A stretch of 64,000 nt of DNA. Origin: Hydrogenophaga sp. (GTDB lineage: Bacteria > Pseudomonadota > Gammaproteobacteria > Burkholderiales > Burkholderiaceae_C). This document shows, piece after piece, positions 1 through 64,000 of this stretch. The translations under genes and the position numbers were made by a program. The notes beneath the pieces were generated by a model. It made no database searches. It was not told the DNA's origin and saw nothing but the letters and a program-made list of their open reading frames with translations. Each line of letters begins with the position of its first letter. Position 1 is the stretch's first letter. The stretch is from the NCBI RefSeq assembly GCF_030373225.1, contig NZ_JAUCZG010000007.1, forward strand, positions 15,807 through 79,806, written 5' to 3'.

Positions 1-1
1 T

Positions 2-1030
2 CCCCTCACGCGTCAGCAGTACAACAGCTCCAACCGCGTGCTGTACCCACGTCCGCCCAAGCTGTTCTCGCACAACGACCAGCAGTCCGTCTGGCAAACC
101 TCGGGGGCAGAAGGCACCACCCAGGGCTGGGGCGGGCACATCGGCGATCTGGCCCGGCCTGGAAACGGCTCCAACAATGTGCTGACCTGCATCTCGGTGG
201 CCGGCAACACCGTGTTTCTGTCGGGCGATCAGGCGCTGTCCTACCAGGTCAGTTCCGGCGGCGCCGTGAGGATCAATGGACTCAACGGCAATGTGTACAG
301 CTCTGCGGCGGTGCGGGCAGCGATGCTGCAGCTGGCGCTTCAGGAGCGCAGTCACCGGCTGGAAAAGGAATACAACCTCGTCACCGCCAGGGCGTTCAGC
401 ACCGAAGGCGCGGTGAGCAACGCGCTGAGCCAGTTTCCAGCCACCGATGCGCCCTTCAACAGCTTCCCGGCGCAGAACGGTCTGGCGGACCAGCTCAAGC
501 TGGTTGCACGCCTGATCGCCGCGCGCGACACGCTGGGCACCAAGCGCCAGGTGTTCTTTGTCTCCATGGGCGGATTCGATCTGCACGACGTCCTGATCAA
601 CAACCAGGCCACCCTGATGGGGCGACTGAGCAGCGCACTCACCGCGTTCCACGCCGCCACAGTCAGCCTGGGCGTGGCCGACAAGGTGACCGCCTTCACC
701 GCTTCCGACTTCGGTCGCACCCTGCAGAGCAACGGCGACGGCTCCGACCATGGCTGGGGCTCCCACCATCTGATTGTGGGCGGTGCGGTGCGCGGCCGGG
801 CCTTCTACGGCAAGGCGCCGCCGGTGAGCGTGACCAACAGCACCACCGATGCGTTCGACCAGTGGCATGTGGGCCAGGGACGGCTGCTGCCCAGCACCTC
901 GGTGGACCAGTACGCCGGCACGCTGGCCACCTGGTTCGGTGTGCAGGGCGCCGAGATGAACGGCATCCTGCCCAACCTGGGCAACTTCAACTCTGTCGAT
1001 TACCCGCGCGACATGGGCTTCATGTTGTAA
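2..1030 (+). CDS. DUF1501 domain-containing protein (sulfatase-like), 5' end cut by window edge
   Basis: ORF 38..1030 stays open in frame to the window edge. Motifs FVSMGGFDLHD and GDGSDHGWGSHH are typical of the DUF1501 family. Confidence 0.7.
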   Translation, partial: PLTRQQYNSSNRVLYPRPPKLFSHNDQQSVWQTSGAEGTTQGWGGHIGDLARPGNGSNNVLTCISVAGNTVFLSGDQALSYQVSSGGAVRINGLNGNVYSSAAVRAAMLQLALQERSHRLEKEYNLVTARAFSTEGAVSNALSQFPATDAPFNSFPAQNGLADQLKLVARLIAARDTLGTKRQVFFVSMGGFDLHDVLINNQATLMGRLSSALTAFHAATVSLGVADKVTAFTASDFGRTLQSNGDGSDHGWGSHHLIVGGAVRGRAFYGKAPPVSVTNSTTDAFDQWHVGQGRLLPSTSVDQYAGTLATWFGVQGAEMNGILPNLGNFNSVDYPRDMGFML

Positions 1031-1112
1031 CCCCCCGCGCCGCGCCTGCGGCGCGTCACCCCCCAGGGGGCAACACCTGCGGCCTGGCAGAGCCGGTTCC
1101 GCGGTGTTCCCG
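1031..1112 (+). repeat. REP-like intergenic repeat, family A, copy 1
   Basis: About 80 bp starting directly after the stop codon. Near-identical copies at 58757-58836 and 59777-59862. Contains the hairpin gcgccgc-gcct-gcggcgc and a second imperfect stem cacctgcgg...ccgcggtg. Confidence 0.8.
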
Positions 1113-1174
1113 ACCTGACAGCGCGCCCCGGTGGAATCTCTAAGATGGCCCTGACTTCCTCACAGGGCCACTGC

Positions 1175-1888
1175 ATGATCGATCTCTACACGGCGGCAAC
1201 GCCCAACGGACACAAGGTGTCCATCGCGCTCGAAGAACTCGGGCTGCCCTACACGCTGAAGGTGCTCGACCTCTCGAAGGGCGAGCAGAAGACGCCGGCG
1301 TTTCTGGCGATCAACCCCAACGGCCGCATCCCGGCCATCGTCGATCACGAGGCCGATGGTTTTGCGGTGTTCGAGTCGGGCGCCTGCCTGGTGTACCTGG
1401 CCGAGAAGACCGGCCGCCTCATGCCCGCGGACACCAGGGGCCGCTCGCTGGTGATGCAGTGGCTGATGTTCCAGATGGGCGGCATTGGCCCGATGATGGG
1501 ACAGGCCAACGTGTTCTTCCGCTACTTTCCGGAAAAGATCCCGGCGGTGATCGACCGCTACCAGGGCGAGAGCAAACGCCTGTTTCGTGTGCTCGACGCG
1601 CAACTCAAGGACCACGAATTCCTCGCGGGCGACTATTCGATCGCCGATATCGCGAACTGGGCCTGGGTGCGCACCCACCGGTGGTCGGGCGTGGAAGTGG
1701 ACGACCTGCCGAACCTGGTGCGCTGGCGCGACGCGATCCGCTCGCGCGCGGCGGTGCAGCGCGGCATCGAGCGGCCGGCGTCGAGAGTCGACCTCACGCG
1801 CGACGGAGATGAAGGCGCCAGGAAGTTTGCCGAAGAGGCCCGCACCATGGTCGAGATGGGCCAGAGCCTGAAAGGCAACACGCCATGA
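1175..1888 (+). CDS. glutathione S-transferase (Nu-class, YfcG/YghU-like)
   Basis: The N-terminus [26 protein letters not shown]...[12 protein letters not shown] closely resembles E. coli YfcG-type GSTs. An alternative ATG lies at 1145. Confidence 0.8.
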
Positions 1889-2502
1889 AGCTGTATGTGT
1901 CGCAACGCGCACCCAACCCGCGGCGGGTGCAGATGTTCATGGCCGAAAAAGGCATCGAGGGCATCGAGCAGGTCATGGTGGACCTGAACGCGCAGGAACA
2001 TCGCGCGCCCGGCTTTCTCACCAAGAGCCCGCTGGCGCGCATTCCGGTGCTGGAACTCGACGACGGTCGCACGCTGTGCGAGACCCGCGCGATCTGCACC
2101 TGGCTGGAGGGTTGGCAAAGCCAGCCCAACCTGATGGGCGAAACGGCAGAAGAGCGCGCGTTCATCGAAATGGCCGACCGGCGCATGGAGTGGTACCTGA
2201 TGCTGCCGCTGGCCAATGCGATCCGGCACACACACCCGGGCCTGGCTCCGCTGGAGCAGCCGCAGTTCCCCGATTACGGTCAATCGCAATTGAGCAAGGC
2301 GCTGGAAACGGCTGCCTGGCTCGACGGTGAGCTGCAGCGCCAGCCCTGGGTGGCCGGTGAGCGCTTCACCATCGCCGACATCACCGCGTTCTGCACCGTG
2401 GAGTTCGCCCGACTGGCGCGCTTCAAGCCCGCCGACGCGGGTCTGCATGCGCTGCAGGCCTGGCGCGACAAGGTGGCCGCCCGACCCAGCGCACAGGCCT
2501 GA
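1885..2502 (+). CDS. glutathione S-transferase family protein
   Basis: 205-aa ORF with a thioredoxin-like N-terminal region ([11 protein letters not shown]) and a GST C-terminal helix region. Its ATG overlaps the upstream stop (ATGA), suggesting translational coupling. Confidence 0.7.
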
Positions 2503-2524
2503 GCACCCGTCGGGCCAGCACCCG

Positions 2525-4093
2525 TCAGCCCCAGGGCGCCGGCGCCTTTTCCAGCGCGCGCTCCATGGCGGGCAGCTCCTGCAGGCCGGCCTGCAGCCGG
2601 GCCTGCAGCGATTGCTGCCAGTGCACCACCTGGGCCGAGGCGGGACCCGCCGCCATGGTGCCCAGCAGGGTGTGCGCGGTGCTCAGGTCGTTCAGGCGGC
2701 CCAGCAGTTCCTGTGCATCGGCCAGCACCGCGGTGCTGCGTGCCACGCGTTTGGGCGGCAGCACGCTGGCCAGAAACTCCTGCGCATAACGCAGCTTCTT
2801 GAGTGACAGTCGCAGCGCATGGCGGCCGTCCGGGCCCATGCGCCGGGCTTCGCGGGCTTGCCGGCGAAGCCCGGCATGGCGTTCGCGCAAGATCTCCCGG
2901 GCCCAGACCGCGAGAGCATCACCGCCCGTTGAGGCATCCGCCGGGTCTGCCGGCCGCAGGCACAGCACAGCACGGGTGAAAGCCAGCAGGCGCAAGGCGT
3001 GCTCGTGACCACCCAGGGCATCGGCCGCGCGTTGCCAGGCGGCTCGCCGCTGCTGCCCGACCCAGGTCTCGAGCGCATCGGCCGATGCATCGAAGGCGCC
3101 GGGCGACGGCGCGTCTGCGGCGGCCAGTTCGGGCATCCATTCGGTGGCGAACACGTCCCAGTTGCGCGCGTCGCCGAGCTGGTTGGTGAGCGACCGCCAC
3201 TCGGCCGACCAGTGCGCGGCAAAACGCGCCGGCAGGTGGGCCCGAAAGATGCGCAGGCCGGTGCGCAGCCGCCGCAGCGCCACCCGTGCCTGGTGCACGA
3301 ACTCGGGATCGGGCAAGCTGGCCTCGGCGCCGGGATGCAGCACGCCGGCCTCGTTGGCCTGCAAGTGGGTGAGGCAGCTCAGCGCCGCCGCGCGAAACGC
3401 CTGCACCGGGTGCATGCCGGCGTGAAGCTGCAGCGGCACCGCCTTCACCGGCTGCAGCTTTTCACCCATGAACAAGGCATAGCCCCGCTCGGCCTTGCTG
3501 CGGTTGGCGGGCAACAGCCGCAGCCCGGTGGCGGCCTGGCCGTGCGGACCCAGCGCGAGGGTGTGGGCCAGGTCCAGCAAGGCGTCCACCGGGCCCTCGA
3601 GCAGCTCCAGCTCCAGCTCGAGAATGGGCTGGCGGTGGTTGCCCTGGGCATTGCCGGTCCCGATGAAGCCCTGGTCCAGGGCCACCTCCACCCGGGCCGG
3701 CCCGTGTTGCAGCACCCAGCTGCGCCGTGTGAAATCGGTGCGGAACACCGGCACCAGTTGCCAGGCCACGCTGGCAAGCTGCGAGGCCAGGGCCGGGTCG
3801 GTCACCAGCGTGGCGAAGTCAAAGGCGCCCGGTCGACTCGGCGCTTCCCATTCGCCGCGCCGCGACAAGCCGCCCACCGACTGCCCGGCGGTCTTCACCG
3901 TGAGCAGGGTGCGGCGACCCACGCGGCGCTCGCGCACGGCCATGCGCTGGGCGCGCAGGGCCAGCGTGGACGTGTCGAAATAGGTGTTGAACAGACGCTC
4001 GCGCCGCGCGGGCTGCCTCAGCAGGGGATGCTTCAGCAGGGCAGCCAGGTCGTTCGGGTGGACTTCGAGCTTGAGTTCGGTTTCTTGCGACAT
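2525..4093 (-). CDS. CYTH and CHAD domain-containing protein (inorganic triphosphatase-like)
   Basis: The internal ATG at 4093 gives MSQETELKLEV (the CYTH ExExK signature), followed by a long helical Arg/Leu-rich CHAD-like region. The rest of the 773-aa track ORF upstream looks non-coding. Confidence 0.75.
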   Translation of the reverse strand: MSQETELKLEVHPNDLAALLKHPLLRQPARRERLFNTYFDTSTLALRAQRMAVRERRVGRRTLLTVKTAGQSVGGLSRRGEWEAPSRPGAFDFATLVTDPALASQLASVAWQLVPVFRTDFTRRSWVLQHGPARVEVALDQGFIGTGNAQGNHRQPILELELELLEGPVDALLDLAHTLALGPHGQAATGLRLLPANRSKAERGYALFMGEKLQPVKAVPLQLHAGMHPVQAFRAAALSCLTHLQANEAGVLHPGAEASLPDPEFVHQARVALRRLRTGLRIFRAHLPARFAAHWSAEWRSLTNQLGDARNWDVFATEWMPELAAADAPSPGAFDASADALETWVGQQRRAAWQRAADALGGHEHALRLLAFTRAVLCLRPADPADASTGGDALAVWAREILRERHAGLRRQAREARRMGPDGRHALRLSLKKLRYAQEFLASVLPPKRVARSTAVLADAQELLGRLNDLSTAHTLLGTMAAGPASAQVVHWQQSLQARLQAGLQELPAMERALEKAPAPWG

Positions 4094-4276
4094 GGCAGGC
4101 GGCAGACGGTATGGACTGGGCGACGGAATGCAGAGTCTGACAGCCCTTGAAGCCTGTGCGCAACACCGGGCCCCTTTGCACACAGGCTGTAACCTTTGCC
4201 GGAGAGGCGGGCGGCACAATTCCCTGCAGCCTCCTTCGCATTTCGCAAGAGCACCGAATACTCCGCACCCCACACC

Positions 4277-4834
4277 ATGAAGATCCTGTTGAAACTGAGC
4301 GCCCACGCAGCGGCATGCGGCTTGTTCCTGGGCCTGGGCATGGCCCCGGCCATGGCCGAAAAACCCGCCCATGCGGGCGGCGGCAAGTCCGAAAAATGGG
4401 AGAAGCCGGACCACGGCGACAAGGGAAACAAGGGCGGCAGACAAGACCGCGACGACCCGCGCCAGCACAGCCCGTCGGGCTCCGGTGACCGCTCGAATGT
4501 TGCCGTGCAGATCAACATCGGCGGCTACTTCCAGGACAACCAGCGCCTGGCCGTGCGCGAGTACTACGAGCCGCGTTTTCGCGCCGGCAACTGCCCGCCG
4601 GGTCTGGCCAAAAAGAACAACGGCTGCATGCCGCCGGGGCAGGCCAAAAAGTGGCGCAAAGGCTACCGGCTGCCGTCCGACGTGGTGTTCTACCCGGTGC
4701 CCAACGAGATTTCGATCCGCCTCGGTGTGCCCCCGTCGGGTCACAAATACGTGCGCGTGGCCGCCGACATCCTGCTGATCGCCGTGGGCACCAGCATGGT
4801 GGTCGATGCCATCGAAGACCTGAGCCGCCTCTGA
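4277..4834 (+). CDS. CigR/RcnB-like periplasmic protein
   Basis: Signal peptide MKILLKLSAHAAACGLFLGLGMAPAMA and a Gly/Lys/Asp-rich spacer. PPGLAKK...PPGQAKKW and the C-terminal LLIAVGTSMVVDAIEDL resemble the CigR family. Confidence 0.55.
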   Translation: MKILLKLSAHAAACGLFLGLGMAPAMAEKPAHAGGGKSEKWEKPDHGDKGNKGGRQDRDDPRQHSPSGSGDRSNVAVQINIGGYFQDNQRLAVREYYEPRFRAGNCPPGLAKKNNGCMPPGQAKKWRKGYRLPSDVVFYPVPNEISIRLGVPPSGHKYVRVAADILLIAVGTSMVVDAIEDLSRL

Positions 4835-4844
4835 AGGCCGAGCC

Positions 4845-5669
4845 ATGACACGGCTGAACGCGCCTGCCCTTGTGTTGCTCGCCGCCTCGTGGGCCCTTGC
4901 CGCGCAAGCGCAGCCGGCCGAACCGGTGGCGCTGGAGGCCAGTCGCGACTACCTGCTCGGGGCCACCCTGTCCAGCGGTCGGGACCCCCTGGGAACCAGT
5001 GAACAGCGGCTGCGACTGCGCCCGATCTGGGCGTTTCAGCTCGGGCGTTTGCGTTTTGCCACCTCGGGCGCCAGTGCCTTGCTCGCGCAGGGTCGCGAAT
5101 CGGTCGACAGTGGCGTGAGCACGGTGCTCACCCGCAGCGACCGCGTCTCGCTGAGCACCTCCCTCTCCATCGACGAAGGGCGTTCATGGCGGGACGACCC
5201 GGTGTATGCCGGCCTGCCCCGCGTGCGCGACACGGTACGCGGGCGCGTCACCGCAGGCCTCACGCTCGGCCCGCGCTGGAGCGGCTCGCTGCGCGCCTCG
5301 CAGGACCTGCTCGGGCGCGAGGGTGGCCTGCGCATCGACTCGGGCCTGAACTACCGCCACCCGGTGTCTGCGCAAACGCACTGGGACCTGTCACTGGGCC
5401 TGGGCTGGGCCAACGGCACCTACCATCAAACCCACTACGGCATCGCCCCTGCCGCAGCCGCTGCCACCGGACTGCAGGCCTACGGACTGGGCTCGGGTTT
5501 TGACGGTCTCTCGCTGGGCTGGCGCATCACCTCGGCGCTGAACCGGCGCTGGGTGGCCTACGGTGGACTGAGCGCCTACCAGCTGCAGGGCGCCGTGGCA
5601 CGCAGCCCGCTGGTCACGCGCAGCACCACCTTCGGGGCCACCCTGGGCCTGGCCTACCGCAACGACTGA
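4845..5669 (+). CDS. MipA/OmpV family outer-membrane protein
   Basis: Signal peptide ending AAQA and an alternating beta-strand pattern. The C-terminal part (YGIAP...GLQAY...W.AYGGLSAYQLQG.VARSPLV) matches the MipA pattern. Confidence 0.65.
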   Translation: MTRLNAPALVLLAASWALAAQAQPAEPVALEASRDYLLGATLSSGRDPLGTSEQRLRLRPIWAFQLGRLRFATSGASALLAQGRESVDSGVSTVLTRSDRVSLSTSLSIDEGRSWRDDPVYAGLPRVRDTVRGRVTAGLTLGPRWSGSLRASQDLLGREGGLRIDSGLNYRHPVSAQTHWDLSLGLGWANGTYHQTHYGIAPAAAAATGLQAYGLGSGFDGLSLGWRITSALNRRWVAYGGLSAYQLQGAVARSPLVTRSTTFGATLGLAYRND

Positions 5670-5673
5670 GGCC

Positions 5674-8823
<3,150 letters not shown>

Positions 8824-8967
8824 GATAAGCCGCCCCGGGTTTTCCCGCCCGTCCTCCCTTCGCGCGCAAACGCATCAAGCACAATAACGGCTTTGCCCAG
8901 CCTCGACTTGTCCACCCTCAGCTCAGCCCCGTCCGACACCCCCGCCCCACCGGCGGGCGGCGCCCGC

Positions 8968-10134
8968 ATGACCCCGACCGAGCGGCGCACCAGCGGCGCG
9001 CTGGCGTCGATTTATGCCCTGCGCATGCTGGGTCTGTTCCTGGTGCTGCCGGTGTTCGTGCTGCAGGCCCACACCTACCCGGGTGGCGACGATCCGGCGC
9101 TGGTGGGTCTGGCCATGGGCATCTACGGGCTGACGCAGGCGCTGTTGCAGATGCCCTTCGGCATCGCGTCCGACCGGTTCGGCCGCAAACCCGTGATCCA
9201 GGCCGGACTGGCGCTGTTCGTGATCGGCAGCCTGATCGCCGCCTGGGCGCCCAACATGCTCTGGCTGGTGATCGGACGCGCGCTGCAGGGCTCCGGCGCC
9301 ATCTCTGCCGCGGTCACCGCCCTGCTCGCCGACCTCACCCGCGACGAGGTGCGCACCAAATCGATGGCGCTGGTGGGCATCAGCATCGCGCTCATGTTCG
9401 CGCTGTCGCTGGTGCTGGCGCCCTTGCTGGTGCCCCTGATCGGCCTCTCCGGCCTGTTTGCCCTCACCGCGCTGCTGGCCGCCATCGGCATGGCGGTGGT
9501 GGCCTGGGTGGTGCCGCCCGAACCGCCGGTGCAGCACCTGCAGACCCGCGGCGGGCTGCGCGAAGTGCTGGCCGATGTGGAGTTGCTGCGCGTGGATCTG
9601 GGCGTGTTCGTGCTGCACGCGGTACAGATCGCCATGTGGATGTCGGTGCCCGCCCTGCTGCAGGAGGCCGGCCTGGCAACCGCCGCGCACTGGAAGGTGT
9701 ATCTGCCGGCGGTGCTGGCGTCGTTGCTGGTCATGGGTGGCTTGCTGTTTCGCCTGGAGCGCAAGGGCTACTTCCGGCAGGTCTACCTGGGCTCCATCGC
9801 GTTGATCGTGCTGGCCCAGCTCGGTTTCTGGTTCAACCTGCAGGCGCCCTCGCTGTGGGCGGTGGGCCTGCTGTTGTGTGTGTATTTCATCGGCTTCAAC
9901 ACCCAGGAGGCCAGCCAGCCCAGCCTGGTGTCGCGCCTGGCCGAGCCGCGCCAGCGCGGGGCTGCCCTGGGCGTCTACAACACACTGATGTCGCTGGGCA
10001 TCTTCGCCGGCGGCAGCCTGGGCGGTGTGGTCATCAAGGTCTGGGGCAGCAGCGGCATTTTCTTCGTCAGCGCCGGGCTGATGCTGCTCTGGATGGCCCT
10101 GGCCTGGCCCATGCGGGCAGCGAGCCGAAGCTGA
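8968..10134 (+). CDS. MFS transporter
   Basis: The internal ATG at 8968 gives MTPTERRTSGALASIYALRMLGLFLVLPVF, followed by GIASDRFGRKP (MFS motif A) and about 12 predicted TM helices. Divergent from uvrA, as in many betaproteobacteria. Confidence 0.85.
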   Translation: MTPTERRTSGALASIYALRMLGLFLVLPVFVLQAHTYPGGDDPALVGLAMGIYGLTQALLQMPFGIASDRFGRKPVIQAGLALFVIGSLIAAWAPNMLWLVIGRALQGSGAISAAVTALLADLTRDEVRTKSMALVGISIALMFALSLVLAPLLVPLIGLSGLFALTALLAAIGMAVVAWVVPPEPPVQHLQTRGGLREVLADVELLRVDLGVFVLHAVQIAMWMSVPALLQEAGLATAAHWKVYLPAVLASLLVMGGLLFRLERKGYFRQVYLGSIALIVLAQLGFWFNLQAPSLWAVGLLLCVYFIGFNTQEASQPSLVSRLAEPRQRGAALGVYNTLMSLGIFAGGSLGGVVIKVWGSSGIFFVSAGLMLLWMALAWPMRAASRS

Positions 10135-10162
10135 AGCCCTGCGGGTGTGCCTGGCGGCCAGC

Positions 10163-11530
10163 CTAGCGCCCGACCGGCTCCGCAGGCGGTGCAGCGTCGG
10201 TCCGGTCGCGCAGCGAGCGCATCATCAACAGCGACATGGTGCTGTAGAGCGGGCGGCTGATCATGCGCGACACGAGACTGGCGAGCAGCGCGCAGGCCAT
10301 GAGGCTGAGCACCATGCTGTGGCCATCGGTCATTTCCATCACGATGATCATGGCGGTGATGGGCGTTTGCGTGACCGCCGCCAGAAAACCGCACATGCCC
10401 AGCGCAATCAAGGCCGCGCCGTGGGGCGAATTCAGCAGCCAGGCCACATCGGCACCCACACCGGCACCCAGCGAGAGGCTGGGGCCGAAGATGCCGCCAG
10501 GCACGCCCGCCCAGGCCGACAGCCACGACGCCACGAACTTGAGCCCGGTGAACACCAGCGGCTGGTGCGCAGCCGACGCATCGGCAGCCTGATCGAGCAG
10601 GTCCCGGGTGTGTTCGTGGCCCACGCCGACGGCCGCGCCGTCGCTGACCACCGCGATCACCGCCACCACAAAACCGCACATCGCCGCAAACGTGACCGGC
10701 CGCTTGCGCCGGTAGGCACAAAACCGGTCGGGCAGGCCGGTGAACGATGCCAGCATCAAGCGCGAGAGCAGCCCCCCCAACAGTCCGCACGCCAGCGCCA
10801 CCAAAGCGCCCGGCGCGAGCAGGTTCCACCAGGAAACGGCGTCGGCCCGAACCCGGCCGAAGTAGGACAGGTTGCCGAACGCCGACACCGCCACCAGGCC
10901 GGCCACCACGATCGCCGCCAGCATCAGCCCGCTGCTGCGGTCCTGCAGACGGCGCGAGAGTTCTTCAATGGCAAACACGATGCCGCCCAGGGGCGTGTTG
11001 AAGGCCGCGGCGATGCCGGCGGCCCCGCCGGCCACGAGCAACTCCCGGTCGCTGATCCCGGAGGCGGGCGACAACCAGCGCCGCGCGTGCAGCATCACAC
11101 CGGCGGCGACCTGCACCGAAGGGCCCTGCCTGCCGACGGACAGGCCGGCGAGCAATCCGCCGGACACGCCCAGCACCTTGGCCACGCTCAGCTTCAACGA
11201 CACGAACCGTGAGCGCTCACTCAGCGGCGTTTCGGGTGCCAGCGCGGTGAGCACCTGCGGCACGCCCGAACCGACCGCGCCGGGCGCCCAGCGCCGGATG
11301 GTCCACACGATCAGGGCGGTCAAGGCCGGCGTCCAGACCAGCGGGGTCCACCACCAGCCCGTGCGCATGCGGCTGTACAGGTCGATGGCGGCATCTGCCA
11401 GCAGGGTGAAGCCCACCACGGCAAGCCCGGCGAGCACGGCGTAGGCAATCACCACCGCCCGGTCCAGCCATTGCCTGCCGCCGCCCATTTCGGCGCGCAG
11501 GTTCTGCAGGAAGTCCGGTTCACCTTTCAT
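10163..11530 (-). CDS. ClC family voltage-gated chloride channel protein
   Basis: [15 protein letters not shown] and FAIEEL selectivity-filter-type motifs. The protein is polytopic. Confidence 0.85.
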
Positions 11531-11670
11531 GGGTGGCCAGTGTAGACCCTGGGGTATCGGCCCTTTTTCCAGCCGTGGCCAACGGCCCGCCCGCGGTCAG
11601 TTGCGGCACAATGACTGACCGTTTTTCAGGCCAGCCAGTGCTGGCGGCCCTCTCTCTACAGGACATCACC

Positions 11671-12174
11671 ATGGCATCTGTCAACAAAGTCATCCTCGTC
11701 GGCAACTGCGGGCGCGACCCCGAGATCCGCTACTTGCCATCGGGTCAGGCCGTGGCCAACGTCAGCGTGGCCACTTCCAGCCGCCGCAAGGACAAAAACA
11801 GCGGCGAGATGATCGAAGACACCCAATGGCACCGGGTCACCTTCTACGACCGCCTGGCTGAGATCGCCGGGGAATACGTCAAGAAGGGTCGCCCGATCTA
11901 CGTGGAAGGTCGCCTGAAATACGGCAAGTACACCGACCAGGCCGGCATCGAGAAGAACACGGTCGACATCGTTGCCACCGAACTGCAATTGCTCGGCGGC
12001 CGCGAAGGCATGGGCGGGGCGGAAGACGGTGGCGCCGGTGGTGGCTACTCGCGCCCGGCGGCGGCACCTCGCTCCGCAGCGCCCGCGCAACGCCCGGCCC
12101 CGGCCCCTGCGGCGGCGGCACCGGCGCGCCAGTCCAGCGGCTTCGACGACATGGACGACGACATTCCGTTCTGA
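11671..12174 (+). CDS. ssb: single-stranded DNA-binding protein
   Basis: [36 protein letters not shown] (OB fold), a Gly/Pro/Ala-rich linker and the acidic tail DDMDDDIPF. Confidence 0.95.
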
Positions 12175-12180
12175 AGCAAG

Positions 12181-12202
12181 GCGAACCCGCCGCGCGGGTC
12201 GC
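12181..12202 (+). terminator. possible terminator hairpin after ssb
   Basis: gcgaacccgc-cgc-gcgggtcgc is a GC-rich stem with one bulge, 7 nt after the ssb stop. It is followed by a weak T-containing tract (ttgttt). Confidence 0.35.
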
Positions 12203-12238
12203 TCGCAAGTTGTTTCCCCCATCAACCGGGTGCCAACC

Positions 12239-12898
12239 ATGTTCAAAGTTGTTGTTGCAGAAGACCACGCGCTGGTCCGCCAGGGCATCAGCATGCTGCT
12301 GTCGACCACGGGCGGCTTCGAACTGGTCGCCGAAACCGCGCTGGGCAGCGAGGTCGACATCCTTGTCGGGTTCCACAAACCCGATCTGCTGCTGCTCGAC
12401 CTGGCCCTGAGCGACAGCTCGGGCATTGAAGTGGCCCGGAAGGTGAAGAAGATCGCCCCCGCCACCAAGGTGCTGATCGTCACCGGCAACGTGTATCCGG
12501 GCTCGGTGGCCAATGCCTTCGCTGCCGGCGCAGACGGCTTTGTGCTCAAGCACGAACAGGGCTCCGAACTGCTGGACGCCATCCAGGCGGTGCTGGCGGG
12601 CCGCCGCTATGTGAGTCCGCAGGTGGCCAAGGGCCTGGACAACTCGTCCAACGCTCGCGTTGCCAACCACGGCATGTCACAGACATTGACCCAGCGAGAG
12701 CAGCAAATCGTTCGCATGATTGCCAAGGGCGGCAGCAACCAGGAGATCGCAGACGCCTTGCACATCAGCGTGCTCACCGCGCGCAAGCACCGGCAGAACG
12801 TGATGCTCAAACTGGACCTCCACAACGGCGCGGAGATCGCCGCTTACGCCATCCAGTCGGGGCTGGCCGAAGCCCCCGACATCGACAGCAACCTGTAG
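12239..12898 (+). CDS. NarL/LuxR-family response regulator
   Basis: Receiver domain (MFKVVVAEDHALVRQG...LLLLDLALSD) plus a C-terminal LuxR HTH (LTQREQQIVRMIAKGGSNQEIADALHISVLTARKHRQNVMLKL). Confidence 0.9.
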   Translation: MFKVVVAEDHALVRQGISMLLSTTGGFELVAETALGSEVDILVGFHKPDLLLLDLALSDSSGIEVARKVKKIAPATKVLIVTGNVYPGSVANAFAAGADGFVLKHEQGSELLDAIQAVLAGRRYVSPQVAKGLDNSSNARVANHGMSQTLTQREQQIVRMIAKGGSNQEIADALHISVLTARKHRQNVMLKLDLHNGAEIAAYAIQSGLAEAPDIDSNL

Positions 12899-13085
12899 AG
12901 CAACTCGCCGGCCGGCGAAGCCGCCTGCGCCCTGCTCAGGTACCGGTAGGGGTTGCGAAACCCGCGTTGTTTCTCAAAATAGTGCTCATGCATTATTGGG
13001 GGTAGGGGTATCCGGACGGGATACTTCGTCCCATGGTGAACGCATCTTCGGTCACCTGGCCAACACCAGAGAAACGGGGCAGACC

Positions 13086-13499
13086 ATGGGAATGAACGCA
13101 CTGGCGCTGGGTGTCTTCAAGCACCTGAGCCGCAAAAGCGAGGAGAAGATGCAACACGATGAAGACGTCGATTCCAGAATCTCGCCGGCGTCGATTTCGG
13201 ACGACTACCAGGTGCTGGTCACGGAATGCTTTCAGGCCCTGGGCCTGGACGCAGGTCAGATCCGCATCGTGGTGCGGTCGGTCGGTTGGACGCCAGGCGG
13301 CCTGGAAATCTACGCCGCCTTCATCAAGGTGATTCACTGGGACGTTCGCGTCGTGGAGATGCTCAGCAACATGCCGGTGATCGAAAAGAAGATCGATCGG
13401 CGCGTGCGGCAGAGCTCCATGCTGCGCTACAGCGCCTTTGCGGGTCTGTGGTTTCGTTCACCGGCCGGTGTCAACCGAGCCGTCGCCACGGTGCACTGA
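13086..13499 (+). CDS. hypothetical protein
   Basis: ORF 12996..13499. The ATG pair at 13086/13092 follows a lower-G+C intergenic stretch. No family recognised. Confidence 0.4.
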   Translation: MGMNALALGVFKHLSRKSEEKMQHDEDVDSRISPASISDDYQVLVTECFQALGLDAGQIRIVVRSVGWTPGGLEIYAAFIKVIHWDVRVVEMLSNMPVIEKKIDRRVRQSSMLRYSAFAGLWFRSPAGVNRAVATVH

Positions 13500-13657
13500 G
13501 CTGTGGGCGGTCAGCCGCCCACCCGCAGCTCTGGCGCTCAAGCTTCCATTTCGGCGCCCGCCACCCAAGGCAAAAGAAACGACCAGGGCCTTGTCGCGCG
13601 GCGACAAGGCCCTGCTTCATGGGTTCACCAAGGGGCCGCGCGCCTCGCTCGTTGCAC

Positions 13658-14617
13658 TCAGTGCCAGGCCGGGGGCTGGACCCATCCGAAACGCCGGGGC
13701 AAGCACCCCGCGAGGGCATAGAGCCAATGGGTGGCCGCCATTCTGCGCGCCTGCCGCTCCAGCACGACATGCAGGCACTGGCGTTCCTCAACAATCGCCT
13801 CGCTGAGGTCGATGGCACATCGGGAGCCAAAACGGAATGCCGCCTCTGCGGTGCGCCGCAAGGAGCGGGCCCGCACGTACCGGGCGTGCTGCCGATCCAG
13901 ATCGAGCACCGTTTGCAGATACGCCTCCCGGGCCGCCGAAAAGTCCGCGACGGCCTGGATTCGGGCCTGCACCATGGCGTCAAGGGCCTGGCCACACACC
14001 TGCGAGGCACCGGTGCGCTGCTCGCTCCGGTCGCCCGCCCGCTGAAGACCGGGATGCGGGCCAGCGTGCACCCACAGGCAGGCCTTGGCCAGCCGGTCCA
14101 TTTCGTCTTCGGCAATCGGGCCCGGTGCATCGACCAAGGGCTCGAGTTGTGCGGGCAACAAACGGGTCTGGCGGGTGAACCGCTGGCCGACTTGTCTCCA
14201 TTCGGTCATGGCCTCAAACACCTTGTCGTCCCCGGCGGCCAACAGCGCCGAAACCCGAAGCACTTCCAGAGAGCCGGCCTGCCCTGCGTCTGCGCGCGCA
14301 ACCAGCATCTCGAGCACAGTCTGCAACTCACGCTGTGTGCAGAAAGCGTTCTGCAGCTGGAGTCGCGCGGTATCGAGCTGGAGGCAGGTGTCCAGTGCGG
14401 CAGCGAGGTGGTCGTTGATGCGCCGCTGGGTCGGCGGGTCGTTCGCCATGAGTGCGCCGTGCAACCCTGCGCTGCCGATCTCGCCATCAAGGGTCAGAAG
14501 ATGGCGCAGAACCGCGGCCAGTGGCATGGGCTGGTGGGCCGATGCAGCCTGCGGCTGCGTTTGCAACCGTGGGCCCCCGGGGCCAGGTTGCCTGGCCGGC
14601 GCATCGCGCTCCGTCAT
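13658..14617 (-). CDS. hypothetical protein with weak TolC/OEP-like C-terminal repeat and no signal peptide
   Basis: The ATG at 14617 is preceded by GGGAGGA. The C-terminal segment RSLRRTAEAAFRFGSRCAIDLSEAIVEERQ...ATHWLYALAG resembles the last helical repeat of outer-membrane efflux proteins. The N-terminus is Pro/Gln-rich and is not a signal peptide. Confidence 0.45.
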   Translation of the reverse strand: MTERDAPARQPGPGGPRLQTQPQAASAHQPMPLAAVLRHLLTLDGEIGSAGLHGALMANDPPTQRRINDHLAAALDTCLQLDTARLQLQNAFCTQRELQTVLEMLVARADAGQAGSLEVLRVSALLAAGDDKVFEAMTEWRQVGQRFTRQTRLLPAQLEPLVDAPGPIAEDEMDRLAKACLWVHAGPHPGLQRAGDRSEQRTGASQVCGQALDAMVQARIQAVADFSAAREAYLQTVLDLDRQHARYVRARSLRRTAEAAFRFGSRCAIDLSEAIVEERQCLHVVLERQARRMAATHWLYALAGCLPRRFGWVQPPAWH

Positions 14618-14762
14618 GTCCGGTTCCTCCCGTTTGAATGCTGTGGCCAGCAGTCTCCCGGGGGTGGATTGGCGTCTCAATAACGCTCGCGCAGTATTTT
14701 GGAGGCAGGGTGTCGCCGACGTCACGGAAGCCTCATGGATTTTTTCGAAGCACGGGGCTACG

Positions 14763-17063
14763 ATGGCCGACGCCAGCTCCGCCATCCAAGGAAGACGCCT
14801 GAATCCCATGCGAAACCCGGACTCGATTCCCTGGGATCAACTCCCGGGTCTGTCGGCGGCGTTGGGAACGGGCGCTGCATTGCTGGGTGTCTCGAACGAC
14901 CTGCTGGAAGTCCTTCGCAGAAGGGGCGAACCGGAACACTGGTGCGCCTGGTTGACCGAGTCGTCACGTCGCGAGTTGCTCGACCAACTCGGCCGCCACG
15001 AGAACTTTCAGATCACGCTGCAGCTGGGCGAGAACACAGGCCCGGATTCGGCGCTGCCTCCCCTGTGGTTGGCGTGCGATGGTCACTGGATGCCGGACAC
15101 GGCTTGTCACTTCTGCCACTTCGCCGACGCCACGTCCATCGAACAGGCTCGCGTCGACGCGCAAACGCTGATCGAACGCATCCGTCTGATCTTCAAACAC
15201 CTGCCGGTCATGGTCGCCCACTTCGGCCCGCCACCGCATGGCCTCTGTGAGTTCGCCAACCAGCCGTTTGCCGAGCTGTTCGGGCACAGCGAGCAATCGA
15301 TCATCGGCGTGCCTTCCCTCGATCGCATCTTCGAGGGCGCGCGAGGCACCCTGGCGCCGTTCCTGCGCGAGGCGCTCATGCAACGCGCACCCGTGACATT
15401 CCCCTTCGGACTCCACTCCGCGAAAGGACACCGGGTCCAGCTTGAAGTGACGGTCATCCCCTGGCAGAGTTCGGCGGCGGCCGATGACGGCCAGGGGTTT
15501 TCCTTCCTGATCACCGACATCACCGAACGGCACAAGGCAGAGCTCGCGCGGCGGGAGTCGGAAGACCGCTTGTCACGCTTCATGAATGCCAGTGAAGAGG
15601 GCGTGCTGTTTCACCGCGATGGCCTGATCACCGATGCGAACCCGGCTGCGAGCCTGCTGCTTGAAACACCCCTGCACGAGTTGCTGGGGCGCCCGGTGCT
15701 GGAGCTGATTGCGCCGGAGTTCCGTGCCCGTGCCTCGCACGCCATGGCCTCGGGCGCGGACGCCTCCCACGAGAGCGAGATCTTCAACCGCCACGGCCAG
15801 CGCATTCCGGTGGAGATCATCGGGCGCTCCATGATGCGCAACGGCGAGCGCCTGCGCATGGCCGTCGTGCGCGACATCCGCGACCGCCGCGAAGCCCAGG
15901 CCCGCATCCACGAACTCATCGAGGGCCTGCGCTCCGAGAAAGACAGGGCCGAGGCCGCCGACCGCGCCAAGTCCGTCTTCCTGGCCGCCGCCAGCCACGA
16001 CCTGCGCCAACCCATCCACGCCCTCAGCCTCTTCCTCACCGCCCTGCGCTCCATGTCCCAGGCCCCCCGCTTGCGCAGCGCCGACCTCGCCGAACTGTGC
16101 CAGCGCATGCAGGCCTCCCTGGACGGCCTGGGCCAGTTGCTCAACATGCTGCTGGACGTCTCCCGCCTGGACGCCAACGCCGTGCAGGTCGAGCCAGCGC
16201 CCACCAGCGCGCAGCGCCTGCTCGAAGAGCTCGATCAGGACTTCCACCAGATCGCCGGCGACAAGGGCCTGCAGCTGCACGTGGCCAGCTCCCGCCTGTG
16301 GGTCGACACCGACCCCACCGTGCTGCGCCGCATACTCACCAACCTGGTCTCCAACGCCGTGCGCTACACCTCCCGCGGGCGCGTGCTCATCGGCTGTCGC
16401 CCGCGCGGCCACGAGGTCGAGTTCCAGGTCTGGGACAGCGGCATCGGCATCCCCACCGCGCAGCGCGAGGCCATCTTCGAGGAGTTCTTCCAGATCGGCC
16501 AGACCACCGCTGCGCGCCACGAGTCCCACGGCCTGGGCCTGGGCCTGTCCATCGTCAAACGCTCCGCCCTGCTGCTGCACGCCACCCTCAACCTGCGCTC
16601 CACCCCGGGCCGCGGCTCCATGTTCAGCATCCGCGTCCCTCGCTGCCCTCCGCCACCACACAGCGCCGCAACCGCGAAGGAGCCCGCGTTCGCACGGTCT
16701 GCCGCCCGCCTCGGTGTGCTGGTGATCGACGACGACCAGCAGGTGCTCGCCGCCATGCGCAGCGTGCTCGGCGTCTGGGGGCACCGGGTCTTCTGCGCCA
16801 CCTCCCCCGACGAGGCCGTCGTCATGGCCATCAGCCACGCCAACGACATCGACCTGCTCATCTCCGACTACCGACTGGGCGGCAACGTCACCGCCATCGA
16901 CACCATCCACGCCGTGCACGCCTGCCTGCCCTGTCCCGTCCCCACCTACATCTTCACCGGTGACACCTCCCCCCAGCGCATCCACGAAGCCGCCGAACTC
17001 GGCTTCCCGCTGCTGCACAAACCCATCGACGCGCGCGCCCTGCGCTCCATCCTGGAGCAGTGA
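14763..17063 (+). CDS. PAS-domain hybrid sensor histidine kinase/response regulator
   Basis: PAS regions, the HisKA H-box FLAAASHDLRQPIH, HATPase N/G boxes (NLVSNAVRYT, DSGIGIP, GLGLGLSIV) and a C-terminal receiver (VLVIDDD...LLISDYRL...HKP). The start could instead be the ATG at 14808. Confidence 0.9.
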   Translation: MADASSAIQGRRLNPMRNPDSIPWDQLPGLSAALGTGAALLGVSNDLLEVLRRRGEPEHWCAWLTESSRRELLDQLGRHENFQITLQLGENTGPDSALPPLWLACDGHWMPDTACHFCHFADATSIEQARVDAQTLIERIRLIFKHLPVMVAHFGPPPHGLCEFANQPFAELFGHSEQSIIGVPSLDRIFEGARGTLAPFLREALMQRAPVTFPFGLHSAKGHRVQLEVTVIPWQSSAAADDGQGFSFLITDITERHKAELARRESEDRLSRFMNASEEGVLFHRDGLITDANPAASLLLETPLHELLGRPVLELIAPEFRARASHAMASGADASHESEIFNRHGQRIPVEIIGRSMMRNGERLRMAVVRDIRDRREAQARIHELIEGLRSEKDRAEAADRAKSVFLAAASHDLRQPIHALSLFLTALRSMSQAPRLRSADLAELCQRMQASLDGLGQLLNMLLDVSRLDANAVQVEPAPTSAQRLLEELDQDFHQIAGDKGLQLHVASSRLWVDTDPTVLRRILTNLVSNAVRYTSRGRVLIGCRPRGHEVEFQVWDSGIGIPTAQREAIFEEFFQIGQTTAARHESHGLGLGLSIVKRSALLLHATLNLRSTPGRGSMFSIRVPRCPPPPHSAATAKEPAFARSAARLGVLVIDDDQQVLAAMRSVLGVWGHRVFCATSPDEAVVMAISHANDIDLLISDYRLGGNVTAIDTIHAVHACLPCPVPTYIFTGDTSPQRIHEAAELGFPLLHKPIDARALRSILEQ
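15679..16646 (+). repeat. 968-bp direct repeat, copy 1 (inside kinase gene 1)
   Basis: Compared block by block with 17949-18916 (offset 2270 bp) and no mismatch seen. The flanks differ at 15678/17948 and 16647/18917. Confidence 0.9.
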
Positions 17064-17071
17064 AAAACGGC

Positions 17072-18955
17072 ATGGAACACGCTCCCGGCCCGAACCACCC
17101 CAAGCCCGAACCGGCACAGCCGTGGTGGCAGCACCTGCCGGGTCTGGTGCTTGTGATCACCGAGCAAGGGCGGCCGCTCTACGCCAGCCCGGCACTCACG
17201 TCGTTGCACGAAGCCCATGCCCTGGACGGCGACTGCATCACGGCCCTCACACCCGGATCGGGCCAGGCACTGCACGACCGGCTCAGCCGCCGCGCCGACT
17301 TCCAGCTGGAACTGCAATGGTCCACGCGCCGATCGGAAACGCCGGTCCGGTGGTTTTCGTGTTCGGCCAGATGGCAGGCCGATGCGAGGCAGTACCTCTG
17401 CCTGTGGGTCGACATCACCGCCTGCGCGCGGGCGCGGGAGGAGACCGGCGCCAGGGCCGCGTTTCTGCGCAACTTCTGCAATGCCATCCCGGTCATGGTG
17501 GCGCACTACAGCCATCCGTTTCGCTGCGAGTACGCCAACCGGCACTATGCGGCCCTGTATGGGCACAACGAGCAATCCATCCTGGGGCTGACCGTGGGCG
17601 AATTGCCCCGGATCGACCCCGACGACAGGATGCCGACGCGGGAGCTGGCGCTCCCGGAGCGCAGCCTGGTGACGTATGAACAGTCGTTGGTCGATCCGAA
17701 AAGCGGGCTCCAATGGCTCGAGGTCACCGTGGTGCCCTTTTTTGACGACAGCGGCAGCACGCCGGGCGGGGCCATCCTGAACCAGTTCATCACGCAACGG
17801 CGGCGCGCAGAGATCGCTTCGCGCGAATCGGAAAACCGCCTGGCGGCGTTCATGCAGGCGAGTGCGGAGGGCGTGATCTTCCATGTCGACGGGGTGATCA
17901 CCGACGCCAACCCGGCGGCCTGCCACCTGTACGACGGTGCCATGGACAAGTTGCTGGGGCGCCCGGTGCTGGAGCTGATTGCGCCGGAGTTCCGTGCCCG
18001 TGCCTCGCACGCCATGGCCTCGGGCGCGGACGCCTCCCACGAGAGCGAGATCTTCAACCGCCACGGCCAGCGCATTCCGGTGGAGATCATCGGGCGCTCC
18101 ATGATGCGCAACGGCGAGCGCCTGCGCATGGCCGTCGTGCGCGACATCCGCGACCGCCGCGAAGCCCAGGCCCGCATCCACGAACTCATCGAGGGCCTGC
18201 GCTCCGAGAAAGACAGGGCCGAGGCCGCCGACCGCGCCAAGTCCGTCTTCCTGGCCGCCGCCAGCCACGACCTGCGCCAACCCATCCACGCCCTCAGCCT
18301 CTTCCTCACCGCCCTGCGCTCCATGTCCCAGGCCCCCCGCTTGCGCAGCGCCGACCTCGCCGAACTGTGCCAGCGCATGCAGGCCTCCCTGGACGGCCTG
18401 GGCCAGTTGCTCAACATGCTGCTGGACGTCTCCCGCCTGGACGCCAACGCCGTGCAGGTCGAGCCAGCGCCCACCAGCGCGCAGCGCCTGCTCGAAGAGC
18501 TCGATCAGGACTTCCACCAGATCGCCGGCGACAAGGGCCTGCAGCTGCACGTGGCCAGCTCCCGCCTGTGGGTCGACACCGACCCCACCGTGCTGCGCCG
18601 CATACTCACCAACCTGGTCTCCAACGCCGTGCGCTACACCTCCCGCGGGCGCGTGCTCATCGGCTGTCGCCCGCGCGGCCACGAGGTCGAGTTCCAGGTC
18701 TGGGACAGCGGCATCGGCATCCCCACCGCGCAGCGCGAGGCCATCTTCGAGGAGTTCTTCCAGATCGGCCAGACCACCGCTGCGCGCCACGAGTCCCACG
18801 GCCTGGGCCTGGGCCTGTCCATCGTCAAACGCTCCGCCCTGCTGCTGCACGCCACCCTCAACCTGCGCTCCACCCCGGGCCGCGGCTCCATGTTCAGCAT
18901 CCGCGTCCCTCGCTGCTCTCCGCCCACCGACACCGCCTCGGCCCGGCTGGCATGA
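17072..18955 (+). CDS. PAS-domain sensor histidine kinase (no receiver domain)
   Basis: Paralog of the upstream kinase with the same H-box and ATPase motifs. It ends 13 codons after the ATPase domain. The track start at 17060 is a GTG overlapping the upstream stop; the first ATG is at 17072. Confidence 0.88.
   Translation: MEHAPGPNHPKPEPAQPWWQHLPGLVLVITEQGRPLYASPALTSLHEAHALDGDCITALTPGSGQALHDRLSRRADFQLELQWSTRRSETPVRWFSCSARWQADARQYLCLWVDITACARAREETGARAAFLRNFCNAIPVMVAHYSHPFRCEYANRHYAALYGHNEQSILGLTVGELPRIDPDDRMPTRELALPERSLVTYEQSLVDPKSGLQWLEVTVVPFFDDSGSTPGGAILNQFITQRRRAEIASRESENRLAAFMQASAEGVIFHVDGVITDANPAACHLYDGAMDKLLGRPVLELIAPEFRARASHAMASGADASHESEIFNRHGQRIPVEIIGRSMMRNGERLRMAVVRDIRDRREAQARIHELIEGLRSEKDRAEAADRAKSVFLAAASHDLRQPIHALSLFLTALRSMSQAPRLRSADLAELCQRMQASLDGLGQLLNMLLDVSRLDANAVQVEPAPTSAQRLLEELDQDFHQIAGDKGLQLHVASSRLWVDTDPTVLRRILTNLVSNAVRYTSRGRVLIGCRPRGHEVEFQVWDSGIGIPTAQREAIFEEFFQIGQTTAARHESHGLGLGLSIVKRSALLLHATLNLRSTPGRGSMFSIRVPRCSPPTDTASARLA
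17949..18916 (+). repeat. 968-bp direct repeat, copy 2 (inside kinase gene 2)
   Basis: Identical by eye to 15679-16646. Confidence 0.9.
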
Positions 18956-18980
18956 TGTCGGGCTTTGCTCGACCGCCCGA

Positions 18981-19751
18981 ATGCAGGAAACCATGAACCC
19001 GAACGCCCCCGAACCCACCGACGCTGCAGCCACGGCACCCACCGAATCCGGCACCGGAAACCCGCCACCGGCACGCAGCGGGCGCAACCGTCGCGGCCCC
19101 GCGCCACAGCGCGCGCCGCACAACGGTGCCAACCCGGGCGCGGGGACACCGCCCCAGCGGCACCACCCCATGCTCGACCAGCTCGCGCAGTCCTATCCGG
19201 CCTTGTTCGGCGAGGTGTTCCGGCCTCTGAAGCGCGGCATCTTCCAGGACCTGCTCGAGGCGCAACCCGAAGTGTTCGACAAGGACGGCCTGAAAACCGC
19301 GCTGGCGCTGCACACGCGATCGACCCGCTACCTCACTGCGGTGGCCAGTGGCCAGCCCCGCTGCGACCTGAGCGGTCAACCGGTGGAAGATCTCGCGCCC
19401 GAGCACGTGCACCACGCGCTGGTGGAGGTGTTTCGCCGCCGCCAGGGCCGCGCGCCGCAAGACCTGCGACCCAAGCTGCGCCAACGCATCGAGCAGGCGT
19501 TCGAAGCCTCCGGCCTGGGCGCCGAGGCCTACGCCGCGCTGGTCCAGACGCGCGACGAGGCCTTGAACACCTTGACCCAGGAGGCACTGGACGCGGTGGT
19601 GAGCCGGGCCGCCAGGGACGCGGCGCTGCTGCGCGCGTTCGAAGCCAGCGGCAAGACGGTCGAGGCGTTCGCCGACATGTACGGCATGGGCGTGGCGGAT
19701 GCGAACCGCACGCTGGAGCGGGCGCGTTCGCGCGCGGTCAAGCCCGCCTGA
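18981..19751 (+). CDS. ProQ/FinO family RNA-binding protein
   Basis: A Pro/Arg-rich N-terminus is followed by LAQSYPALFGEVFRPLKRGIFQDL...LKTALALHTRSTRYLTAVASGQPRCDLSG, matching the ProQ/FinO domain pattern. Confidence 0.7.
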   Translation: MQETMNPNAPEPTDAAATAPTESGTGNPPPARSGRNRRGPAPQRAPHNGANPGAGTPPQRHHPMLDQLAQSYPALFGEVFRPLKRGIFQDLLEAQPEVFDKDGLKTALALHTRSTRYLTAVASGQPRCDLSGQPVEDLAPEHVHHALVEVFRRRQGRAPQDLRPKLRQRIEQAFEASGLGAEAYAALVQTRDEALNTLTQEALDAVVSRAARDAALLRAFEASGKTVEAFADMYGMGVADANRTLERARSRAVKPA

Positions 19752-19766
19752 GTTCGGTCGGCAGCT

Positions 19767-21071
19767 TCAGGCCGCCGGCATCGTGAAGACGGTGAGCACG
19801 CCGGTGTAGCCGTAGAGCCGGTGGTGGGCAATCTCGCCGCCCGCGAAAAAACCCACCAGAGGCACATCGCCGAGCGCTCTGCGCACCAGCTGCAGTTCGG
19901 CACTCGGGCTGCCGAAGTGCGGGCCGCCGCGACCGGCGCAACTCACGTAAATGGCGCCTGCGATGCGCCGCGCCGGGTGGGGCGCGGCGTCTGCCTCGGC
20001 GGCGGTCAGGGCGCTGGCCATCGCGAAGTTGAGCTCTTCGGGCTCGAGCTCCTCCCGCACCTCGGAGCACACGCGGATCAGGTCGGCCCGCGCGGCCTGC
20101 ACGTTGCGCTCGCAAAACGCCATGCGTGTGCCCTCGGGCGCGAGGTCGCCAATGGCCACACCGCGGCGGCCCGGGTCCAGGCCGATCAGGTGACGCACCA
20201 TCACCTCGGCGCCGAACTGCCCGCGCAGGTGCGGCCCGCTGGCCGGCAGCTCGACATCGACGTCGGGATGCGGCAGCGTCAGGCCCACCAGCGTGGCGCG
20301 CAGACGCGGCATGGCCAGATCGGGCTGCTCCAGCGAAATGTCGAGCTCGCGCAGCAGCACGTCGAGTGCGGGTTCACCGTCGAGTTCGAGCACCAGGTTG
20401 CCATCGGACGCGGTGACGGTGCGCTCGCGGTCGACCGGCTGGGCTCCCTGCGTGACCCGCGAGACGATTCCCACATCGGGCCCGAAAGCCACGCCACTGA
20501 GGCCGCCATGGAACACGCCGCCGGCCGCGCCCTGCCCACGCAGGTTGCCCGCGCTGCCAAGCGAGAACTGGACGCTCTGGCCACGGCTGCCCGCCAGGCC
20601 GCCGAACACGTAGCCACTGACGGTGCGCTCGGCCACTTCGGCGATCAGCTCGTTGAGCTCCGGCGTGCCGCCATCGGCATGCACCAGCGCGGTATGGGCC
20701 ACGAAGCCGCTGGTGCCGGCACGGCCGCTGGCCGACAGCGGCGCCACCCCGCTGAACACGCGGTACTGGTCGGGGCTGAGGTCGCACAGCATCACGCACA
20801 GAGCGGGTTCGTCGAAATACTCCACGTTGTTGGCCGACACCCCCACTCCCACGGTGCCGGCCCAGTCGGTCACCTCGGGCAGTTCAGCGCTGAGGTGTTC
20901 CAGGATGGCCTGGGCTTCGGCGGCGTAGTGGTCGGTGATGTAGAGCAGCGCCAGCGAGGGCGCCCTGGCGTGGTCGGGCAAGGCCATCTGGCCGCGCAAT
21001 TGCGCCAGCACCAGCGCGGCGGCCATGCGCCATTGCGGATGGGTGGCGTGAGCGTAGGGAAAGAGTTTCAT
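19767..21071 (-). CDS. FIST N/C domain-containing signal-transduction protein
   Basis: 434 aa with N- and C-terminal regions resembling FIST_N/FIST_C (the C-terminal end reads PLVGFFAGGEIAHHRLYGYTGVLTVF). No output domain. Confidence 0.6.
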   Translation of the reverse strand: MKLFPYAHATHPQWRMAAALVLAQLRGQMALPDHARAPSLALLYITDHYAAEAQAILEHLSAELPEVTDWAGTVGVGVSANNVEYFDEPALCVMLCDLSPDQYRVFSGVAPLSASGRAGTSGFVAHTALVHADGGTPELNELIAEVAERTVSGYVFGGLAGSRGQSVQFSLGSAGNLRGQGAAGGVFHGGLSGVAFGPDVGIVSRVTQGAQPVDRERTVTASDGNLVLELDGEPALDVLLRELDISLEQPDLAMPRLRATLVGLTLPHPDVDVELPASGPHLRGQFGAEVMVRHLIGLDPGRRGVAIGDLAPEGTRMAFCERNVQAARADLIRVCSEVREELEPEELNFAMASALTAAEADAAPHPARRIAGAIYVSCAGRGGPHFGSPSAELQLVRRALGDVPLVGFFAGGEIAHHRLYGYTGVLTVFTMPAA

Positions 21072-21101
21072 CGGAGGTCGACCCGCCAGCGGCGCGAGGG
21101 T

Positions 21102-22235
21102 TCAACGCCTGCGCGGCGAAGCGGCGGCAGACTTGCGGGCAGCGGGTTTGCGGGGTGTGGCTTTCTTCGCTGCGGTTTTTTTCACCGCGGCCTTCTTCGC
21201 GCCGGCCTTGCCAGCGCTGGTTTTCTTCGCCGCCGATGTGCCCGGCGCGGGTTGTGCCCCGGGCTGCAGCGCGGCAAAGCCCGGGAAGAAAGCCGTGGGC
21301 AGGGTCCAGTCACCGGCCGCCATGGGCTGGGCCGCCGGCGCACGGTCACTCGATCGGGTGCTGGCGGCGCGGGTCGGCGCCTTTTTTGCGGCGGGCCCAG
21401 GCGCGGCTTTCCGGCGGGGCGCCGTCACCGCCCGCGCCGCTGCGCGGCCCATGCCGGCGGCCGTGCCCACGTTGCGGGCCACCGAGCCGCCGATGCTGCG
21501 CGCCGCCTTGCCGGCCATGCCGGTGGCGGTCTTCATGGCCTGGTCGGTGAGGCCGGTCGCCACCTGGCGTGTGGTGTCGAGAGCGGTCTGTTTGGCCACG
21601 TCCTTCATGGCATTGCTGGCGATCTGCTGGAACTGCTGCGAGATCGCGCCCCACCATTGCATGGGGTCGACCACACCGCCCGCTGCCGCCGGCGATGCTG
21701 CACCCGCCTTGCGCGGCGTGCGTCTGCGCACCGGCTGTGCAGCCTCCTCGGGCATGTCGTCGGACGCTTCTTCCTCTTCGGGATCAGGCTCGGGCTCGGG
21801 CATGCTGCCGTAGGTGCGGGCGGGAATCTCGAGCCCGGCAAACTGCGGGGCCGGCGCAGGTGATGCGGTGCCGGTGAAACCGGCCAGCGTGTCGGCCGCC
21901 TTGATCTTGAGCGCATTGGCCACGTCGCCCATGCTGAAGTTCATGCTCTTGAGGGTGGACAGCGTCATTTTCTGCACCTCCAGCGCCTGGATGGTGGCAC
22001 CCAGGGCCTTGGAGTTCTGGTCCAGCCAGAAATGCACCGCCTTGAGTTCCTCGATGCGCTTCTCGAGGTCTTCGACATTGAAGGTGGGCGCCACCCAGTG
22101 CCCGAGGTTGGGCATCTGCGGGATGTTCTGACCGATGCCCTGCACCACACCCCCGGCGGCCTGGCCAGCGAGGTTTTGCAGGAACTCGAAACCGGGCACG
22201 AACTTGCCGAAACCGCTGCTGGGCGCGTCGCTCAT
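21102..22235 (-). CDS. PhaM-like polyhydroxyalkanoate granule regulatory protein
   Basis: N-terminal FGKFVPGFEFLQNL...WVAPTFNVEDLEKRIEELKAVHFWLDQNSKALGATIQALEVQKMTL, plus a histone-H1-like Ala/Lys/Pro C-terminal tail (AKKTSAGKAGAKKAAVKKTAAKKATPRKP). Confidence 0.6.
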   Translation of the reverse strand: MSDAPSSGFGKFVPGFEFLQNLAGQAAGGVVQGIGQNIPQMPNLGHWVAPTFNVEDLEKRIEELKAVHFWLDQNSKALGATIQALEVQKMTLSTLKSMNFSMGDVANALKIKAADTLAGFTGTASPAPAPQFAGLEIPARTYGSMPEPEPDPEEEEASDDMPEEAAQPVRRRTPRKAGAASPAAAGGVVDPMQWWGAISQQFQQIASNAMKDVAKQTALDTTRQVATGLTDQAMKTATGMAGKAARSIGGSVARNVGTAAGMGRAAARAVTAPRRKAAPGPAAKKAPTRAASTRSSDRAPAAQPMAAGDWTLPTAFFPGFAALQPGAQPAPGTSAAKKTSAGKAGAKKAAVKKTAAKKATPRKPAARKSAAASPRRR

Positions 22236-22282
22236 GGGTGTCTCCTGTGATGGGGTCGGGGCGACTGCCGCGCTGGCGGTGT

Positions 22283-23122
22283 TCAGCCGTCCACGCCGTA
22301 GCGGGGGGCGCGGCGTTCACGCAAGGATGCCACACCTTCGCGCACGTCGGGACCGGCAAAACCCATGAATTCGAGCGCCAGCGAGGTGTCGAACGCGGGG
22401 CCCGCCTGGCGCAACCAGTTGTTGAGCGAGTACTTGGTCCAGCGGATCGCGGTCTGGCTCCCGCTGGCCAGCCGATCGGCCACTTCGTATGCCTTGTCGA
22501 GCAACTGGTCTTCGTCCACCGCCAGCGACACCAGACCGATGCGCTCGGCCTCCTCGCCACTGATGGGGTCGCACAACATCAGGTAGTACTTGGCCTTGGC
22601 CAGGCCACACAACAGCGGCCAGACGATGGCCGCGTGGTCACCGGCGGCCACGCCCAGGCGCGTGTGGCCATCGACGATCTTCGCGCTCCTGGCCGCGATC
22701 GAGATGTCGGCCAGCAGGCCGGCCACCAGGCCCGCACCCACCGCGGGGCCGTGCATGGCGCTCACGATGGGTTTGTCGCAATTGATGACGTTGTAGACCA
22801 GGTCGCGCGCTTCTTTCCAGACCCGCGCGCGCACCTCGAAGTCGGTTGCCATGTCCTGCACCAGCGCCAGGTCCCCGCCTCCCGAAAACCCCAGGCCGCT
22901 GCCGCGCAGCACGGCGCAGCGCACGCTGTCGTCGCGCCCCACGTCGCGCCAGATCTCGCTCAGCTCCCAATGGCCTTCGTGGCCGGCGGTGGGCAGCTTG
23001 CCGTTGCCTCCGGGGCCATCGGCCCGCATGCGGATGTCGAGCACCGAGGGCACACCGCCAACCGCGGGGCCGCGGCGGGTGATGTCCAGGGTCTGGTAAC
23101 GGCTGTAATCCACGGTGGTCAT
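22283..23122 (-). CDS. enoyl-CoA hydratase/isomerase family protein
   Basis: Crotonase-fold motifs [15 protein letters not shown] and [11 protein letters not shown]. Confidence 0.8.
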
Positions 23123-23290
23123 CAGGGTCTCCTCGGGAAATCGGTTTATGAATCAGCGACACGCAGCGTGCACTGGTCGGCGCTGTGATTGTGATTGACC
23201 TGCATCAAGACACATCGGCCTCGAAGGGCGCACCATGCAGGGGCACACCCGGGTTGCAGGATGACCCGCACTTTTTCCGAGGAGACCTCC

Positions 23291-23665
23291 ATGACAGCCC
23301 CCATTTCCGATACCTTCGCCACCCAACTTCAGGAGATGCGCACCGATGTCCTGGCGCAGCTTCGCGCCCAGAGCGGCGGTGCCTTGAGCCGGGCCGAATC
23401 GGCGGCCGAGGCACTGGGCAACGCCAGCGACGACCAGGCACAGGCCAACACCGAACGCGAGCTGGCTTTCGCCCTGGAAGAGCGCGAGTCGGCCGAGCTG
23501 ATCGAGATCGACGCGGCGCTCAAGCGCATCACCGACGGCAGCTTCGGCCTGTGCGTCGACTGCGGTGTGTCCATCCCGGCCGCGCGCCTGCACGCCAACC
23601 CCGTTGCCATGCGCTGCATCGATTGCCAGTCCCGGCTGGAGAAGGCCGACGCCGCCCGGCTCTGA
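23291..23665 (+). CDS. TraR/DksA family zinc-finger transcriptional regulator
   Basis: The ATG at 23291 follows GGAGAC. Coiled-coil region plus the C4 finger CVDCGVSIPAARL...MRCIDCQ. Confidence 0.8.
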   Translation: MTAPISDTFATQLQEMRTDVLAQLRAQSGGALSRAESAAEALGNASDDQAQANTERELAFALEERESAELIEIDAALKRITDGSFGLCVDCGVSIPAARLHANPVAMRCIDCQSRLEKADAARL

Positions 23666-23707
23666 CCCCTCCCGTCCTGTTTGCCCTTCACTTCACCGCA
23701 CCCCTGA

Positions 23708-24085
23708 ATGACCACTTTTCACGCCATCGTCTGGATCGACCACAAGGAAGCCCACGTGCTGATGTTCGACCGCGAACACGTCGAGGCGCAGCGCATCAAG
23801 GCGCGCAGCCAGCACACACCCAAACACGGCAATCCCACGGCGGACAAGGACTTTTTCAACGAGATCGTGCTGGCGCTCGACGGCGTGAGCGAGGTGCTGC
23901 TGACCGGCCCGGCCAACGCCAAGCTGGAGTTTCGCGAGCACTGCAAGCACCACGCGCATGCGGTGGACAAGGCCGTGGTCGACATGGTCAACAGCGACCA
24001 TCCCAGCGATGCCCAGCTGGTCGCCATGGCACGCACCTACTTCCTGAAGTTCGATCAGGCCGCAGCCGACCCATCGGTGCGCTGA
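23708..24085 (+). CDS. small conserved protein (family annotated as translational machinery protein / eRF1-domain-like)
   Basis: The pattern HAIVWIDHKEAHVLMF...LLTGPANAKLEFREH...DHPSDAQLVAMARTYF matches my recollection of this family. Assigned from memory, not from a search. Confidence 0.45.
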   Translation: MTTFHAIVWIDHKEAHVLMFDREHVEAQRIKARSQHTPKHGNPTADKDFFNEIVLALDGVSEVLLTGPANAKLEFREHCKHHAHAVDKAVVDMVNSDHPSDAQLVAMARTYFLKFDQAAADPSVR

Positions 24086-24128
24086 GCCGGACGCGCGGCT
24101 GTCAGGCCGCCCGCGCCTCAGGTCCGGC

Positions 24129-25136
24129 TCAGGCCAGCGGCGAGATGGTCTGCTCGATGGCGCCGAAGAGACTTTGCCCGTCCTTGCCCTTCATCTCGAT
24201 GCGGATGGTGTCACCGAACTTCATGAAGGCGGTCGACGGTTGCCCGTCAAGGATGGTCTCGATCGCGCGTTTTTCGGCGATGCAGCTGTAGCCCTTGGGC
24301 CATTCCTGGCGGCCGTCCACCTCCACGCTCTTGTTGCTCACGGTGCCGCTGCCCACGATGGAGCCGGCACGCACATTGCGCGTTCTGGCGATGTGGGCGA
24401 TCAGCTGGCCGAAGTGGAAGGTCATCTCGGGGCCGGCCTCGCACATGCCGACCTTGCGACCGTTCCAGGTGCTCTGCAGCGTGAGGTGCACGCGCCCGCC
24501 CTGCCAGGCATCACCGAGTTCGTCGGGCGTGATCGCCACCGGGCTGAACGCGGTGGCCGGTTTGCTCTGGAAGAAACCGAAGCCCTTGGCCAGTTCGGCC
24601 GGAATCAGGTTGCGCAACGACACATCGTTGACCAGCATCAGCAGCCGGATGCCGTCCAGCGCCTGCTCGGGCGTGGCGCCCATCGGCACGTCGCCGGTCA
24701 CCACGGCGATCTCGGCCTCGAAGTCGATGCCGAAGTCTTCGCTCGGCACCACCACGTCGTCGGTGGGACCGATGAAGTCGTCGCTGCCGCCCTGGTACAT
24801 CAACGGATCGGCATAGAACGAGGCCGGCACCTCGCTGCTGCGCGCCGCGCGCACCAGCTCCACATGGTTGAGGTAGGCCGAGCCGTCGGCCCACTGGTAG
24901 GCGCGTGGCAGCGGCGCCATGCACATCGCCGGATCGAATGGAAACGCGTGGCGCGCCTTGCCCTGGTTGAGGGTGACGTACAGGTCGTGCAGCTGCGGGC
25001 TGATGAAGTTCCAGTCGTCCAGGGCCTGTTGCAACCGGTGGGCAATGCCGGTCGCATAATGCGCCGTGCCCAGATCGCGCGAGACCACGACGAGTTGCCC
25101 GTCGCGCGAACCGTCCTTGTATGTGGCGAGTTTCAT
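24129..25136 (-). CDS. fumarylacetoacetate hydrolase family protein
   Basis: MKLATYKDGSRDGQLVVVSRDL is followed by a C-terminal FAH-fold region (GSGTVSN, GDTIRIEM). Confidence 0.8.
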   Translation of the reverse strand: MKLATYKDGSRDGQLVVVSRDLGTAHYATGIAHRLQQALDDWNFISPQLHDLYVTLNQGKARHAFPFDPAMCMAPLPRAYQWADGSAYLNHVELVRAARSSEVPASFYADPLMYQGGSDDFIGPTDDVVVPSEDFGIDFEAEIAVVTGDVPMGATPEQALDGIRLLMLVNDVSLRNLIPAELAKGFGFFQSKPATAFSPVAITPDELGDAWQGGRVHLTLQSTWNGRKVGMCEAGPEMTFHFGQLIAHIARTRNVRAGSIVGSGTVSNKSVEVDGRQEWPKGYSCIAEKRAIETILDGQPSTAFMKFGDTIRIEMKGKDGQSLFGAIEQTISPLA

Positions 25137-25284
25137 GGTGCCTCCTGCTGGTTACGTTTAGTGAAATCGATTAACCTATTCGTAAAGACAGGATTCTAGG
25201 CGATGGCCTGTGCAAGCGGGCAGCTGCCCGCACTTTGTGTTGAACCTGTCAGCCTGCCGACCGTCCCACCGTTCAACGCCGCCC

Positions 25285-26166
25285 ATGTCCACCGCCACCC
25301 GCCCCGTCTCCCCCCACACCGACGCCGTGCCTGCGCAGGACGACGGGCCGCAGCGCGCCGGCATCCAGTCGGTGGAGGTGGGTTTCGAGTTGCTCAACGC
25401 CTTGTCGCAAGCCCCGGGAGCGCTGATGCTGCGCGACCTCGCCTGCGCCGCCGGCATGAGCGCGGCCAAGGCGCACCGGTACCTGGTGAGCTTTCAGCGC
25501 ATGGGCCTGGTGGTGCAGGATCCGGTGAGCACGCGCTACGACCTCGGCCCGGCCGCGCTGCGCCTGGGCCTGGCCAGCCTGGCACGCATCGACGCGGTGA
25601 AGCTGGCGCGGGAACGCCTGGATGCGCTGATCAACGAGACCGGCCACACCCTGGCCATCGCGGTGTGGGGCAACCAGGGCCCGACCATGGTGCACTGGAT
25701 CGAAGCGCCGCAAACCGTGCCGGTGACGCTGCGACTGGGCGATGTGATGCCCCTGCTCACCTCGGCGACCGGCCGCTGCTTCGCCGCCTTCATGGGCCGC
25801 GAGGGGCGCGACGCCCAGCGTATCGGCCCGATGGTGCGCGACGAACTGGCCCGTTTGAAGAAGCTGCCGCGCAGCGGTTTGCCGCTGGTCGACGTCCCGC
25901 ACAGCCTGCAGGACGTGCAGGCCCTGCTGGAAGAAACACGCCAGCGCGGCCTGGCCCGCGTGGTGCACAGCCTGCTGCCCGGTGTGGGGGGGTTCTGTGC
26001 GCCGGTGTTCGACGCCCAGGGCCGCCTGGCGCTGGGCCTGGTGGTGCTGGGCTCGGTCGCCACGCTGGACACCGAGTGGTCGGGCGCGCCCGCGCGGGCC
26101 GTGCTCGACAGCGCCCGCCAGCTCAGCGCCGACCTCGGCCACCGGCCGCCGGCCCCCACGCCATGA
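25285..26166 (+). CDS. IclR family transcriptional regulator
   Basis: IQSVEVGFELLNAL...LRDLACAAGMSAAKAHRYLVSFQRMGLV forms the wHTH, followed by an IclR effector domain. Divergent from the FAH gene. Confidence 0.85.
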   Translation: MSTATRPVSPHTDAVPAQDDGPQRAGIQSVEVGFELLNALSQAPGALMLRDLACAAGMSAAKAHRYLVSFQRMGLVVQDPVSTRYDLGPAALRLGLASLARIDAVKLARERLDALINETGHTLAIAVWGNQGPTMVHWIEAPQTVPVTLRLGDVMPLLTSATGRCFAAFMGREGRDAQRIGPMVRDELARLKKLPRSGLPLVDVPHSLQDVQALLEETRQRGLARVVHSLLPGVGGFCAPVFDAQGRLALGLVVLGSVATLDTEWSGAPARAVLDSARQLSADLGHRPPAPTP

Positions 26167-27392
26167 CCGCTGCGCTCACGCCGCCAGCAGCACCGCGCCG
26201 GTCAACCCTGCTCCTGCTCATCGCTGCTGTGGCGGGCGCACACCTGGCCCTGTTGCTGGGCCCGCTGGCCGGGACGCCGGACGTGGCGGACCCGACCGCT
26301 GCCTCCACCCCGCCCGCACGTTCCCGGCCCGTCGAGCGCCGCGACGCAGCGGGTGCGCAGCCTGCGGCTGCCGTGGCCGTGGCCCGCGTGAGCACCGTGC
26401 GCTGGATCGTCCCGGCACCCGCAGTGGATACGCCCGCCACCCCGTTGGCCGCATCCCCGGTGCCGCGCGCGGCACAGGCACGGGTGCCGCGGCCCGCCAC
26501 CCCGGTCCAGACCGCCTCCGTGCAAGCCACTCCCCGGAGCCCACCGCAGCCGCCCGCGATGGCAACCCTGGCAACGGACCCGGTGCCCGCCGAAGCGGCC
26601 GAACCCACCGAGCTCGCTGCGCCCGCTCAGCCGCCGCCGGAGGACCCGGTCGCCACGTCCCCGCCGTCCACCGACGACACCTTGCTGGCCGCCGCGGCCA
26701 CGCCAAAGCGCGCTTCACCCGCCCCGGCGACCGCGACGCCGACCCAAGCCCTGCCACCGGCGCAACCCCCGGCCAGCACGCGGCTCGACTACGCCGTGAC
26801 CGGCCGCATCAAGGGCCTGGCCTACACCGCCGACGGCCGGCTCGACTGGACACTCGCCGACGGCCGCTACAGCGCCCGCATGGAAATGCGCGTCTTCCTG
26901 CTGGGCAGCCGGGTGCAGACCAGCATCGGCCGGACAGGTCCCGGCGGGCTGATTCCCGAGCGTTTTGCCGACCGCAGCCGCAGCGAGAAAGCGGCCCATT
27001 TCGACCACGAAGAGAACCGCATCCGATTCAGCAACAACGCCCCCGATGCAGCGCTGCAACCCGGTGCACAGGACCGCCTGAGCCTGTTTCTGCAGATCGC
27101 CGGCCTGTTGCAGGCCAGGCCCGAGGCCTACACAAGCGGGCAGGTGATCGACATGCAGGTGGCCGGTGCGGGCGATGCAGCCGTGTGGCGCTTCGAGGTG
27201 GGCGACGAGGTGACGCTCGCATTGCCCGCTGGCGAGGTGCGGGCCCGTCAACTCAGGCGCCTGCCGCGCAAGGAGTTCGACAGCACGGTGGAGATGTGGC
27301 TGGCGCCAGCGCTGCAGCACCTGCCGGTGCGCCTGCGTGTGACCCAGGCCAACGGCGACGTGGCCGATCAGCAGATCAGCCGGATGCCGTAG
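26163..27392 (+). CDS. DUF3108 domain-containing protein with long Pro/Ala-rich linker
   Basis: The ATG at 26163 overlaps the IclR stop (ATGA). An N-terminal TM helix and a Pro/Ala-rich low-complexity stretch precede the C-terminal YAVTGRIKGL...WLAPALQHLPVRLR, which is typical of DUF3108. Confidence 0.65.
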   Translation: MTAALTPPAAPRRSTLLLLIAAVAGAHLALLLGPLAGTPDVADPTAASTPPARSRPVERRDAAGAQPAAAVAVARVSTVRWIVPAPAVDTPATPLAASPVPRAAQARVPRPATPVQTASVQATPRSPPQPPAMATLATDPVPAEAAEPTELAAPAQPPPEDPVATSPPSTDDTLLAAAATPKRASPAPATATPTQALPPAQPPASTRLDYAVTGRIKGLAYTADGRLDWTLADGRYSARMEMRVFLLGSRVQTSIGRTGPGGLIPERFADRSRSEKAAHFDHEENRIRFSNNAPDAALQPGAQDRLSLFLQIAGLLQARPEAYTSGQVIDMQVAGAGDAAVWRFEVGDEVTLALPAGEVRARQLRRLPRKEFDSTVEMWLAPALQHLPVRLRVTQANGDVADQQISRMP

Positions 27393-27538
27393 CGGCCCGT
27401 TTGTGCCGAAAAACACACGCATCTTGCAATGGGCAGGAACGATGCCATGTAAAGAGCACTCCGAACCTCAAGACCGCTCTGCTTTGCCGATATAAGCAAG
27501 GTCGGAAGCCGGTTTTTCCAACACAAGGAATTTCAGTC

Positions 27539-27823
27539 ATGAACATGCTCTACGACTCGGATGCCTTCGCTGTGGTCCACATCCTGGCCAACGCACCGAC
27601 CGAAGGTGAGGACACTTCCGCACTCGGTCCCCAGATCCCGCGCCACGGCTTCGAGATCGTGGACAAGCGCTCCGGCAAGGAGGTCTATCTCGACGGCTCC
27701 TGGGCCGAGATGTTCCAGATCCAGATCACGGCCTGGCAGCAGAGCACCCCCTCCCAGGAAGAAGTGGAAGACACCCTGGAAGGCTATGCCGAGCTGGCAC
27801 AAATGCCGGTCGTCATGCACTGA
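27539..27823 (+). CDS. DUF3567 domain-containing protein
   Basis: The ATG at 27539 follows AAGGAA. MNMLYDSDAFAVVH...GFEIVDKRSGKEVYLDGSWAEMF...PVVMH matches the DUF3567 pattern, and this family commonly sits next to DUF3108. Confidence 0.65.
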   Translation: MNMLYDSDAFAVVHILANAPTEGEDTSALGPQIPRHGFEIVDKRSGKEVYLDGSWAEMFQIQITAWQQSTPSQEEVEDTLEGYAELAQMPVVMH

Positions 27824-27864
27824 ACAAGCGAAGCGTGCTGCAGCGCTTCCCCTGAACGATCCCG

Positions 27865-27894
27865 AGGCCGTCGCTCCCAGCGCCGGCCTTTTTT
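27865..27894 (+). terminator. rho-independent terminator
   Basis: aggccgtcgct-ccc-agcgccggcct stem (one mismatch) followed by TTTTTT, about 40 nt after the DUF3567 stop. Confidence 0.7.
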
Positions 27895-27968
27895 GTCGCC
27901 ACCCGGTTGTCAGCCCGCGCCAAGCTGGGCGAGAGACACTGTGGGCGGGACGCACCACTGGATCACAC

Positions 27969-29132
27969 ATGCGCAACATGCACGGCACTGGAAAACTGAA
28001 GGCGGGCCTGACGATGGCCTTGATGTGGGTCTTTCTTCCGCTGTCGCTGGCGGTGCAGGCCGAAGACGGCGTGACGCCGAAGCAGATCCTGATCGGACAG
28101 ACGCTCACCTTGCAAAGCGGCACCAATGACTACGGCGTGGCCGTCAGCGAGGGTGTTTCGGCGGCGCTGGACCAGGTCAACCGGGCCGGTGGCGTGCTGG
28201 GCCGCCAGGTCGTGCTGAATGTTCTGGACGACGACAACAAGGCCGCACTGGCCGAAACCAATGCCCGCCGGCTGGTGACGCAGGACAAGGTCTTCCTGCT
28301 GTTCGGTCCCATCGAAGGCGGCCCCTCCACCGCAGTGATGAAGGTCGCGGTGGAACAGAACGTGCCCCTGTTCGGGCCCATGGCAGGCTCGCCCACCCTG
28401 CGCACGCCCCACCAGCCGCTGGTGTTTCCCGTGCGCGCAGAACACAAGGAAGAATTCCGCGCCCTGATGGCGCAGGCGCGCAGCCTGGGCATGCAACGCC
28501 TGGCCTTTGTCCGGTCAGACTCATCGACCGGCGAACTTCACCTTGAGAACGCGCGGCGCATCGCCCTGGCCCTGGGCATGGAACTGGTGGCCGACCTGCC
28601 GTTCAAGTCGGACATCGACGCCGCCGGCATCGACGCGCTGGCGCGCCAGCTCGCCAGCACCCGCGCCCAGATGGTGTTCAACCATGGGGGTATCGGTGTC
28701 TACGAAAAGCTCATCCGCCAGGCCCATTCGATCGGTGTCAAGGCGCGCTTCTACGGCGTCAATTCAGGCTCGACCCAGCTCGCCGATCACCTCGGCCCAC
28801 TGGGTCAGGGCATGGTGTTCGCGCAGGTCCTGCCCAGTCCCTGGGAGCGCAAGACCGGCATCACGCGTGCCTACCAGGAAGCCTTTTCCCGCTTCAAGCC
28901 CGGGCGGGCCTTTTCCTACGGAAGTCTCGAGGGATACCTCACCGGCCGGGCCCTGACGGAGGCCCTGCGGCGCGCAGGCCCGACGCCCACGAGAGCGAGC
29001 TTTCTGGCCGGCCTGCGCAATGCCGACCTGGACATCGAGGGCATCCGCATCAGCTACCGCGACGGTGAGCACGCGGGCATGACACTGGTCGACCTGTCCA
29101 TCGTCACCCGCGAAGGCAAGTTCCGCCACTGA
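27969..29132 (+). CDS. ABC transporter substrate-binding protein (branched-chain amino acid/LivK-like)
   Basis: Signal peptide ending AVQA, then ILIGQTLTLQSG...GGVLGRQVVLNVLDDDNK, typical of the Peripla_BP_6 family. No permease or ATPase genes are adjacent. Confidence 0.75.
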   Translation: MRNMHGTGKLKAGLTMALMWVFLPLSLAVQAEDGVTPKQILIGQTLTLQSGTNDYGVAVSEGVSAALDQVNRAGGVLGRQVVLNVLDDDNKAALAETNARRLVTQDKVFLLFGPIEGGPSTAVMKVAVEQNVPLFGPMAGSPTLRTPHQPLVFPVRAEHKEEFRALMAQARSLGMQRLAFVRSDSSTGELHLENARRIALALGMELVADLPFKSDIDAAGIDALARQLASTRAQMVFNHGGIGVYEKLIRQAHSIGVKARFYGVNSGSTQLADHLGPLGQGMVFAQVLPSPWERKTGITRAYQEAFSRFKPGRAFSYGSLEGYLTGRALTEALRRAGPTPTRASFLAGLRNADLDIEGIRISYRDGEHAGMTLVDLSIVTREGKFRH

Positions 29133-29149
29133 AGGCCGGGCGGCGCGGG

Positions 29150-30292
29150 TCAGGTCTCGCGCCGTGCCACCCACAGGCGGTACACCGGCTCGACCAGCAC
29201 CAGCACCGCCACCAGACGGCACACCTGGAAGGCGGTGACAACAGGCACGCCAAGTTGCAGCACCTTCGCGGTGATGGCCATTTCGGCAATGCCGCCGGGC
29301 GCGGTGCCCAGCAGCAGCGTGGCGGGATGCAGGCCGGTGGCTTTTGACAAGACCCAGCCGAACAGCGCGCAGATGCCCATCATGAAAAAGCTCGCGAAGG
29401 CCACCGAGGCGAGCCAGCGAGGTGCCGTGTGGACAAAGGCAGGCGTGAAACGCACGCCCAGGCTCACGCCGATGAGCAGTTGCGCAACATCCGAGAGTGG
29501 TTGCGGGATGGCGGACAGGTTGACGCCCGCGAGCGTGACCGCCATGGTCACCACCAGGGCGCCCATGAACCACGGGTTGGCCCGACCCAGCCATTGCATG
29601 AACAGCGCCCCGACCAGCGTGATGCCGGCCAGCGACAGCAGGCCTGCAGGCTGCACCTCGCGCAGGGCGGGAGGGAGCGTGTCCAGGCCCGTCACGCCCC
29701 AGAACTGCAGCGCGAACGGAATGGTGAGCGTGACCAGCAGCACCCGCAGGCTGTGCGCAGCGGCCACCAGGTCGGTGCGCGCGCCCTGGCGCTCGGCGAT
29801 CAGCGTCATCTCGGACGCGCCGCCGATGGCACCGGCGAAATAAGTCGTGCTGCGCAGCTGCGCCGCCGTGAGGTGCGCCAGGTGCCCCGCGTGCAGGCGG
29901 CGCAACCAGGCGCCGAAGCCCAGGCCCAGCAGCAGCGCCCAGGCGATGCCCAGCGCGATCGCCCACCACAGGCTGGCCACCAGAGACCCCACCGCCGGCG
30001 TGAAATACAAGCCCAGCGCGGTGCCGATCACCCACTGTCCCGTGTTGCGCAGCGGCGCCCAGCTCTCCGTGCGTGCGCCCAGCACCGAGACCATCGAGGT
30101 CGCCAGCAGCGGGCCGATCATCCAGGGAATGGGCGTGCGCAGCCATTCGCAGAGCAAGGCTGCGGCCAGGGCAAGCAACAGGGTGAGAAAGACGCGCGGC
30201 CAGGAAGTCGGGCCGAAGGCGGGCAAGGAGGGCACTCGGGTACTGGTGTGAAGCGCCCGGCAGTCGTGGCGGGCCCCGTAGTATCCGCCCAT
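29150..30292 (-). CDS. AbrB family membrane protein (putative ammonia monooxygenase-like, PF05145-type)
   Basis: Polytopic, with duplicated halves (IPWMIGPLLAT...; NPWFMGALVVT...). The start is uncertain: the ATG at 30292 is the only upstream ATG, and it overlaps the divergent ChaN start by 2 nt. Confidence 0.6.
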   Translation of the reverse strand: MGGYYGARHDCRALHTSTRVPSLPAFGPTSWPRVFLTLLLALAAALLCEWLRTPIPWMIGPLLATSMVSVLGARTESWAPLRNTGQWVIGTALGLYFTPAVGSLVASLWWAIALGIAWALLLGLGFGAWLRRLHAGHLAHLTAAQLRSTTYFAGAIGGASEMTLIAERQGARTDLVAAAHSLRVLLVTLTIPFALQFWGVTGLDTLPPALREVQPAGLLSLAGITLVGALFMQWLGRANPWFMGALVVTMAVTLAGVNLSAIPQPLSDVAQLLIGVSLGVRFTPAFVHTAPRWLASVAFASFFMMGICALFGWVLSKATGLHPATLLLGTAPGGIAEMAITAKVLQLGVPVVTAFQVCRLVAVLVLVEPVYRLWVARRET

Positions 30293-31106
30293 GACCTGTC
30301 GATCCGCTGTCGCCCTGGCTCTGGGCCTTGCCTTGCTGGGCGCCTGCGCGCACCGGCCACCCACCACCGTGCCTGCCTTGCTGGAACGCGTGCTGCCCAC
30401 GCCCTTGCTCATGCTCGGCGAGCAACACGATGCACCCGAGCACCAGGCGCTGCAGCGCGACGTGGTGCAGGCGCTCGGCGCCCGCGGCCAGCTGGGTGCG
30501 CTGGTGATGGAAATGGCCGAACAGGGCCGCCAGACCACCGGCCTGGGCGCCAACGCAAGCGAGGCGCAGGTGCGCGAGGCACTCAACTGGAGCGACAACG
30601 CCAATCCGGGCTGGCCCTGGGCCACCTACGGCCCGGTGGTCATGGCCGCGGTTCGGGCCGGCGCGCCGGTGCTGGGCGGCAACCTGCCGCGCGGCCAGAT
30701 GCGCGCGGCCATGAACGACCCGGCACTGGAGGGTCGCATCGACAAGGCGGCGCTGCAAGAGCAGCGCGAGGGCATCCGCAGCGGGCATTGCGACCTGCTG
30801 CCCGAAGGCCAGATCGGACCCATGACACGCATCCAGCTGGCACGCGACGACGCCATGGCGCGGACCGCAGCAGCGGCCGTGCAGCAGGCCGGTGCGGGCA
30901 AGACGGTGGTGCTGGTGGCCGGCAACGGCCACGTGCGGCGCGACCTGGGTGTGCCGCTGTATCTGCCGCAGGCGCTGGCGCACCGGGTGGTGATGGCTCA
31001 GGCGGGCGGACCTGAAACGGCCCCGCCGGCAGACGCCGTGTGGCGCACGCCGGCACTGCCGGTGCGCGACCACTGCGCCGAACTGCGTCAGCAGCTCAAG
31101 CGCTGA
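30291..31106 (+). CDS. ChaN family lipoprotein (haem-binding uptake/Tiki superfamily)
   Basis: Lipobox LLGAC, then LLMLGEQHDAPEHQ...VLVAGNGHVRRDLGVP, characteristic of ChaN/DUF399. Confidence 0.6.
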   Translation: MTCRSAVALALGLALLGACAHRPPTTVPALLERVLPTPLLMLGEQHDAPEHQALQRDVVQALGARGQLGALVMEMAEQGRQTTGLGANASEAQVREALNWSDNANPGWPWATYGPVVMAAVRAGAPVLGGNLPRGQMRAAMNDPALEGRIDKAALQEQREGIRSGHCDLLPEGQIGPMTRIQLARDDAMARTAAAAVQQAGAGKTVVLVAGNGHVRRDLGVPLYLPQALAHRVVMAQAGGPETAPPADAVWRTPALPVRDHCAELRQQLKR

Positions 31107-31121
31107 GCGCGGTGCAGCGGG

Positions 31122-32459
31122 TCAGGCCCGCTTGATGGCGTCGGCCAGGGTGCCGACCATGGTCTCGATCTGTGACTTTTCAACGATGTAGGGCGGCGCA
31201 AAAACCAGGTTCTCGCCCGCGTTGCGCACCAGCACGCCATGGTGGTAGCAGTCCATGAACACATCGAAGGCGCGCTTGCCCGGCAGGCCGGCGATGGGCG
31301 CGAGTTCAACCGCCGCGGCCAGCCCCAGGCTGCGGATGCCGACCACATTGGGCAGGCCCATGAGCGCGGCATGCATCGCATCGCCCAGCACCGGACCCAT
31401 GTCGCCAGCGCGTTGGAACAGGTCTTCTTCGCGGAACAGGTCGAGCGTGGCGATGGCAGCCGCACAGGCCACCGGGTGACCCGAGTAGGTGTAGCCGTGG
31501 AAGAATTCGATGGCGTGCTCCGGCGCGTTGCCGTGCGCGCCCATCATGGCCTCGTAGATGCGGTCGGTGCAGACCACGCCGCCCAGCGGGAACACGCCGT
31601 TGGTCACGGCCTTGGCGAAGTTCAGCATGTCGGGTTGCACGCCGTAGTAGTCCGACGCGAAGGCGGTGCCCAGGCGACCGAAACCGGTGATGACCTCGTC
31701 GAAGATCAACAGGATGCCGTGCTTGTCGCAGATCTCGCGCAGCCGCTTCAGATAGCCCTGGGGCGGCACGTACCAGCCCGCGCTGCCGGCCACCGGCTCG
31801 ACGATCACGGCGGCAATGTTGCCCGCATCGTGCAGCGGCAGGATGCGGTTCTCCAGTTCGAGCAGCAGGTCTTCGTTCCAGACCGGTTCGGCGTTGTGGA
31901 TGTAGGCGTGGTTCACCGGATCGTGGATGAAACGCAGGTGGTCCACGCGCGGCAGCAGGCTGGTGCCATAGACCTTGCGGTTGGCCGGAATGCCGCCCAC
32001 GCTCATGCCGCCGAAACCGACACCGTGGTAGCCGCGCTCACGCCCGATGAAGATGTTGCGGTGGCCTTCGCCGCGCGCGCGGTGGTAGGCCAGCGCGACT
32101 TTCATCGACGTGTCGGCCGCCTCTGACCCGGAGTTGCAGAACAGCACCTTGTTGAGGTCGCCGGGCGCCATCGCGGCGATCATTTCGGCCGCGCGAAACG
32201 CCTTGTCGTTGCTCACGCTGAAGGCCGTGGCGTAGTCCAGCGTGTCGAGCTGCTTCTTGATCGCTTCGTTGATGGGCTTGCGGTTGTGGCCCGCGCCCAC
32301 ACACCACAGGCTGGAGATGCCGTCGATGACCTGGCGGCCGTCGTGCGTGGTGAAGTGCATGCCGTCGGCCGCCACGAAGATGCGCGGGTCCTTGGCAAAG
32401 CTGCGGTTGGGCGTGAAGGGCAACCACTGGTTGTCCATGCGAAGGTCGTTGTAGGCCAT
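31122..32459 (-). CDS. class III aminotransferase (omega-amino acid/beta-alanine--pyruvate transaminase-like)
   Basis: The ATG at 32459 gives MAYNDLRMDNQWLPFTPNRSF...SLWCVGAGHNR...FDEVITGFGRLG. The PLP lysine context AKAVTNG is present. Confidence 0.85.
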   Translation of the reverse strand: MAYNDLRMDNQWLPFTPNRSFAKDPRIFVAADGMHFTTHDGRQVIDGISSLWCVGAGHNRKPINEAIKKQLDTLDYATAFSVSNDKAFRAAEMIAAMAPGDLNKVLFCNSGSEAADTSMKVALAYHRARGEGHRNIFIGRERGYHGVGFGGMSVGGIPANRKVYGTSLLPRVDHLRFIHDPVNHAYIHNAEPVWNEDLLLELENRILPLHDAGNIAAVIVEPVAGSAGWYVPPQGYLKRLREICDKHGILLIFDEVITGFGRLGTAFASDYYGVQPDMLNFAKAVTNGVFPLGGVVCTDRIYEAMMGAHGNAPEHAIEFFHGYTYSGHPVACAAAIATLDLFREEDLFQRAGDMGPVLGDAMHAALMGLPNVVGIRSLGLAAAVELAPIAGLPGKRAFDVFMDCYHHGVLVRNAGENLVFAPPYIVEKSQIETMVGTLADAIKRA

Positions 32460-32592
32460 GGCGGCGTCTCCGGCACAAGAAGGAAGCCGGCATTGTGGCA
32501 CCGGTGGCTGCGGCCGGGGGCTCCACTGCCGCGGTCCGGTTCAGACCCACCGGGCGCCCGGTCACGGGCCTTGCTGCGACAATCGCCCGGCC

Positions 32593-33441
32593 ATGAACCA
32601 CACCCACGTCCTCACCCTGTCCTGCCAGGACCGCCCCGGCATCGTGCACGCCGTCTCGGGTTTTCTCTACGAGCACGGCGGCAACATCGAAGAAGCCGCC
32701 CAGTACAACGACCCGGCCACCGGCCTGTTCTTCATGCGGGTGCAGTTCGCCTGTGCCCAGCTCACGCCGGAAGACCTTCGCCTGCGCCTGAAGCTGTTTG
32801 CCGAGCCCTTCGGCATGCGCTGGAGCCTGCATGCCCTGGCCGAGCCGGTGCGCGCCGTGATCTTCGTGAGCAAGGAAGGCCACTGCCTCAACGACCTGTT
32901 GTTCCGCTGGAAAAGCGGCCTGCTCGCGCTGGACATCCGTGCCATCGTCAGCAACCACCGCGACTTCTACCAGCTCGCCGCGAGCTACAACGTCCCCTTC
33001 CACCACATCGCGGTGAGCGCAGCCACCAAAGCGCAGGCCGAAGCGAAACAGCTCGACATCATCCGCAGCGAAGGCGCCGAACTCGTGGTGCTGGCGCGCT
33101 ACATGCAGGTGCTGAGCAACGACCTGTGCCGGGAACTGGCGGGCAAGGCGATCAACATCCACCACAGCTTCCTGCCCAGCTTCAAGGGCGCCAAGCCGTA
33201 CTACCAGGCGCACGACCGCGGCGTGAAGCTGATCGGAGCCACCGCCCACTACGTCACGGCCGACCTCGACGAGGGACCCATCATCGAACAGGACGTGGCC
33301 CGCGTGGACCACACCGACACGGTGGAAGACCTCACCGCCCGGGGACGCGACACCGAAAGCCAGGTGCTGGCGCGGGCCGTCAAGTGGCACAGCGAGCACC
33401 GCGTGCTGCTCAACGGGCACAAGACGGTGGTGTTCAAGTGA
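32593..33441 (+). CDS. purU: formyltetrahydrofolate deformylase
   Basis: ACT domain (LTLSCQDRPGIVHAVSGFLYEHGGNI) plus a formyltransferase domain (INIHHSFLPSFKGAKPYYQAHDRGVKLIGATAHYVT). Confidence 0.92.
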   Translation: MNHTHVLTLSCQDRPGIVHAVSGFLYEHGGNIEEAAQYNDPATGLFFMRVQFACAQLTPEDLRLRLKLFAEPFGMRWSLHALAEPVRAVIFVSKEGHCLNDLLFRWKSGLLALDIRAIVSNHRDFYQLAASYNVPFHHIAVSAATKAQAEAKQLDIIRSEGAELVVLARYMQVLSNDLCRELAGKAINIHHSFLPSFKGAKPYYQAHDRGVKLIGATAHYVTADLDEGPIIEQDVARVDHTDTVEDLTARGRDTESQVLARAVKWHSEHRVLLNGHKTVVFK

Positions 33442-33502
33442 CTGTGGCCAAACTGCGCCGCTGCGCGGCCCGGTCATCCCTGCAATCGGGGCGCTGACGC
33501 AG

Positions 33503-34375
33503 ATGACGATCCGGATCCCGCCCATCCAGTGCCTGCTCACTTTCGAGGCGCTCGCGCGCCTGCGCAGCGTCACGCAGACGGCGGACGAGCTCAACGTGAC
33601 GCCCAGCGCGGTGAGCCACCGGATCAAGCAGCTGGAGCAGATCCTGGGCACGAAACTGTTCGGGCGGTCCGACTTTTCCCTCACCACCGAGGGCAGCGAA
33701 TACCTGGCCCATGTTCGCGACGGCCTGGCCACGCTGCAGAAATTTCCGAGCCATGCCGCAGCGCCCGGACGGCGCAAACTGCGGGTGGCTGTCACGCCCA
33801 CGTTTGCGCGCTCGGTGCTGCTGCCGCGCCTCAAACAGTTCAGCGACGCCTACCCCGAGATCGACCTCACCTTGCAGGTGAGCATCCCGCTGCTGGACGT
33901 GGTGGCCGAGGACGCCGACCTCACCGTGCGATTCGGCACCGGGCGTTATGCCGACGTGGAACACGTCTGCCTCATGAAGGACGAGGTGACGCCGCTGGCC
34001 TCACCCGCGTTCGTGCGCGAACACGGTCCATTCGAAACGGCCCAGGATCTGGACAGCGTGCCACTGCTGCGCAGCCCGCTGGAGCCCTGGCGCACCTGGT
34101 TCGCCGCACACGACCTGGACTGGCCGGAGCCCGCCGAGGGCTCGCAGTTCAACGACATCGGCCTGATGTGCGACGGCGCCGCCGCCGGCATGGGCGTGGC
34201 ACTGGTCCGCCTCAAGCTCGCGGCCCCCTGGCTCGAACATGGCACGCTGGTGCCGCTGTACAGCCGCCACGTGCCCAGCCCGCACGCGCACTACCTGTGC
34301 TGGCGCACCGGGACCATGGACCGGTGGGAATGCGCGGCGTTTGCCGAGTGGCTCAAGAAGGCCACCAGCCAGTAA
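33503..34375 (+). CDS. LysR family transcriptional regulator (GcvA-like)
   Basis: HTH region LTFEALARLRSVTQTADELNVTPSAVSHRIKQLE plus a LysR substrate-binding domain. Confidence 0.85.
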   Translation: MTIRIPPIQCLLTFEALARLRSVTQTADELNVTPSAVSHRIKQLEQILGTKLFGRSDFSLTTEGSEYLAHVRDGLATLQKFPSHAAAPGRRKLRVAVTPTFARSVLLPRLKQFSDAYPEIDLTLQVSIPLLDVVAEDADLTVRFGTGRYADVEHVCLMKDEVTPLASPAFVREHGPFETAQDLDSVPLLRSPLEPWRTWFAAHDLDWPEPAEGSQFNDIGLMCDGAAAGMGVALVRLKLAAPWLEHGTLVPLYSRHVPSPHAHYLCWRTGTMDRWECAAFAEWLKKATSQ

Positions 34376-34380
34376 CCAAC

Positions 34381-34510
34381 TCAGCCCCGGCGCAGCGGGG
34401 GAGCGTGGGGGCAAAAGGCCCCGGGCCAGCCGCAGGGCCGCCCCAAGGCGGGCCCAGCCCCCTCGGGGGGCAGCGACCCTCGCGCAGCGGGGGAGCGTGG
34501 GGGCTCCCCC
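34381..34510 (+). repeat. REP-like intergenic repeat, family B, copy 1 (composite)
   Basis: Core ...aaggcgggcccagccccctcggggggcagcgaccctcgcgcagcgggggagcgtgggggc, plus an extra upstream copy of the cgcagcgggggagcgtggggg module. Related copies at 46498-46573 and, inverted, at 57479-57600. Confidence 0.8.
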
Positions 34511-34511
34511 C

Positions 34512-34934
34512 TCACTCGATCGTGAGGCGTTGCCCGGTCACCGGCAGCTTTTTGGGCAAAGTGAGTTGAAGCACACCGTTTTCGTACCTGGCCTTCGCCG
34601 TCGCGTTGTCGATGTCCTGCGGCAGCTGGAAGCTGCGCGACACGGCGCCGTGGTAGCGCTCGCTGCGCAACAGTTTCTCGCCCTCCGACTGGCTGTCCTG
34701 CTGCCGGATCTCGGCGCGCAGCGTGACCACCGGTCCGTCGATCGTGACGTGGATGTCCTCGCGCGACACGCCGGGCACCTCGGCTTCCACGGCGTAGGCG
34801 TCGGGCGTTTCCCTGACGTCGATCCGGATCTGGGCGGGCAATCCCTCCCCGTGCAGGGGTTTGACGTAAAAGCCGGGGGCGACGTCCTTGAAGAAGTCGT
34901 CGAACAGGTTGCTGCGGGCAATCAGACGGTTCAT
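34512..34934 (-). CDS. Hsp20/alpha-crystallin family small heat-shock protein
   Basis: The alpha-crystallin domain reads IRIDVRETPDAYAVEAEVPGVSREDIHVTIDG...RSFQLPQDID...ARYENGVLQLTLPK. Confidence 0.9.
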   Translation of the reverse strand: MNRLIARSNLFDDFFKDVAPGFYVKPLHGEGLPAQIRIDVRETPDAYAVEAEVPGVSREDIHVTIDGPVVTLRAEIRQQDSQSEGEKLLRSERYHGAVSRSFQLPQDIDNATAKARYENGVLQLTLPKKLPVTGQRLTIE

Positions 34935-34992
34935 GGCAAATGCTCCTGAAAAGGGGTTGAACGGCGCCGCCCGGAGGCGGTTTTCGGTGGCT

Positions 34993-35024
34993 CACAATTG
35001 ATGCTGCTGGCCGGAAATTTCAAG
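34993..35024 (-). promoter_or_regulatory. possible sigma-32 (RpoH) type promoter for the Hsp20 gene
   Basis: The minus strand reads gCCCTCTTGAAAtttccggccagCAGCATCAat. The -35 matches CCCTTGAA well, the -10 resembles CCCCATNT only partly, and the spacer is at the short end. Confidence 0.35.
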
Positions 35025-35106
35025 AGGGCTGCAGTTTTCCTCAAACCGCACGCGGGGCTTTGTCCTAAACTGGGTCGGCCAACTTGCAGACCCCACAGGC
35101 TCGCCC

Positions 35107-36609
35107 ATGAACGCTCCCGCCTCCCCCGCCCAGACCACCCAGATCCAGCGCGCCGCCCGCCAGGCCGATGTGGTGCGCGCCCTGCAGGCGGTGTTGCCGG
35201 GTCATGCCCTGCTCTGGCAGGCCGAAGACACCGTGCCCTACGAATGCGACGGCCTCACGGCCTACCGCGAACGCCCGCTGGTGGTGGTGCTGCCCGAAAC
35301 CGAAAGCCAGGTCGCTGCGGTGCTCAAGGCCTGCCATGCGCTGGACGTGCCGGTGGTGGCGCGCGGCGCGGGCACCGGCTTGTCGGGTGGAGCGATGCCG
35401 CACGCCATGGGGGTCACGATGTCGCTGGCCAAGTTCAACCGCATCCTCCAGATCGACCCGCGCTCGCGCACGGCAGTGGTGCAGGCAGGCGTTCGCAACC
35501 TCGCCATTTCGGAGGCCGCAGCGCCCCACGGCCTCTATTACGCCCCCGACCCGAGCAGCCAGATCGCCTGCACCATCGGCGGCAACGTGGCGGAGAACTC
35601 CGGTGGCGTGCACTGCCTGAAGTACGGCTTGACGGTGCACAACGTGCTGCAGGTGCGCGGCTACACGGTTGAAGGTGAGCCGGTCACCTTCGGCGGCGAG
35701 TCCCTGGACGTGCCCGGCTTCGACCTGCTCTCCCTGATCATCGGCAGCGAAGGCATGCTGGCCGTGACCACCGAAGTGACCGTGAAGCTGGTTCCCAAGC
35801 CGCTGCTGGCGCGCTGCATCATGGCCAGCTTCGACGACATCCGCAAGGCCGGTGATGCGGTGGCGTCGGTCATCGCCGCCGGCATCATCCCGGCCGGGCT
35901 GGAGATGATGGACAAACCCATGACGGCCGCGGTCGAGGACTTCGTGCACGCCGGCTACGACCTGAACGCCGAGGCGATCCTCTTGTGCGAGAGCGACGGC
36001 ACGCCCGAAGAGGTGGAAGAAGAAATCGGGCGCATGAGCGAGGTGTTGCGCCGCTGCGGCGCCACCGCCATCGCCGTCAGCCAGAACGAGGCCGAACGCC
36101 TGCGTTTCTGGAGCGGTCGCAAGAACGCCTTTCCAGCGAGCGGGCGCATCAGCCCCGACTACATGTGCATGGACTCGACCATTCCGCGCAAGCGCCTGGC
36201 CGACATCCTGCTGGCGATCGCGGAAATGGAGAAAAAGTACCAGCTGCGCTGCGCCAACGTGTTCCACGCGGGCGACGGCAACCTGCATCCGCTGATCCTG
36301 TTCGATGCCAACGATGCCGACCAGCTGCACCGCTGCGAGCTCTTCGGCGCCGAGATCCTCGAGACCAGCGTGGCCATGGGCGGCACCGTGACCGGCGAGC
36401 ATGGCGTGGGCGTGGAGAAACTCAACAGCATGTGCGTGCAGTTCTCACCCGAGGAAAACGAACAGATGTTCAGCGTGAAGCGGGCGTTTGATACCAAATC
36501 GCTACTGAATCCCGGCAAGGTCATTCCCACGCTGCAACGTTGTGCTGAGTACGGAAAAATGCTGGTGCGTGGCGGGCGCCTCGCGCACCCGGAACTGCCC
36601 CGCTTCTGA
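35107..36609 (+). CDS. glcD: FAD-linked oxidase, glycolate oxidase subunit GlcD-like
   Basis: FAD_binding_4 motif VVARGAGTGLSGGAMP and a C-terminal HAGDGNLHPLILFD...GTVTGEHGVGVEK. No glcE or glcF follows. Confidence 0.75.
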   Translation: MNAPASPAQTTQIQRAARQADVVRALQAVLPGHALLWQAEDTVPYECDGLTAYRERPLVVVLPETESQVAAVLKACHALDVPVVARGAGTGLSGGAMPHAMGVTMSLAKFNRILQIDPRSRTAVVQAGVRNLAISEAAAPHGLYYAPDPSSQIACTIGGNVAENSGGVHCLKYGLTVHNVLQVRGYTVEGEPVTFGGESLDVPGFDLLSLIIGSEGMLAVTTEVTVKLVPKPLLARCIMASFDDIRKAGDAVASVIAAGIIPAGLEMMDKPMTAAVEDFVHAGYDLNAEAILLCESDGTPEEVEEEIGRMSEVLRRCGATAIAVSQNEAERLRFWSGRKNAFPASGRISPDYMCMDSTIPRKRLADILLAIAEMEKKYQLRCANVFHAGDGNLHPLILFDANDADQLHRCELFGAEILETSVAMGGTVTGEHGVGVEKLNSMCVQFSPEENEQMFSVKRAFDTKSLLNPGKVIPTLQRCAEYGKMLVRGGRLAHPELPRF

Positions 36610-36658
36610 GGGTCAAATATCACGTTCAACACACCGCCCCCTGCGGTACAGTTGATCG

Positions 36659-39600
36659 ATGAGTGCTCTCTTCCCTCCGAAAGACAGCCGTCTGGACCTG
36701 AACCGACCCGAGGCAATGACCTCGGCGCGCGAGCGGGCGCTGCTGCTGGAGATCGAGACCCTCAAAGCCGAGAACCTGCACCTGCGTCGCAGCTATGCAC
36801 AAAAGCTGGGCGGCAGCCTGAACGAGGGTTCCGCCACCCGTCCTGGCGCCGCTGCGGATCTGCCGCTGTCGCTTGAACTGGCGCTCGACGCCGACCAGGA
36901 CTCGCCGCTGGCCGCAGCGCAACTCGAATACGAGGCGCTCTTCGCCGCGCTGGGCAGCGCCTTTCCGATCGGCATTTTCCGCACCGACCAGGCGGGCCTG
37001 CTGACGCATGTCGACGCCCGGCTGCAGCAGATTTTCGCGCTGGGCAAACAGGACTTCCCCAATTTCGGCTGGCTCGACCGGGTGCACCCCGACGATCTGC
37101 AACGCGTGCAGGAGCACTGGGTGCGCGCGATCTCCACCGGCGAGAGCCTGAGCATCGAGTTCCGCGTGATCCGGCCGGGCAACGAGGTGGTGCATGTGCT
37201 GACGCGCAACTCCCCGTTGCGGGACGCGCAAGGCAACGTGACCAGCCAGCTCGGCTTCATGCAGGACATCACGCCCATGCGTGAACTCGAGGCCGACGCC
37301 CGCATCAAGGACGAGCTCAACCGCCAGATCATCGCCAGCAGCCCGGACTGCACCAAGGTGCTCGACCTCGAGGGACGGGTGGTCCAGATGACGGCGCAAG
37401 GCTGTCGCCTGGTGGAGGTGGACGATTTCGAACAGGTGCGCATGGGCCCCTGGGTCGACTGGTGGCCCGACGATGGCTTGCAGCTGGCGCAGGAATCGAT
37501 CGATTCCGCCCGCCTTGGCGAGAGCGCGCGCTTCGTGGCCTATGGGCCCACGTTCAAGGGCACACCCAAGTGGTGGGACACCATGGTCACGCCGATCTGC
37601 GACGCCCAGGGTCAGCCGGTCTTGTTGCTTGCGGTTTCGCGCGACATCACCGAGCAGCATCTGCAGCAGGAAAGCATCCAGCGCTTCAACGCCGAGCTCG
37701 AGAACGCTGTTCAGCAGCGCACCGAGGAACTGGCCGAGGCCAAGAACCGCATCCAGAGCGCACTGCGTGAAGCCCAGATTGCCTACAACCAGGCGCCCTG
37801 CGGTTACCACTCGGTCGACGCCACCGGCCTGTATGTGCTGATCAACCAGACCGAGCTCGACTGGTTGGGCTACGACAACCGCAGCGAGGTGGTGGGCAAG
37901 AAACACTTCCGCGACCATGTCCAGCCCGCCTACCTCGAAGCGGTGATCGAGCGTCTCCAGCGATTGCTGCGCGGCGAGACGCTGGAGGCCGCCGAGATCG
38001 GCATGCTGCGGCGCGACGGAACCGGATTCGTGGCGCTGCTCAGCACCACCGCGGTCCTCGACAGCCAGGGTCGTTTTCTGCGCACGAACAACACGCTGGT
38101 CGACATCACCGACCGCAAGGCGGCCGAGCTGGCCCTGGCCGCGCAGCGCAATTTCCTGCATACCATCACCAGCAGCGTGCCGGTGCAACTGGCGTTCTTC
38201 GACCGTGACCTGATCTGCCGTTTCGCCAATGCGAGCTATGCACGGTGGCTCAATGGCACGCCCGACCAGCTGGTCGGCCTCCACCTGAGCCAGATCGCCC
38301 GCCCCCAGGATTTTGAAACGGCGCGCCCGCGTCTGGAAGGTGCGTTGGCCGGTGTGGCCCAGCGTTTCGAGGGTGAGCGGGCCTTCCCCGACGGCAAAGC
38401 CTTCTACGCCAGCATCGACTACACCCCCTACGTGCACGACGACGAGGTCGCCGGGCTGTTCATCCAGATGCTCGACATCACCGAGCGCAAGGCATCGGAA
38501 GACCTGGTCAGCCACGCGAACTGCCAGCTCAACCAGGCGCTGAGCCAGGCCCAGGCGCTCTACAACCAGGCTCCTTGCGGCTACCACTCGCTCGACATCA
38601 ACGGGACCTTCGTATCGATCAACGACACCGAGCTGGAGTGGCTGGGCCTCAGCCGTGAAGAAGTGGTGGGCAAGATGCGGTTTCACGACGTGATCCCGCT
38701 CGCCGACGTGCCGCTGCTCGAAGCCCGCATGCGCAAGATCCTCAAGGGCGATGCGCTCGAGGGTGTGGAATACCGCATGCAGCGGCGCGATGGCAGCACC
38801 TTCCACGCCTTGCTGTCCTCGTCCGCGGTGCGCGACAAGGACGGGTTCTTCCTGCGCAGCAACACCACCGTGGTGGACATCACGCGCCGCAAGGCGGCCG
38901 AGACCTCGTTGCGTGACAACCAGCGTTTCCTGCAGACCATCACCGACCATGTCCCCGGCCTGATCGCCTACCTGGACGCCGGCTTGCGTTTCCGCTTCGC
39001 CAATGCCGAGCACCTGCGCGTCTACGGCATGGACCCGGTGCGCATCATGGGCCAGCACATCAGCCAGTGCGTCAAGCCCGAGGTCTGGGCCGACATCCAG
39101 CCCCGCATGCTGGCCGCGCTGGGCGGCGAGGCACAGCACTTCACGACCTGGCGGCCAACCATCGACGGCAAGCACATCTATGTCAGTGCCCGCTACCTGC
39201 CCGATGTGCAGAACGGCAAGGTGATGGGCCTGTTCGTACAGATCATCGACATCACTGCGAGCAAGCTGATCGAAGAGCGGGTGAGCAACCTCAACGAGGA
39301 GCTCGAACAGCGCATCCGTGAACGCTCGGCGGAGTTGCTGGAGGCCGAGCAGCGGTTCCGCCTGATGGTGGACAACCTGCGCGACTACTGCATCTTCTTC
39401 ATGGATGCAGACGGCCTGATCACCGACTGGACCGACAGCGCCCAGCGCATGGACGGCTACTCGCCCACCCAGATGCTGGGTCGGCACTATGGCGTGCTGT
39501 TCGACCCGGCCAACCCGGAGCACGGCCGGGTCCGGGCCGACCAGATGCTGCGCCTGGCAGCATCGCGCGGTCAACACGAGCTGCACAACTGGCACACGCG

Positions 39601-40522
39601 CAAGGACGGCACCCAGTACTGGTCGCACTCGGTGCTGATTGCCCTGCGCGACGACACGGGCGAGCTGCGCGGCTTCGCCAAGATCAACCGGGACATGACC
39701 GACGCCAAGCGGCTCGACGACCTGATGCGCAACATCAACGACGAGCTGGAGAACCGGGTGGTCGAGCGCACCGAACAGCTGCTGGCGGCCAACAAGGACC
39801 TGGAGTCCTTCTCGTACTCGGTGTCGCACGACCTGCGCTCGCCGCTGCGCCACATCTCCAGCTTCGTCAGCCTGCTCGAAGAGCACATGGGCAGCCAGTG
39901 CGACGAGGTGAGTGCGCGTTACCTCGGCACCATCGGCAACTCGGCCCGCCACATGAGCCAGCTCATCGATGGCCTGCTGGCGTTTTCCCGCCTGGGCCGC
40001 GCGGCGGTCAGTGTGACGCCGGTGGACTTCCAGTTGCTGGTCGAGGCGGTGGTGGGCCAGATCGGCCACGACACCGAGGGCCGGGTGGTGGACTGGGTGG
40101 TGGCCACCGATCTGCCGGTGGTGCAGGGCGACGCCCTGCTGCTGCGCGAAGTGTGGGCCAATCTGTTGGGCAACGCCTACAAATACAGCCGGCCGCGTGA
40201 ACGAACGCGCATCGAGGTGGGCTGGAGCGTCGACCCGGTGGTGGGTTACACCTTCTTTGTCCGTGACAATGGTGTGGGTTTCGACACAAAATACGCACAG
40301 AAGCTGTTCGGCGTGTTCCAACGATTGCACCGGGCGTCCGAATTCGAGGGCACGGGCATCGGTCTGGCGCTCACAAGGCGCATCATCGAGCGGCACAGCG
40401 GCAGCATATGGGCCGAAAGCGAACTCGGTGTTGGCAGCGTTTTTTACTTCTCCCTACCTTTTGAGGGCCCCGGATTTTCGGACTCCACCCTGGACTCGAT
40501 GCCTGCCCCCCTGGAATCATGA
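36659..40522 (+). CDS. multi-PAS/PAC sensor histidine kinase
   Basis: 1287 aa: an N-terminal coiled coil, several PAS/PAC units (the YNQAPCGYHS motif occurs twice), the H-box SYSVSHDLRSPLRHI and the ATPase motifs NLLGNAYKYS, DNGVGFD, GTGIGLAL. Confidence 0.9.
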   Translation: MSALFPPKDSRLDLNRPEAMTSARERALLLEIETLKAENLHLRRSYAQKLGGSLNEGSATRPGAAADLPLSLELALDADQDSPLAAAQLEYEALFAALGSAFPIGIFRTDQAGLLTHVDARLQQIFALGKQDFPNFGWLDRVHPDDLQRVQEHWVRAISTGESLSIEFRVIRPGNEVVHVLTRNSPLRDAQGNVTSQLGFMQDITPMRELEADARIKDELNRQIIASSPDCTKVLDLEGRVVQMTAQGCRLVEVDDFEQVRMGPWVDWWPDDGLQLAQESIDSARLGESARFVAYGPTFKGTPKWWDTMVTPICDAQGQPVLLLAVSRDITEQHLQQESIQRFNAELENAVQQRTEELAEAKNRIQSALREAQIAYNQAPCGYHSVDATGLYVLINQTELDWLGYDNRSEVVGKKHFRDHVQPAYLEAVIERLQRLLRGETLEAAEIGMLRRDGTGFVALLSTTAVLDSQGRFLRTNNTLVDITDRKAAELALAAQRNFLHTITSSVPVQLAFFDRDLICRFANASYARWLNGTPDQLVGLHLSQIARPQDFETARPRLEGALAGVAQRFEGERAFPDGKAFYASIDYTPYVHDDEVAGLFIQMLDITERKASEDLVSHANCQLNQALSQAQALYNQAPCGYHSLDINGTFVSINDTELEWLGLSREEVVGKMRFHDVIPLADVPLLEARMRKILKGDALEGVEYRMQRRDGSTFHALLSSSAVRDKDGFFLRSNTTVVDITRRKAAETSLRDNQRFLQTITDHVPGLIAYLDAGLRFRFANAEHLRVYGMDPVRIMGQHISQCVKPEVWADIQPRMLAALGGEAQHFTTWRPTIDGKHIYVSARYLPDVQNGKVMGLFVQIIDITASKLIEERVSNLNEELEQRIRERSAELLEAEQRFRLMVDNLRDYCIFFMDADGLITDWTDSAQRMDGYSPTQMLGRHYGVLFDPANPEHGRVRADQMLRLAASRGQHELHNWHTRKDGTQYWSHSVLIALRDDTGELRGFAKINRDMTDAKRLDDLMRNINDELENRVVERTEQLLAANKDLESFSYSVSHDLRSPLRHISSFVSLLEEHMGSQCDEVSARYLGTIGNSARHMSQLIDGLLAFSRLGRAAVSVTPVDFQLLVEAVVGQIGHDTEGRVVDWVVATDLPVVQGDALLLREVWANLLGNAYKYSRPRERTRIEVGWSVDPVVGYTFFVRDNGVGFDTKYAQKLFGVFQRLHRASEFEGTGIGLALTRRIIERHSGSIWAESELGVGSVFYFSLPFEGPGFSDSTLDSMPAPLES

Positions 40523-41004
40523 GCAAAAACGCCGACGCGATCCTTCTGGTCGAAGACAACCCCGACGATGCAGAGCTGACCAAACTGGCGCTCTCCCGGC
40601 ATGGCCTTGACGGCCGGGTCACCCATGTTTCGGACGGCATGCAGGCACTGGACTACCTGCACCGGCGCAACGGCTTCAGCAACCGCTCCGGCAGCAACCC
40701 TGTTCTGGTGCTGCTCGACCTCAAGATGCCACTGCTCGACGGGATCGGTGTGCTCAAGGAAATCAAGGGCAGCGACCTGTTGCACAACATCCCGGTGGTG
40801 GTGCTGACCTCATCCACCGAACCCAGCGACCTGCTGCGCGCCTACGACGCAGGCACCAACGCCTACATCGCCAAGCCGACCGAGTTCTCGCAGTTTCTCA
40901 GCGCGATGAAACACGTGTGCGAGTTCTGGATCAACATCAACCAGACGGCGCCGCAAACCGTCAATGCCGCGGTGCGCAACACGGGCTTTGGCGACCTCAT
41001 CTGA
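40519..41004 (+). CDS. single-domain response regulator (CheY/Rcp1-like)
   Basis: ILLVEDNPDDAELT...VLLDLKMPLLDG...VVVLTSS...AYIAKP. Its ATG overlaps the kinase stop (ATGA). Confidence 0.9.
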   Translation: MSKNADAILLVEDNPDDAELTKLALSRHGLDGRVTHVSDGMQALDYLHRRNGFSNRSGSNPVLVLLDLKMPLLDGIGVLKEIKGSDLLHNIPVVVLTSSTEPSDLLRAYDAGTNAYIAKPTEFSQFLSAMKHVCEFWININQTAPQTVNAAVRNTGFGDLI

Positions 41005-41010
41005 GGTGCC

Positions 41011-42834
41011 TCACCAGGTGTCGATGAAGCGGGCGCCCGACGCGTCGGCCACCTTCGCTCCCGCAAGACCCTGCACCAGCCAGTGGCGCGTCAGCGCCGG
41101 ATCGATCACCGCATCGATCTCGAGGGTTGTGGCCATCTGTTCGGCCGAACCCCTGGCGTATTGCTCGGCCACCAGCCGCTGGTACAAGGCCTCGCGTTCG
41201 GGGCCGTCGGGCACGGCCTGCAGTTCCTTGCGATAGCCCAGGCGCACCGCGCCTTCCAGGCCCATGGCGCCGAATTCGCCGGTGGGCCAGGCCACCGTGA
41301 ACACCGGCCGGTGAAAGCCGCCGGCCGTCATCCCCATGGCGCCCAGGCCATAAGCCTTGCGCAACACCACGCTGAAGAACGGCACCCGCAGTTTCGCGGC
41401 CACCACGAACAGGCGGCTCACATGGCGCACCTGGGCCTGCGCTTCCGCCGCCGGTCCCACCATGAAACCCGGCGTGTCAACCAGGCTCACGACGGGCAGA
41501 CCGTGCGCATTGCACAGTTGCATGAAACGCGCGGCCTTGTCGGCTGCGTCGGCGTCGATGGCGCCGCCCAGGTGCAGCGGGTTGTTGGCCATCAGGCCCA
41601 CGGCATGGCCCTCGATGCGCGCCAGCGCGGTGTGGATGCCCGATCCGAAACCGGTGCGCAGGTCCAGCAGGCTGCCCGCATCGACCAGCCCGCGCATCAC
41701 GCCGCGGGTGTCGTAGGCGCGCAACCGGTTCTCGGGCACGGCATCGCGCAGCGCCAGCGGGTCGGGCGCGGTCCAGGCCGCCAGACGACCCTGAAAGAAC
41801 GACAGGCAGTGCCGTGCGGCCGCGACAGCCTGTGCCTCGTTGTCCACCAGCACGTCGATCACCCCGTTGGCGTGCTGCACATCGCTCGGTCCGATCTCCT
41901 CGGGGCGGTAAATCCCCAGTCCCCCGCCCTCGACCATCGCGGGCCCGCCCATGCCGATGTTGCTGCCGCGCGTGGCGATGATCACGTCGCTGCAGCCCAG
42001 CAGCGCGGCGTTGCCGGCGAAGCACCGCCCGCTCACGACGCCCAGCACCGGCACCTCGCCGCTGAGTCGGGCAAAGGCCGCAAACGTGGTCACATGCAGT
42101 CCTGCCACGATGGGCATGTCGGTGTCACCCGGCCGGCCACCGCCGCCCTCGGCGAACAGAACCACGGGCAGTTTCTGCGCCAGCGCGATGTCCAGCAGGC
42201 GATCGGTCTTCTGGTGGTTGCGCATGCCTTGCGTGCCGGCCAGCACGGTGGCGTCATAGGCCAGCACCACGGTGCGCGCCTGCCCGGGGCCGACCTGCGT
42301 CGCATTGACCGATCCGATGCCGGTGACCATGCCGTCGGCCGGCGTGTTGGCCACCAGATCCTCGGCGCTGCGCCGGGTCCGTTGTGCGGCCACCGCCAGC
42401 GCTCCGTACTCGATGAAGCTGCCGTCGTCGCACAGGTCCGCGATGTTCTCGCGGGCGGTGCGCAAACCCAGTGCATGACGGCGCGCCACCGCCTCGGGGC
42501 GGGCGGCGTCACGGGTCAGGGTGTCACGCGTCAGCATGGCCTGCAGGTCGGGCCGTGGCTCATGGCTGGCGCGCATCGGGGGTCCGGCGGGCCCGGCGTC
42601 GACGGTCGGGATGACGGCCAGGGACTCGAGGTGCAGCAGGACGTCGCCCGATCGGACCGGCTCCCCCGCCTCGAACAGCCGTTCGACCACCCGCCCGTCT
42701 GCGTCGGCACGCAACTCGTGCTCCATCTTCATGGCCTCCAGCACGACCAGCAGGTCACCACGTCGCACGGCGTCACCCGGCTCGACGAGCCATTGGACGA
42801 TCTGGGCCTGCAAGGGAGCGCGCACGGTTTTCAT
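41011..42834 (-). CDS. biotinyl-carrier domain fused to acyl-CoA carboxyltransferase domain
   Basis: The ATG at 42834 gives MKTVRAPLQAQIV...LVVLEAMKMEHEL (biotinylation motif AMKM), followed by a PccB/AccD5-like carboxyltransferase region (FAEGGGGRPGD, GRCFAGNAAL, AWPTGEFGAMG). Confidence 0.8.
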   Translation of the reverse strand: MKTVRAPLQAQIVQWLVEPGDAVRRGDLLVVLEAMKMEHELRADADGRVVERLFEAGEPVRSGDVLLHLESLAVIPTVDAGPAGPPMRASHEPRPDLQAMLTRDTLTRDAARPEAVARRHALGLRTARENIADLCDDGSFIEYGALAVAAQRTRRSAEDLVANTPADGMVTGIGSVNATQVGPGQARTVVLAYDATVLAGTQGMRNHQKTDRLLDIALAQKLPVVLFAEGGGGRPGDTDMPIVAGLHVTTFAAFARLSGEVPVLGVVSGRCFAGNAALLGCSDVIIATRGSNIGMGGPAMVEGGGLGIYRPEEIGPSDVQHANGVIDVLVDNEAQAVAAARHCLSFFQGRLAAWTAPDPLALRDAVPENRLRAYDTRGVMRGLVDAGSLLDLRTGFGSGIHTALARIEGHAVGLMANNPLHLGGAIDADAADKAARFMQLCNAHGLPVVSLVDTPGFMVGPAAEAQAQVRHVSRLFVVAAKLRVPFFSVVLRKAYGLGAMGMTAGGFHRPVFTVAWPTGEFGAMGLEGAVRLGYRKELQAVPDGPEREALYQRLVAEQYARGSAEQMATTLEIDAVIDPALTRHWLVQGLAGAKVADASGARFIDTW

Positions 42835-42896
42835 GGCGGAATTCTGCGCCGCCGGCCGCGCCGCAGCGGTCGACGGCGCGACAGCGCGGCCACCAT

Positions 42897-42926
42897 GCAA
42901 ACAGGCCCTCAAAAGGGCCTGTTTGC
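42897..42926. terminator. perfect 12-bp-stem hairpin between convergently ordered ORF ends
   Basis: gcaaacaggccc-tcaaaa-gggcctgtttgc. It lies between the small ORF stop (42945) and the carboxylase start (42834). There is no clear flanking U-tract, so its function is uncertain. Confidence 0.4.
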
Positions 42927-42944
42927 AAGGAGCGCGCGAGGGCG

Positions 42945-43304
42945 TCAGTAGATGTCGGAGTCGGCCCACTGCGACGAAGGACCGAAATCGTCGGCTGTCA
43001 CGGGCGTGTTGAGGTTCAGGACAAAGACCACTTCACCGCCGAACCGGCCCACGCCCAGGCTCTTCATGAGCTGCTGCTCCTGTTCGGGCCGCTCCATGCG
43101 CAGGAAGCAGATGGCCTGCTTGGTGCCCTCGTGCATGGCGGTGAGGATGTCAAGGCGCGTGATGCGGCCGAACTCGCTGCAGAGCTGGTGCAGCGCGGAC
43201 TTCAAGCTCGGCACATCGCTGTGTTGCCTGAGTTCTGCAAGTGTGCTCACAATGGACTCCCGAAGTTCGTTTCTGTCGTCGCATCCACGCCCTGCTGCGG
43301 ACAT
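42945..43304 (-). CDS. hypothetical small protein
   Basis: 119-aa ORF with no recognised family. A GTG at 43250 preceded by GGGAG is an alternative start (101 aa). Confidence 0.4.
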   Translation of the reverse strand: MSAAGRGCDDRNELRESIVSTLAELRQHSDVPSLKSALHQLCSEFGRITRLDILTAMHEGTKQAICFLRMERPEQEQQLMKSLGVGRFGGEVVFVLNLNTPVTADDFGPSSQWADSDIY

Positions 43305-43390
43305 GGCATCCTTGGATGGATCGCCATGGTAGAACAGAAGTAACGAAAAATCAGTGAAATGTTACAAATTGCCGGACTGGCTGCTGCTCT

Positions 43391-43406
43391 TGTGATCTTG
43401 TTCACG
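43391..43406. promoter_or_regulatory. CRP/FNR-family-like palindrome TGTGA-N6-TCACG
   Basis: tgtgatcttgttcacg lies in the A/T-richer divergent intergenic region between the small ORF and the GGDEF-EAL gene. It matches the TGTGA-N6-TCACA consensus at 9 of 10 positions. Confidence 0.3.
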
Positions 43407-43495
43407 ATCTCTGCGTGAAGCATGAACAAACGGTGTGATCGCATCGTGACAACACCCCGTCTTCCCGAACTCCCAACCCTGCGGGCCTGACCTCC

Positions 43496-46483
43496 ATGCG
43501 AAACGGATCCTCCACGCCAGACGGTGCGCTGATCAAAGAGACCGACTTCGAAGTCGCTGGCGCCTGGTCGAGTGCCAGGGACTTCACGGGCTTTCATCGG
43601 CTGGCGCAACTGGCTGCCAGGCTGGGGGAATGCGAGGCTGCCGTGGTGCTGGACACCGCGCAGTGGCCGCCCCAGGTGCTCGGCGTGCACGGCCTTGCCG
43701 GCGACACCGCCGAGGAGGCGGCCCGCTACAGCGGGCAGGCCTTCTCGCAGCGCAGCGGAGAAACCTGGGTGGACCATCGTGGCGGTCCCGGCGCATCTGC
43801 CCAGCTGCCCGACGATGACTGGAGCCCCGATTGGCGAGCGATCCAGCAGGCGCACTGGTTGCCCGTTGCGCCATCCGGCGGCCCACCGGGCCTGGCCCTG
43901 CTGCTGCTGCACAAAACGGTCCGCCAGGACAGGTCCCTGGCCGACAGCACGCTGAGCCTGTTGACGGCCCACGCGGGCGATGTGCTGGCGCTGTGGCGCC
44001 GCTGTGAAGTCAGCGAGCAGTACAACCTCAACGTGCTGCGCGAGAGCGAGAGCCGGCTCAACCTCACCGAGCACACCGCCGGTGCGGGCAGCTGGTCAAT
44101 GCAGGTGTCCACCGGTCTGGTCGCGCACTCGGACGAGTTCGCCACCATCCTGGGCCTGCCGGACCACAGCCATGTGGTCTCGATCGATTCCATGGTGCAG
44201 CGCTACAACCCGGAGTGGCGCAGCGGCATCCGCCAGCGGCTGGAGCGGTGCAGGACCAGCGGCGAGGGTTTCGACGAGGAAATCCAGATCATGGTGGAGG
44301 GCGGAACGCCGAAATGGGTGCGCACCGTGGGCACCGCGGTGCGCAACATGGACGGAGACATCCTGCGCATCCAGGGTGCGATCCAGGACATCTCGGCGCA
44401 GAAGCAGGCCCAGCAGGACACCTTGCGGCTGGCCATGCGCCTGACCACGACGCTGGCCAGCATCACCGAGGCGTTCGTGACGCTGGACCGCCAGTGCTGC
44501 TTCACCTACCTGAATCAGGAGAGCGAGCGGCTGCTGCAGAAAACCACTGCCGACCTGCTGGGCGAAGAGGTGTGGAAGGACTTCACCGGTGGGCTGGCCG
44601 AACGGCTCAAGGAGAAGCTCACCCGCTCCCTGCACACCAACCGGCGCATCGAGCTGGAAGATTTTTTCCCCACGCTGGGCAAGTGGCTGGAAGTTCGCGC
44701 CTACCCGTTCGCCGAAGGCCTGGCGGTGTATTTCCGCGACGTGACCGAACGCCGGCGCTCGCAGGAGCAGCTGATGCTGCTGGAGACCAGCGTGTCCCGG
44801 CTCAACGACATCGTGGCCATCGCCGAGACCGGCGCCAGCGCCCAGGAGCCGCGCATCGTGTTCGTCAACGACGCCTTCGAACAGCACACGGGCTACAGCC
44901 GCGCCGAGGTGCTGGGCCAGACACCGCGCATGCTGCTCGAGCTCGATCCGTCCATCGCCAAGCTGCAGGGGCTGGCCGCCGGCCTGCAACAGAACCAGCA
45001 AGCCCGCACCGAGTTGATGGTGCGGCGCAAGAACGGCGCCTTGTTCTGGGTCGAACTGGAAGTGGTGTCGGTGCAGGCCAATGCCGAGGAAGTGACCCAC
45101 TGGGTGGCGGTGGGACGCGACATCACCCAGCGCAAGACCGCCGAGGACATGATCCGCCACCTGGCCTTCTACGACGCGCTGACCGATCTGCCCAACCGCC
45201 AGCTGCTGCTCGATCGCCTGCAACAGGCGCTGGCGGCCAGCGCGCGGTCGGGCCAGCACGGCGCCCTGATGTTCATCGACCTGGACAACTTCAAGATCCT
45301 CAACGACACGCTGGGTCACCACATGGGCGACCAGTTGCTGCAGAAAGTGGCCTCCCGCCTGACCCGCAGTGTGCGCAAGAGCGACATGGTGGCGCGCCTG
45401 GGCGGCGACGAGTTCGTGGTGATGGTCGACGACCTGAGCACCGACCCCGACGCCGCCGCCTACAAGGCCCGGGCCCTGGCGGAAAAAGTCCTCAACACGC
45501 TGCGCGAGCCCTTCCAGCTCAATGGCCACCAACACTTCGCCACCCCCAGCATCGGCGTGACCTCCTTCAATGGCGACCAGAGCGACGTCGGTGAGCTGCT
45601 CAAGCAGGCCGATCTGGCGATGTACCAGGCCAAGTCGCTCGGGCGCAACACCGTGTGCTTCTTCGACCCCGGCATGCAGGCGACGGTGAGCGCCAACGCC
45701 ACCGTGAGCTCGGACCTGCGGGTCGCCCTGCGCGAGACCCAGCTGGTGGTGCACTACCAGCCGCAGGTGGACCGGGTGGGTGTGATCACGGGCGTGGAGG
45801 CGCTGGTGCGCTGGCAGCACCCGGAACGAGGCCTGGTGTATCCGGCCGACTTCATTCCGGTGGCCGAGGACACCGGCCTCATCCTGCCGCTGGGCCAGTG
45901 GGTGCTGGAGACCGCCTGCGAGCAGCTCGCCGCCTGGGCCACCCGCCCGCAGACCGCCAGCCTGAGCATCGCGGTGAACGTGAGCGTGCGGCAGTTCCGC
46001 CACCCCGATTTTGTGGACATGGTGATGGCCGCCATCCAGCGCACCGGCATCCGGCCGCACCGGCTCAAGCTGGAGCTCACCGAGAGCCTGCTGGCCGACC
46101 GCATGGAAATCACCATCGACAAGATGGGCATGCTCAAGGCGCTGGGTGTCACGCTGTCGCTGGACGACTTCGGTGTCGGTTACTCATCGCTCTCGGTCCT
46201 CAAGCGCCTGCCGCTGGACCAGCTCAAGATCGACAAGGGTTTTGTGGCCGACGTGCTGACCGACCCGAACGACGCCGCCATCTCGCGGGCCATCATCGCG
46301 CTGGCTCAAAGCCTGAGCCTTCAGGTGGTGGCCGAAGGTGTGGAGACGCAGGAGCAGCGCGACTTCCTGGCGTATCAGGGCTGCGACCAGTTCCAGGGCC
46401 ACCTGTTCTCCAAACCCCTGCCCATCGAAGCACTCGACTCCCTGTTGCAGAACCCGACCTCAGGGATGCTCGTGATGTCGTAG
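43496..46483 (+). CDS. PAS/PAC sensor-containing diguanylate cyclase/phosphodiesterase (GGDEF-EAL)
   Basis: N-terminal sensory region (GAF-like?), two or three PAS/PAC units, the GGDEF motif RLGGDEF and EAL-domain motifs (EALVRW, DDFGVGYSSL, KIDKGF). Confidence 0.9.
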   Translation: MRNGSSTPDGALIKETDFEVAGAWSSARDFTGFHRLAQLAARLGECEAAVVLDTAQWPPQVLGVHGLAGDTAEEAARYSGQAFSQRSGETWVDHRGGPGASAQLPDDDWSPDWRAIQQAHWLPVAPSGGPPGLALLLLHKTVRQDRSLADSTLSLLTAHAGDVLALWRRCEVSEQYNLNVLRESESRLNLTEHTAGAGSWSMQVSTGLVAHSDEFATILGLPDHSHVVSIDSMVQRYNPEWRSGIRQRLERCRTSGEGFDEEIQIMVEGGTPKWVRTVGTAVRNMDGDILRIQGAIQDISAQKQAQQDTLRLAMRLTTTLASITEAFVTLDRQCCFTYLNQESERLLQKTTADLLGEEVWKDFTGGLAERLKEKLTRSLHTNRRIELEDFFPTLGKWLEVRAYPFAEGLAVYFRDVTERRRSQEQLMLLETSVSRLNDIVAIAETGASAQEPRIVFVNDAFEQHTGYSRAEVLGQTPRMLLELDPSIAKLQGLAAGLQQNQQARTELMVRRKNGALFWVELEVVSVQANAEEVTHWVAVGRDITQRKTAEDMIRHLAFYDALTDLPNRQLLLDRLQQALAASARSGQHGALMFIDLDNFKILNDTLGHHMGDQLLQKVASRLTRSVRKSDMVARLGGDEFVVMVDDLSTDPDAAAYKARALAEKVLNTLREPFQLNGHQHFATPSIGVTSFNGDQSDVGELLKQADLAMYQAKSLGRNTVCFFDPGMQATVSANATVSSDLRVALRETQLVVHYQPQVDRVGVITGVEALVRWQHPERGLVYPADFIPVAEDTGLILPLGQWVLETACEQLAAWATRPQTASLSIAVNVSVRQFRHPDFVDMVMAAIQRTGIRPHRLKLELTESLLADRMEITIDKMGMLKALGVTLSLDDFGVGYSSLSVLKRLPLDQLKIDKGFVADVLTDPNDAAISRAIIALAQSLSLQVVAEGVETQEQRDFLAYQGCDQFQGHLFSKPLPIEALDSLLQNPTSGMLVMS

Positions 46484-46497
46484 CCGCGACGGGCACG

Positions 46498-46573
46498 CCG
46501 CCGGGCCGCTCCCAAGGCGGGCCCAGCCCCCTCGGGGGGCAGCGGACCTCGCGCGGCGGGGGAGCGTGGGGGC
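46498..46573 (+). repeat. REP-like intergenic repeat, family B, copy 2
   Basis: ccgccgggccgctcccaaggcgggcccagccccctcggggggcagcggacctcgcgcggcgggggagcgtgggggc is near-identical to the 34435-34504 core. Confidence 0.8.
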
Positions 46574-46579
46574 TTGTTG

Positions 46580-47938
46580 CTAAACGTGGAGCAACAGGAA
46601 GCGCCGCTCCCACGGGCTGATCACGTCGAAGAACTCGCGGTATTCGGTTTCCTTGATCGCGCTGTAGGTCTGGATGAAGTGTTCACCGAACAAGTCCACC
46701 AGGGGGGCGCAGCCCATGAGTTTTTCGATCGCGTCGTCGAGGTGGCGCGGTAACTGGTGGGGCTGCTCGTAAGCGCTGCCCTTGAGAGGATCGTTCGGCT
46801 TCAGCCCTTGCTTCATGCCCAGGTAGCCGCAAGCCAGGCTGGCCGCAATGGCCAGGTAAGGATTCACGTCCACGCCGGCCAGTCGGTTCTCGACGCGGCG
46901 GTCCTGGGGTCCCGAGTGCGGCACACGCAGTCCGCAGGTGCGGTTGTCATAGCCCCAGCTCAGGTTGATCGGCGCCGAGGTGAAGCGCGACAGCCGGCGG
47001 TAGGAATTGACATAGGGCGCAAAAAATGCGGTGGCCGCCGGCAGGTAGGTCTGCAGTCCGCCGATGTAGTGGAAGAACGCATCCGAGGGTTCGCCATCGG
47101 CCTTGCTGAAGATGTTCTGCCCACCGTCGATGGCCACCACGCTCTGGTGGATGTGCATGGCGCTGCCGGGCTGCCCCTGCATGGGCTTGGCCATGAAGGT
47201 GGCGTACATCTGGTGGCGGATCGCCACCTCGCGGATGGTGCGCTTGAACAGGAACACCTGATCGGCCAGCGGCAGCGGGTCGCCGTGGTCGATGTTGATC
47301 TCCATCTGCGCCGTGCCCATTTCGTGGATCAACGTGTCGAGCTGGATGCCCTCGGCCTCGCACCAGTCGTACATCACATCGAAGATGTCGTCGTACTCGT
47401 TGATGGCATCCATCGAAAAGCTCTGCATGCCGGCTTCGGTGCGCTTCGTGCGCCCCACCGGAGGCTTCAGCGGAATGTCCTCGTCGGGTTCGATCTGCAC
47501 CAGGTAGAACTCCATCTCGGGCGCGACGACCGGCTTCCAGCCCTCGTCGGCGTAGAGCTTGAGCACGCGGCGCAGCACGTTGCGCGGCGACAGCGCAAAC
47601 GGCGTGCCGTCGAACGCAAAGCAGTCGTGGATGATCTGCGCGGTGGGCTCCTTGGCCCAGGGCACCGGGCGCAAGGTGTTCGGGTCGGGCTTCAGGAGCA
47701 TGTCCGGGTCGGCCACCGAGGTGAAGTCTTTCTCGGGGTAGTCGCCGGTCACCGTCATGGCCAGCACCGCCTCGGGCAGGCGCAGGCCCACGGCCGGGTT
47801 GTACTTGTGGCGCGGCACGATCTTGCCGCGCGCCTGCCCCGCCATGTCGGGGATCAGGCACTCGACTTCGGTGATGCGGTGCTCGTCCAGCCACTGCTGG
47901 ATGCGTTGGGCGTCGGAGGGGTCGGTGATGTCGGCCAT
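46580..47938 (-). CDS. glutamine synthetase family protein (GlnA-like / gamma-glutamyl-amine ligase type)
   Basis: The ATG at 47938 gives MADITDPSDAQRIQQWLDEHRITEVECLIPDMAGQARGK. Catalytic-domain motifs include EMEFYL, HEMGTAQMEI, KPMQGQPGSAMHIHQS and NRTCGLRVP. Confidence 0.8.
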   Translation of the reverse strand: MADITDPSDAQRIQQWLDEHRITEVECLIPDMAGQARGKIVPRHKYNPAVGLRLPEAVLAMTVTGDYPEKDFTSVADPDMLLKPDPNTLRPVPWAKEPTAQIIHDCFAFDGTPFALSPRNVLRRVLKLYADEGWKPVVAPEMEFYLVQIEPDEDIPLKPPVGRTKRTEAGMQSFSMDAINEYDDIFDVMYDWCEAEGIQLDTLIHEMGTAQMEINIDHGDPLPLADQVFLFKRTIREVAIRHQMYATFMAKPMQGQPGSAMHIHQSVVAIDGGQNIFSKADGEPSDAFFHYIGGLQTYLPAATAFFAPYVNSYRRLSRFTSAPINLSWGYDNRTCGLRVPHSGPQDRRVENRLAGVDVNPYLAIAASLACGYLGMKQGLKPNDPLKGSAYEQPHQLPRHLDDAIEKLMGCAPLVDLFGEHFIQTYSAIKETEYREFFDVISPWERRFLLLHV

Positions 47939-48005
47939 GGGCGTGAAAGTGTTGAAACGGTGGCGCCACTGTAAGCCCGCGCCCTCCCTGCACCCGGGCC
48001 GCTTC

Positions 48006-51000
48006 TCAAGCGGTGAACAGCGCCACGTTGCCACCGGCCGCGGTGGTGTTGATCGTCAGCGTCTGCTCGGCACAGAAGCGCAGCAGGTAGTGGGGCCCGC
48101 CCGCCTTGGGTCCGGTGCCGCTGAGGCCCTCACCGCCGAACGGCTGAACGCCCACCACGGCACCGATCATGTTGCGGTTGACATAGACATTGCCCACGCG
48201 CGCCGCGCCCGCCAGGGCCAGGGCACGGCTGTCGATGCGGGTCTGGATGCCCAGCGTGAGCCCGTAGCCGAGCGCGTTGATCTGCTGCACCACCGCCATC
48301 GGGTCGCCCCCCCAGCGCACGACCTGCAGCACCGGGCCGAAGATCTCCTGCGTCACCTCGGCGATCGACGCCACCTCGAACATCTGCGGCGCGATCCCGC
48401 GAGGCAGGGCCGGCATCGCACGGCGGCCGCCCGGCAACGGCTTGGCGTCGGTGTGCAGTCGCTGCAGATGGCGCGTGATTCCATCGAACGCCTCGGCGTC
48501 GATCACCGGCCCGAGATCGGTCGCCAGATCGGCCGGGTTGCCGGTGACCAGCTCCTTCATCGCGCCGGCGATCATGTCGATCACGCCATCGGCAATGGCC
48601 TCGTGCACGCACAGCAGGCGCAAGGCCGAGCAGCGCTGGCCGGCGCTGCGAAACGCGCTTTGCACCACGGCGTCGGCCACCTGCTCGGGCAGGGCGGTGC
48701 TGTCCACCAGCATGGCATTGATGCCGCCGGTCTCGGCAATCAGCGGAACGATGGGCCCGTCGCCGGCGGCGAGCGCGCGATGGATGATCCGGGCGACCTG
48801 GGTGGAGCCGGTGAACACCACCCCGGCGATGCCCTCCTGGGCCACCAGCGACGCTCCCACGGTTTCGCCCGGGCCGTGCAACAGTTGCAGGGCGTCGGCG
48901 GGCACGCCGGCGGCGTGCAGCAGCTTCACCGCTTCGAATGCGATCGCCGGCGTCTGCTCGGCCGGTTTGGCGAGCACCGTGTTGCCGGTGGCCAGCGCGG
49001 CAGCCACCTGCCCCGTGAAGATGGCCAGCGGGAAGTTCCAGGGGCTGATGCAGACCCAGGAGCCCCGGCCTTCAAGGCGCAAGGTATTGCTCTCGCCGGT
49101 GGGCCCGGGAAGGGTCAGGGGAGCCATCACGCGCTCGGCTTCATTGGCGTAATAGCGCAGGAAGTCGATCGCCTCGCGCACCTCGGACACCGCGTCGCCC
49201 CAGCCCTTGTGCGCCTCTTTCACGAGCATGGCGCACAGGTGCGGCAACTGCTGCTGCATGGCATCGGCAGCACGTCGCAGCGTGGCGGCGCGCTCGGCCA
49301 CCGGGGTGTGGTTCCAGCCGGCAAAGGCCGCTGCCGCCCTCTCGACGCCTGCCTGCGCGTCGGCGGGCGTGGCCTCGGGCACAGTGGGCAGCACCAGCGC
49401 GGTGTGCGCCACCAGCAGCGGGGCGCGGTGGGCGGTCACAGCCAGGTCCAGGCCCTCGCTGTTCGGTCGTGTCGGTCCGTACAGAACCGTTGGCAATGGC
49501 AGCGCCGGTGTCGAGGCCTGTGTTTGCGACTGTTCCAGCGGCGAGATCAGCAGCTCGTCCAAGCCCACCGATTCGTCGGCGAGCTGGTGCACGAACGACG
49601 AGTTGGCACCGTTCTCCAGCAGACGGCGCACCAGGTAGGCCAGCAGGTCGCGGTGCGCGCCCACCGGTGCGTAGACCCGGCAGGAGACGCCCGGCTTCTT
49701 CAGCACCTCGCGGTAGATGCCCTCACCCATGCCGTGCAGGCGCTGCAGTTCAAACCTGGGCTGCGATCCGCGCAGCGGCGCAGCGTGGGACTCCGTGACC
49801 GCGGCCATCTCGAGGATGGCCGCAATGGTTGCGGCGTTGTGCGTGGCGAACTGCGGGAAGATCGCATCGGGGGCATCGAGCAGCGCCCGCGCGCAAGCCA
49901 GGTAGCTCACGTCGGTGTGCGACTTCTGGGTGAACACCGGGTAGCCGGGCAGGCCCAGCTCCTGCGCACGCTTGATTTCTGCGTCCCAGTAAGCCCCCTT
50001 GACCAAGCGGCACATGAACTTCAGGCGGTACTGCCGCGCCAGCGCCGCCACGTGTTCGACCAGATCGACAGCACGCGTCTGATAGGCCTGAAGCGCCAGG
50101 CCAAAACCCTGCCACTGGGGGCAATGTTGGGCCACCAGCCTGGCGAGCGCCTCGAACACGTCGAGCGAGAGTTCGAGCCGGTCCACCTCTTCTGCATCGA
50201 TGGTGAGATTGAGGTTGGCCGCAGCAGCGCTCTCGCACAGCAGCCAGACGCGGGGCACCAGCTCCCGCATCACGCGCTCGTGCTGGGCGTCTTCGTAGCG
50301 CGGGTGCAGCGCGCTGAGCTTGATCGAGATGCCGTCGTTCTCGCTCGGCGGGCGCTTCGGATCGGCGGTGCTCGCGATCGCGGAGATGGCGTTGTGGTAG
50401 CTGGCGAGGTAACGCAGTGCGTCATCGTGGGTGCGGGCGCCCTCGCCCAGCATGTCGAAGCTGAAACTCAGCCCCGCCTGGCGCCGGCGCGTCGACGCGG
50501 CCTCCTTCATGCCCTCCTCGATCGTCTGCCCCAGCACGAACTGGCGACCCAGCAACTGCACCGCGCGCAGCGTGGCGGCCACCACCGCCTTGGCACCCAG
50601 CCTGCTCATGAGTCCCGTCTCGTTGCCGGCTTCAGGCAGGAACTTCTTCGACATCGCGATGGCGGTGGACGACAGGCGCGCCAACGTCGAGGACTGGCCG
50701 CCAGCCCTGGCTTCAACAGACCCCCCGAGAGGGTTCAACCGCTCCCGGGTCAGCCCGCCGACCGGCTGGGCCGCGCCATCAAAATCCGCCCGGCCGAGCT
50801 GGTCGGCCGTGAGCGCGATCGCGGTTTCGGCATCGGGCACACGCAGCAGCGCCTCGGCCAGACGCATCAGGGCCAGGCCTTCGGCACTGGAAATCGGGTA
50901 CTCCTTCAGCAGGCTCTCCATGGCCCAGAACGGCGGTGGGTTCTCTCGCACCTCGCGCACCCAGGGTGCGGCGGCATCGGCAACGGCCGACCAGTCGAGC

Positions 51001-51086
51001 GCGCCCTGCAGGGCGGCCAGGCGGTGGGCCAGTACGCCGGCTTCGGGGCGATAGGGAAACGGAAGGCGGTCTGCGGTGCGGGACAT
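48006..51086 (-). CDS. putA: bifunctional proline dehydrogenase / L-glutamate gamma-semialdehyde dehydrogenase PutA (no N-terminal RHH domain)
   Basis: The ATG at 51086 follows GGAG. PRODH barrel region (LVKGAYWD), ALDH domain (FTGSTQVA, ETGGINA, GQRCSA) and a C-terminal domain. Confidence 0.9.
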   Translation of the reverse strand: MSRTADRLPFPYRPEAGVLAHRLAALQGALDWSAVADAAAPWVREVRENPPPFWAMESLLKEYPISSAEGLALMRLAEALLRVPDAETAIALTADQLGRADFDGAAQPVGGLTRERLNPLGGSVEARAGGQSSTLARLSSTAIAMSKKFLPEAGNETGLMSRLGAKAVVAATLRAVQLLGRQFVLGQTIEEGMKEAASTRRRQAGLSFSFDMLGEGARTHDDALRYLASYHNAISAIASTADPKRPPSENDGISIKLSALHPRYEDAQHERVMRELVPRVWLLCESAAAANLNLTIDAEEVDRLELSLDVFEALARLVAQHCPQWQGFGLALQAYQTRAVDLVEHVAALARQYRLKFMCRLVKGAYWDAEIKRAQELGLPGYPVFTQKSHTDVSYLACARALLDAPDAIFPQFATHNAATIAAILEMAAVTESHAAPLRGSQPRFELQRLHGMGEGIYREVLKKPGVSCRVYAPVGAHRDLLAYLVRRLLENGANSSFVHQLADESVGLDELLISPLEQSQTQASTPALPLPTVLYGPTRPNSEGLDLAVTAHRAPLLVAHTALVLPTVPEATPADAQAGVERAAAAFAGWNHTPVAERAATLRRAADAMQQQLPHLCAMLVKEAHKGWGDAVSEVREAIDFLRYYANEAERVMAPLTLPGPTGESNTLRLEGRGSWVCISPWNFPLAIFTGQVAAALATGNTVLAKPAEQTPAIAFEAVKLLHAAGVPADALQLLHGPGETVGASLVAQEGIAGVVFTGSTQVARIIHRALAAGDGPIVPLIAETGGINAMLVDSTALPEQVADAVVQSAFRSAGQRCSALRLLCVHEAIADGVIDMIAGAMKELVTGNPADLATDLGPVIDAEAFDGITRHLQRLHTDAKPLPGGRRAMPALPRGIAPQMFEVASIAEVTQEIFGPVLQVVRWGGDPMAVVQQINALGYGLTLGIQTRIDSRALALAGAARVGNVYVNRNMIGAVVGVQPFGGEGLSGTGPKAGGPHYLLRFCAEQTLTINTTAAGGNVALFTA

Positions 51087-51190
51087 CGAAAGCTCCAGAA
51101 CGGACGGGAATTGGACAATCTGCGTATGTTCCCGGCTTTGAAACCGCACTTTTCACCAAAACTTGCTGCTTGACCGGATAATTGTTTGCC

Positions 51191-51664
51191 ATGGAACCCA
51201 GCCCCGGCGCTCTCGACCGCATCGACCTCAAGATCCTCAAGCTGTTGCAGGCCGACGGCCGCACCACCAACCTCAAGCTGGCCGATGCGGTGGCGCTCTC
51301 GCCCACCGCCGTGCTTGCGCGCACCCAGCGGCTGCAGCGCGACGGATTCATCCTCGGCTATGAAGCGCGGCTGAACCCGCTCAAGCTCGGTCGCGCCATG
51401 CTGGTGTTCGTCGAGGTTTTGCTCGACCGCACCACGCCCAATGTGTTTAACGAGTTCAAGGCCGCGGTGCAGGTGCGCGACGAGATCATGGAATGCCACA
51501 TGGTGGCCGGTGGCTTCGACTACCTGCTCAAGACCCGCATGGCCGACATGGCGGCCTACCGCGACTTCGCCGGCAGCGTGCTCTGGCAACTGCCGGGCGT
51601 GCGGGAAACGCGCACCTATGCGGTGATGGAAGAGGTGAAAAACAGTTCGCGGCTGCCGCTGTGA
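51191..51664 (+). CDS. Lrp/AsnC family transcriptional regulator (PutR-like, divergent from putA)
   Basis: LDRIDLKILKLLQADGRTTNLKLADAVALSPTAVLARTQRLQRDGFI plus an AsnC ligand-binding domain. The track start at 51182 is a TTG; the first ATG is at 51191. Confidence 0.85.
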   Translation: MEPSPGALDRIDLKILKLLQADGRTTNLKLADAVALSPTAVLARTQRLQRDGFILGYEARLNPLKLGRAMLVFVEVLLDRTTPNVFNEFKAAVQVRDEIMECHMVAGGFDYLLKTRMADMAAYRDFAGSVLWQLPGVRETRTYAVMEEVKNSSRLPL

Positions 51665-51692
51665 TGGTCTTCAATCGCACCGGGGCTCCGTG

Positions 51693-53246
51693 TCAAGCGG
51701 AAGGCGACATGCAGCGTCGGCGCTTCTCTTCGTACTCATCCCTTTTCACCGCGTGGCTTTCGTACCGGCGATTTTCCTCTCGTCGATATGCCTCGTGGGC
51801 GGCATCCCATGCGAGGATTTCGGGCGTGTTCAACACGGGCCCGAGGCCTATCCACTGATAAGGCTCGCGCCAGTGATGCCTTTCATATTGATTCCAAAGA
51901 CCGTCAATGCCGGAATAAAACGAGATGACAGGGCGGAAAGCGAAAGATATGTTGTGTGACGAGAAGTTGAGGGTTGTCAAACTCACCACAGTGCCGACGG
52001 GCGCATCACGGAAAAGACCCAATTCGTCCGGTTGAGATGACCCTGCAAGTAAAACAGCGCCCATGAACATCCTTTCATAAGTGCACTCCTTTTGATGCAA
52101 CGTCCCAGGACTCTCCGGGTAAGGGTGGTCGTCCCATTCACACGTCTGATAGCCACCCATCCCCGGGCCCAGAATGCGCCAGGTTTCCGAGTACTTTTGC
52201 GGGTATTGAACAGGTTCCTTGAACCATCCAGACGTGGTTTTGACAAAGACTTGGGGAACGGTGGTTTCATATACGACCTTGTCAACGCGGTGTGAGGCGA
52301 CACTCGGTCCAAGCCTCTCCATAGGCCTGAACCCTCCCAACCAGGGGTTTGAGATGAGATCCGGGTACGGCGGCATCGGCTTGCGGGGTGCGGCGTCGAG
52401 TTCGTGCAAGGCGGCCACCACATCATCGCGAATCCTCCCGGCCGTCGACAGCGCCGGATTGAGATAGATCTCGAGCAGCCCGTGCCCGATCAGATCGCGC
52501 GAACCGTTGAGCCCGGCGGGGCGGTGCACATAGCCCGGAATCAGGTCTGTGATGGCGGCCACGGTGCCGGTCAGCCTCAGTGCATTGATGACACTGTCCT
52601 TGTCCGCCAGGGTGTGCCGGCCCGACAGGGTGGGGGAAGCCGGCGCCACATGGACCACCCGCACATGCTCGTTGCCGGTGCGGCCCACAGCGTGCGTGCG
52701 GGCCTGGTTCACAAACAGGTTGCCCTGGGAGTGCGCCAGGAACAGCATCTTGCGATTCAAACCGGCCCAGCGGTCGATCTGTTCCTTGTGCCTGGCCGAC
52801 ACGCTGGCCATGCCGGGCTCACCCACACCCGATATCAGCCCCTTGACGGCGGCCGTGGTGTACGCGTCGAAGAAAGACCCGAGCAAGGCCGCCAACGACG
52901 GGATGGCAGAAGTCAGCGCATTCCACCATCCGCCTTCACCCTGCGTGGCCGAAAAAAACAACTCGAACCGGCCAGCCAGCAGACCGTTCTGCTCCTGCAG
53001 CCGCTGCTCGAAGGTCTCCACAAAATCCGTGAAACCCTGGGTGTCGTTGTAGAAGAGTTCGTAGGTGATGGGTTCGCCGGCGGGGGTGGTGGGGCCGTAG
53101 AGGTCCTCCAGCTTGCGCCTGGCTTCGTTCGCTTGCGACACTGTCGTTCGAACACCGTTAAAGAATCCGAATACAGCACCGCTGCCTTCACACTGCTCCT
53201 GCCCCAAGGCGGGGATGGGCAGCAGCAGTGTGACGGACAAGATCAT
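51693..53246 (-). CDS. secreted alpha/beta-hydrolase-like protein (AHSQG nucleophile-elbow motif) with uncharacterised C-terminal domain
   Basis: The start at ATG 53246 was chosen by alignment with the paralog fragment: a signal-peptide-like MILSVTLLLPIPALG. Also LFLAHSQGN (a GxSxG-type motif) and a possible His in DLIGHGLLEIY. The last roughly 220 aa are Trp/Tyr/Pro-rich with no family recognised. G+C is visibly lower than in the flanks. Confidence 0.55.
   Translation of the reverse strand: MILSVTLLLPIPALGQEQCEGSGAVFGFFNGVRTTVSQANEARRKLEDLYGPTTPAGEPITYELFYNDTQGFTDFVETFEQRLQEQNGLLAGRFELFFSATQGEGGWWNALTSAIPSLAALLGSFFDAYTTAAVKGLISGVGEPGMASVSARHKEQIDRWAGLNRKMLFLAHSQGNLFVNQARTHAVGRTGNEHVRVVHVAPASPTLSGRHTLADKDSVINALRLTGTVAAITDLIPGYVHRPAGLNGSRDLIGHGLLEIYLNPALSTAGRIRDDVVAALHELDAAPRKPMPPYPDLISNPWLGGFRPMERLGPSVASHRVDKVVYETTVPQVFVKTTSGWFKEPVQYPQKYSETWRILGPGMGGYQTCEWDDHPYPESPGTLHQKECTYERMFMGAVLLAGSSQPDELGLFRDAPVGTVVSLTTLNFSSHNISFAFRPVISFYSGIDGLWNQYERHHWREPYQWIGLGPVLNTPEILAWDAAHEAYRREENRRYESHAVKRDEYEEKRRRCMSPSA
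52937..53102 (-). repeat. 166-bp exact repeat, copy 1 (inside the full-length hydrolase gene)
   Basis: Identical by eye to 54045-54210 (offset 1108 bp). Confidence 0.85.
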
Positions 53247-53277
53247 GCTCACTGGATTGCAAAGGAGGAGCACCTTT

Positions 53278-53817
53278 TCAATCACAGCCATTCCCCTTGA
53301 ATGAACCAGAAACCGATCCGCTGGCTGCACGGTTAAATTCTAGGTAGCTCGTTAGGCGTCTTCTGCTGTTCGTGGTTATGGCTTCCAACTCTCGAGACAT
53401 TTGAGATCCGCGCGCGAATGCATCGATATCCACGAAGGTGTCAAAAATGCAGTCAACTGCCTTGGAACTGATACGAACCACCTCTTCCACTGCAAGTGAA
53501 TCCCGCTTGTCCACCAACAGCATCTGTTGGTACGCCCGCGCCATCTGCATCGCCGCCGCTCTCTCCGCCGGCACGGTGTACTTCCTCTCGATGTGCTGCT
53601 CGATGTCGTCCCGAACGCCGTTCGCATTCGCATCGGTCCCCGCGATGCTGTCGCCGCGCTCCAGCGTAGGCAGCACGCCGCTGGCTTCGAGCCGGGCAAC
53701 CTGTTCTTGCGGAGTGAGCACCGGCCCCGCGTCTGCGGCCTTGCCTCCGCCACCACAGGCCGTCACGGCAAAAGCGAGCGCCAACCCGCACACACGGATT
53801 CCCTTCACTTCTTTCAT
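53278..53817 (-). CDS. lipoprotein, unknown function (paralog 1)
   Basis: The ATG at 53817 follows GGGAGGAG. Lipobox-like FAVTAC followed by GGGG. Two conserved Cys in the C-terminal half. No family recognised. Confidence 0.6.
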   Translation of the reverse strand: MKEVKGIRVCGLALAFAVTACGGGGKAADAGPVLTPQEQVARLEASGVLPTLERGDSIAGTDANANGVRDDIEQHIERKYTVPAERAAAMQMARAYQQMLLVDKRDSLAVEEVVRISSKAVDCIFDTFVDIDAFARGSQMSRELEAITTNSRRRLTSYLEFNRAASGSVSGSFKGNGCD

Positions 53818-53940
53818 GGTGTCTCCTCCCTGAATCGATGGTTCGCCTGGCTTCAACACGGGTGGCGTTGAACAGCCGGCGCTCGGCAGTATCGAATCAA
53901 AGAACCCCACCATGGACACTGGGGGAGGTACAGAAATCGC
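53506..53940 (-). repeat. about 435-bp near-identical repeat, copy 1 (5' half of the lipoprotein gene plus about 120 bp upstream)
   Basis: Matches 54623-55057 (offset 1117 bp). The 264 bp at 53637-53900 have no mismatch by eye, and mismatches accumulate toward the 3' side of the gene. Confidence 0.85.
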
Positions 53941-54012
53941 ATCTTTTTTGCAAAGACCAGATCGGGATGGGGACCCATGCTCGCCGATCGGTCTGGCTGT
54001 CGACAGGCGCCC

Positions 54013-54366
54013 TCAACTCCGTCGATGGTCGCGTGCAACCTTCACACCCTGCGTGGCCGAAAAAAACAACTCGAACCGGCCAGCCAGCAGACCGTTCTGC
54101 TCCTGCAGCCGCTGCTCGAAGGTCTCCACAAAATCCGTGAAACCCTGGGTGTCGTTGTAGAAGAGTTCGTAGGTGATGGGTTCGCCGGCGGGGGTGGTGG
54201 GGCCGTAGAGAATTTCCAGATGATCGAAGGCCGTTTGCTTGGCTTGTTGCTCTGTGGTTTTCACACCGTTGAAGAATCCAAACACCACTCCTGCGAAGCA
54301 GCTTTCTTCAGCTGCAGCGCAGATCGGAAGCAGCGCCAGGACCAAGGCCAAGGCCAGCCTTCTCAT
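54013..54366 (-). pseudogene. truncated paralog of the AHSQG hydrolase gene (N-terminal about 110 codons only)
   Basis: Encodes MRRLALALVLALLPICAAA...VVFGFFNGV...LYGPTTPAGEPITYELFYNDTQGFTDFVETFEQRLQEQNGLLAGRFELFFSATQG, then 10 unrelated codons and a stop. It lacks the AHSQG region entirely. Confidence 0.7.
54045..54210 (-). repeat. 166-bp exact repeat, copy 2 (inside the truncated hydrolase paralog)
   Basis: Identical by eye to 52937-53102. Identity stops exactly where the truncated ORF leaves homology. Confidence 0.85.
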
Positions 54367-54394
54367 TGCGGCAGCGGGCGCGGTGCGCATGTGT

Positions 54395-54934
54395 TCATTC
54401 ACAGCTGCCTCCCTTTGGCATCGTGGAAACCGTTCCGCTTCGTGCCTTGTTGTATTCAAGGTAAGCAAGGAGGCGCGCTTTGGTGTTGGTGGTCATGGAC
54501 TCAAGCTCTGCACTCATCCGCGACCGATCCAACAAACCGTCGACAGCAACGAAGGCCGATCTGGCGCAAACAATCGCCAGCGAGCCCGCTTCAGAAGCTG
54601 CATCCAATGCCACTGCATCGCTCTTGTCCACCAGCAGCATCCGCTGGTACGCCCGCGCCGTCTGCATCGCCGCCGCCCTCTCCGCAACCACGGTGTACTT
54701 CTTCTCGATGTGCTGCTCGATGTCGTCCCGCACGCCGTTCGCATTCGCATCGATCCCCGCGATGCTGTCGCCGCGCTCCAGCGTAGGCAGCACGCCGCTG
54801 GCTTCGAGCCGGGCAACCTGTTCTTGCGGAGTGAGCACCGGCCCCGCGTCTGCGGCCTTGCCTCCGCCACCACAGGCCGTCACGGCAAAAGCGAGCGCCA
54901 ACCCGCACACACGGATTCCCTTCACTTCTTTCAT
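54395..54934 (-). CDS. lipoprotein, unknown function (paralog 2)
   Basis: The ATG at 54934 has the same RBS as paralog 1. The first 60 residues are identical to paralog 1, with 6 differences in the first 105. The C-terminal 75 residues are strongly diverged but alignable, with both Cys conserved. Confidence 0.6.
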   Translation of the reverse strand: MKEVKGIRVCGLALAFAVTACGGGGKAADAGPVLTPQEQVARLEASGVLPTLERGDSIAGIDANANGVRDDIEQHIEKKYTVVAERAAAMQTARAYQRMLLVDKSDAVALDAASEAGSLAIVCARSAFVAVDGLLDRSRMSAELESMTTNTKARLLAYLEYNKARSGTVSTMPKGGSCE

Positions 54935-55057
54935 GGTGTCTCCTCCCTGAATCGATGGTTCGCCTGGCTTCAACACGGGTGGCGTTGAACAGCCGGCGCT
55001 CGGCAGTATCGAATCAAGGAACCCCACCATGGACACTGGGGGAGGTACAGAAATACG
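54623..55057 (-). repeat. about 435-bp near-identical repeat, copy 2
   Basis: See 53506-53940. Confidence 0.85.
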
Positions 55058-55146
55058 CAGAAGCTGTTTTATGTGATCGAGTGGCGCATGTGTTGACAGG
55101 CGCACAGGCCTTCGCACAATGGCTCAACCCCCCACCTGGAGTCACC

Positions 55147-55689
55147 ATGCCACGCACCCTCACCCTGCTGCTCGGCGCCCTTGTCCTCGCCTCCATGGCC
55201 CATGCGCAGAGCACCAGGCCCGGCCTGTGGGAAATCAACCAGAAGGTGGGTGGCAATGCGGAGATGGATCAGGCCATGGCGCAGATGCAGCAGCAGATGG
55301 CCGGCCTGTCGGCGGCAGAGAAAAAAATGATGCAGGACATGATGGCCAGGCAGGGAGTGACCTTGCCCACGCCGGGTGCCGGTGGCGGCATGGTGATGAA
55401 GGTCTGCATCACGCCCGAGATGGCGGCGAAGCAGGACATGCCGGTTCAGACCGAAGGCGAGTGCACCACCACGATCACCTCGCGCAGCGCCAACACCCTC
55501 AAGATGAACGTCGTCTGCAAGAACCCGCCGTCTTCGGGAGAGGGCACCTACACCTTCAGCGGCGACACCGCCTACACCATGAAGATGCTGATGAAGACCA
55601 CACACCAGGGCAAGCCGGTGAGCACGACGCTGGACGGCCAGGGCAGGTGGCTGTCGGCTTCTTGCGGAACCGTCAAACCGGTGAAGTGA
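55147..55689 (+). CDS. DUF3617 domain-containing protein
   Basis: Signal peptide MPRTLTLLLGALVLASMAHA, then PGLWEI...Met/Gln-rich segment...CITPEMA...C.TT...MN..C, the typical DUF3617 layout. Confidence 0.65.
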   Translation: MPRTLTLLLGALVLASMAHAQSTRPGLWEINQKVGGNAEMDQAMAQMQQQMAGLSAAEKKMMQDMMARQGVTLPTPGAGGGMVMKVCITPEMAAKQDMPVQTEGECTTTITSRSANTLKMNVVCKNPPSSGEGTYTFSGDTAYTMKMLMKTTHQGKPVSTTLDGQGRWLSASCGTVKPVK

Positions 55690-56389
55690 CCTTGGCGGGT
55701 CGGCTGCCGAACACGGCCCGGCCCACCCGCACCATCGTCGAGCCGGCGGCCACGGCGGCTTCCATGTCGTCGCTCATGCCCATGGACAAGGTGTCCAGGC
55801 CCATGCCCTGGGCGTTGAGTTCGTCGAACAAAACCTTGGCGCGCAGAAACAGCGCTCGCTGGCTGTCGAACTCCGGCGCCGGCTCCGGAATGCACATGAG
55901 CCCGCGCAGGCGCAGGCGGGGCAGGCGGGCGACCGCGCGGGCCAACCCGGCCAGTTCGTCAGGCGCCACACCCGACTTGTTCGCACCGCCATCCACATTG
56001 ACCTGCAGGCAAACCTGCAGCGCTGGAAGCTCCGGGGGACGCTGTTCGCTCAATCGCTGCGCAACCTTGAGGCGATCGACCGATTGAACCCAATCAAAAT
56101 GCTCGGCCACCGGCCGCGTTTTGTTGCTTTGCAACGGTCCGATGCAGTGCCATTGCAACGCGGCATCGGGACGACGCTGGCGCAAGAGGGCGATCTTTTC
56201 CGTGCCTTCCTGCACATAGTTCTCGCCAAAAGCATGCTGGCCGGCATCGAGCGCCAGACAGACGGCATCTGCGTCAAACGTCTTTGAAACAGCGAGCAAG
56301 CTCACGCTGCCCACATCGCGCCGCGCAAGGTCGCAGGCCTGCTTCAAGCGCGCTTTTACCTGTTGGAGATTGCCTTCAATCGTCGTCAT
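55673..56389 (-). CDS. yggS: YggS family pyridoxal-phosphate homeostasis protein
   Basis: LLAVSKTF (PLP lysine), FGENYVQE, WHCIGPLQSNK and LSMGMSDD. Confidence 0.9.
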   Translation of the reverse strand: MTTIEGNLQQVKARLKQACDLARRDVGSVSLLAVSKTFDADAVCLALDAGQHAFGENYVQEGTEKIALLRQRRPDAALQWHCIGPLQSNKTRPVAEHFDWVQSVDRLKVAQRLSEQRPPELPALQVCLQVNVDGGANKSGVAPDELAGLARAVARLPRLRLRGLMCIPEPAPEFDSQRALFLRAKVLFDELNAQGMGLDTLSMGMSDDMEAAVAAGSTMVRVGRAVFGSRPAKVTSPV

Positions 56390-56428
56390 AATCTGCCGTC
56401 ATACCTCAACACCGCACGGGACCCCGGG

Positions 56429-57472
56429 ATGGATATCACCCAATTGCTCGCCTTCAGCGTCAAGAACAAAGCATCCGATCTTCACCTCTCGGCCGGTCTT
56501 CCACCCATGATACGGGTGCATGGAGATGTGAGACGCATCAACGTCGAACCGCTGGACCACAAGCAGGTCCACGGCATGGTGTACGACATCATGAACGACA
56601 GCCAGCGCAAACAGTATGAAGAGTTCCTGGAGTGTGATTTCTCGTTTGAAATCGAGGGGCTCGCGCGCTTTCGCGTCAACGCCTTCAACCACAACCGCGG
56701 CGCCGGCGCCGTGTTTCGAACCATCCCGAGCAAGATCCTCACGCTGGAACAGCTCAACGCGCCCAAGATCTTCGGCGACCTCGCCCTTCGACCGCGCGGC
56801 CTGGTGCTGGTGACCGGTCCGACCGGCTCGGGCAAGTCCACCACGCTGGCCGGCATGGTCAACCACCTCAACGAAACCGAGTACGGCCACATCCTCACCG
56901 TGGAGGACCCGGTCGAGTTCGTGCACGAATCCAAGAAGTGCCTTGTGAACCAGCGTGAGGTGGGTCCGCACACGCTGAGTTTTGCCAACGCGCTGCGCTC
57001 GGCCCTGCGCGAAGACCCTGACGCGATCCTCGTGGGCGAAATGCGCGACCTGGAAACCATCCGCCTGGCCATGACCGCGGCCGAAACCGGCCACCTGGTG
57101 TTCGGCACGCTGCACACCTCGAGCGCGGCCAAGACCATCGACCGCATCATCGACGTGTTTCCGGCCGAAGAGAAAGACATGGTCCGCGCCATGCTGTCCG
57201 AATCGCTGGTGGCCGTCATCTCCCAGACCCTGTGCAAGACCAAGGACGGCTCGGGCCGGGTGGCGGCGCACGAGATCATGCTGGGCACCAGTGCGATCCG
57301 CAACCTGATCCGCGAGGCCAAGGTCGCGCAGATGTACTCGGCGATCCAGACCGGCAGCAACGTGGGCATGCAGACGCTGGACCAGAACCTCTCGGAGCTC
57401 GTCAAGCGCAACGTGATCAGCCCGGCCGAAGCACGCGGCAAGGCGAAGATCCCGGAAAACTTCCCCGGCTGA
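56429..57472 (+). CDS. pilT: type IV pilus twitching motility ATPase PilT
   Basis: MDITQLLAFSVKNKASDLHLSAGLPPMIRVHGD, Walker A GPTGSGKST, and AIRNLIREAK...MQTLDQ. Confidence 0.93.
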   Translation: MDITQLLAFSVKNKASDLHLSAGLPPMIRVHGDVRRINVEPLDHKQVHGMVYDIMNDSQRKQYEEFLECDFSFEIEGLARFRVNAFNHNRGAGAVFRTIPSKILTLEQLNAPKIFGDLALRPRGLVLVTGPTGSGKSTTLAGMVNHLNETEYGHILTVEDPVEFVHESKKCLVNQREVGPHTLSFANALRSALREDPDAILVGEMRDLETIRLAMTAAETGHLVFGTLHTSSAAKTIDRIIDVFPAEEKDMVRAMLSESLVAVISQTLCKTKDGSGRVAAHEIMLGTSAIRNLIREAKVAQMYSAIQTGSNVGMQTLDQNLSELVKRNVISPAEARGKAKIPENFPG

Positions 57473-57478
57473 GCATGA

Positions 57479-57600
57479 GGGCCCCCACGCTCCACCGCTG
57501 CGCGGGTCGCTGCCCCCCGAGGGGGCTGATTCGCCTTGGGACGGCCCGGCGGCGAATCGCCTCTGCCCCAACGCTCCACCGCTGCGCGGGTCGCTGCTGC
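57479..57600 (-). repeat. REP-like intergenic repeat, family B, copy 3 (inverted orientation, composite)
   Basis: Reverse complement of the family B core, plus a second copy of the ccc(c/a)acgctccaccgctgcgcgggtcgctgc module 74 bp downstream. Confidence 0.8.
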
Positions 57601-57618
57601 TGATCTAAAGGACTTTTC

Positions 57619-58755
57619 ATGGAACGCGACCAGGCATCCAAATTCGTCAACGACCTGCTGCGCCTGATGCTCAGCCGCGGTGGCAGCGACCTTTTCCTCA
57701 CCGCCGAGTTTCCGCCCGCCATCAAGGTCGACGGCTCGGTGGTCAAGGTGTCGCCGCAACCGCTCAACGCCTCGCACACCCTGGCGCTGGCGCGCGCCAT
57801 CATGAACGACAAGCAGGCCGCCGAGTTCGAGCGCACCAAGGAGTGCAACTTCGCCATTTCGCCACCGGCCATTGGCCGCTTCCGCGTGAGCGCATTCATC
57901 CAGCAAGGCAAGGTCGGCATGGTGATGCGGACCATTCCCGCCGTGCTGCCCACCATCGACAAACTGGGCCTGCCCCAGGTGCTCAAGGATGTGGTCCTGT
58001 CCAAGCGTGGCCTGTGCATCCTGGTGGGTGCCACCGGCTCCGGCAAGTCCACTTCGCTGGCGGCCATGGTCGACTGGCGCAACGAAAACACGCACGGCCA
58101 CATCATCACCATCGAGGACCCGGTGGAGTTCGTGCACCCGCACAAGAACTGCGTGGTGACGCAACGCGAAGTGGGGCTGGACACCGAGAGCTGGGAAGCC
58201 GCGCTGAAGAACACGCTGAGGCAGGCCCCCGATGTCATCCTGATGGGCGAGATCCGGGACCGCGAAACCATGGAGCATGCGATCCAGTTCAGCGAGACAG
58301 GTCACCTGTGCCTGGCCACCCTGCACGCCAACAGCGCCAACCAGGCGCTGGACCGCATCATCAACTTCTTCCCTGAAGAGCGCAGAGCCCAGTTGCTGAT
58401 GGACCTCTCGCTGAACCTGCGCGCCCTGGTGTCGCAACGACTGATTCCACGCCAGGACAACAAGGGTCGCCACGCAGCGGTGGAGATCATGCTGAACTCG
58501 CCACTGATCTCCGATCTGATCTTCAAGGGCGATGTCGCCGAGATCAAGGAGATCATGAAGAAGAGCAACCAGATGGGCATGCAGACGTTTGACCAGGCGC
58601 TCTTCAATGCCTTCGAGGCCAACCTCATCACCTTCGAGGATGCCCTGCGCAACGCAGATTCGCTCAACGATCTGCGCCTTCAGATCAAGCTCAACAGCCA
58701 GCGCGCCAAAACCCTGGATCTGGCTGCGGGCACCGAGCACCTTACCATTGTGTAA
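57619..58755 (+). CDS. pilU: PilT/PilU family type IVa pilus ATPase (PilU)
   Basis: DLFLTAEFPPAIKVDG, Walker A GATGSGKST, and its position directly downstream of pilT. Confidence 0.88.
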   Translation: MERDQASKFVNDLLRLMLSRGGSDLFLTAEFPPAIKVDGSVVKVSPQPLNASHTLALARAIMNDKQAAEFERTKECNFAISPPAIGRFRVSAFIQQGKVGMVMRTIPAVLPTIDKLGLPQVLKDVVLSKRGLCILVGATGSGKSTSLAAMVDWRNENTHGHIITIEDPVEFVHPHKNCVVTQREVGLDTESWEAALKNTLRQAPDVILMGEIRDRETMEHAIQFSETGHLCLATLHANSANQALDRIINFFPEERRAQLLMDLSLNLRALVSQRLIPRQDNKGRHAAVEIMLNSPLISDLIFKGDVAEIKEIMKKSNQMGMQTFDQALFNAFEANLITFEDALRNADSLNDLRLQIKLNSQRAKTLDLAAGTEHLTIV

Positions 58756-58756
58756 T

Positions 58757-58836
58757 CCCCGCGCCGCGCCTGCGGCGCGTCACCCCCGAGGGGGCAATGC
58801 CTGCGGCCTGGCGGAGCCGGTTCTGCGGCATTCCTG
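58757..58836 (+). repeat. REP-like intergenic repeat, family A, copy 2
   Basis: tccccgcgccgcgcctgcggcgcgtcacccccgagggggcaatgcctgcggcctggcggagccggttctgcggcattcctg starts 1 nt after the pilU stop. Confidence 0.8.
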
Positions 58837-58869
58837 AATTGAATCCCTTCCAACCTCCGAGAGCTTTTC

Positions 58870-59772
58870 ATGAGCAACATTGCCGAACGCACTTACGAAT
58901 CCACCGCTGCCCGCAAAGTTGCCTTCATTGGTTTGGGTGTCATGGGCTACCCCATGGCAGGGCATCTGGCGCGTGCCGGGCATGCAGTGACGGTCTACAA
59001 CCGGTCGAGTGCCAAGGCCGCGGCCTGGGTGGCTGAATTTGGTGGTGCGCACCAGCCCTCGCCGCGCGAGGCGGCTCAAGGTGCCGACATCGTGTTTGCC
59101 TGCGTGGGCAACGACGATGACCTGCGCTCCATCACCCTGGGCGCGGACGGCGCATTCGCCGGCATGGGCTCTGGCGCCATTTTCGTGGACCACACCACCG
59201 CGTCGGCCAACGTCGCGCGCGAGCTGTACTCGGCCGCGAAAACGATCGGCCTGTCGTTTGTCGACGCCCCTGTGTCAGGCGGCCAGGCGGGCGCCGTCAA
59301 TGGTCTGCTCACCGTGATGTGCGGTGGAGACGCGCCGGCCTTCGACGCTGTGAAGCCCGTGGCCATGGCGTTCTCGCGCGCCTTCACGCTGCTGGGCGAC
59401 AGCGGCGCCGGCCAGCTCACCAAGATGGTCAACCAGATCTGCATCGCCGGCCTGGTGCAAGGCCTGTCCGAAGCGATTGCCTTTGGCCAGAAGGCCGGGC
59501 TGGACATGAACCAGGTGCTCGATGTGATCGGCAAGGGTGCCGCGCAAAGCTGGCAGCTCGACAACCGGGGCAAGACCATGGTGGCCGACAAGTTCGATTT
59601 CGGCTTTGCCGTGGACTGGATGCGCAAGGACCTGGGACTCGTGCTCGACGAGTCCAGGCGCAATGGGGCGCGCCTGCCGGTCACCGCCCTGGTCGACCAG
59701 TTCTACGCCGACGTGCAGGCCATGGGTGGCAACCGGCTGGACACGTCGAGCCTCATCAAGCGCCTGAAGTAA
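58870..59772 (+). CDS. NAD(P)-dependent oxidoreductase (3-hydroxyisobutyrate dehydrogenase family)
   Basis: Rossmann motif VAFIGLGVMGYPMAGHL and family motifs DAPVSGG and GAGQLTKMVNQ. Confidence 0.85.
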   Translation: MSNIAERTYESTAARKVAFIGLGVMGYPMAGHLARAGHAVTVYNRSSAKAAAWVAEFGGAHQPSPREAAQGADIVFACVGNDDDLRSITLGADGAFAGMGSGAIFVDHTTASANVARELYSAAKTIGLSFVDAPVSGGQAGAVNGLLTVMCGGDAPAFDAVKPVAMAFSRAFTLLGDSGAGQLTKMVNQICIAGLVQGLSEAIAFGQKAGLDMNQVLDVIGKGAAQSWQLDNRGKTMVADKFDFGFAVDWMRKDLGLVLDESRRNGARLPVTALVDQFYADVQAMGGNRLDTSSLIKRLK

Positions 59773-59776
59773 AGCT

Positions 59777-59862
59777 CCCCCCGCGCCACGCCTTCGGCGT
59801 GTCACCCTCCAGAGGACAACACCTGCGGCCTGGCAAAGCCAGTTCCGCGGTGTTCTTGCCCG
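59777..59862 (+). repeat. REP-like intergenic repeat, family A, copy 3
   Basis: A more diverged copy in the same orientation, starting 4 nt after the oxidoreductase stop. Confidence 0.75.
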
Positions 59863-59868
59863 AGACAG

Positions 59869-60507
59869 TTACCTGGCAGACTCAGGCTGCATGTTGGCGA
59901 GTTCCTGCTCGGTGATGGTCTCGAACACGCGCACCACGCGTGTCACCCCGGGCGTGAAGCGCGCGAGCTCGGTGGCTCGGTCGGCTTCACGCTGCGTCAC
60001 ACGACCCATCAGGTACACCGTGCCGCGCTCGGTCACCACCTTGAATGCGCTGGCCGACAGGTCTTTGGCATCCACCAGCGCGGCCTTGAGACGGCCGGTG
60101 ATCAGCGTGTCGGTCGCGCGCTCCTTGAAGGAAGGGCTGCTGGTCACGCCAAGCTCGTTGATGACCTCGCGAACGTTGTCCACGCCCGAGACGATCTGGG
60201 TGATCTGTGTCTTCACCGCTTCGCTGGCCGCTTCGCCGGTGAGCAGGACGCGGCGGTTGTAGCTGGTGACGGCCACGCGGGCGCGCGCATCGCCGAGCTC
60301 GTCCTTCAGGCGGTTGGACGCCCGCAGTTCGATGCCCTGGTCGTCGAGCTGGGCGCCCGAGGTGCGGCGGTCCACCGCCACCATGGCACCCACGGCGGCG
60401 CCCCCGACCACCAGCGGTGCGCAGGCGCTCAGGGTGGCGCCCAGGGCAGCCAGCACCAGGGCCGAGGCGGCGATGCGTTGCAGGGAAACAGGTTTGACGG
60501 CTTTCAT
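59869..60507 (-). CDS. dolP: BON domain-containing lipoprotein (DolP/YraP-like)
   Basis: The ATG at 60507. Lipobox LSAC and two BON domains (VAVTSYNRRVLLTGEA; VVTERGTVYLMGRV). Synteny with diaA and yraN. Confidence 0.8.
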   Translation of the reverse strand: MKAVKPVSLQRIAASALVLAALGATLSACAPLVVGGAAVGAMVAVDRRTSGAQLDDQGIELRASNRLKDELGDARARVAVTSYNRRVLLTGEAASEAVKTQITQIVSGVDNVREVINELGVTSSPSFKERATDTLITGRLKAALVDAKDLSASAFKVVTERGTVYLMGRVTQREADRATELARFTPGVTRVVRVFETITEQELANMQPESAR

Positions 60508-61124
60508 GAGGCACTCTCCATATGGGGGTTTGACACGTCGGGCAGACCGAGCAGCTGGGCGTCCACGCCGTCGCAAATGCAGTGCATCACGAGGTGGTGC
60601 ACTTCCAGAATCCTTGCCGCGAGTTCGTGCGGCACACACACGTGCACGTCGGTGTCGCGCAGCAGCAGCGCCAGCTGGCCACCGCGCGCGCCCGTGAGCG
60701 CCACCACCGTCATGTCGCGCTCATGCGCGGCTTGCACCGCTGCAAGCACATTGGGCGAGTTGCCCGAGGTGGTGAGCGCCAGCAACACGTCGCCCGCCTG
60801 GCCGAGCGCACGCACCTGGCGGGCGTAGACCGAACTCACATCGAAGTCATTGGCGATGCCTGTGAGCACCGCCGCATCGGCCGAAAGGGAGAAGGCGGCG
60901 AGTTCGGGGCGCTCCCGGTCGTAACGGCCGACAAAGCTCGCAGCAAAATGCTGCGCCGCCGCTGCCGAGGCACCGTTGCCGCACGAAAGCACCTTGCCGC
61001 CGCCCGTGACGCTGGCCAGAACGGCATTGGTGGCCGCTTCGACCACGGGCGCAAGCGACTGCGCGCACTGGTATTTCAGATCGGCACTGTCGATGAACTG
61101 TTGCTGGATGCGTTGCAGGAGCAT
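60504..61124 (-). CDS. diaA: SIS domain protein (DiaA / phosphoheptose isomerase-like)
   Basis: GGKVLSCGNGASAAAAQHFAAS and LLALTTSGNSPNVL. The stop overlaps the dolP start by 4 nt. Confidence 0.8.
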   Translation of the reverse strand: MLLQRIQQQFIDSADLKYQCAQSLAPVVEAATNAVLASVTGGGKVLSCGNGASAAAAQHFAASFVGRYDRERPELAAFSLSADAAVLTGIANDFDVSSVYARQVRALGQAGDVLLALTTSGNSPNVLAAVQAAHERDMTVVALTGARGGQLALLLRDTDVHVCVPHELAARILEVHHLVMHCICDGVDAQLLGLPDVSNPHMESAS

Positions 61125-61151
61125 GGGACGATCATAGCGGTGGGGGGTGTA

Positions 61152-61583
61152 TCAAAATGCGCCGGAGGCGTCGAAGGCAGCACGCAGCCAGTCGATCTGG
61201 CCGCCGCTGCCGTCGATCAGCACCACATCGAAACGGCACGGTGGCTGTGACCCCAGCCGCAGCAGAAAGTGCCGCGCGGCCAGCACGATGCGGCGTTGCT
61301 TGACCGGGGTGATGCTGGCACCGGCACCCCCATGGCGCTGGCTGGCGCGCTGGCGCACCTCGACGAAGACCAGCGTGCCACCGGGCTCACGCATAATCAA
61401 ATCGATCTCGCCACCACCGCGCCCCGGGGTCTTGAAGTTGCGCTGAACGAGCTTCAAGCCCTGCCGTTGCAGGTGCCCGAGCGCGGCATCTTCGGCAGCA
61501 TCGCCGCGCGCCTTGGTGGTCGGCGCCGGCGTCACCGGCGGGCCCTGTTTTCTGGAACTCCACATTGTCTGCAAGTTCTCCAT
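61152..61583 (-). CDS. yraN: YraN family protein (UPF0102, endonuclease-like)
   Basis: GDAAEDAALGHLQRQGLKLVQRNF...GEIDLIMREPGGTLVFVEVRQR...RFDVV. The start is either ATG 61583 or ATG 61565. Confidence 0.8.
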   Translation of the reverse strand: MENLQTMWSSRKQGPPVTPAPTTKARGDAAEDAALGHLQRQGLKLVQRNFKTPGRGGGEIDLIMREPGGTLVFVEVRQRASQRHGGAGASITPVKQRRIVLAARHFLLRLGSQPPCRFDVVLIDGSGGQIDWLRAAFDASGAF

Positions 61584-62494
61584 CCCTGTTGGCGGCCGCT
61601 CGCGACGCAGCGGCGCACCAGCATTATCCGCAGGGCGCGCTCTACATGGTCGCCACGCCCATCGGCAATCTGGCCGACATCGGGTTGCGCGCGCTCCAGG
61701 TGCTTTCGCTGGTGGACACGGTGGCCTGTGAGGACACACGCCACACCGCGGCACTGCTGCAGGGCTACGGACTGCACAAACCGCTGCTGGCGCTGCACGA
61801 GCACAACGAAGCCGACGCCGCGCAGACGGTGGTGCAACGCCTGCAGTCCGGCCAGCGCGTGGCCTACGTGAGCGACGCCGGCACACCGGGCGTGAGCGAC
61901 CCGGGCGCGCGGCTCGTGGCCGCAGCGCAGGCCGCGGGCCTGCGCTGCGTGCCGGTTCCGGGCCCCAGCAGCATCACCGCCTTGCTCAGCGTCTCGGGCA
62001 CCGTGGCCGGAATGGGCGGCTGGGACGGACGCTTCGTGTTCGCGGGCTTTCTTTCTTCCCGGGCGAGCGAGCGCCAACGCGAGGTGCAGCTGATGGGCGC
62101 CGATGCGCGGGCCAGCGTGTTGCTGGAGGCACCCCACCGCATCGAGGCCCTGGCCAAAGACCTGGCCTTGCTGGGTGAGCGCATGCTGACCGTGGGGCGC
62201 GAGCTGACCAAACAGTTCGAGGAGGTGGCGCACCTGAAGGCGCAGGACTTCACCGCCTGGCTGCAAGCCAACGCCAACCGCACCCGCGGCGAATTCGTGT
62301 TGCTGATTCACCCGCAGAGCGCGCCGGCCGGGGCCGAGGGTGGCATCGATGCGGCAGCGCTGCGCACGCTGGACCTGCTGTTGAAGGAACTGCCCCTGAA
62401 GACCGCGGTGAAGCTGTGTGCCGAGATCACCGGCCAGCCCCGCAACGCGCTCTACGACGCCGCACTGGCGCGCCGCCTGGGCACCGACGACTGA
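61565..62494 (+). CDS. rsmI: 16S rRNA (cytidine1402-2'-O)-methyltransferase
   Basis: LYMVATPIGNLADIGLRALQVL...VACEDTRHT...VSDAGTPGVSDPG. The only in-frame start upstream of the conserved N-terminus is the TTG at 61565. Confidence 0.88.
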   Translation: MSASSPSLLAAARDAAAHQHYPQGALYMVATPIGNLADIGLRALQVLSLVDTVACEDTRHTAALLQGYGLHKPLLALHEHNEADAAQTVVQRLQSGQRVAYVSDAGTPGVSDPGARLVAAAQAAGLRCVPVPGPSSITALLSVSGTVAGMGGWDGRFVFAGFLSSRASERQREVQLMGADARASVLLEAPHRIEALAKDLALLGERMLTVGRELTKQFEEVAHLKAQDFTAWLQANANRTRGEFVLLIHPQSAPAGAEGGIDAAALRTLDLLLKELPLKTAVKLCAEITGQPRNALYDAALARRLGTDD

Positions 62495-62498
62495 GGCG

Positions 62499-62855
62499 TC
62501 AGCGCATCACGCGCGACATGGGGTCCGACCCCGAGCGCGGAGGCGATTCGCGCGGGGCTGGCGCATCGGGCACCTCGTGTGCCTGCACATCGACCACATC
62601 ACCCATCGGCCGGCCAGCCGGCCCCCGCCCAGGCCACACACCCTGGGTGTAACGCTGCGAGGTCTGCCGGAAACGGTTGAACACCACCACGGGGGCAGGT
62701 TTGCGGCCGGTGATCAGCGCCCACAGGGAAACGCCCAGCACCACCACCAGCGTGGCGAGCAGCAGGCTGAGCACGAACACCAGCGCGGCCAGGCCCAGCG
62801 CAAGCTTGAGGATGCCGCGCAGCAGGCGCGCGAAGAAGTCGAATAAACCGTTCAT
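62499..62855 (-). CDS. hypothetical membrane protein
   Basis: The ATG at 62855 gives MNGLFDFFARLLRGILKLALGLAALVFVLSLLLATLVVVLGVSLWALI (two TM helices), followed by a Pro/Arg-rich tail. Confidence 0.45.
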   Translation of the reverse strand: MNGLFDFFARLLRGILKLALGLAALVFVLSLLLATLVVVLGVSLWALITGRKPAPVVVFNRFRQTSQRYTQGVWPGRGPAGRPMGDVVDVQAHEVPDAPAPRESPPRSGSDPMSRVMR

Positions 62856-63074
62856 GAAAGACTGAGCCCCGAGGGCCGGTGTTGGTTCCACGGGCAACAA
62901 GCGCGCCGGTCCGGCCCCCACCGGTTTGCGGGCCAAACGGCCTGTACCTTGGGCCATTGTCCCCGCCTGCAAGGCCGGGCCCGCACCGGCCGTCGTCACA
63001 CAGGCATCAGTTGGCGCTGATATGCTGGCCGCTGCTTGCGCGCACGGGCTGCGCAAGGTCCATCAAGGCCCCCC

Positions 63075-63695
63075 ATGAAACCGATTTACCAGTACTTTTT
63101 CCGCGGCCTGATCACCTTCCTGCCGTTGGCCATCACGGTCTACGTGCTCTATCTCACCGTGGCCTGGATCGAGTCGATCGCGATGTGGCTGATCCGGCCT
63201 TTCATCGGCGACTTCTACCTGCCCGGCCTGGGCATCATGCTGGGCGCAGCGCTCATTCTGGGCCTGGGCTTCCTGATCTCGCAGCCCCATGTCGCGCGCT
63301 GGCTCTCCTGGATCGAACTGCCGTTCACCAACCTGCCGGTGGTCAAGAGCATCTACTCGTCGCTCAAGAGCTTTGCCGACTACTTCTCGCCCCACAAGGA
63401 AACACCGCAGCAGGCGGTGGTGGTGCTGCGCATGCCGGGCAACGAGTTGTCCATCGTCGGGCTGGTCACGCGGCAGAACATGCAGGGCCTGCCGGCCGCG
63501 CTGGCCGAGCTGGACCAGGTCGCCGTCTACCTGCCCATGGGCTACATGATCGGCGGCTACACGGTCTTCGTGCCGCGCAGCTGGATCACACCGATCGACA
63601 TGTCGGTCGAGGAGGCCATGCGCTCGTCGCTGCTGGCCTGGATGGCCGCCAGCCGCAACGGTGAACAGACCCCCGGCGGCGGTGGCGCACCATGA
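63075..63695 (+). CDS. DUF502 domain-containing membrane protein
   Basis: FFRGLITFLPLAITVYVL...PGLGIMLGAALILGLG...LPVVKSIYSSLK, typical of DUF502. Confidence 0.7.
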   Translation: MKPIYQYFFRGLITFLPLAITVYVLYLTVAWIESIAMWLIRPFIGDFYLPGLGIMLGAALILGLGFLISQPHVARWLSWIELPFTNLPVVKSIYSSLKSFADYFSPHKETPQQAVVVLRMPGNELSIVGLVTRQNMQGLPAALAELDQVAVYLPMGYMIGGYTVFVPRSWITPIDMSVEEAMRSSLLAWMAASRNGEQTPGGGGAP

Positions 63696-64000
63696 GCATC
63701 CGTCACCTCGACGCCCTGTTTTCGCCGGCCTCGGTGGCCGTGATCGGCGCCTCGATGCGTCCCGCCAGCGTGGGCGGCACGGTGTGGCGCAACCTGAACA
63801 ATGGCGAATTCAAGGGTGCGCTGTACGCGGTCAACCCCAAACACGCCGAGCTCGGTGGCGTGAAGGTCTGGGCCTCGGTGGCCGACCTGCCCGAGGCGCC
63901 CGAACTGGCCGTGCTGTGCACGCCGGCGGCCAGCGTGGTGGGGCTGATCACCGAGCTCGGCGCGCGCGGCACCCGCGCCGCGATCGTGCTGACCGCCGGG
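63692..64000 (+). CDS. acetate--CoA ligase (ADP-forming)/CoA-binding family protein, 3' end cut by window edge
   Basis: The ATG at 63692 overlaps the DUF502 stop (ATGA). The frame stays open to the window end. It encodes LFSPASVAVIGASMRPASVGGTVWRNL...YAVNPKH, a CoA-binding (succinyl-CoA synthetase-like) N-terminal domain. Confidence 0.7.
   Translation, partial: MSIRHLDALFSPASVAVIGASMRPASVGGTVWRNLNNGEFKGALYAVNPKHAELGGVKVWASVADLPEAPELAVLCTPAASVVGLITELGARGTRAAIVLTAG

Follow-up and report, generated by a model that had tools for sequence, protein, structure and literature searches.

Two adjacent histidine kinase genes of Hydrogenophaga sp., HK1 and HK2, were found to carry very different sensor halves on a letter-for-letter identical signalling half. 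The window, which is the whole 64,000-nt stretch analysed (contig NZ_JAUCZG010000007.1 of assembly GCF_030373225.1; all coordinates are window positions), contains an uninterrupted exact direct repeat of 968 nt within this pair, a length of identity that cannot have arisen by chance. Sequence comparison with related genomes makes it very likely that HK1 and HK2, cytoplasmic hybrid kinases of the PAS-PAS type, form an old tandem pair whose 3′ module is kept identical by recurrent intrachromosomal gene conversion, and we infer the recombination from the pattern of similarity.

The kinase pair and its shared tract

The features of the pair are as follows.

14808–17063, + strand: HK1, hybrid histidine kinase in which an N-terminal part of unknown fold is followed by PAS_4, PAS/PAS_9, HisKA, HATPase_c, a Pro/Ala-rich linker and a receiver (Pfam, orthologues)
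15502–15678, + strand: zone of intermediate similarity preceding repeat copy A and encoding the N-terminal portion of the second PAS domain; partner zone at 17772–17948
15679–16646, + strand: repeat copy A, 968 nt of HK1 that encode the C-terminal two-thirds of its second PAS domain, HisKA and HATPase_c (exact run)
16716–17054, + strand: HK1 receiver, with the acid pocket DDD, the phospho-acceptor Asp in LLISDYRL, and Thr and Lys present (Pfam Response_reg 654–766, sequence)
17060–18955, + strand: HK2, paralogue of HK1 whose sensor has diverged, with the same Pfam domains (PAS_4, PAS/PAS_9, HisKA, HATPase_c) apart from the receiver, which it lacks (Pfam, sequence)
17949–18916, + strand: repeat copy B, the identical 968 nt within HK2 (exact run, self-BLAST)

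The two genes are co-oriented and form an operon, in which the HK1 stop codon (17061–17063) overlaps or abuts the HK2 start (GTG at 17060, overlapping the stop; alternative ATG at 17072). HK1 probably starts at the ATG at 14808, giving 751 aa in agreement with 750-aa orthologues, with an alternative ATG at 14763; its orthologues in L001, L004, L005, L007, L008, L009 and L092 have 744–776 aa. The Pfam matches of HK1 (HisKA, residues 405–473; HATPase_c, 519–629; Response_reg, 654–766) and its motifs SHDLRQP, NLVSNAVRYT, DSGIGI, GLGLGL and LLISDYRL supply the H-box His, the N and G boxes and the receiver phospho-acceptor Asp of a hybrid histidine kinase of the HisKA class. The models NF041832 (NahK/ErcS) and NF041831 scored best for HK1, and its transmitter and receiver are most similar to the NahK/ErcS-family model, though scores of 334.9 bits (cut-off 400) and 289.6 bits (cut-off 1500), respectively, do not qualify HK1 as a member. 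NosP and ErdR, which are associates of other family members, are both absent here. HK2 is unique in the protein database, with nearest orthologues 72–74% identical, 749–752 aa long and all provided with a receiver.

Most of what the original prediction had said of the repeat was borne out. Base-by-base comparison at an offset of 2270 nt gave a mismatch-free tract of exactly the predicted extent, with 0 differences over 968 nt including all of HisKA and HATPase_c, and the self-comparison that it had proposed, run as a self-BLAST of the 64-kb window, identified the tract as the longest repeat, present in two copies only. As predicted, the tract starts inside a PAS domain, at HK1 residue 308 within the second one (PAS fold, 271–371; PAS_9, 282–375), and ends within one codon of the ATPase domain, at residue 630, one residue past the HATPase_c match; the receiver expected after it in HK1 is present. 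The two-thirds identity claimed for about 55 residues just upstream holds for the DNA (66% over 56 codons) and fails for the protein (57%). In this intermediate zone the sequences still group by paralog type, HK1 of the window being 82% identical to HK1 of L001 and 68% to HK2 of L001, and the upstream gradient may owe as much to the conserved PAS core as to older conversion. The remainder of the sensors is far more diverged, as had been claimed, with identities of 47% (nucleotides) and 30% (amino acids).

Concerted evolution of the signalling module in Hydrogenophaga

Whether the identical tract is strain-specific was to be decided, according to the original prediction, by comparing orthologous loci. 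This comparison covered eight pair-bearing Hydrogenophaga genomes, all at the same locus (the window, L001, L004, L005, L007, L008, L009 and L092), which include the complete chromosomes CP044549.1 and CP139793.1; the kinase of one pair was also found on a 4.48-Mb metagenome contig. The tract proved not to be strain-specific, paralogs being 99.6–100% identical over it in 8/8 genomes, a steady state across the genus. Mismatches per tract length were 0/968 in the window, 2/1372 in L001, 6/1483 in L004, 0/1224 in L005, 3/1417 in L007, 4/1168 in L008, 1/1275 in L009 and 0/1278 in L092. Starting inside the second PAS domain, the tract runs as far as the 3′ end, and in the relatives it takes in the receiver as well. 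That every pair-bearing genome checked shows this identity suggests that the output module is kept identical through recurrent gene conversion.

The two halves of the genes gave different trees. The sensors formed an HK1 clade and an HK2 clade whose split is older than the species splits, with branching inside the two clades that is broadly similar as judged by eye, whereas the transmitters grouped strictly by genome in 8/8 pairs. Transmitter nucleotide distances were 0–0.006 within genomes and 0.067–0.265 between them, and the corresponding differences at four-fold sites were 0–0.022 and 0.09–0.42. In the window, copies A and B differ at 0/143 four-fold sites; between sensor paralogs these sites are saturated (0.26–0.71). 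Together with tract ends that vary, the within-genome similarity, the synonymous sites and the flank phylogeny correspond to the pattern of concerted evolution expected from gene conversion. The claim of gene conversion or recombination between old paralogs, as opposed to a fresh duplication, is thus upheld by the old sensor clades, the grouping of transmitters by genome and the absence of four-fold differences, and the scattered mismatches comparable to the flanks that would have spoken against it are absent from the window tract.

The left boundary was located at alignment columns ~281, 318, 323, 325, 340, 357 and 382, always within the second PAS domain, and tract lengths ranged from 968 to 1483 nt. 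Since the left edge shifts between genomes, it is not site-specific, and the variation of tract ends between lineages argues for independent, repeated events and against both a fixed site and the inheritance of one event. Three genomes from at least two lineages (L002, L013 and L091), placed beside pair-bearing sisters, hold a single kinase that always has the HK1-type sensor, which is what is expected from recombination between the repeats. A related tandem kinase pair at another locus (L090, L093), with no regulator nearby, served as a negative control, and its transmitters were only 47–82% identical.

In the mechanism proposed, the sensor halves would be ancient paralogs, and the 3′ parts of both genes would have been overwritten repeatedly through intrachromosomal homologous recombination, as non-reciprocal conversion between tandem direct repeats, from the second PAS interior through HisKA/DHp and the ATPase domain to the receiver (the latter in the relatives). 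The copies would thereby become identical inside any one genome, and from genome to genome the module would diverge. Spread of conversion into the sensors would be prevented by their excessive divergence (~47% nucleotide identity), and selection keeping the two sensors distinct is probably a second barrier. The same repeats would also permit pop-out deletions that leave a single kinase with sensor 1.

The 3′ end of HK2 and alternative explanations

The following features were recognised at the 3′ end of HK2.

18917–18943, + strand: HK2 linker stub (SPPTDTASA), in-frame homologue of the hypervariable post-ATPase linker of orthologues, 67% identical to the HK1 linker (codon alignment)
18938–18943, no strand: deletion junction, a short G+C-rich overlap of the linker stub with the conserved ProQ upstream element
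18939–18980, + strand: conserved ProQ upstream element, aligning to the intergenic sequence just 5′ of ProQ in L001 and L002 and now containing the HK2 stop codon (18953–18955)
18981–19751, + strand: ProQ/FinO-family gene, conserved downstream neighbour of the kinase pair (Pfam, synteny)

HK2 of the window was predicted to stop after 13 unrelated codons. The early stop without a receiver is real; the reading frame ends 12 codons past HATPase_c, and the first nine of these (18917–18943) are a homologous linker, the rest, with the stop, belonging to the ProQ upstream element. In codon alignments the stub is identical to the L001 linker at 18/27 nt and the L001 and L002 linkers are also identical to each other at 18/27 nt, from which the linker is seen to be hypervariable. 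As 7/7 HK2 counterparts in the pair-bearing relatives carry a receiver, HK2 of the window is a secondarily non-hybrid kinase; its receiver loss is a secondary deletion, found among the pairs in the window only, and accounts for the identity reaching no further than the ATPase domain. Besides the receiver, an MFS/acyltransferase gene, with or without its neighbours, was probably lost at the junction, and nothing in the 64-kb window matches the genes that intervene in L001 and L002. This deletion removed the HK2 receiver together with the DNA as far as the proQ leader and shortened the homology to 968 nt, after which conversion would have kept the remainder identical while the 27-nt stub at the homology edge drifted.

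Kilobase-long exact repeats are difficult to assemble and the source is a 139-kb contig without conspecific sequence elsewhere, so that a merging of the two transmitters into one consensus, or an artificial duplication of a lone gene during assembly, had to be considered; that the identity is perfect rather than ~99% might in principle be due in part to polishing of the consensus. Such an artefact is very improbable, as the same structure occurs in seven other independent assemblies, two of them complete chromosomes, and the 1–6 scattered mismatches kept in several of them indicate that each copy was resolved on its own. In the window, moreover, the sensors of the two genes are unrelated and their 3′ ends differ, each with orthologues elsewhere, and a metagenome contig (L010) apparently from the same strain as L001 (neighbour proteins 97–100% identical) starts 98 nt short of the kinase stop codon and close to the 3′ edge of the repeat, as would be expected if the assembly had broken at a real repeat. 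Still less credible is that the identity reflects purifying selection on the protein, or two insertions of a mobile or horizontally acquired cassette. The transmitter is indeed the most conserved protein part between species, but selection on the protein does not hold synonymous sites, and four-fold sites without a single difference between the window copies differ by 10–34% from those of the other genomes; homogenised four-fold sites are therefore not explained in this way. As for a cassette, the window contains just two copies of the tract, which is flanked by no recombinase or transposase and has a phylogeny that follows the host genomes, and a search of 72,556 plasmids returned only H-box-sized fragments of 40–76 nt.

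The remaining alternatives concern the history of HK2. A single recent, strain-specific domain replacement, in which a double-strand break in HK2 was repaired from the HK1 transmitter with a homologous left end and an illegitimate right join, would account for identity and receiver loss together, and the right edge of the tract does lie only 22–27 nt from the deletion junction and the left edge within homologous PAS sequence. It is nevertheless improbable, given that the 27 nt in between are HK2's own linker, by its 67% identity to the HK1 linker and its in-frame homology to orthologous linkers, which makes tract end and junction separate, and that 7/7 other pairs were homogenised without a deletion, so that no special event is needed. 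The hypervariable linker and the diverged stub suggest that the deletion preceded the most recent conversion. Somewhat less unlikely, although still not favoured, is the same evolutionary picture with HK2 of the window as a decaying gene, inactivated by the loss of a receiver that 7/7 intact copies retain; conversion is independent of function and could mask the decay of the 3′ half, leaving a non-functional transmitter that looks intact. Against this, the unique sensor of 292 codons is free of frameshifts and stops, its amino acid distances resemble those of the HK1 sensor (HK2 against HK1: 0.45 against 0.49 to L001; 0.52 against 0.52 to L007), the divergence of the stub suggests that the truncated gene has been retained for some time, and receiver-less kinases are a normal architecture.

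Comparison with known systems and the predicted output

A comparable arrangement is reported for Campylobacter jejuni Tlp2, Tlp3 and Tlp4, with ligand-binding domains ~30% identical and identical signalling domains, for which the signalling-domain tree follows the species tree and the sensory-domain tree follows the paralogs (PMC9769880). Like HK1 and HK2, these are paralogous bacterial sensors with diverged inputs and an identical signalling part; however, they are methyl-accepting chemotaxis proteins and not histidine kinases, and their identical signalling domains pose no specificity problem because the output is the shared chemosensory array. The homogenised part of HK1 and HK2, on the other hand, holds the specificity-setting DHp and receiver, and the genes are in tandem and translationally adjacent. 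The classical bacterial cases of concerted evolution are tufA/tufB and the rRNA operons, with a mechanism generally regarded as RecA-dependent and non-reciprocal. HK1 and HK2 share with them a closer similarity within a genome than between orthologs, synonymous sites included, but those systems homogenise whole genes of identical function, whereas here only the 3′ output module is affected, with an edge inside PAS and 5′ sensors that are ancient and distinct. The conversion mechanism itself is well known; an earlier report of such output-module homogenisation for histidine kinases was not found in the literature.

Many-to-one networks are represented by LuxN, LuxQ and CqsS acting on LuxU in Vibrio, KinA–E on Spo0F in Bacillus, and NahK, SagS and PA1611 on HptB in Pseudomonas aeruginosa. 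HK1 and HK2 may likewise converge, with different sensors, on one phosphotransfer partner, except that the convergence of diverged transmitters in those networks is functional and here would be enforced by DNA identity. In the model of Capra and Laub, on the insulation of paralogous two-component systems that follows duplication, the DHp specificity residues of the paralogs are expected to diverge, avoiding cross-talk. HK1 and HK2, also duplicated histidine kinases in which the fate of these residues is at issue, show the opposite across a genus, and the pair at the second locus behaves as the model expects.

As DHp is established to encode partner specificity, the identical DHp and ATPase sequences predict the same phosphotransfer specificity for both kinases, would allow heterodimers and could join two inputs in one output node. 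Receiver-less HK2 would probably pass its phosphate to the HK1 receiver or straight to a regulator, and no Hpt protein for a phosphorelay was identified. The candidate output regulator lies upstream, in a locus whose order (uvrA, MFS, CLC, ssb, NarL-type regulator, two small genes, HK1, HK2, proQ, FIST) is kept across Hydrogenophaga.

12239–12898, + strand: NarL/FixJ-type response regulator, 219 aa, receiver plus GerE (Pfam, synteny)
13086–13499, + strand: small conserved protein of 137 aa, encoded between regulator and kinase pair (tblastn, protein queries from L007 and L004)
13658–14809, − strand: conserved protein of unknown function, homology spanning 13697–14557, separating the regulator from the kinase operon

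The 137-aa protein gave no Pfam or family match. The regulator reached no equivalog cut-off (best, PRK15369, 147 bits against 242; ErdR model, 59 bits against 390); it combines Response_reg with a GerE/LuxR-type helix-turn-helix, as NarL/FixJ-type regulators do, and occupies the same position in 11/11 related genomes holding the locus. A strong terminator-like hairpin was also observed at 13584–13614.

The repeat and its two kinase genes

Base-by-base comparison at an offset of 2270 revealed that positions 15679-16646 and 17949-18916 are one unbroken exact match of 968 nt, with 100% identity in all 30-nt blocks. By self-BLAST of the whole window this tract was found to be the longest repeat, with two occurrences only, which bears out the original prediction of an exact tract in adjacent kinase genes. 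The roughly 180 nt upstream of the tract were 57-77% identical per 30-nt block, and identity was at background level farther upstream and downstream. Each copy is in frame within one of two co-oriented histidine-kinase genes, HK1 and HK2, which are listed here with their neighbours.

13086-13499, plus strand: conserved 137-aa protein
about 13658-14809, minus strand: protein with no family match
14808 or 14763 to 17063, plus strand: HK1, with PAS_4, PAS/PAS_9, HisKA, HATPase_c and Response_reg domains
17060 or 17072 to 18955, plus strand: HK2, with the HK1 domain set minus the receiver
19767-21071, minus strand: FIST-domain gene
21102-22235, minus strand: Ala/Pro/Lys-rich protein of 377 aa

The tract starts at HK1 residue 308, within the second PAS domain, and ends one residue past the HATPase_c match. 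Over the 56 codons that precede the tract, HK1 and HK2 were 66% (nt) and 57% (aa) identical; over the remaining sensor, the values were 47% (nt) and 30% (aa). The two genes form one operon, since the HK1 stop (TGA, 17061-17063) overlaps the GTG of HK2 and sits 8 nt ahead of its ATG. The HK2 protein of the window had no equal in a 5.8-billion-protein collection; its nearest orthologues were 72-74% identical, with lengths of 749-752 aa and a receiver in all. The kinase core was most like the NahK/ErcS family model, and membership of that family was not assigned because the score of 334.9 bits was below the cut-off of 400 bits. Two plus-strand ORFs, 13226-14683 (485 aa) and 19821-21863 (680 aa), were rejected as spurious artefacts of high G+C.

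The closest relatives of the window were found among Hydrogenophaga (Burkholderiales) genomes and metagenome-assembled genomes, where the neighbourhood is chromosomal and conserved in the order uvrA (minus strand), MFS, CLC (minus strand), ssb, NarL-type regulator, two small genes, HK1, HK2, proQ and FIST (minus strand). The two genes between regulator and HK1 encode, in order, a small protein (about 119-158 aa) and a minus-strand protein; some clades also have an MFS/acyltransferase gene between HK2 and proQ, alone or with an HTH gene. Scanning metagenomes with the HK2 sensor returned no relative. The corresponding ProQ scan returned 80 loci, none above 86% identity, and a related kinase upstream of ProQ was present in only one of them (L013), as a single copy; another (L057) carried a distant transmitter match downstream, on the opposite strand.

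Homogenised output modules in Hydrogenophaga

The two paralogs were compared in every genome with the pair at the ssb-proQ locus (n = 8, including the window).

Length of the homogenised tract and mismatches between HK1 and HK2 in each pair-bearing genome
Genome; tract (nt); mismatches
Window; 968; 0
L001, Hydrogenophaga metagenome-assembled genome; 1372; 2
L004, strain BPS33, complete chromosome CP044549.1; 1483; 6
L005, JGI contig, kinase also on a 4.48-Mb contig; 1224; 0
L007, JGI contig, 389 kb; 1417; 3
L008, strain T2; 1168; 4
L009, JGI contig, 188 kb; 1275; 1
L092, strain SNF1, complete chromosome CP139793.1; 1278; 0

In the relatives, the tract begins within the second PAS domain, takes in HisKA, HATPase_c, linker and receiver, and ends a few codons short of the stop. 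The sensors of the paralogs were 33-66% identical (nt) in these genomes. Between genomes the homogenised module differed by 6.7-26.5% (nt), and at its four-fold degenerate sites by 9-42%, compared with 0-2.2% within genomes. Neighbour-joining of the sensor region resolved separate HK1 and HK2 clades, whereas in the transmitter region both copies of each genome clustered together. The left tract boundary fell at alignment columns about 281 to 382 depending on the genome, in the second PAS domain every time, so that no fixed recombination site is involved and independent conversion events stop wherever homology ends. As judged from these alignments, the pattern is best described as concerted evolution by recurrent gene conversion; the mechanism, classical bacterial gene conversion and concerted evolution, is already well known. 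The original prediction of gene conversion between old paralogs, and not of a fresh duplication, agrees with sensor trees that follow the paralog and transmitter trees that follow the genome, but its scope proved too narrow, the process being genus-wide and recurrent.

The Pro/Ala-rich linker between HATPase_c and receiver (window 16647-16715; alignment columns about 641-664) was hypervariable between genomes. In the codon rows, the linkers of L001 and the single-kinase genome L002 were identical at 18/27 positions, whereas the adjoining kinase-core and receiver blocks were 86-97% identical. Within each genome except the window, the linker was identical between the paralogs.

Other origins of the identity were also weighed. 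Selection on the protein is contradicted, and excluded as the cause, because synonymous sites are homogenised as well, and the divergence between genomes, taken with the variable boundaries, excludes a single event passed on by descent. A mobile cassette is likewise contradicted, the tract being found just twice in the window and plasmid matches lacking: plasmid megablast of 13000-20000 gave only 40-76 nt matches to the H-box region (Azospirillum, Cupriavidus, Ralstonia), and a mobile-element or plasmid origin was rejected. Site-specific or programmed recombination was rejected too, since the boundaries vary by genome and the locus is without a recombinase. An assembly artefact is unlikely for the window, as seven other independent assemblies share this structure; two are complete chromosomes, and several retain a few resolved mismatches.

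Kilobase repeats of this kind may break short-read assemblies and be taken for artefacts, and two contig ends fit a genuine repeat. One contig (L010), apparently from the L001 strain (97-100% identity of the neighbouring proteins), starts 98 nt ahead of the kinase stop, near the 3' edge of the repeat, and a 1631-nt contig (L003) holds little more than sensor 2. In an ENA contig with 3.2x coverage (L094, 405-2660), an HK1-type kinase is broken at the linker, leaving the 629-aa kinase and the 115-aa receiver as separate ORFs; the linker probably contains a sequencing error or a frameshift. This contig stops after 321 codons of the following kinase gene, close to the expected repeat start.

A related tandem kinase pair was observed at a second locus in some Hydrogenophaga (L090, 6001-10526; L093, 6001-10531), with Fe-ADH and GntR genes upstream and a CesT-like gene and a 613-631-aa protein downstream; no regulator was found near it in either genome. 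Its transmitters were only 47-82% identical (nt), with no segment of at least 95%. This pair has escaped homogenisation, which indicates that tandem arrangement alone is insufficient for it.

Receiver deletion, single-kinase genomes and donor direction

A deletion removed the HK2 receiver in the window. After the tract HK2 continues for 12 codons, not the 13 unrelated ones first counted, and positions 18917-18943 (27 nt, SPPTDTASA) are homologous, in frame, to the Pro/Ala-rich post-ATPase linker, matching the linkers of L001 and of the window's own HK1 at 18/27 nt each. Positions 18939-18980 align with intergenic DNA directly upstream of proQ in L001 (about 15925-15967) and L002 (about 15153-15195). 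The junction is placed at about 18938-18943, with a short G+C-rich overlap, because the linker stub there meets the proQ upstream element, and the HK2 stop (18953-18955) now lies inside the conserved proQ leader. The MFS/acyltransferase gene of the window's clade, with or without its neighbours, was probably deleted too; neither it, its neighbours nor a counterpart of the HK2 receiver had a match anywhere in the window. The approximately 42 nt upstream of proQ, GGCTGGCATGATGTCGGGCTTTGCTCGACCGCC...AGGAAACC ATG, hardly varied between genomes whose ProQ proteins are only 82-86% identical, and could act as a promoter element or regulatory leader.

The identity stops exactly where the ATPase domain ends because homology in the window genome effectively goes no farther. 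A single break-repair event, in which copying and illegitimate joining made identity and deletion together, is contradicted and was rejected, as the 27 nt between tract end and junction are HK2's own linker. The 33% divergence of this stub from the HK1 linker suggests instead that the receiver deletion predates the last conversion; conversion would then have kept homogenising the remaining 968 nt. It is possible that HK2 is a decaying gene, but its unique 292-codon sensor is intact and has diverged from its orthologues no more than the HK1 sensor has.

Only one kinase occupies the ssb-proQ locus in three genomes, namely L002, the closely related L013 and L091 (strain PBC, complete chromosome CP017311.1). 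All three kinases have an HK1-type sensor, and the genomes are sister to pair-bearing ones (L002 and L013 to L001, L091 to L092). Recombination between tandem direct repeats would delete sensor 2 and necessarily retain sensor 1, a prediction that the single-kinase genomes fit in at least two independent lineages. Kilobase repeats favour deletion and deletions do occur, yet the pair persists, which suggests selection for retaining sensor 2.

For the direction of conversion, the comparison within the second PAS domain (window tract against genomes with a boundary farther right) covers a short, highly diverged stretch. The homogenised module was nearer to the first-position than to the second-position kinase of the second-locus pair, with amino acid distances of 0.376 and 0.447 for the kinase core and 0.473 and 0.607 for the receiver, respectively. 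This tentatively suggests that the HK1-type module was the original donor, the assignment of second-locus sensor types being near saturation.

Signalling partners, precedents and other features

In HisKA kinases, phosphotransfer and dimerisation specificity reside in the DHp helices. From sequence, HK1 and HK2 would share partner specificity, and their dimer interface should pose no bar to heterodimers; translational adjacency would favour their co-production. Compared with L001 and L007, its two closest relatives, the window differed by 45-52% (aa) in the sensors and by 10-11.5% in the kinase core, and the pair may represent two fast-evolving inputs to one output. The receiver-less HK2 of the window would need to donate phosphate either straight to a regulator or, in trans, to the HK1 receiver. 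Synteny in all eleven related genomes that carry the locus makes the NarL-type regulator (12239-12898) the obvious candidate output, but two genes and a strong terminator-like hairpin lie between it and the kinases. The hairpin (13584-13614; 14-bp stem, 10 G-C pairs), between the convergent small gene (plus strand) and the minus-strand gene, separates the regulator transcription unit from the kinase operon. The two conserved intervening genes had no Pfam or NCBIfam match, and no Hpt candidate was identified in the locus. Assignment of the regulator as ErdR was rejected.

It is conceivable, though rather doubtful, that the identity is itself selected and not a neutral by-product of tandem arrangement, with conversion blocking DHp insulation, across Hydrogenophaga species 9-42% apart at transmitter four-fold sites, so that one node, through heterodimers or a shared receiver, Hpt and regulator partner, integrates two fast-evolving sensors. 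The persistence of the pair despite deletion-prone repeats and the divergence of the second-locus pair both fit selected identity; on this view the window strain would represent a natural variant in which one input, its receiver lost, must signal via the other kinase or the regulator directly.

In the usual view of two-component systems, duplicated kinases quickly alter their specificity residues, and the new pathway becomes insulated from the old. The HK1/HK2 pair opposes this expected divergence and provides a clean natural counter-example, with old, very different sensors and identical dimerisation, catalytic and, in the relatives, receiver domains, the DNA-level identity being kept in every Hydrogenophaga genome checked that carries the pair. 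Neither concerted evolution nor gene conversion of histidine kinase transmitters turned up in full-text literature searches. The closest described analogue, and a precedent for the split between sensor and output, is the Campylobacter jejuni chemoreceptor set Tlp2/3/4, with identical signalling domains, sensory domains about 30% identical and a signalling-domain tree that follows the species tree (PMC9769880). The locus is a clean and testable natural case of two sensors with one DNA-identical output module, suited to measuring conversion-tract end points and the rates of conversion and deletion between tandem repeats, and a candidate natural two-input kinase node for heterodimer signalling.

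Elsewhere in the window, tRNA and Rfam scans found nothing. A second tandem duplication was observed at 52937-55059, with units of about 1.1 kb that are 81% identical over 1028 nt. It includes an exact patch (52937-53102 and 54045-54210, 100%, 166 nt) and a near-exact one (53486-53941 and 54603-55059, 95.8%, 457 nt), and this patchy identity suggests gene conversion here too. The likely genes are minus-strand paralogs at about 53281-54012 and 54398-55123, with 72% aa identity and no Pfam match. Short dispersed repeat pairs, 91-92% identical, were also present at 34422-34505 and 46490-46574 (85 nt) and at 1026-1104 and 58751-58828 (79 nt).

Follow-up and report, generated by a model that had tools for sequence, protein, structure and literature searches.

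Site, composition and origin of the insert

The window, that is, the whole 64-kb stretch of DNA analysed, carries an accessory insert of 3.4 kb at positions 51666..55080 (unstranded), which is delimited by homology breaks and low G+C. On its left lies an Lrp/AsnC regulator gene that is divergent from putA and ends at 51664, and on its right a DUF3617 gene that starts at 55147 (Pfam E = 2e-17); these are the flanks named in the original prediction. In the relatives L083 and L084, whose site is empty, homology stops at window position 51665 and picks up again at 55072-55092, and the right edge of the insert lies somewhere in 55071-55091. Gene calls agree with the predicted content and order of four minus-strand genes, namely a lipoprotein gene (LIP2), a truncated hydrolase gene, a second lipoprotein gene (LIP1) and a full hydrolase gene (HYD), and the insert contains nothing else. 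It therefore has no integrase gene; no terminal repeats of the insert were found and, as had also been claimed, no tRNA gene is present in the 64-kb window.

The insert had been described as lower in G+C than its surroundings and as using many A/T-ending codons, and calculation bore out both statements. Its G+C is 59.6%, as compared to 67.3% for the remaining window, which makes it the lowest-G+C 3.4-kb stretch of the 64 kb, about 3 sd under the mean. The minimum within the insert (0.544) falls in the hydrolase C-terminal domain. The insert genes have a GC3 of 0.67-0.72. Six flanking genes were checked: five of them have values of 0.85-0.87, and the sixth, yggS, has 0.75.

In close relatives the site may lack the insert, hold other alleles or be decayed. 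The regulator stands directly beside the DUF3617 gene in L083, L084 and L086-L090, whose Lrp is 92-96% identical; this answers in the affirmative a question raised together with the original prediction, and diverged alleles of the lipoprotein/hydrolase pair occupy the same site in L085, L092, L001-L006 and L009. The flanks of L001 and L002 are similar to the same degree, whereas their HYD identities are 77% and 54%, respectively, an allelic incongruence. Because the composition departs from that of the flanks and close relatives have this conserved site empty or with other alleles, horizontal acquisition, as predicted, is supported. The route was likely homologous or homology-facilitated recombination.

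The hydrolase and its lipoprotein partner

HYD (51693..53291, minus strand) encodes 532 amino acids from the ATG at 53291, or 517 amino acids from 53246. The original prediction gave the 517-residue protein; that frame (51693-53246) is present, but the upstream start is more likely, since the nearest homologues measure 531-532 residues. In the protein, the signal peptide is followed by the catalytic domain, which takes up about 290 residues of the N-terminal part, and by a beta-rich C-terminal domain, about 220 residues long, that closes with a long helix (structure model pLDDT 83). The signal peptide and a conserved Cys past the cleavage site are found in every homologue. The predicted nucleophile, Ser173 in the 517-residue numbering (codon 52728..52730, minus strand), is invariant both in a set of 55 and in a set of 103 diverse homologues. 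It had been described as part of a GxSxG motif; a nucleophile motif is present, but AHSQG reads A-x-S-x-G and is not strictly GxSxG. In the model, Ser173 sits between strand 166-172 and helix 175-190, and the nucleophile elbow (small-x-Ser-x-small, strand then helix) is thus seen in the alignment and in the model. D217 is invariant; H255 is invariant in the smaller of these sets and kept in at least 90% of the larger. The predicted catalytic triad Ser173-Asp217-His255, in the order Ser-Asp-His and lying in the motifs AHSQGN, LADxD and GHGLLE, is therefore invariant or nearly so.

By sequence, HYD and LIP matched nothing in Pfam, NCBIfam, PADLOC or PDB, in line with the statement that neither belongs to a named family, and a PDB profile search with HYD gave zero matches. 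HYD members gave weak Pfam matches, all of them below the curated cut-offs: 17 of 55 matched DUF676 (best E = 0.008), and 4 of 103 matched Abhydrolase_6 (best E = 0.00095). When the model was searched against the PDB with Foldseek, the best meaningful matches were cutinases (TM 0.45-0.52, probability up to 0.66, E > 0.1). HYD shares with these minimal alpha/beta hydrolases of the CE5 type, its nearest fold matches at a TM of about 0.5, the Ser-Asp-His order, a small core and a nucleophile elbow with S-Q-G, the cutinase elbow being GYSQG. It differs from them in that the Foldseek E-values are not significant, a Pfam Cutinase match is absent, residues 72-162, about 90 in all, form a helical insertion, the C-terminal domain of about 220 residues is added, and cutinases have no partner lipoprotein. 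On the basis of the conserved triad residues and this weak fold similarity, HYD may be a serine hydrolase with a minimal cutinase-like alpha/beta fold and a helical cap. The catalytic domain is about 50% identical across phyla; the C-terminal domains of the family include PPC, VWD, Lcl_C and beta-sandwiches, and one relative has a peptidoglycan-binding domain.

LIP1 (53278..53817, minus strand), the partner of the intact hydrolase, and LIP2 (54395..54934, minus strand), an older lipoprotein gene that was kept, both encode 179 amino acids and match the family HMM with E = 4e-74 and 3e-77, respectively. LIP2 has the lipobox AVTAC with GGGG next to it, and a GGAGG ribosome-binding site. With one residue more, the lipobox stretch reads FAVTAC, again followed by GGGG, and its Cys is shared by at least 90% of 55 homologues; the other invariant residues are GxDxNxNGVRDDIE, C123 and C178, and a Cys pair is conserved. 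The AlphaFold2 model of LIP1 is a six-helix, all-alpha structure (pLDDT 84.6). In E. coli, lipoproteins with Gly at +2 are sorted to the outer membrane. The Gly at this position in LIP suggests that the protein is anchored in the outer membrane and faces the periplasm.

Mosaic modules and distribution of the pair

The truncated hydrolase gene (54013..54390, minus strand) covers positions 13-116 of the 327 of the family HMM, after which 10 unrelated codons precede the stop. It encodes the signal peptide and about the first 90 mature residues (about 115 with the signal peptide) and lacks the catalytic Ser, Asp and His. Its N-terminal 42 residues are 100% identical to an intact protein of 541 residues, P0008. 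The contig that encodes P0008, L175, is that of a single-module relative, whose lipoprotein gene is 96% identical to the DNA of LIP2; it aligns to the window at 96.4%, and the alignment ends exactly at 54045. Between the modules lies a unique segment of 103 nt (53942..54044, minus strand) that is outside the repeat, is joined to module 2 at a non-homologous junction (54045/54044) and has no match longer than 16-18 nt in related loci.

The two modules were compared along their length on the minus strand. In module 2, the left arm (54640..55059) comprises the upstream region together with the LIP N-terminal half and matches 53520-53941 of module 1 at about 96-100% identity, and the right arm (54045..54209), corresponding to about hydrolase residues 64-118 in the 517-residue numbering, is 98-100% identical to 52937-53101. 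The centre (54210..54610), which contains the LIP C-terminal half, the hydrolase signal peptide and about the first 40 mature residues, is only 42-64% identical to 53102-53492. In keeping with this, LIP1 and LIP2 share 93% identity in the N-terminal half as compared to 41% in the C-terminal half, and the C-terminal halves belong to different allele classes: 33 foreign LIPs are closer to LIP1, and 104 to LIP2, than the sister copy is. The same arm-centre-arm mosaic was observed in L005, L019 and L025.

The tandem array of the original prediction thus stands as two lipoprotein/hydrolase modules, but these are not plain tandem duplicates. Simple tandem duplication is ruled out by L175, where a LIP2-type gene accompanies an intact hydrolase gene and homology ends at the truncation point. 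For the same reason, the sequence comparison clearly indicates that an incoming module displaced the older hydrolase allele while the older lipoprotein gene was kept. This pattern resembles the sequential displacement model put forward for T6SS immunity arrays (PMC5361080).

At 50% identity the pair forms 2271 clusters, and this wide distribution takes in Beta- and Gammaproteobacteria, Campylobacterota, Myxococcota and Bdellovibrionota; both families are annotated as "hypothetical protein" in every record inspected. A LIP gene lies directly upstream of 72 of 75 full HYD genes, often translationally coupled in the order LIP then HYD; of the other three, one is at a contig edge and two have LIP downstream. 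No conserved third gene and no recurrent linkage to defence genes were found across 80 loci. The G+C of the module is below that of its flanks in 52 of 67 loci. The pair occurs on 18 plasmids, 8 of them conjugative; on large plasmids it lies close to partition and MazEF genes, and on some plasmids hypothetical and phage-like genes abound around it.

Loss affects the two genes unequally. L025 has up to four different LIPs for one enzyme, Hydrogenophaga Root209 retains two LIPs with HYD as remnants only, and the Photobacterium damselae virulence plasmid pPHDD1 carries two LIPs and two HYD stubs. In Comamonas BIGb0124 an intact LIP stands beside a HYD with an in-frame stop, and in L071 and L170 beside a frameshifted HYD, bearing in mind that metagenome bins are the source of some frameshifted HYD genes, which may thus be assembly errors. 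Lipoprotein-only loci exist, and an orphan LIP occurs in Aeromonas. The converse, an intact HYD beside a dead or absent LIP, was not found among the loci examined. LIP retention is not universal, since in at least one locus (L171) LIP is decayed.

Proposed function and alternatives

The pairing had originally been likened to enzyme/inhibitor, lipase/immunity and enzyme/chaperone arrangements. Among these analogies the comparison of loci favours immunity, because extra LIPs lie beside truncated hydrolases, some loci have the lipoprotein only, and none of the intact hydrolases encountered lacks LIP; such an asymmetry between intact LIP and dead HYD is typical of toxin and immunity. We propose that LIP1 is the cognate immunity protein or inhibitor of HYD and LIP2 an orphan immunity gene. 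The balance tips slightly towards LIP-HYD being a mobile, fast-evolving two-gene competition module, composed of a Sec-exported, T6SS-independent lipase-like toxin and an outer-membrane lipoprotein that confers immunity. We infer that HYD is toxic: it would leave the cytoplasm by Sec and the cell via T2SS, vesicles or lysis, its variable C-terminal domain would serve in binding, and it would cleave ester bonds of the cell envelope, as a toxin of the lipase/esterase type. LIP would bind and neutralise it, shielding the producer during export and any carrier from HYD released by neighbours. New alleles would arrive by recombination through the two arms, the LIP N-terminal half and about HYD residues 64-118, and an incoming allele could oust the resident hydrolase, the old lipoprotein staying as an orphan immunity gene; at this locus, LIP2 and the stub would be the leftovers of the ousted module and LIP1-HYD the active pair. 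We put forward more tentatively, and with somewhat less than even confidence, that this is a previously unrecognised, widespread class of Gram-negative interbacterial toxin and immunity, in which a cutinase-like lipase exported by Sec is released without T6SS, T4SS or CDI; in this reading, joint exchange of the LIP C-terminal half and the HYD N-terminus as a cassette would diversify specificity, and orphan LIPs would give cross-immunity.

The closest parallel is with the T6SS pairs Tle1-5/Tli1-5, where an envelope-targeting GxSxG-type hydrolase gene likewise adjoins the gene of a periplasm-facing, often outer-membrane, lipoprotein immunity protein, and extra or orphan immunity genes pile up. 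LIP, an adjacent lipoprotein gene with a lipobox and frequent orphan copies, conforms to this type on sequence grounds. The build-up of T6SS immunity arrays is attributed to displacement of the effector by an incoming module (PMC5361080; PMC9860674). In contrast to the T6SS systems, the candidate immunity gene comes first in LIP-HYD, and the stubs are 5' and not 3' ends of the effector gene. The absence of T6SS genes noted in the original prediction extends to all 80 loci, where no vgrG, hcp, PAAR or adaptor gene is linked, and a single weak match to Tle3 (E = 0.12) among 55 HYD members, with none significant, was all that the Tle1-5 families gave. Together with the Sec signal peptide present in all homologues, this excludes HYD as a T6SS-delivered Tle effector. 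Rhs/CDI orphan arrays and the immunity arrays of V. cholerae also have conserved recombination arms around variable cassettes and keep displaced modules as orphans, with horizontal transfer rather than duplication indicated; in LIP-HYD, however, the catalytic domain belongs to what is conserved, variation resides in the LIP C-terminal half with the HYD N-terminus, and there is no large delivery domain. A classical polymorphic toxin of the Rhs/CDI kind is rejected, since the conserved catalytic domain is at the N-terminus, the C-terminus varies and the candidate immunity gene is upstream. This inverse layout also counts against a toxin as such, as do the catalytic domain, unusually conserved for a toxin, and the weak indications that fold and Pfam give of the hydrolase class. 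Moreover, for a periplasmic lipoprotein to protect, the Sec-exported protein would have to enter the periplasm of Gram-negative neighbours, and we know of no route for such entry.

The same conservation of the catalytic domain, the strict pairing with translational coupling in the order LIP then HYD, and C-terminal domains typical of secreted enzymes (PPC, VWD, Lcl_C, beta-sandwiches) would suit a secreted nutritional or surface-modifying esterase or lipase, with LIP as a dedicated periplasmic chaperone, transient inhibitor or outer-membrane anchor and no antagonism. LipA/Lif and CpaA/CpaB (a T2SS substrate and its membrane chaperone) are comparable, in that an exported hydrolase gene adjoins that of a small envelope-anchored partner, which may bind the enzyme in the periplasm. 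LIP, however, showed no similarity to Lif or known chaperones in Pfam or PDB and has a lipobox instead of an N-terminal transmembrane anchor; these features, with the arrays and orphan copies, rule it out as a lipase-specific foldase. Arrays, orphan copies and allele chimerism are, to our knowledge, not described for chaperones. If LIP were a chaperone, its old alleles would have no cause to persist once the enzyme is displaced, and this role leaves unexplained the intact LIPs beside deleted or stopped HYD in Root209, pPHDD1 and BIGb0124, the up to four LIPs per enzyme of L025 and the chimeric allele classes. We regard such a non-antagonistic enzyme as improbable, if not negligibly so. A T6SS Tli can be activator and immunity protein at once (10.1101/2023.03.28.534661), and the two roles are therefore not mutually exclusive.

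It is distinctly improbable that the pair is a periplasmic addiction module, a selfish stabiliser of plasmids or islands with HYD as the stable, exported toxin and LIP as the antidote, rather than a means of killing neighbours. The patchy, mobile distribution, the position near partition and MazEF genes on large plasmids and the failure to find HYD without LIP agree with it; chromosomal orphan LIP arrays and the loss of HYD with LIP kept are better explained by protection against non-self HYD, and no sign of a stability difference between HYD and LIP was seen. Even less credit can be given to a housekeeping or stress enzyme of envelope lipid remodelling with a regulatory lipoprotein, in the manner of lipid A or phospholipid deacylases: it would suit the envelope location of both proteins, a serine hydrolase with a helical cap and the peptidoglycan-binding domain of one relative, but not the variable presence among very close relatives, the foreign composition, allele turnover, frequent pseudogenes and plasmid carriage. 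Defence against periplasmic or envelope invaders such as phage or Bdellovibrio-like predators, with LIP holding HYD inactive until triggered, accords with a mobile, variable, accessory module and its phage-like and hypothetical plasmid neighbours, yet is very unlikely given that no PADLOC model matched, defence genes are not consistently linked and orphan LIPs would serve nothing without HYD.

HYD and LIP are large, taxonomically broad and completely unannotated families. If HYD is an envelope toxin neutralised by LIP, antagonism of the lipase type would extend beyond contact-dependent injection systems, the effector and immunity catalogue would gain two new families, and the pair would offer a compact two-gene system for studying how recombination diversifies immunity specificity. 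Since the pair is carried on conjugative plasmids, pPHDD1 among them, it may affect plasmid ecology.

An accessory insert beside the putA regulator

The insert consists of four minus-strand genes located between the Lrp/AsnC regulator gene, which is divergent from putA and ends at 51664, and a DUF3617 gene starting at 55147 (Pfam E = 2e-17). Two of them encode small lipoproteins of 179 aa, LIP2 (54395-54934) and LIP1 (53278-53817), each with a GGAGG site 8 nt ahead of the ATG and a lipobox FAVTAC then GGGG in the product. LIP2 is paired with a truncated hydrolase gene, the stub (54013-54390), and LIP1 with the gene of the full exported hydrolase, HYD (51693-53246, 517 aa). Alternatively, HYD starts from the ATG at 53291 and has 532 aa, in agreement with the 531-532 aa of its nearest homologues. 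The HYD stop codon (51693-51695) is 28 nt from the convergent stop codon of the regulator (51662-51664), and no terminator-like hairpin was found between them (51665-51695). Rfam, promoter and terminator scans of the insert gave nothing notable, and the window contains no tRNA.

The original prediction had described this stretch as poorer in G+C than its surroundings, and the computed composition agrees. The G+C content is 59.6% as compared to 67.3% in the remaining window, which is the minimum among 3.4-kb stretches of the 64 kb, and the lowest value within the insert is that of the HYD C-terminal domain (0.544). GC3 is 0.67-0.72 in the insert genes. Six flanking genes were checked for comparison, and five of them have values of 0.85-0.87, the exception being yggS (0.75).

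The LIP-HYD pair occupies the same DUF3617/regulator site in seven Hydrogenophaga-type genome loci (L001-L006 and L009), and further relatives were metagenome contigs retrieved with the regulator as anchor. Relatives in which the regulator directly adjoins the DUF3617 gene, a comparison proposed with the original prediction, were found: these empty sites (L083, L084 and L086-L090) belong to close relatives, with regulators 92-96% identical. In the alignment to them, homology stops at window position 51665 and restarts at 55072-55092. Diverged LIP-HYD alleles were present on two metagenome contigs, L085 (HYD 74% identical) and L092 (48%). Across the same-site loci, flanking proteins are 80-99% identical, as compared to 44-77% for HYD; for L001 and L002, whose flanks show equal similarity, HYD identity is 77% vs. 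54%. This combination of conserved flanks and divergent HYD indicates that LIP-HYD alleles have been replaced at one fixed site. The insert is real, accessory and unannotated.

The hydrolase and lipoprotein families

Neither protein type had been recognised as a named family, and this view held. Searches of Pfam, NCBIfam, PADLOC and PHROGs gave no meaningful match for the LIP and HYD proteins of the window, single-sequence and profile searches of the PDB gave none, and literature searches on YfaP/DUF2135 and on Sec-/T2SS-dependent lipase toxins with lipoprotein immunity turned up no account of the family. A word-indexed search gave 402 HYD homologues among 8000 candidates scored. The exhaustive search gave 2271 clusters at 50% identity, 401 of them with E ≤ 1e-30; the best 150 of the 2271 clusters are all clear HYD family members. 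Hosts include Beta- and Gammaproteobacteria, Campylobacterota, Myxococcota, Bdellovibrionota and others.

The N-terminal domain of HYD (~290 aa) is highly conserved, with ~50% identity across phyla. An FFNG segment, S173 in AHSQGN and D217 are invariant in sets of 55 and 103 members, and H255 in GHGLLEIY shows no variation among the 55 members and is retained by at least 90% of the 103. In the AlphaFold2 model (pLDDT 83), S173 sits between a strand and a helix, and there is a helical insertion of ~90 residues (72-162). With the full-length model, Foldseek gave no significant match in the PDB; the best meaningful matches, fungal cutinases (TM 0.45-0.52) and one phospholipase A1, were not significant, and the weak cutinase matches were probably diluted by the second domain. 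Weak matches to DUF676 (17 of 55 family members) and Abhydrolase_6 (4 of 103) were also observed. Mainly from motif and topology, we conclude that HYD is a predicted serine hydrolase of the alpha/beta class. Conservation in the protein peaks not at the catalytic elbow but where the helical cap begins, in YELFYNDTxGFxDFVETFEQRLxE..LLxxRFELFF (residues 62-98; minus strand, window about 52953-53063), a segment that overlaps the arrays' right recombination arm.

The C-terminal domain is variable: it is beta-rich with a long helix in Hydrogenophaga and a beta-sandwich, YfaP-like according to one NCBI record, in most other members. A word-indexed search with this domain alone (223 aa) gave zero matches and missed even full-length relatives 73-76% identical overall, which looks like a limitation of the tool. 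PPC, VWD, Lcl_C or PG_binding_1 domains are present in occasional family members. The PG_binding_1, VWD and Lcl_C fusions are single members each (relatives P0231-P0371), and a weak ETX/MTX2 (aerolysin-like) match was seen in two members; these three fusions and the weak match may hint at envelope or surface targeting.

The AlphaFold2 model of LIP is an all-alpha, six-helix structure (pLDDT 84.6) without a fold match in the PDB by Foldseek. Conserved features are an invariant GxDxNxNGVRDDIE loop and a Cys pair (C123 and C178). In LIP1 the loop (residues 60-73; window about 53599-53640, minus strand) runs into a helix and resembles a DxDxDG or EF-hand-like calcium-binding loop, with an invariant Arg at position 8 that breaks the canonical EF-hand pattern. 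A mirror-tree test of the variable half of LIP against regions of HYD gave partial correlations ≤ 0.23.

Linkage, one-sided decay and origin of the array

HMMs for LIP and for both HYD domains were run on 80 genome loci. LIP was directly upstream of 72 of the 75 full HYD genes, frequently with an overlap of 1-4 nt; of the other three, one is at a contig edge and two have LIP downstream. In these 80 loci, neither T6SS genes near the pair nor a recurrent third gene outside the Hydrogenophaga synteny block was found. Module G+C is below that of the flanks in 52 of 67 loci, and 18 plasmids carry the pair, in each case under the annotation hypothetical protein.

Several independent loci have intact LIP genes next to a destroyed HYD, and no intact HYD without an adjacent LIP was found where the contig permitted the test. 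At the same chromosomal site, Hydrogenophaga sp. Root209 (L163 5001-6431, LMIE01000003.1) has two intact LIPs, and what is left of the hydrolases is a 37-aa N-terminal remnant of one HYD and the final 40 aa of a second; this site is a putative natural immunity-only state. The Photobacterium damselae virulence plasmid pPHDD1 (L176 2160-4372; NC_014653.1 about 75.2-77.4 kb) has two LIP genes, each followed by an unannotated truncated HYD stub, and no full HYD. The related plasmid pdp3 (L177) carries one stub and one intact LIP-HYD pair, whose LIP is annotated as 'chromosome partitioning protein ParA', apparently wrongly. The HYD of Comamonas BIGb0124 has an in-frame stop ahead of the catalytic Ser, that of L071 and L170 is frameshifted, and the locus in L171 has decayed completely. 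In a mobile region of an Aeromonas veronii contig (L165 5001-6344), an orphan LIP homologue of 171 aa lies immediately upstream of mazE/mazF. It is within a run of small hypothetical genes, and the two large proteins encoded upstream lack a signal peptide and are not related to the hydrolase.

In the window, module 2 (LIP2 and stub) aligns with module 1 (LIP1-HYD), 55059-54045 with 53941-52937, and a unique 103-nt segment (53942-54044) separates them. Their identity is a mosaic. The upstream region and the N-terminal half of LIP match at about 96-100%; identity falls to 42-64% in the LIP C-terminal half, the HYD signal peptide and the ~40 first mature residues, and it returns to ~100% at roughly HYD residues 64-118 (517-aa numbering). 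The LIP1 and LIP2 proteins share 93% identity over their N-terminal halves and 41% over their C-terminal halves. By the C-terminal half, 33 foreign LIPs match LIP1 better than LIP2 does, and 104 match LIP2 better than LIP1 does. Over its first 42 residues the stub is 100% identical to P0008. This hydrolase is intact (541 aa), and its contig, L175, has the order DUF3617, LIP, full HYD, Lrp. L175 matches window 55300-54045 at 96.4%, in an alignment that ends exactly at the stub truncation point, and matches again at the Lrp end (99%). Therefore, an L175-like ancestor carried LIP2 and a full hydrolase. A simple tandem duplication is contradicted by the contrast between arms and centre, by LIP C-terminal halves that resemble foreign alleles more than one another and by the presence of an intact ancestor of module 2 in a relative.

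Instead, the LIP1-HYD module replaced most of the L175-type hydrolase through a non-homologous junction at 54045/54044, with LIP2 retained. For the near-identical arms this leaves two explanations, gene conversion or service as recombination arms. L005, L019 and L025 independently show the same arm-centre-arm mosaic. L025, a Polaromonas MAG (L025 3551-8048), has the largest array seen, with four LIP genes, one full hydrolase and three stubs that break off at different points (profile positions 82, 132 and 142). For T6SS immunity arrays, a model of sequential displacement by homology-facilitated illegitimate recombination has been put forward (PMC5361080), and the LIP-HYD array is its mirror image.

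A toxin-immunity reading and its alternatives

The strict pairing, one-sided decay, mixed LIP arrays, fixed-site allele turnover, mobility and double export signals are best fitted by a toxin-immunity function. We lean slightly towards LIP-HYD being such a module, in which toxicity, substrate and inhibition are all what we infer. HYD would be a toxin of esterase or lipase-like type that acts on the envelope, and LIP the lipoprotein neutralising it; delivery, i.e. exit from the producer and reaching the neighbour's envelope, is the weakest step. The cautious enzyme/partner interpretation of the original prediction stands, with toxin-immunity as its best fit.

The main rival is that LIP is a chaperone or anchor of HYD. 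This role alone leaves orphan or displaced LIPs unexplained, and it can coexist with immunity: the two are not mutually exclusive, since a T6SS Tli is reported to be both activator and immunity protein (10.1101/2023.03.28.534661). A T6SS effector role of HYD was rejected, given the signal peptide and the lack of linked T6SS genes in the 80 loci.

The toxin-immunity module is proposed to work in the same way as Tle/Tli pairs. However, it is not a member of that group, because HYD has its own Sec-type signal, as had been predicted and was confirmed, and shows neither T6SS linkage nor similarity to Tle families. LIP-HYD is best regarded as a variation on the effector-immunity theme, made of two uncharacterised protein families.
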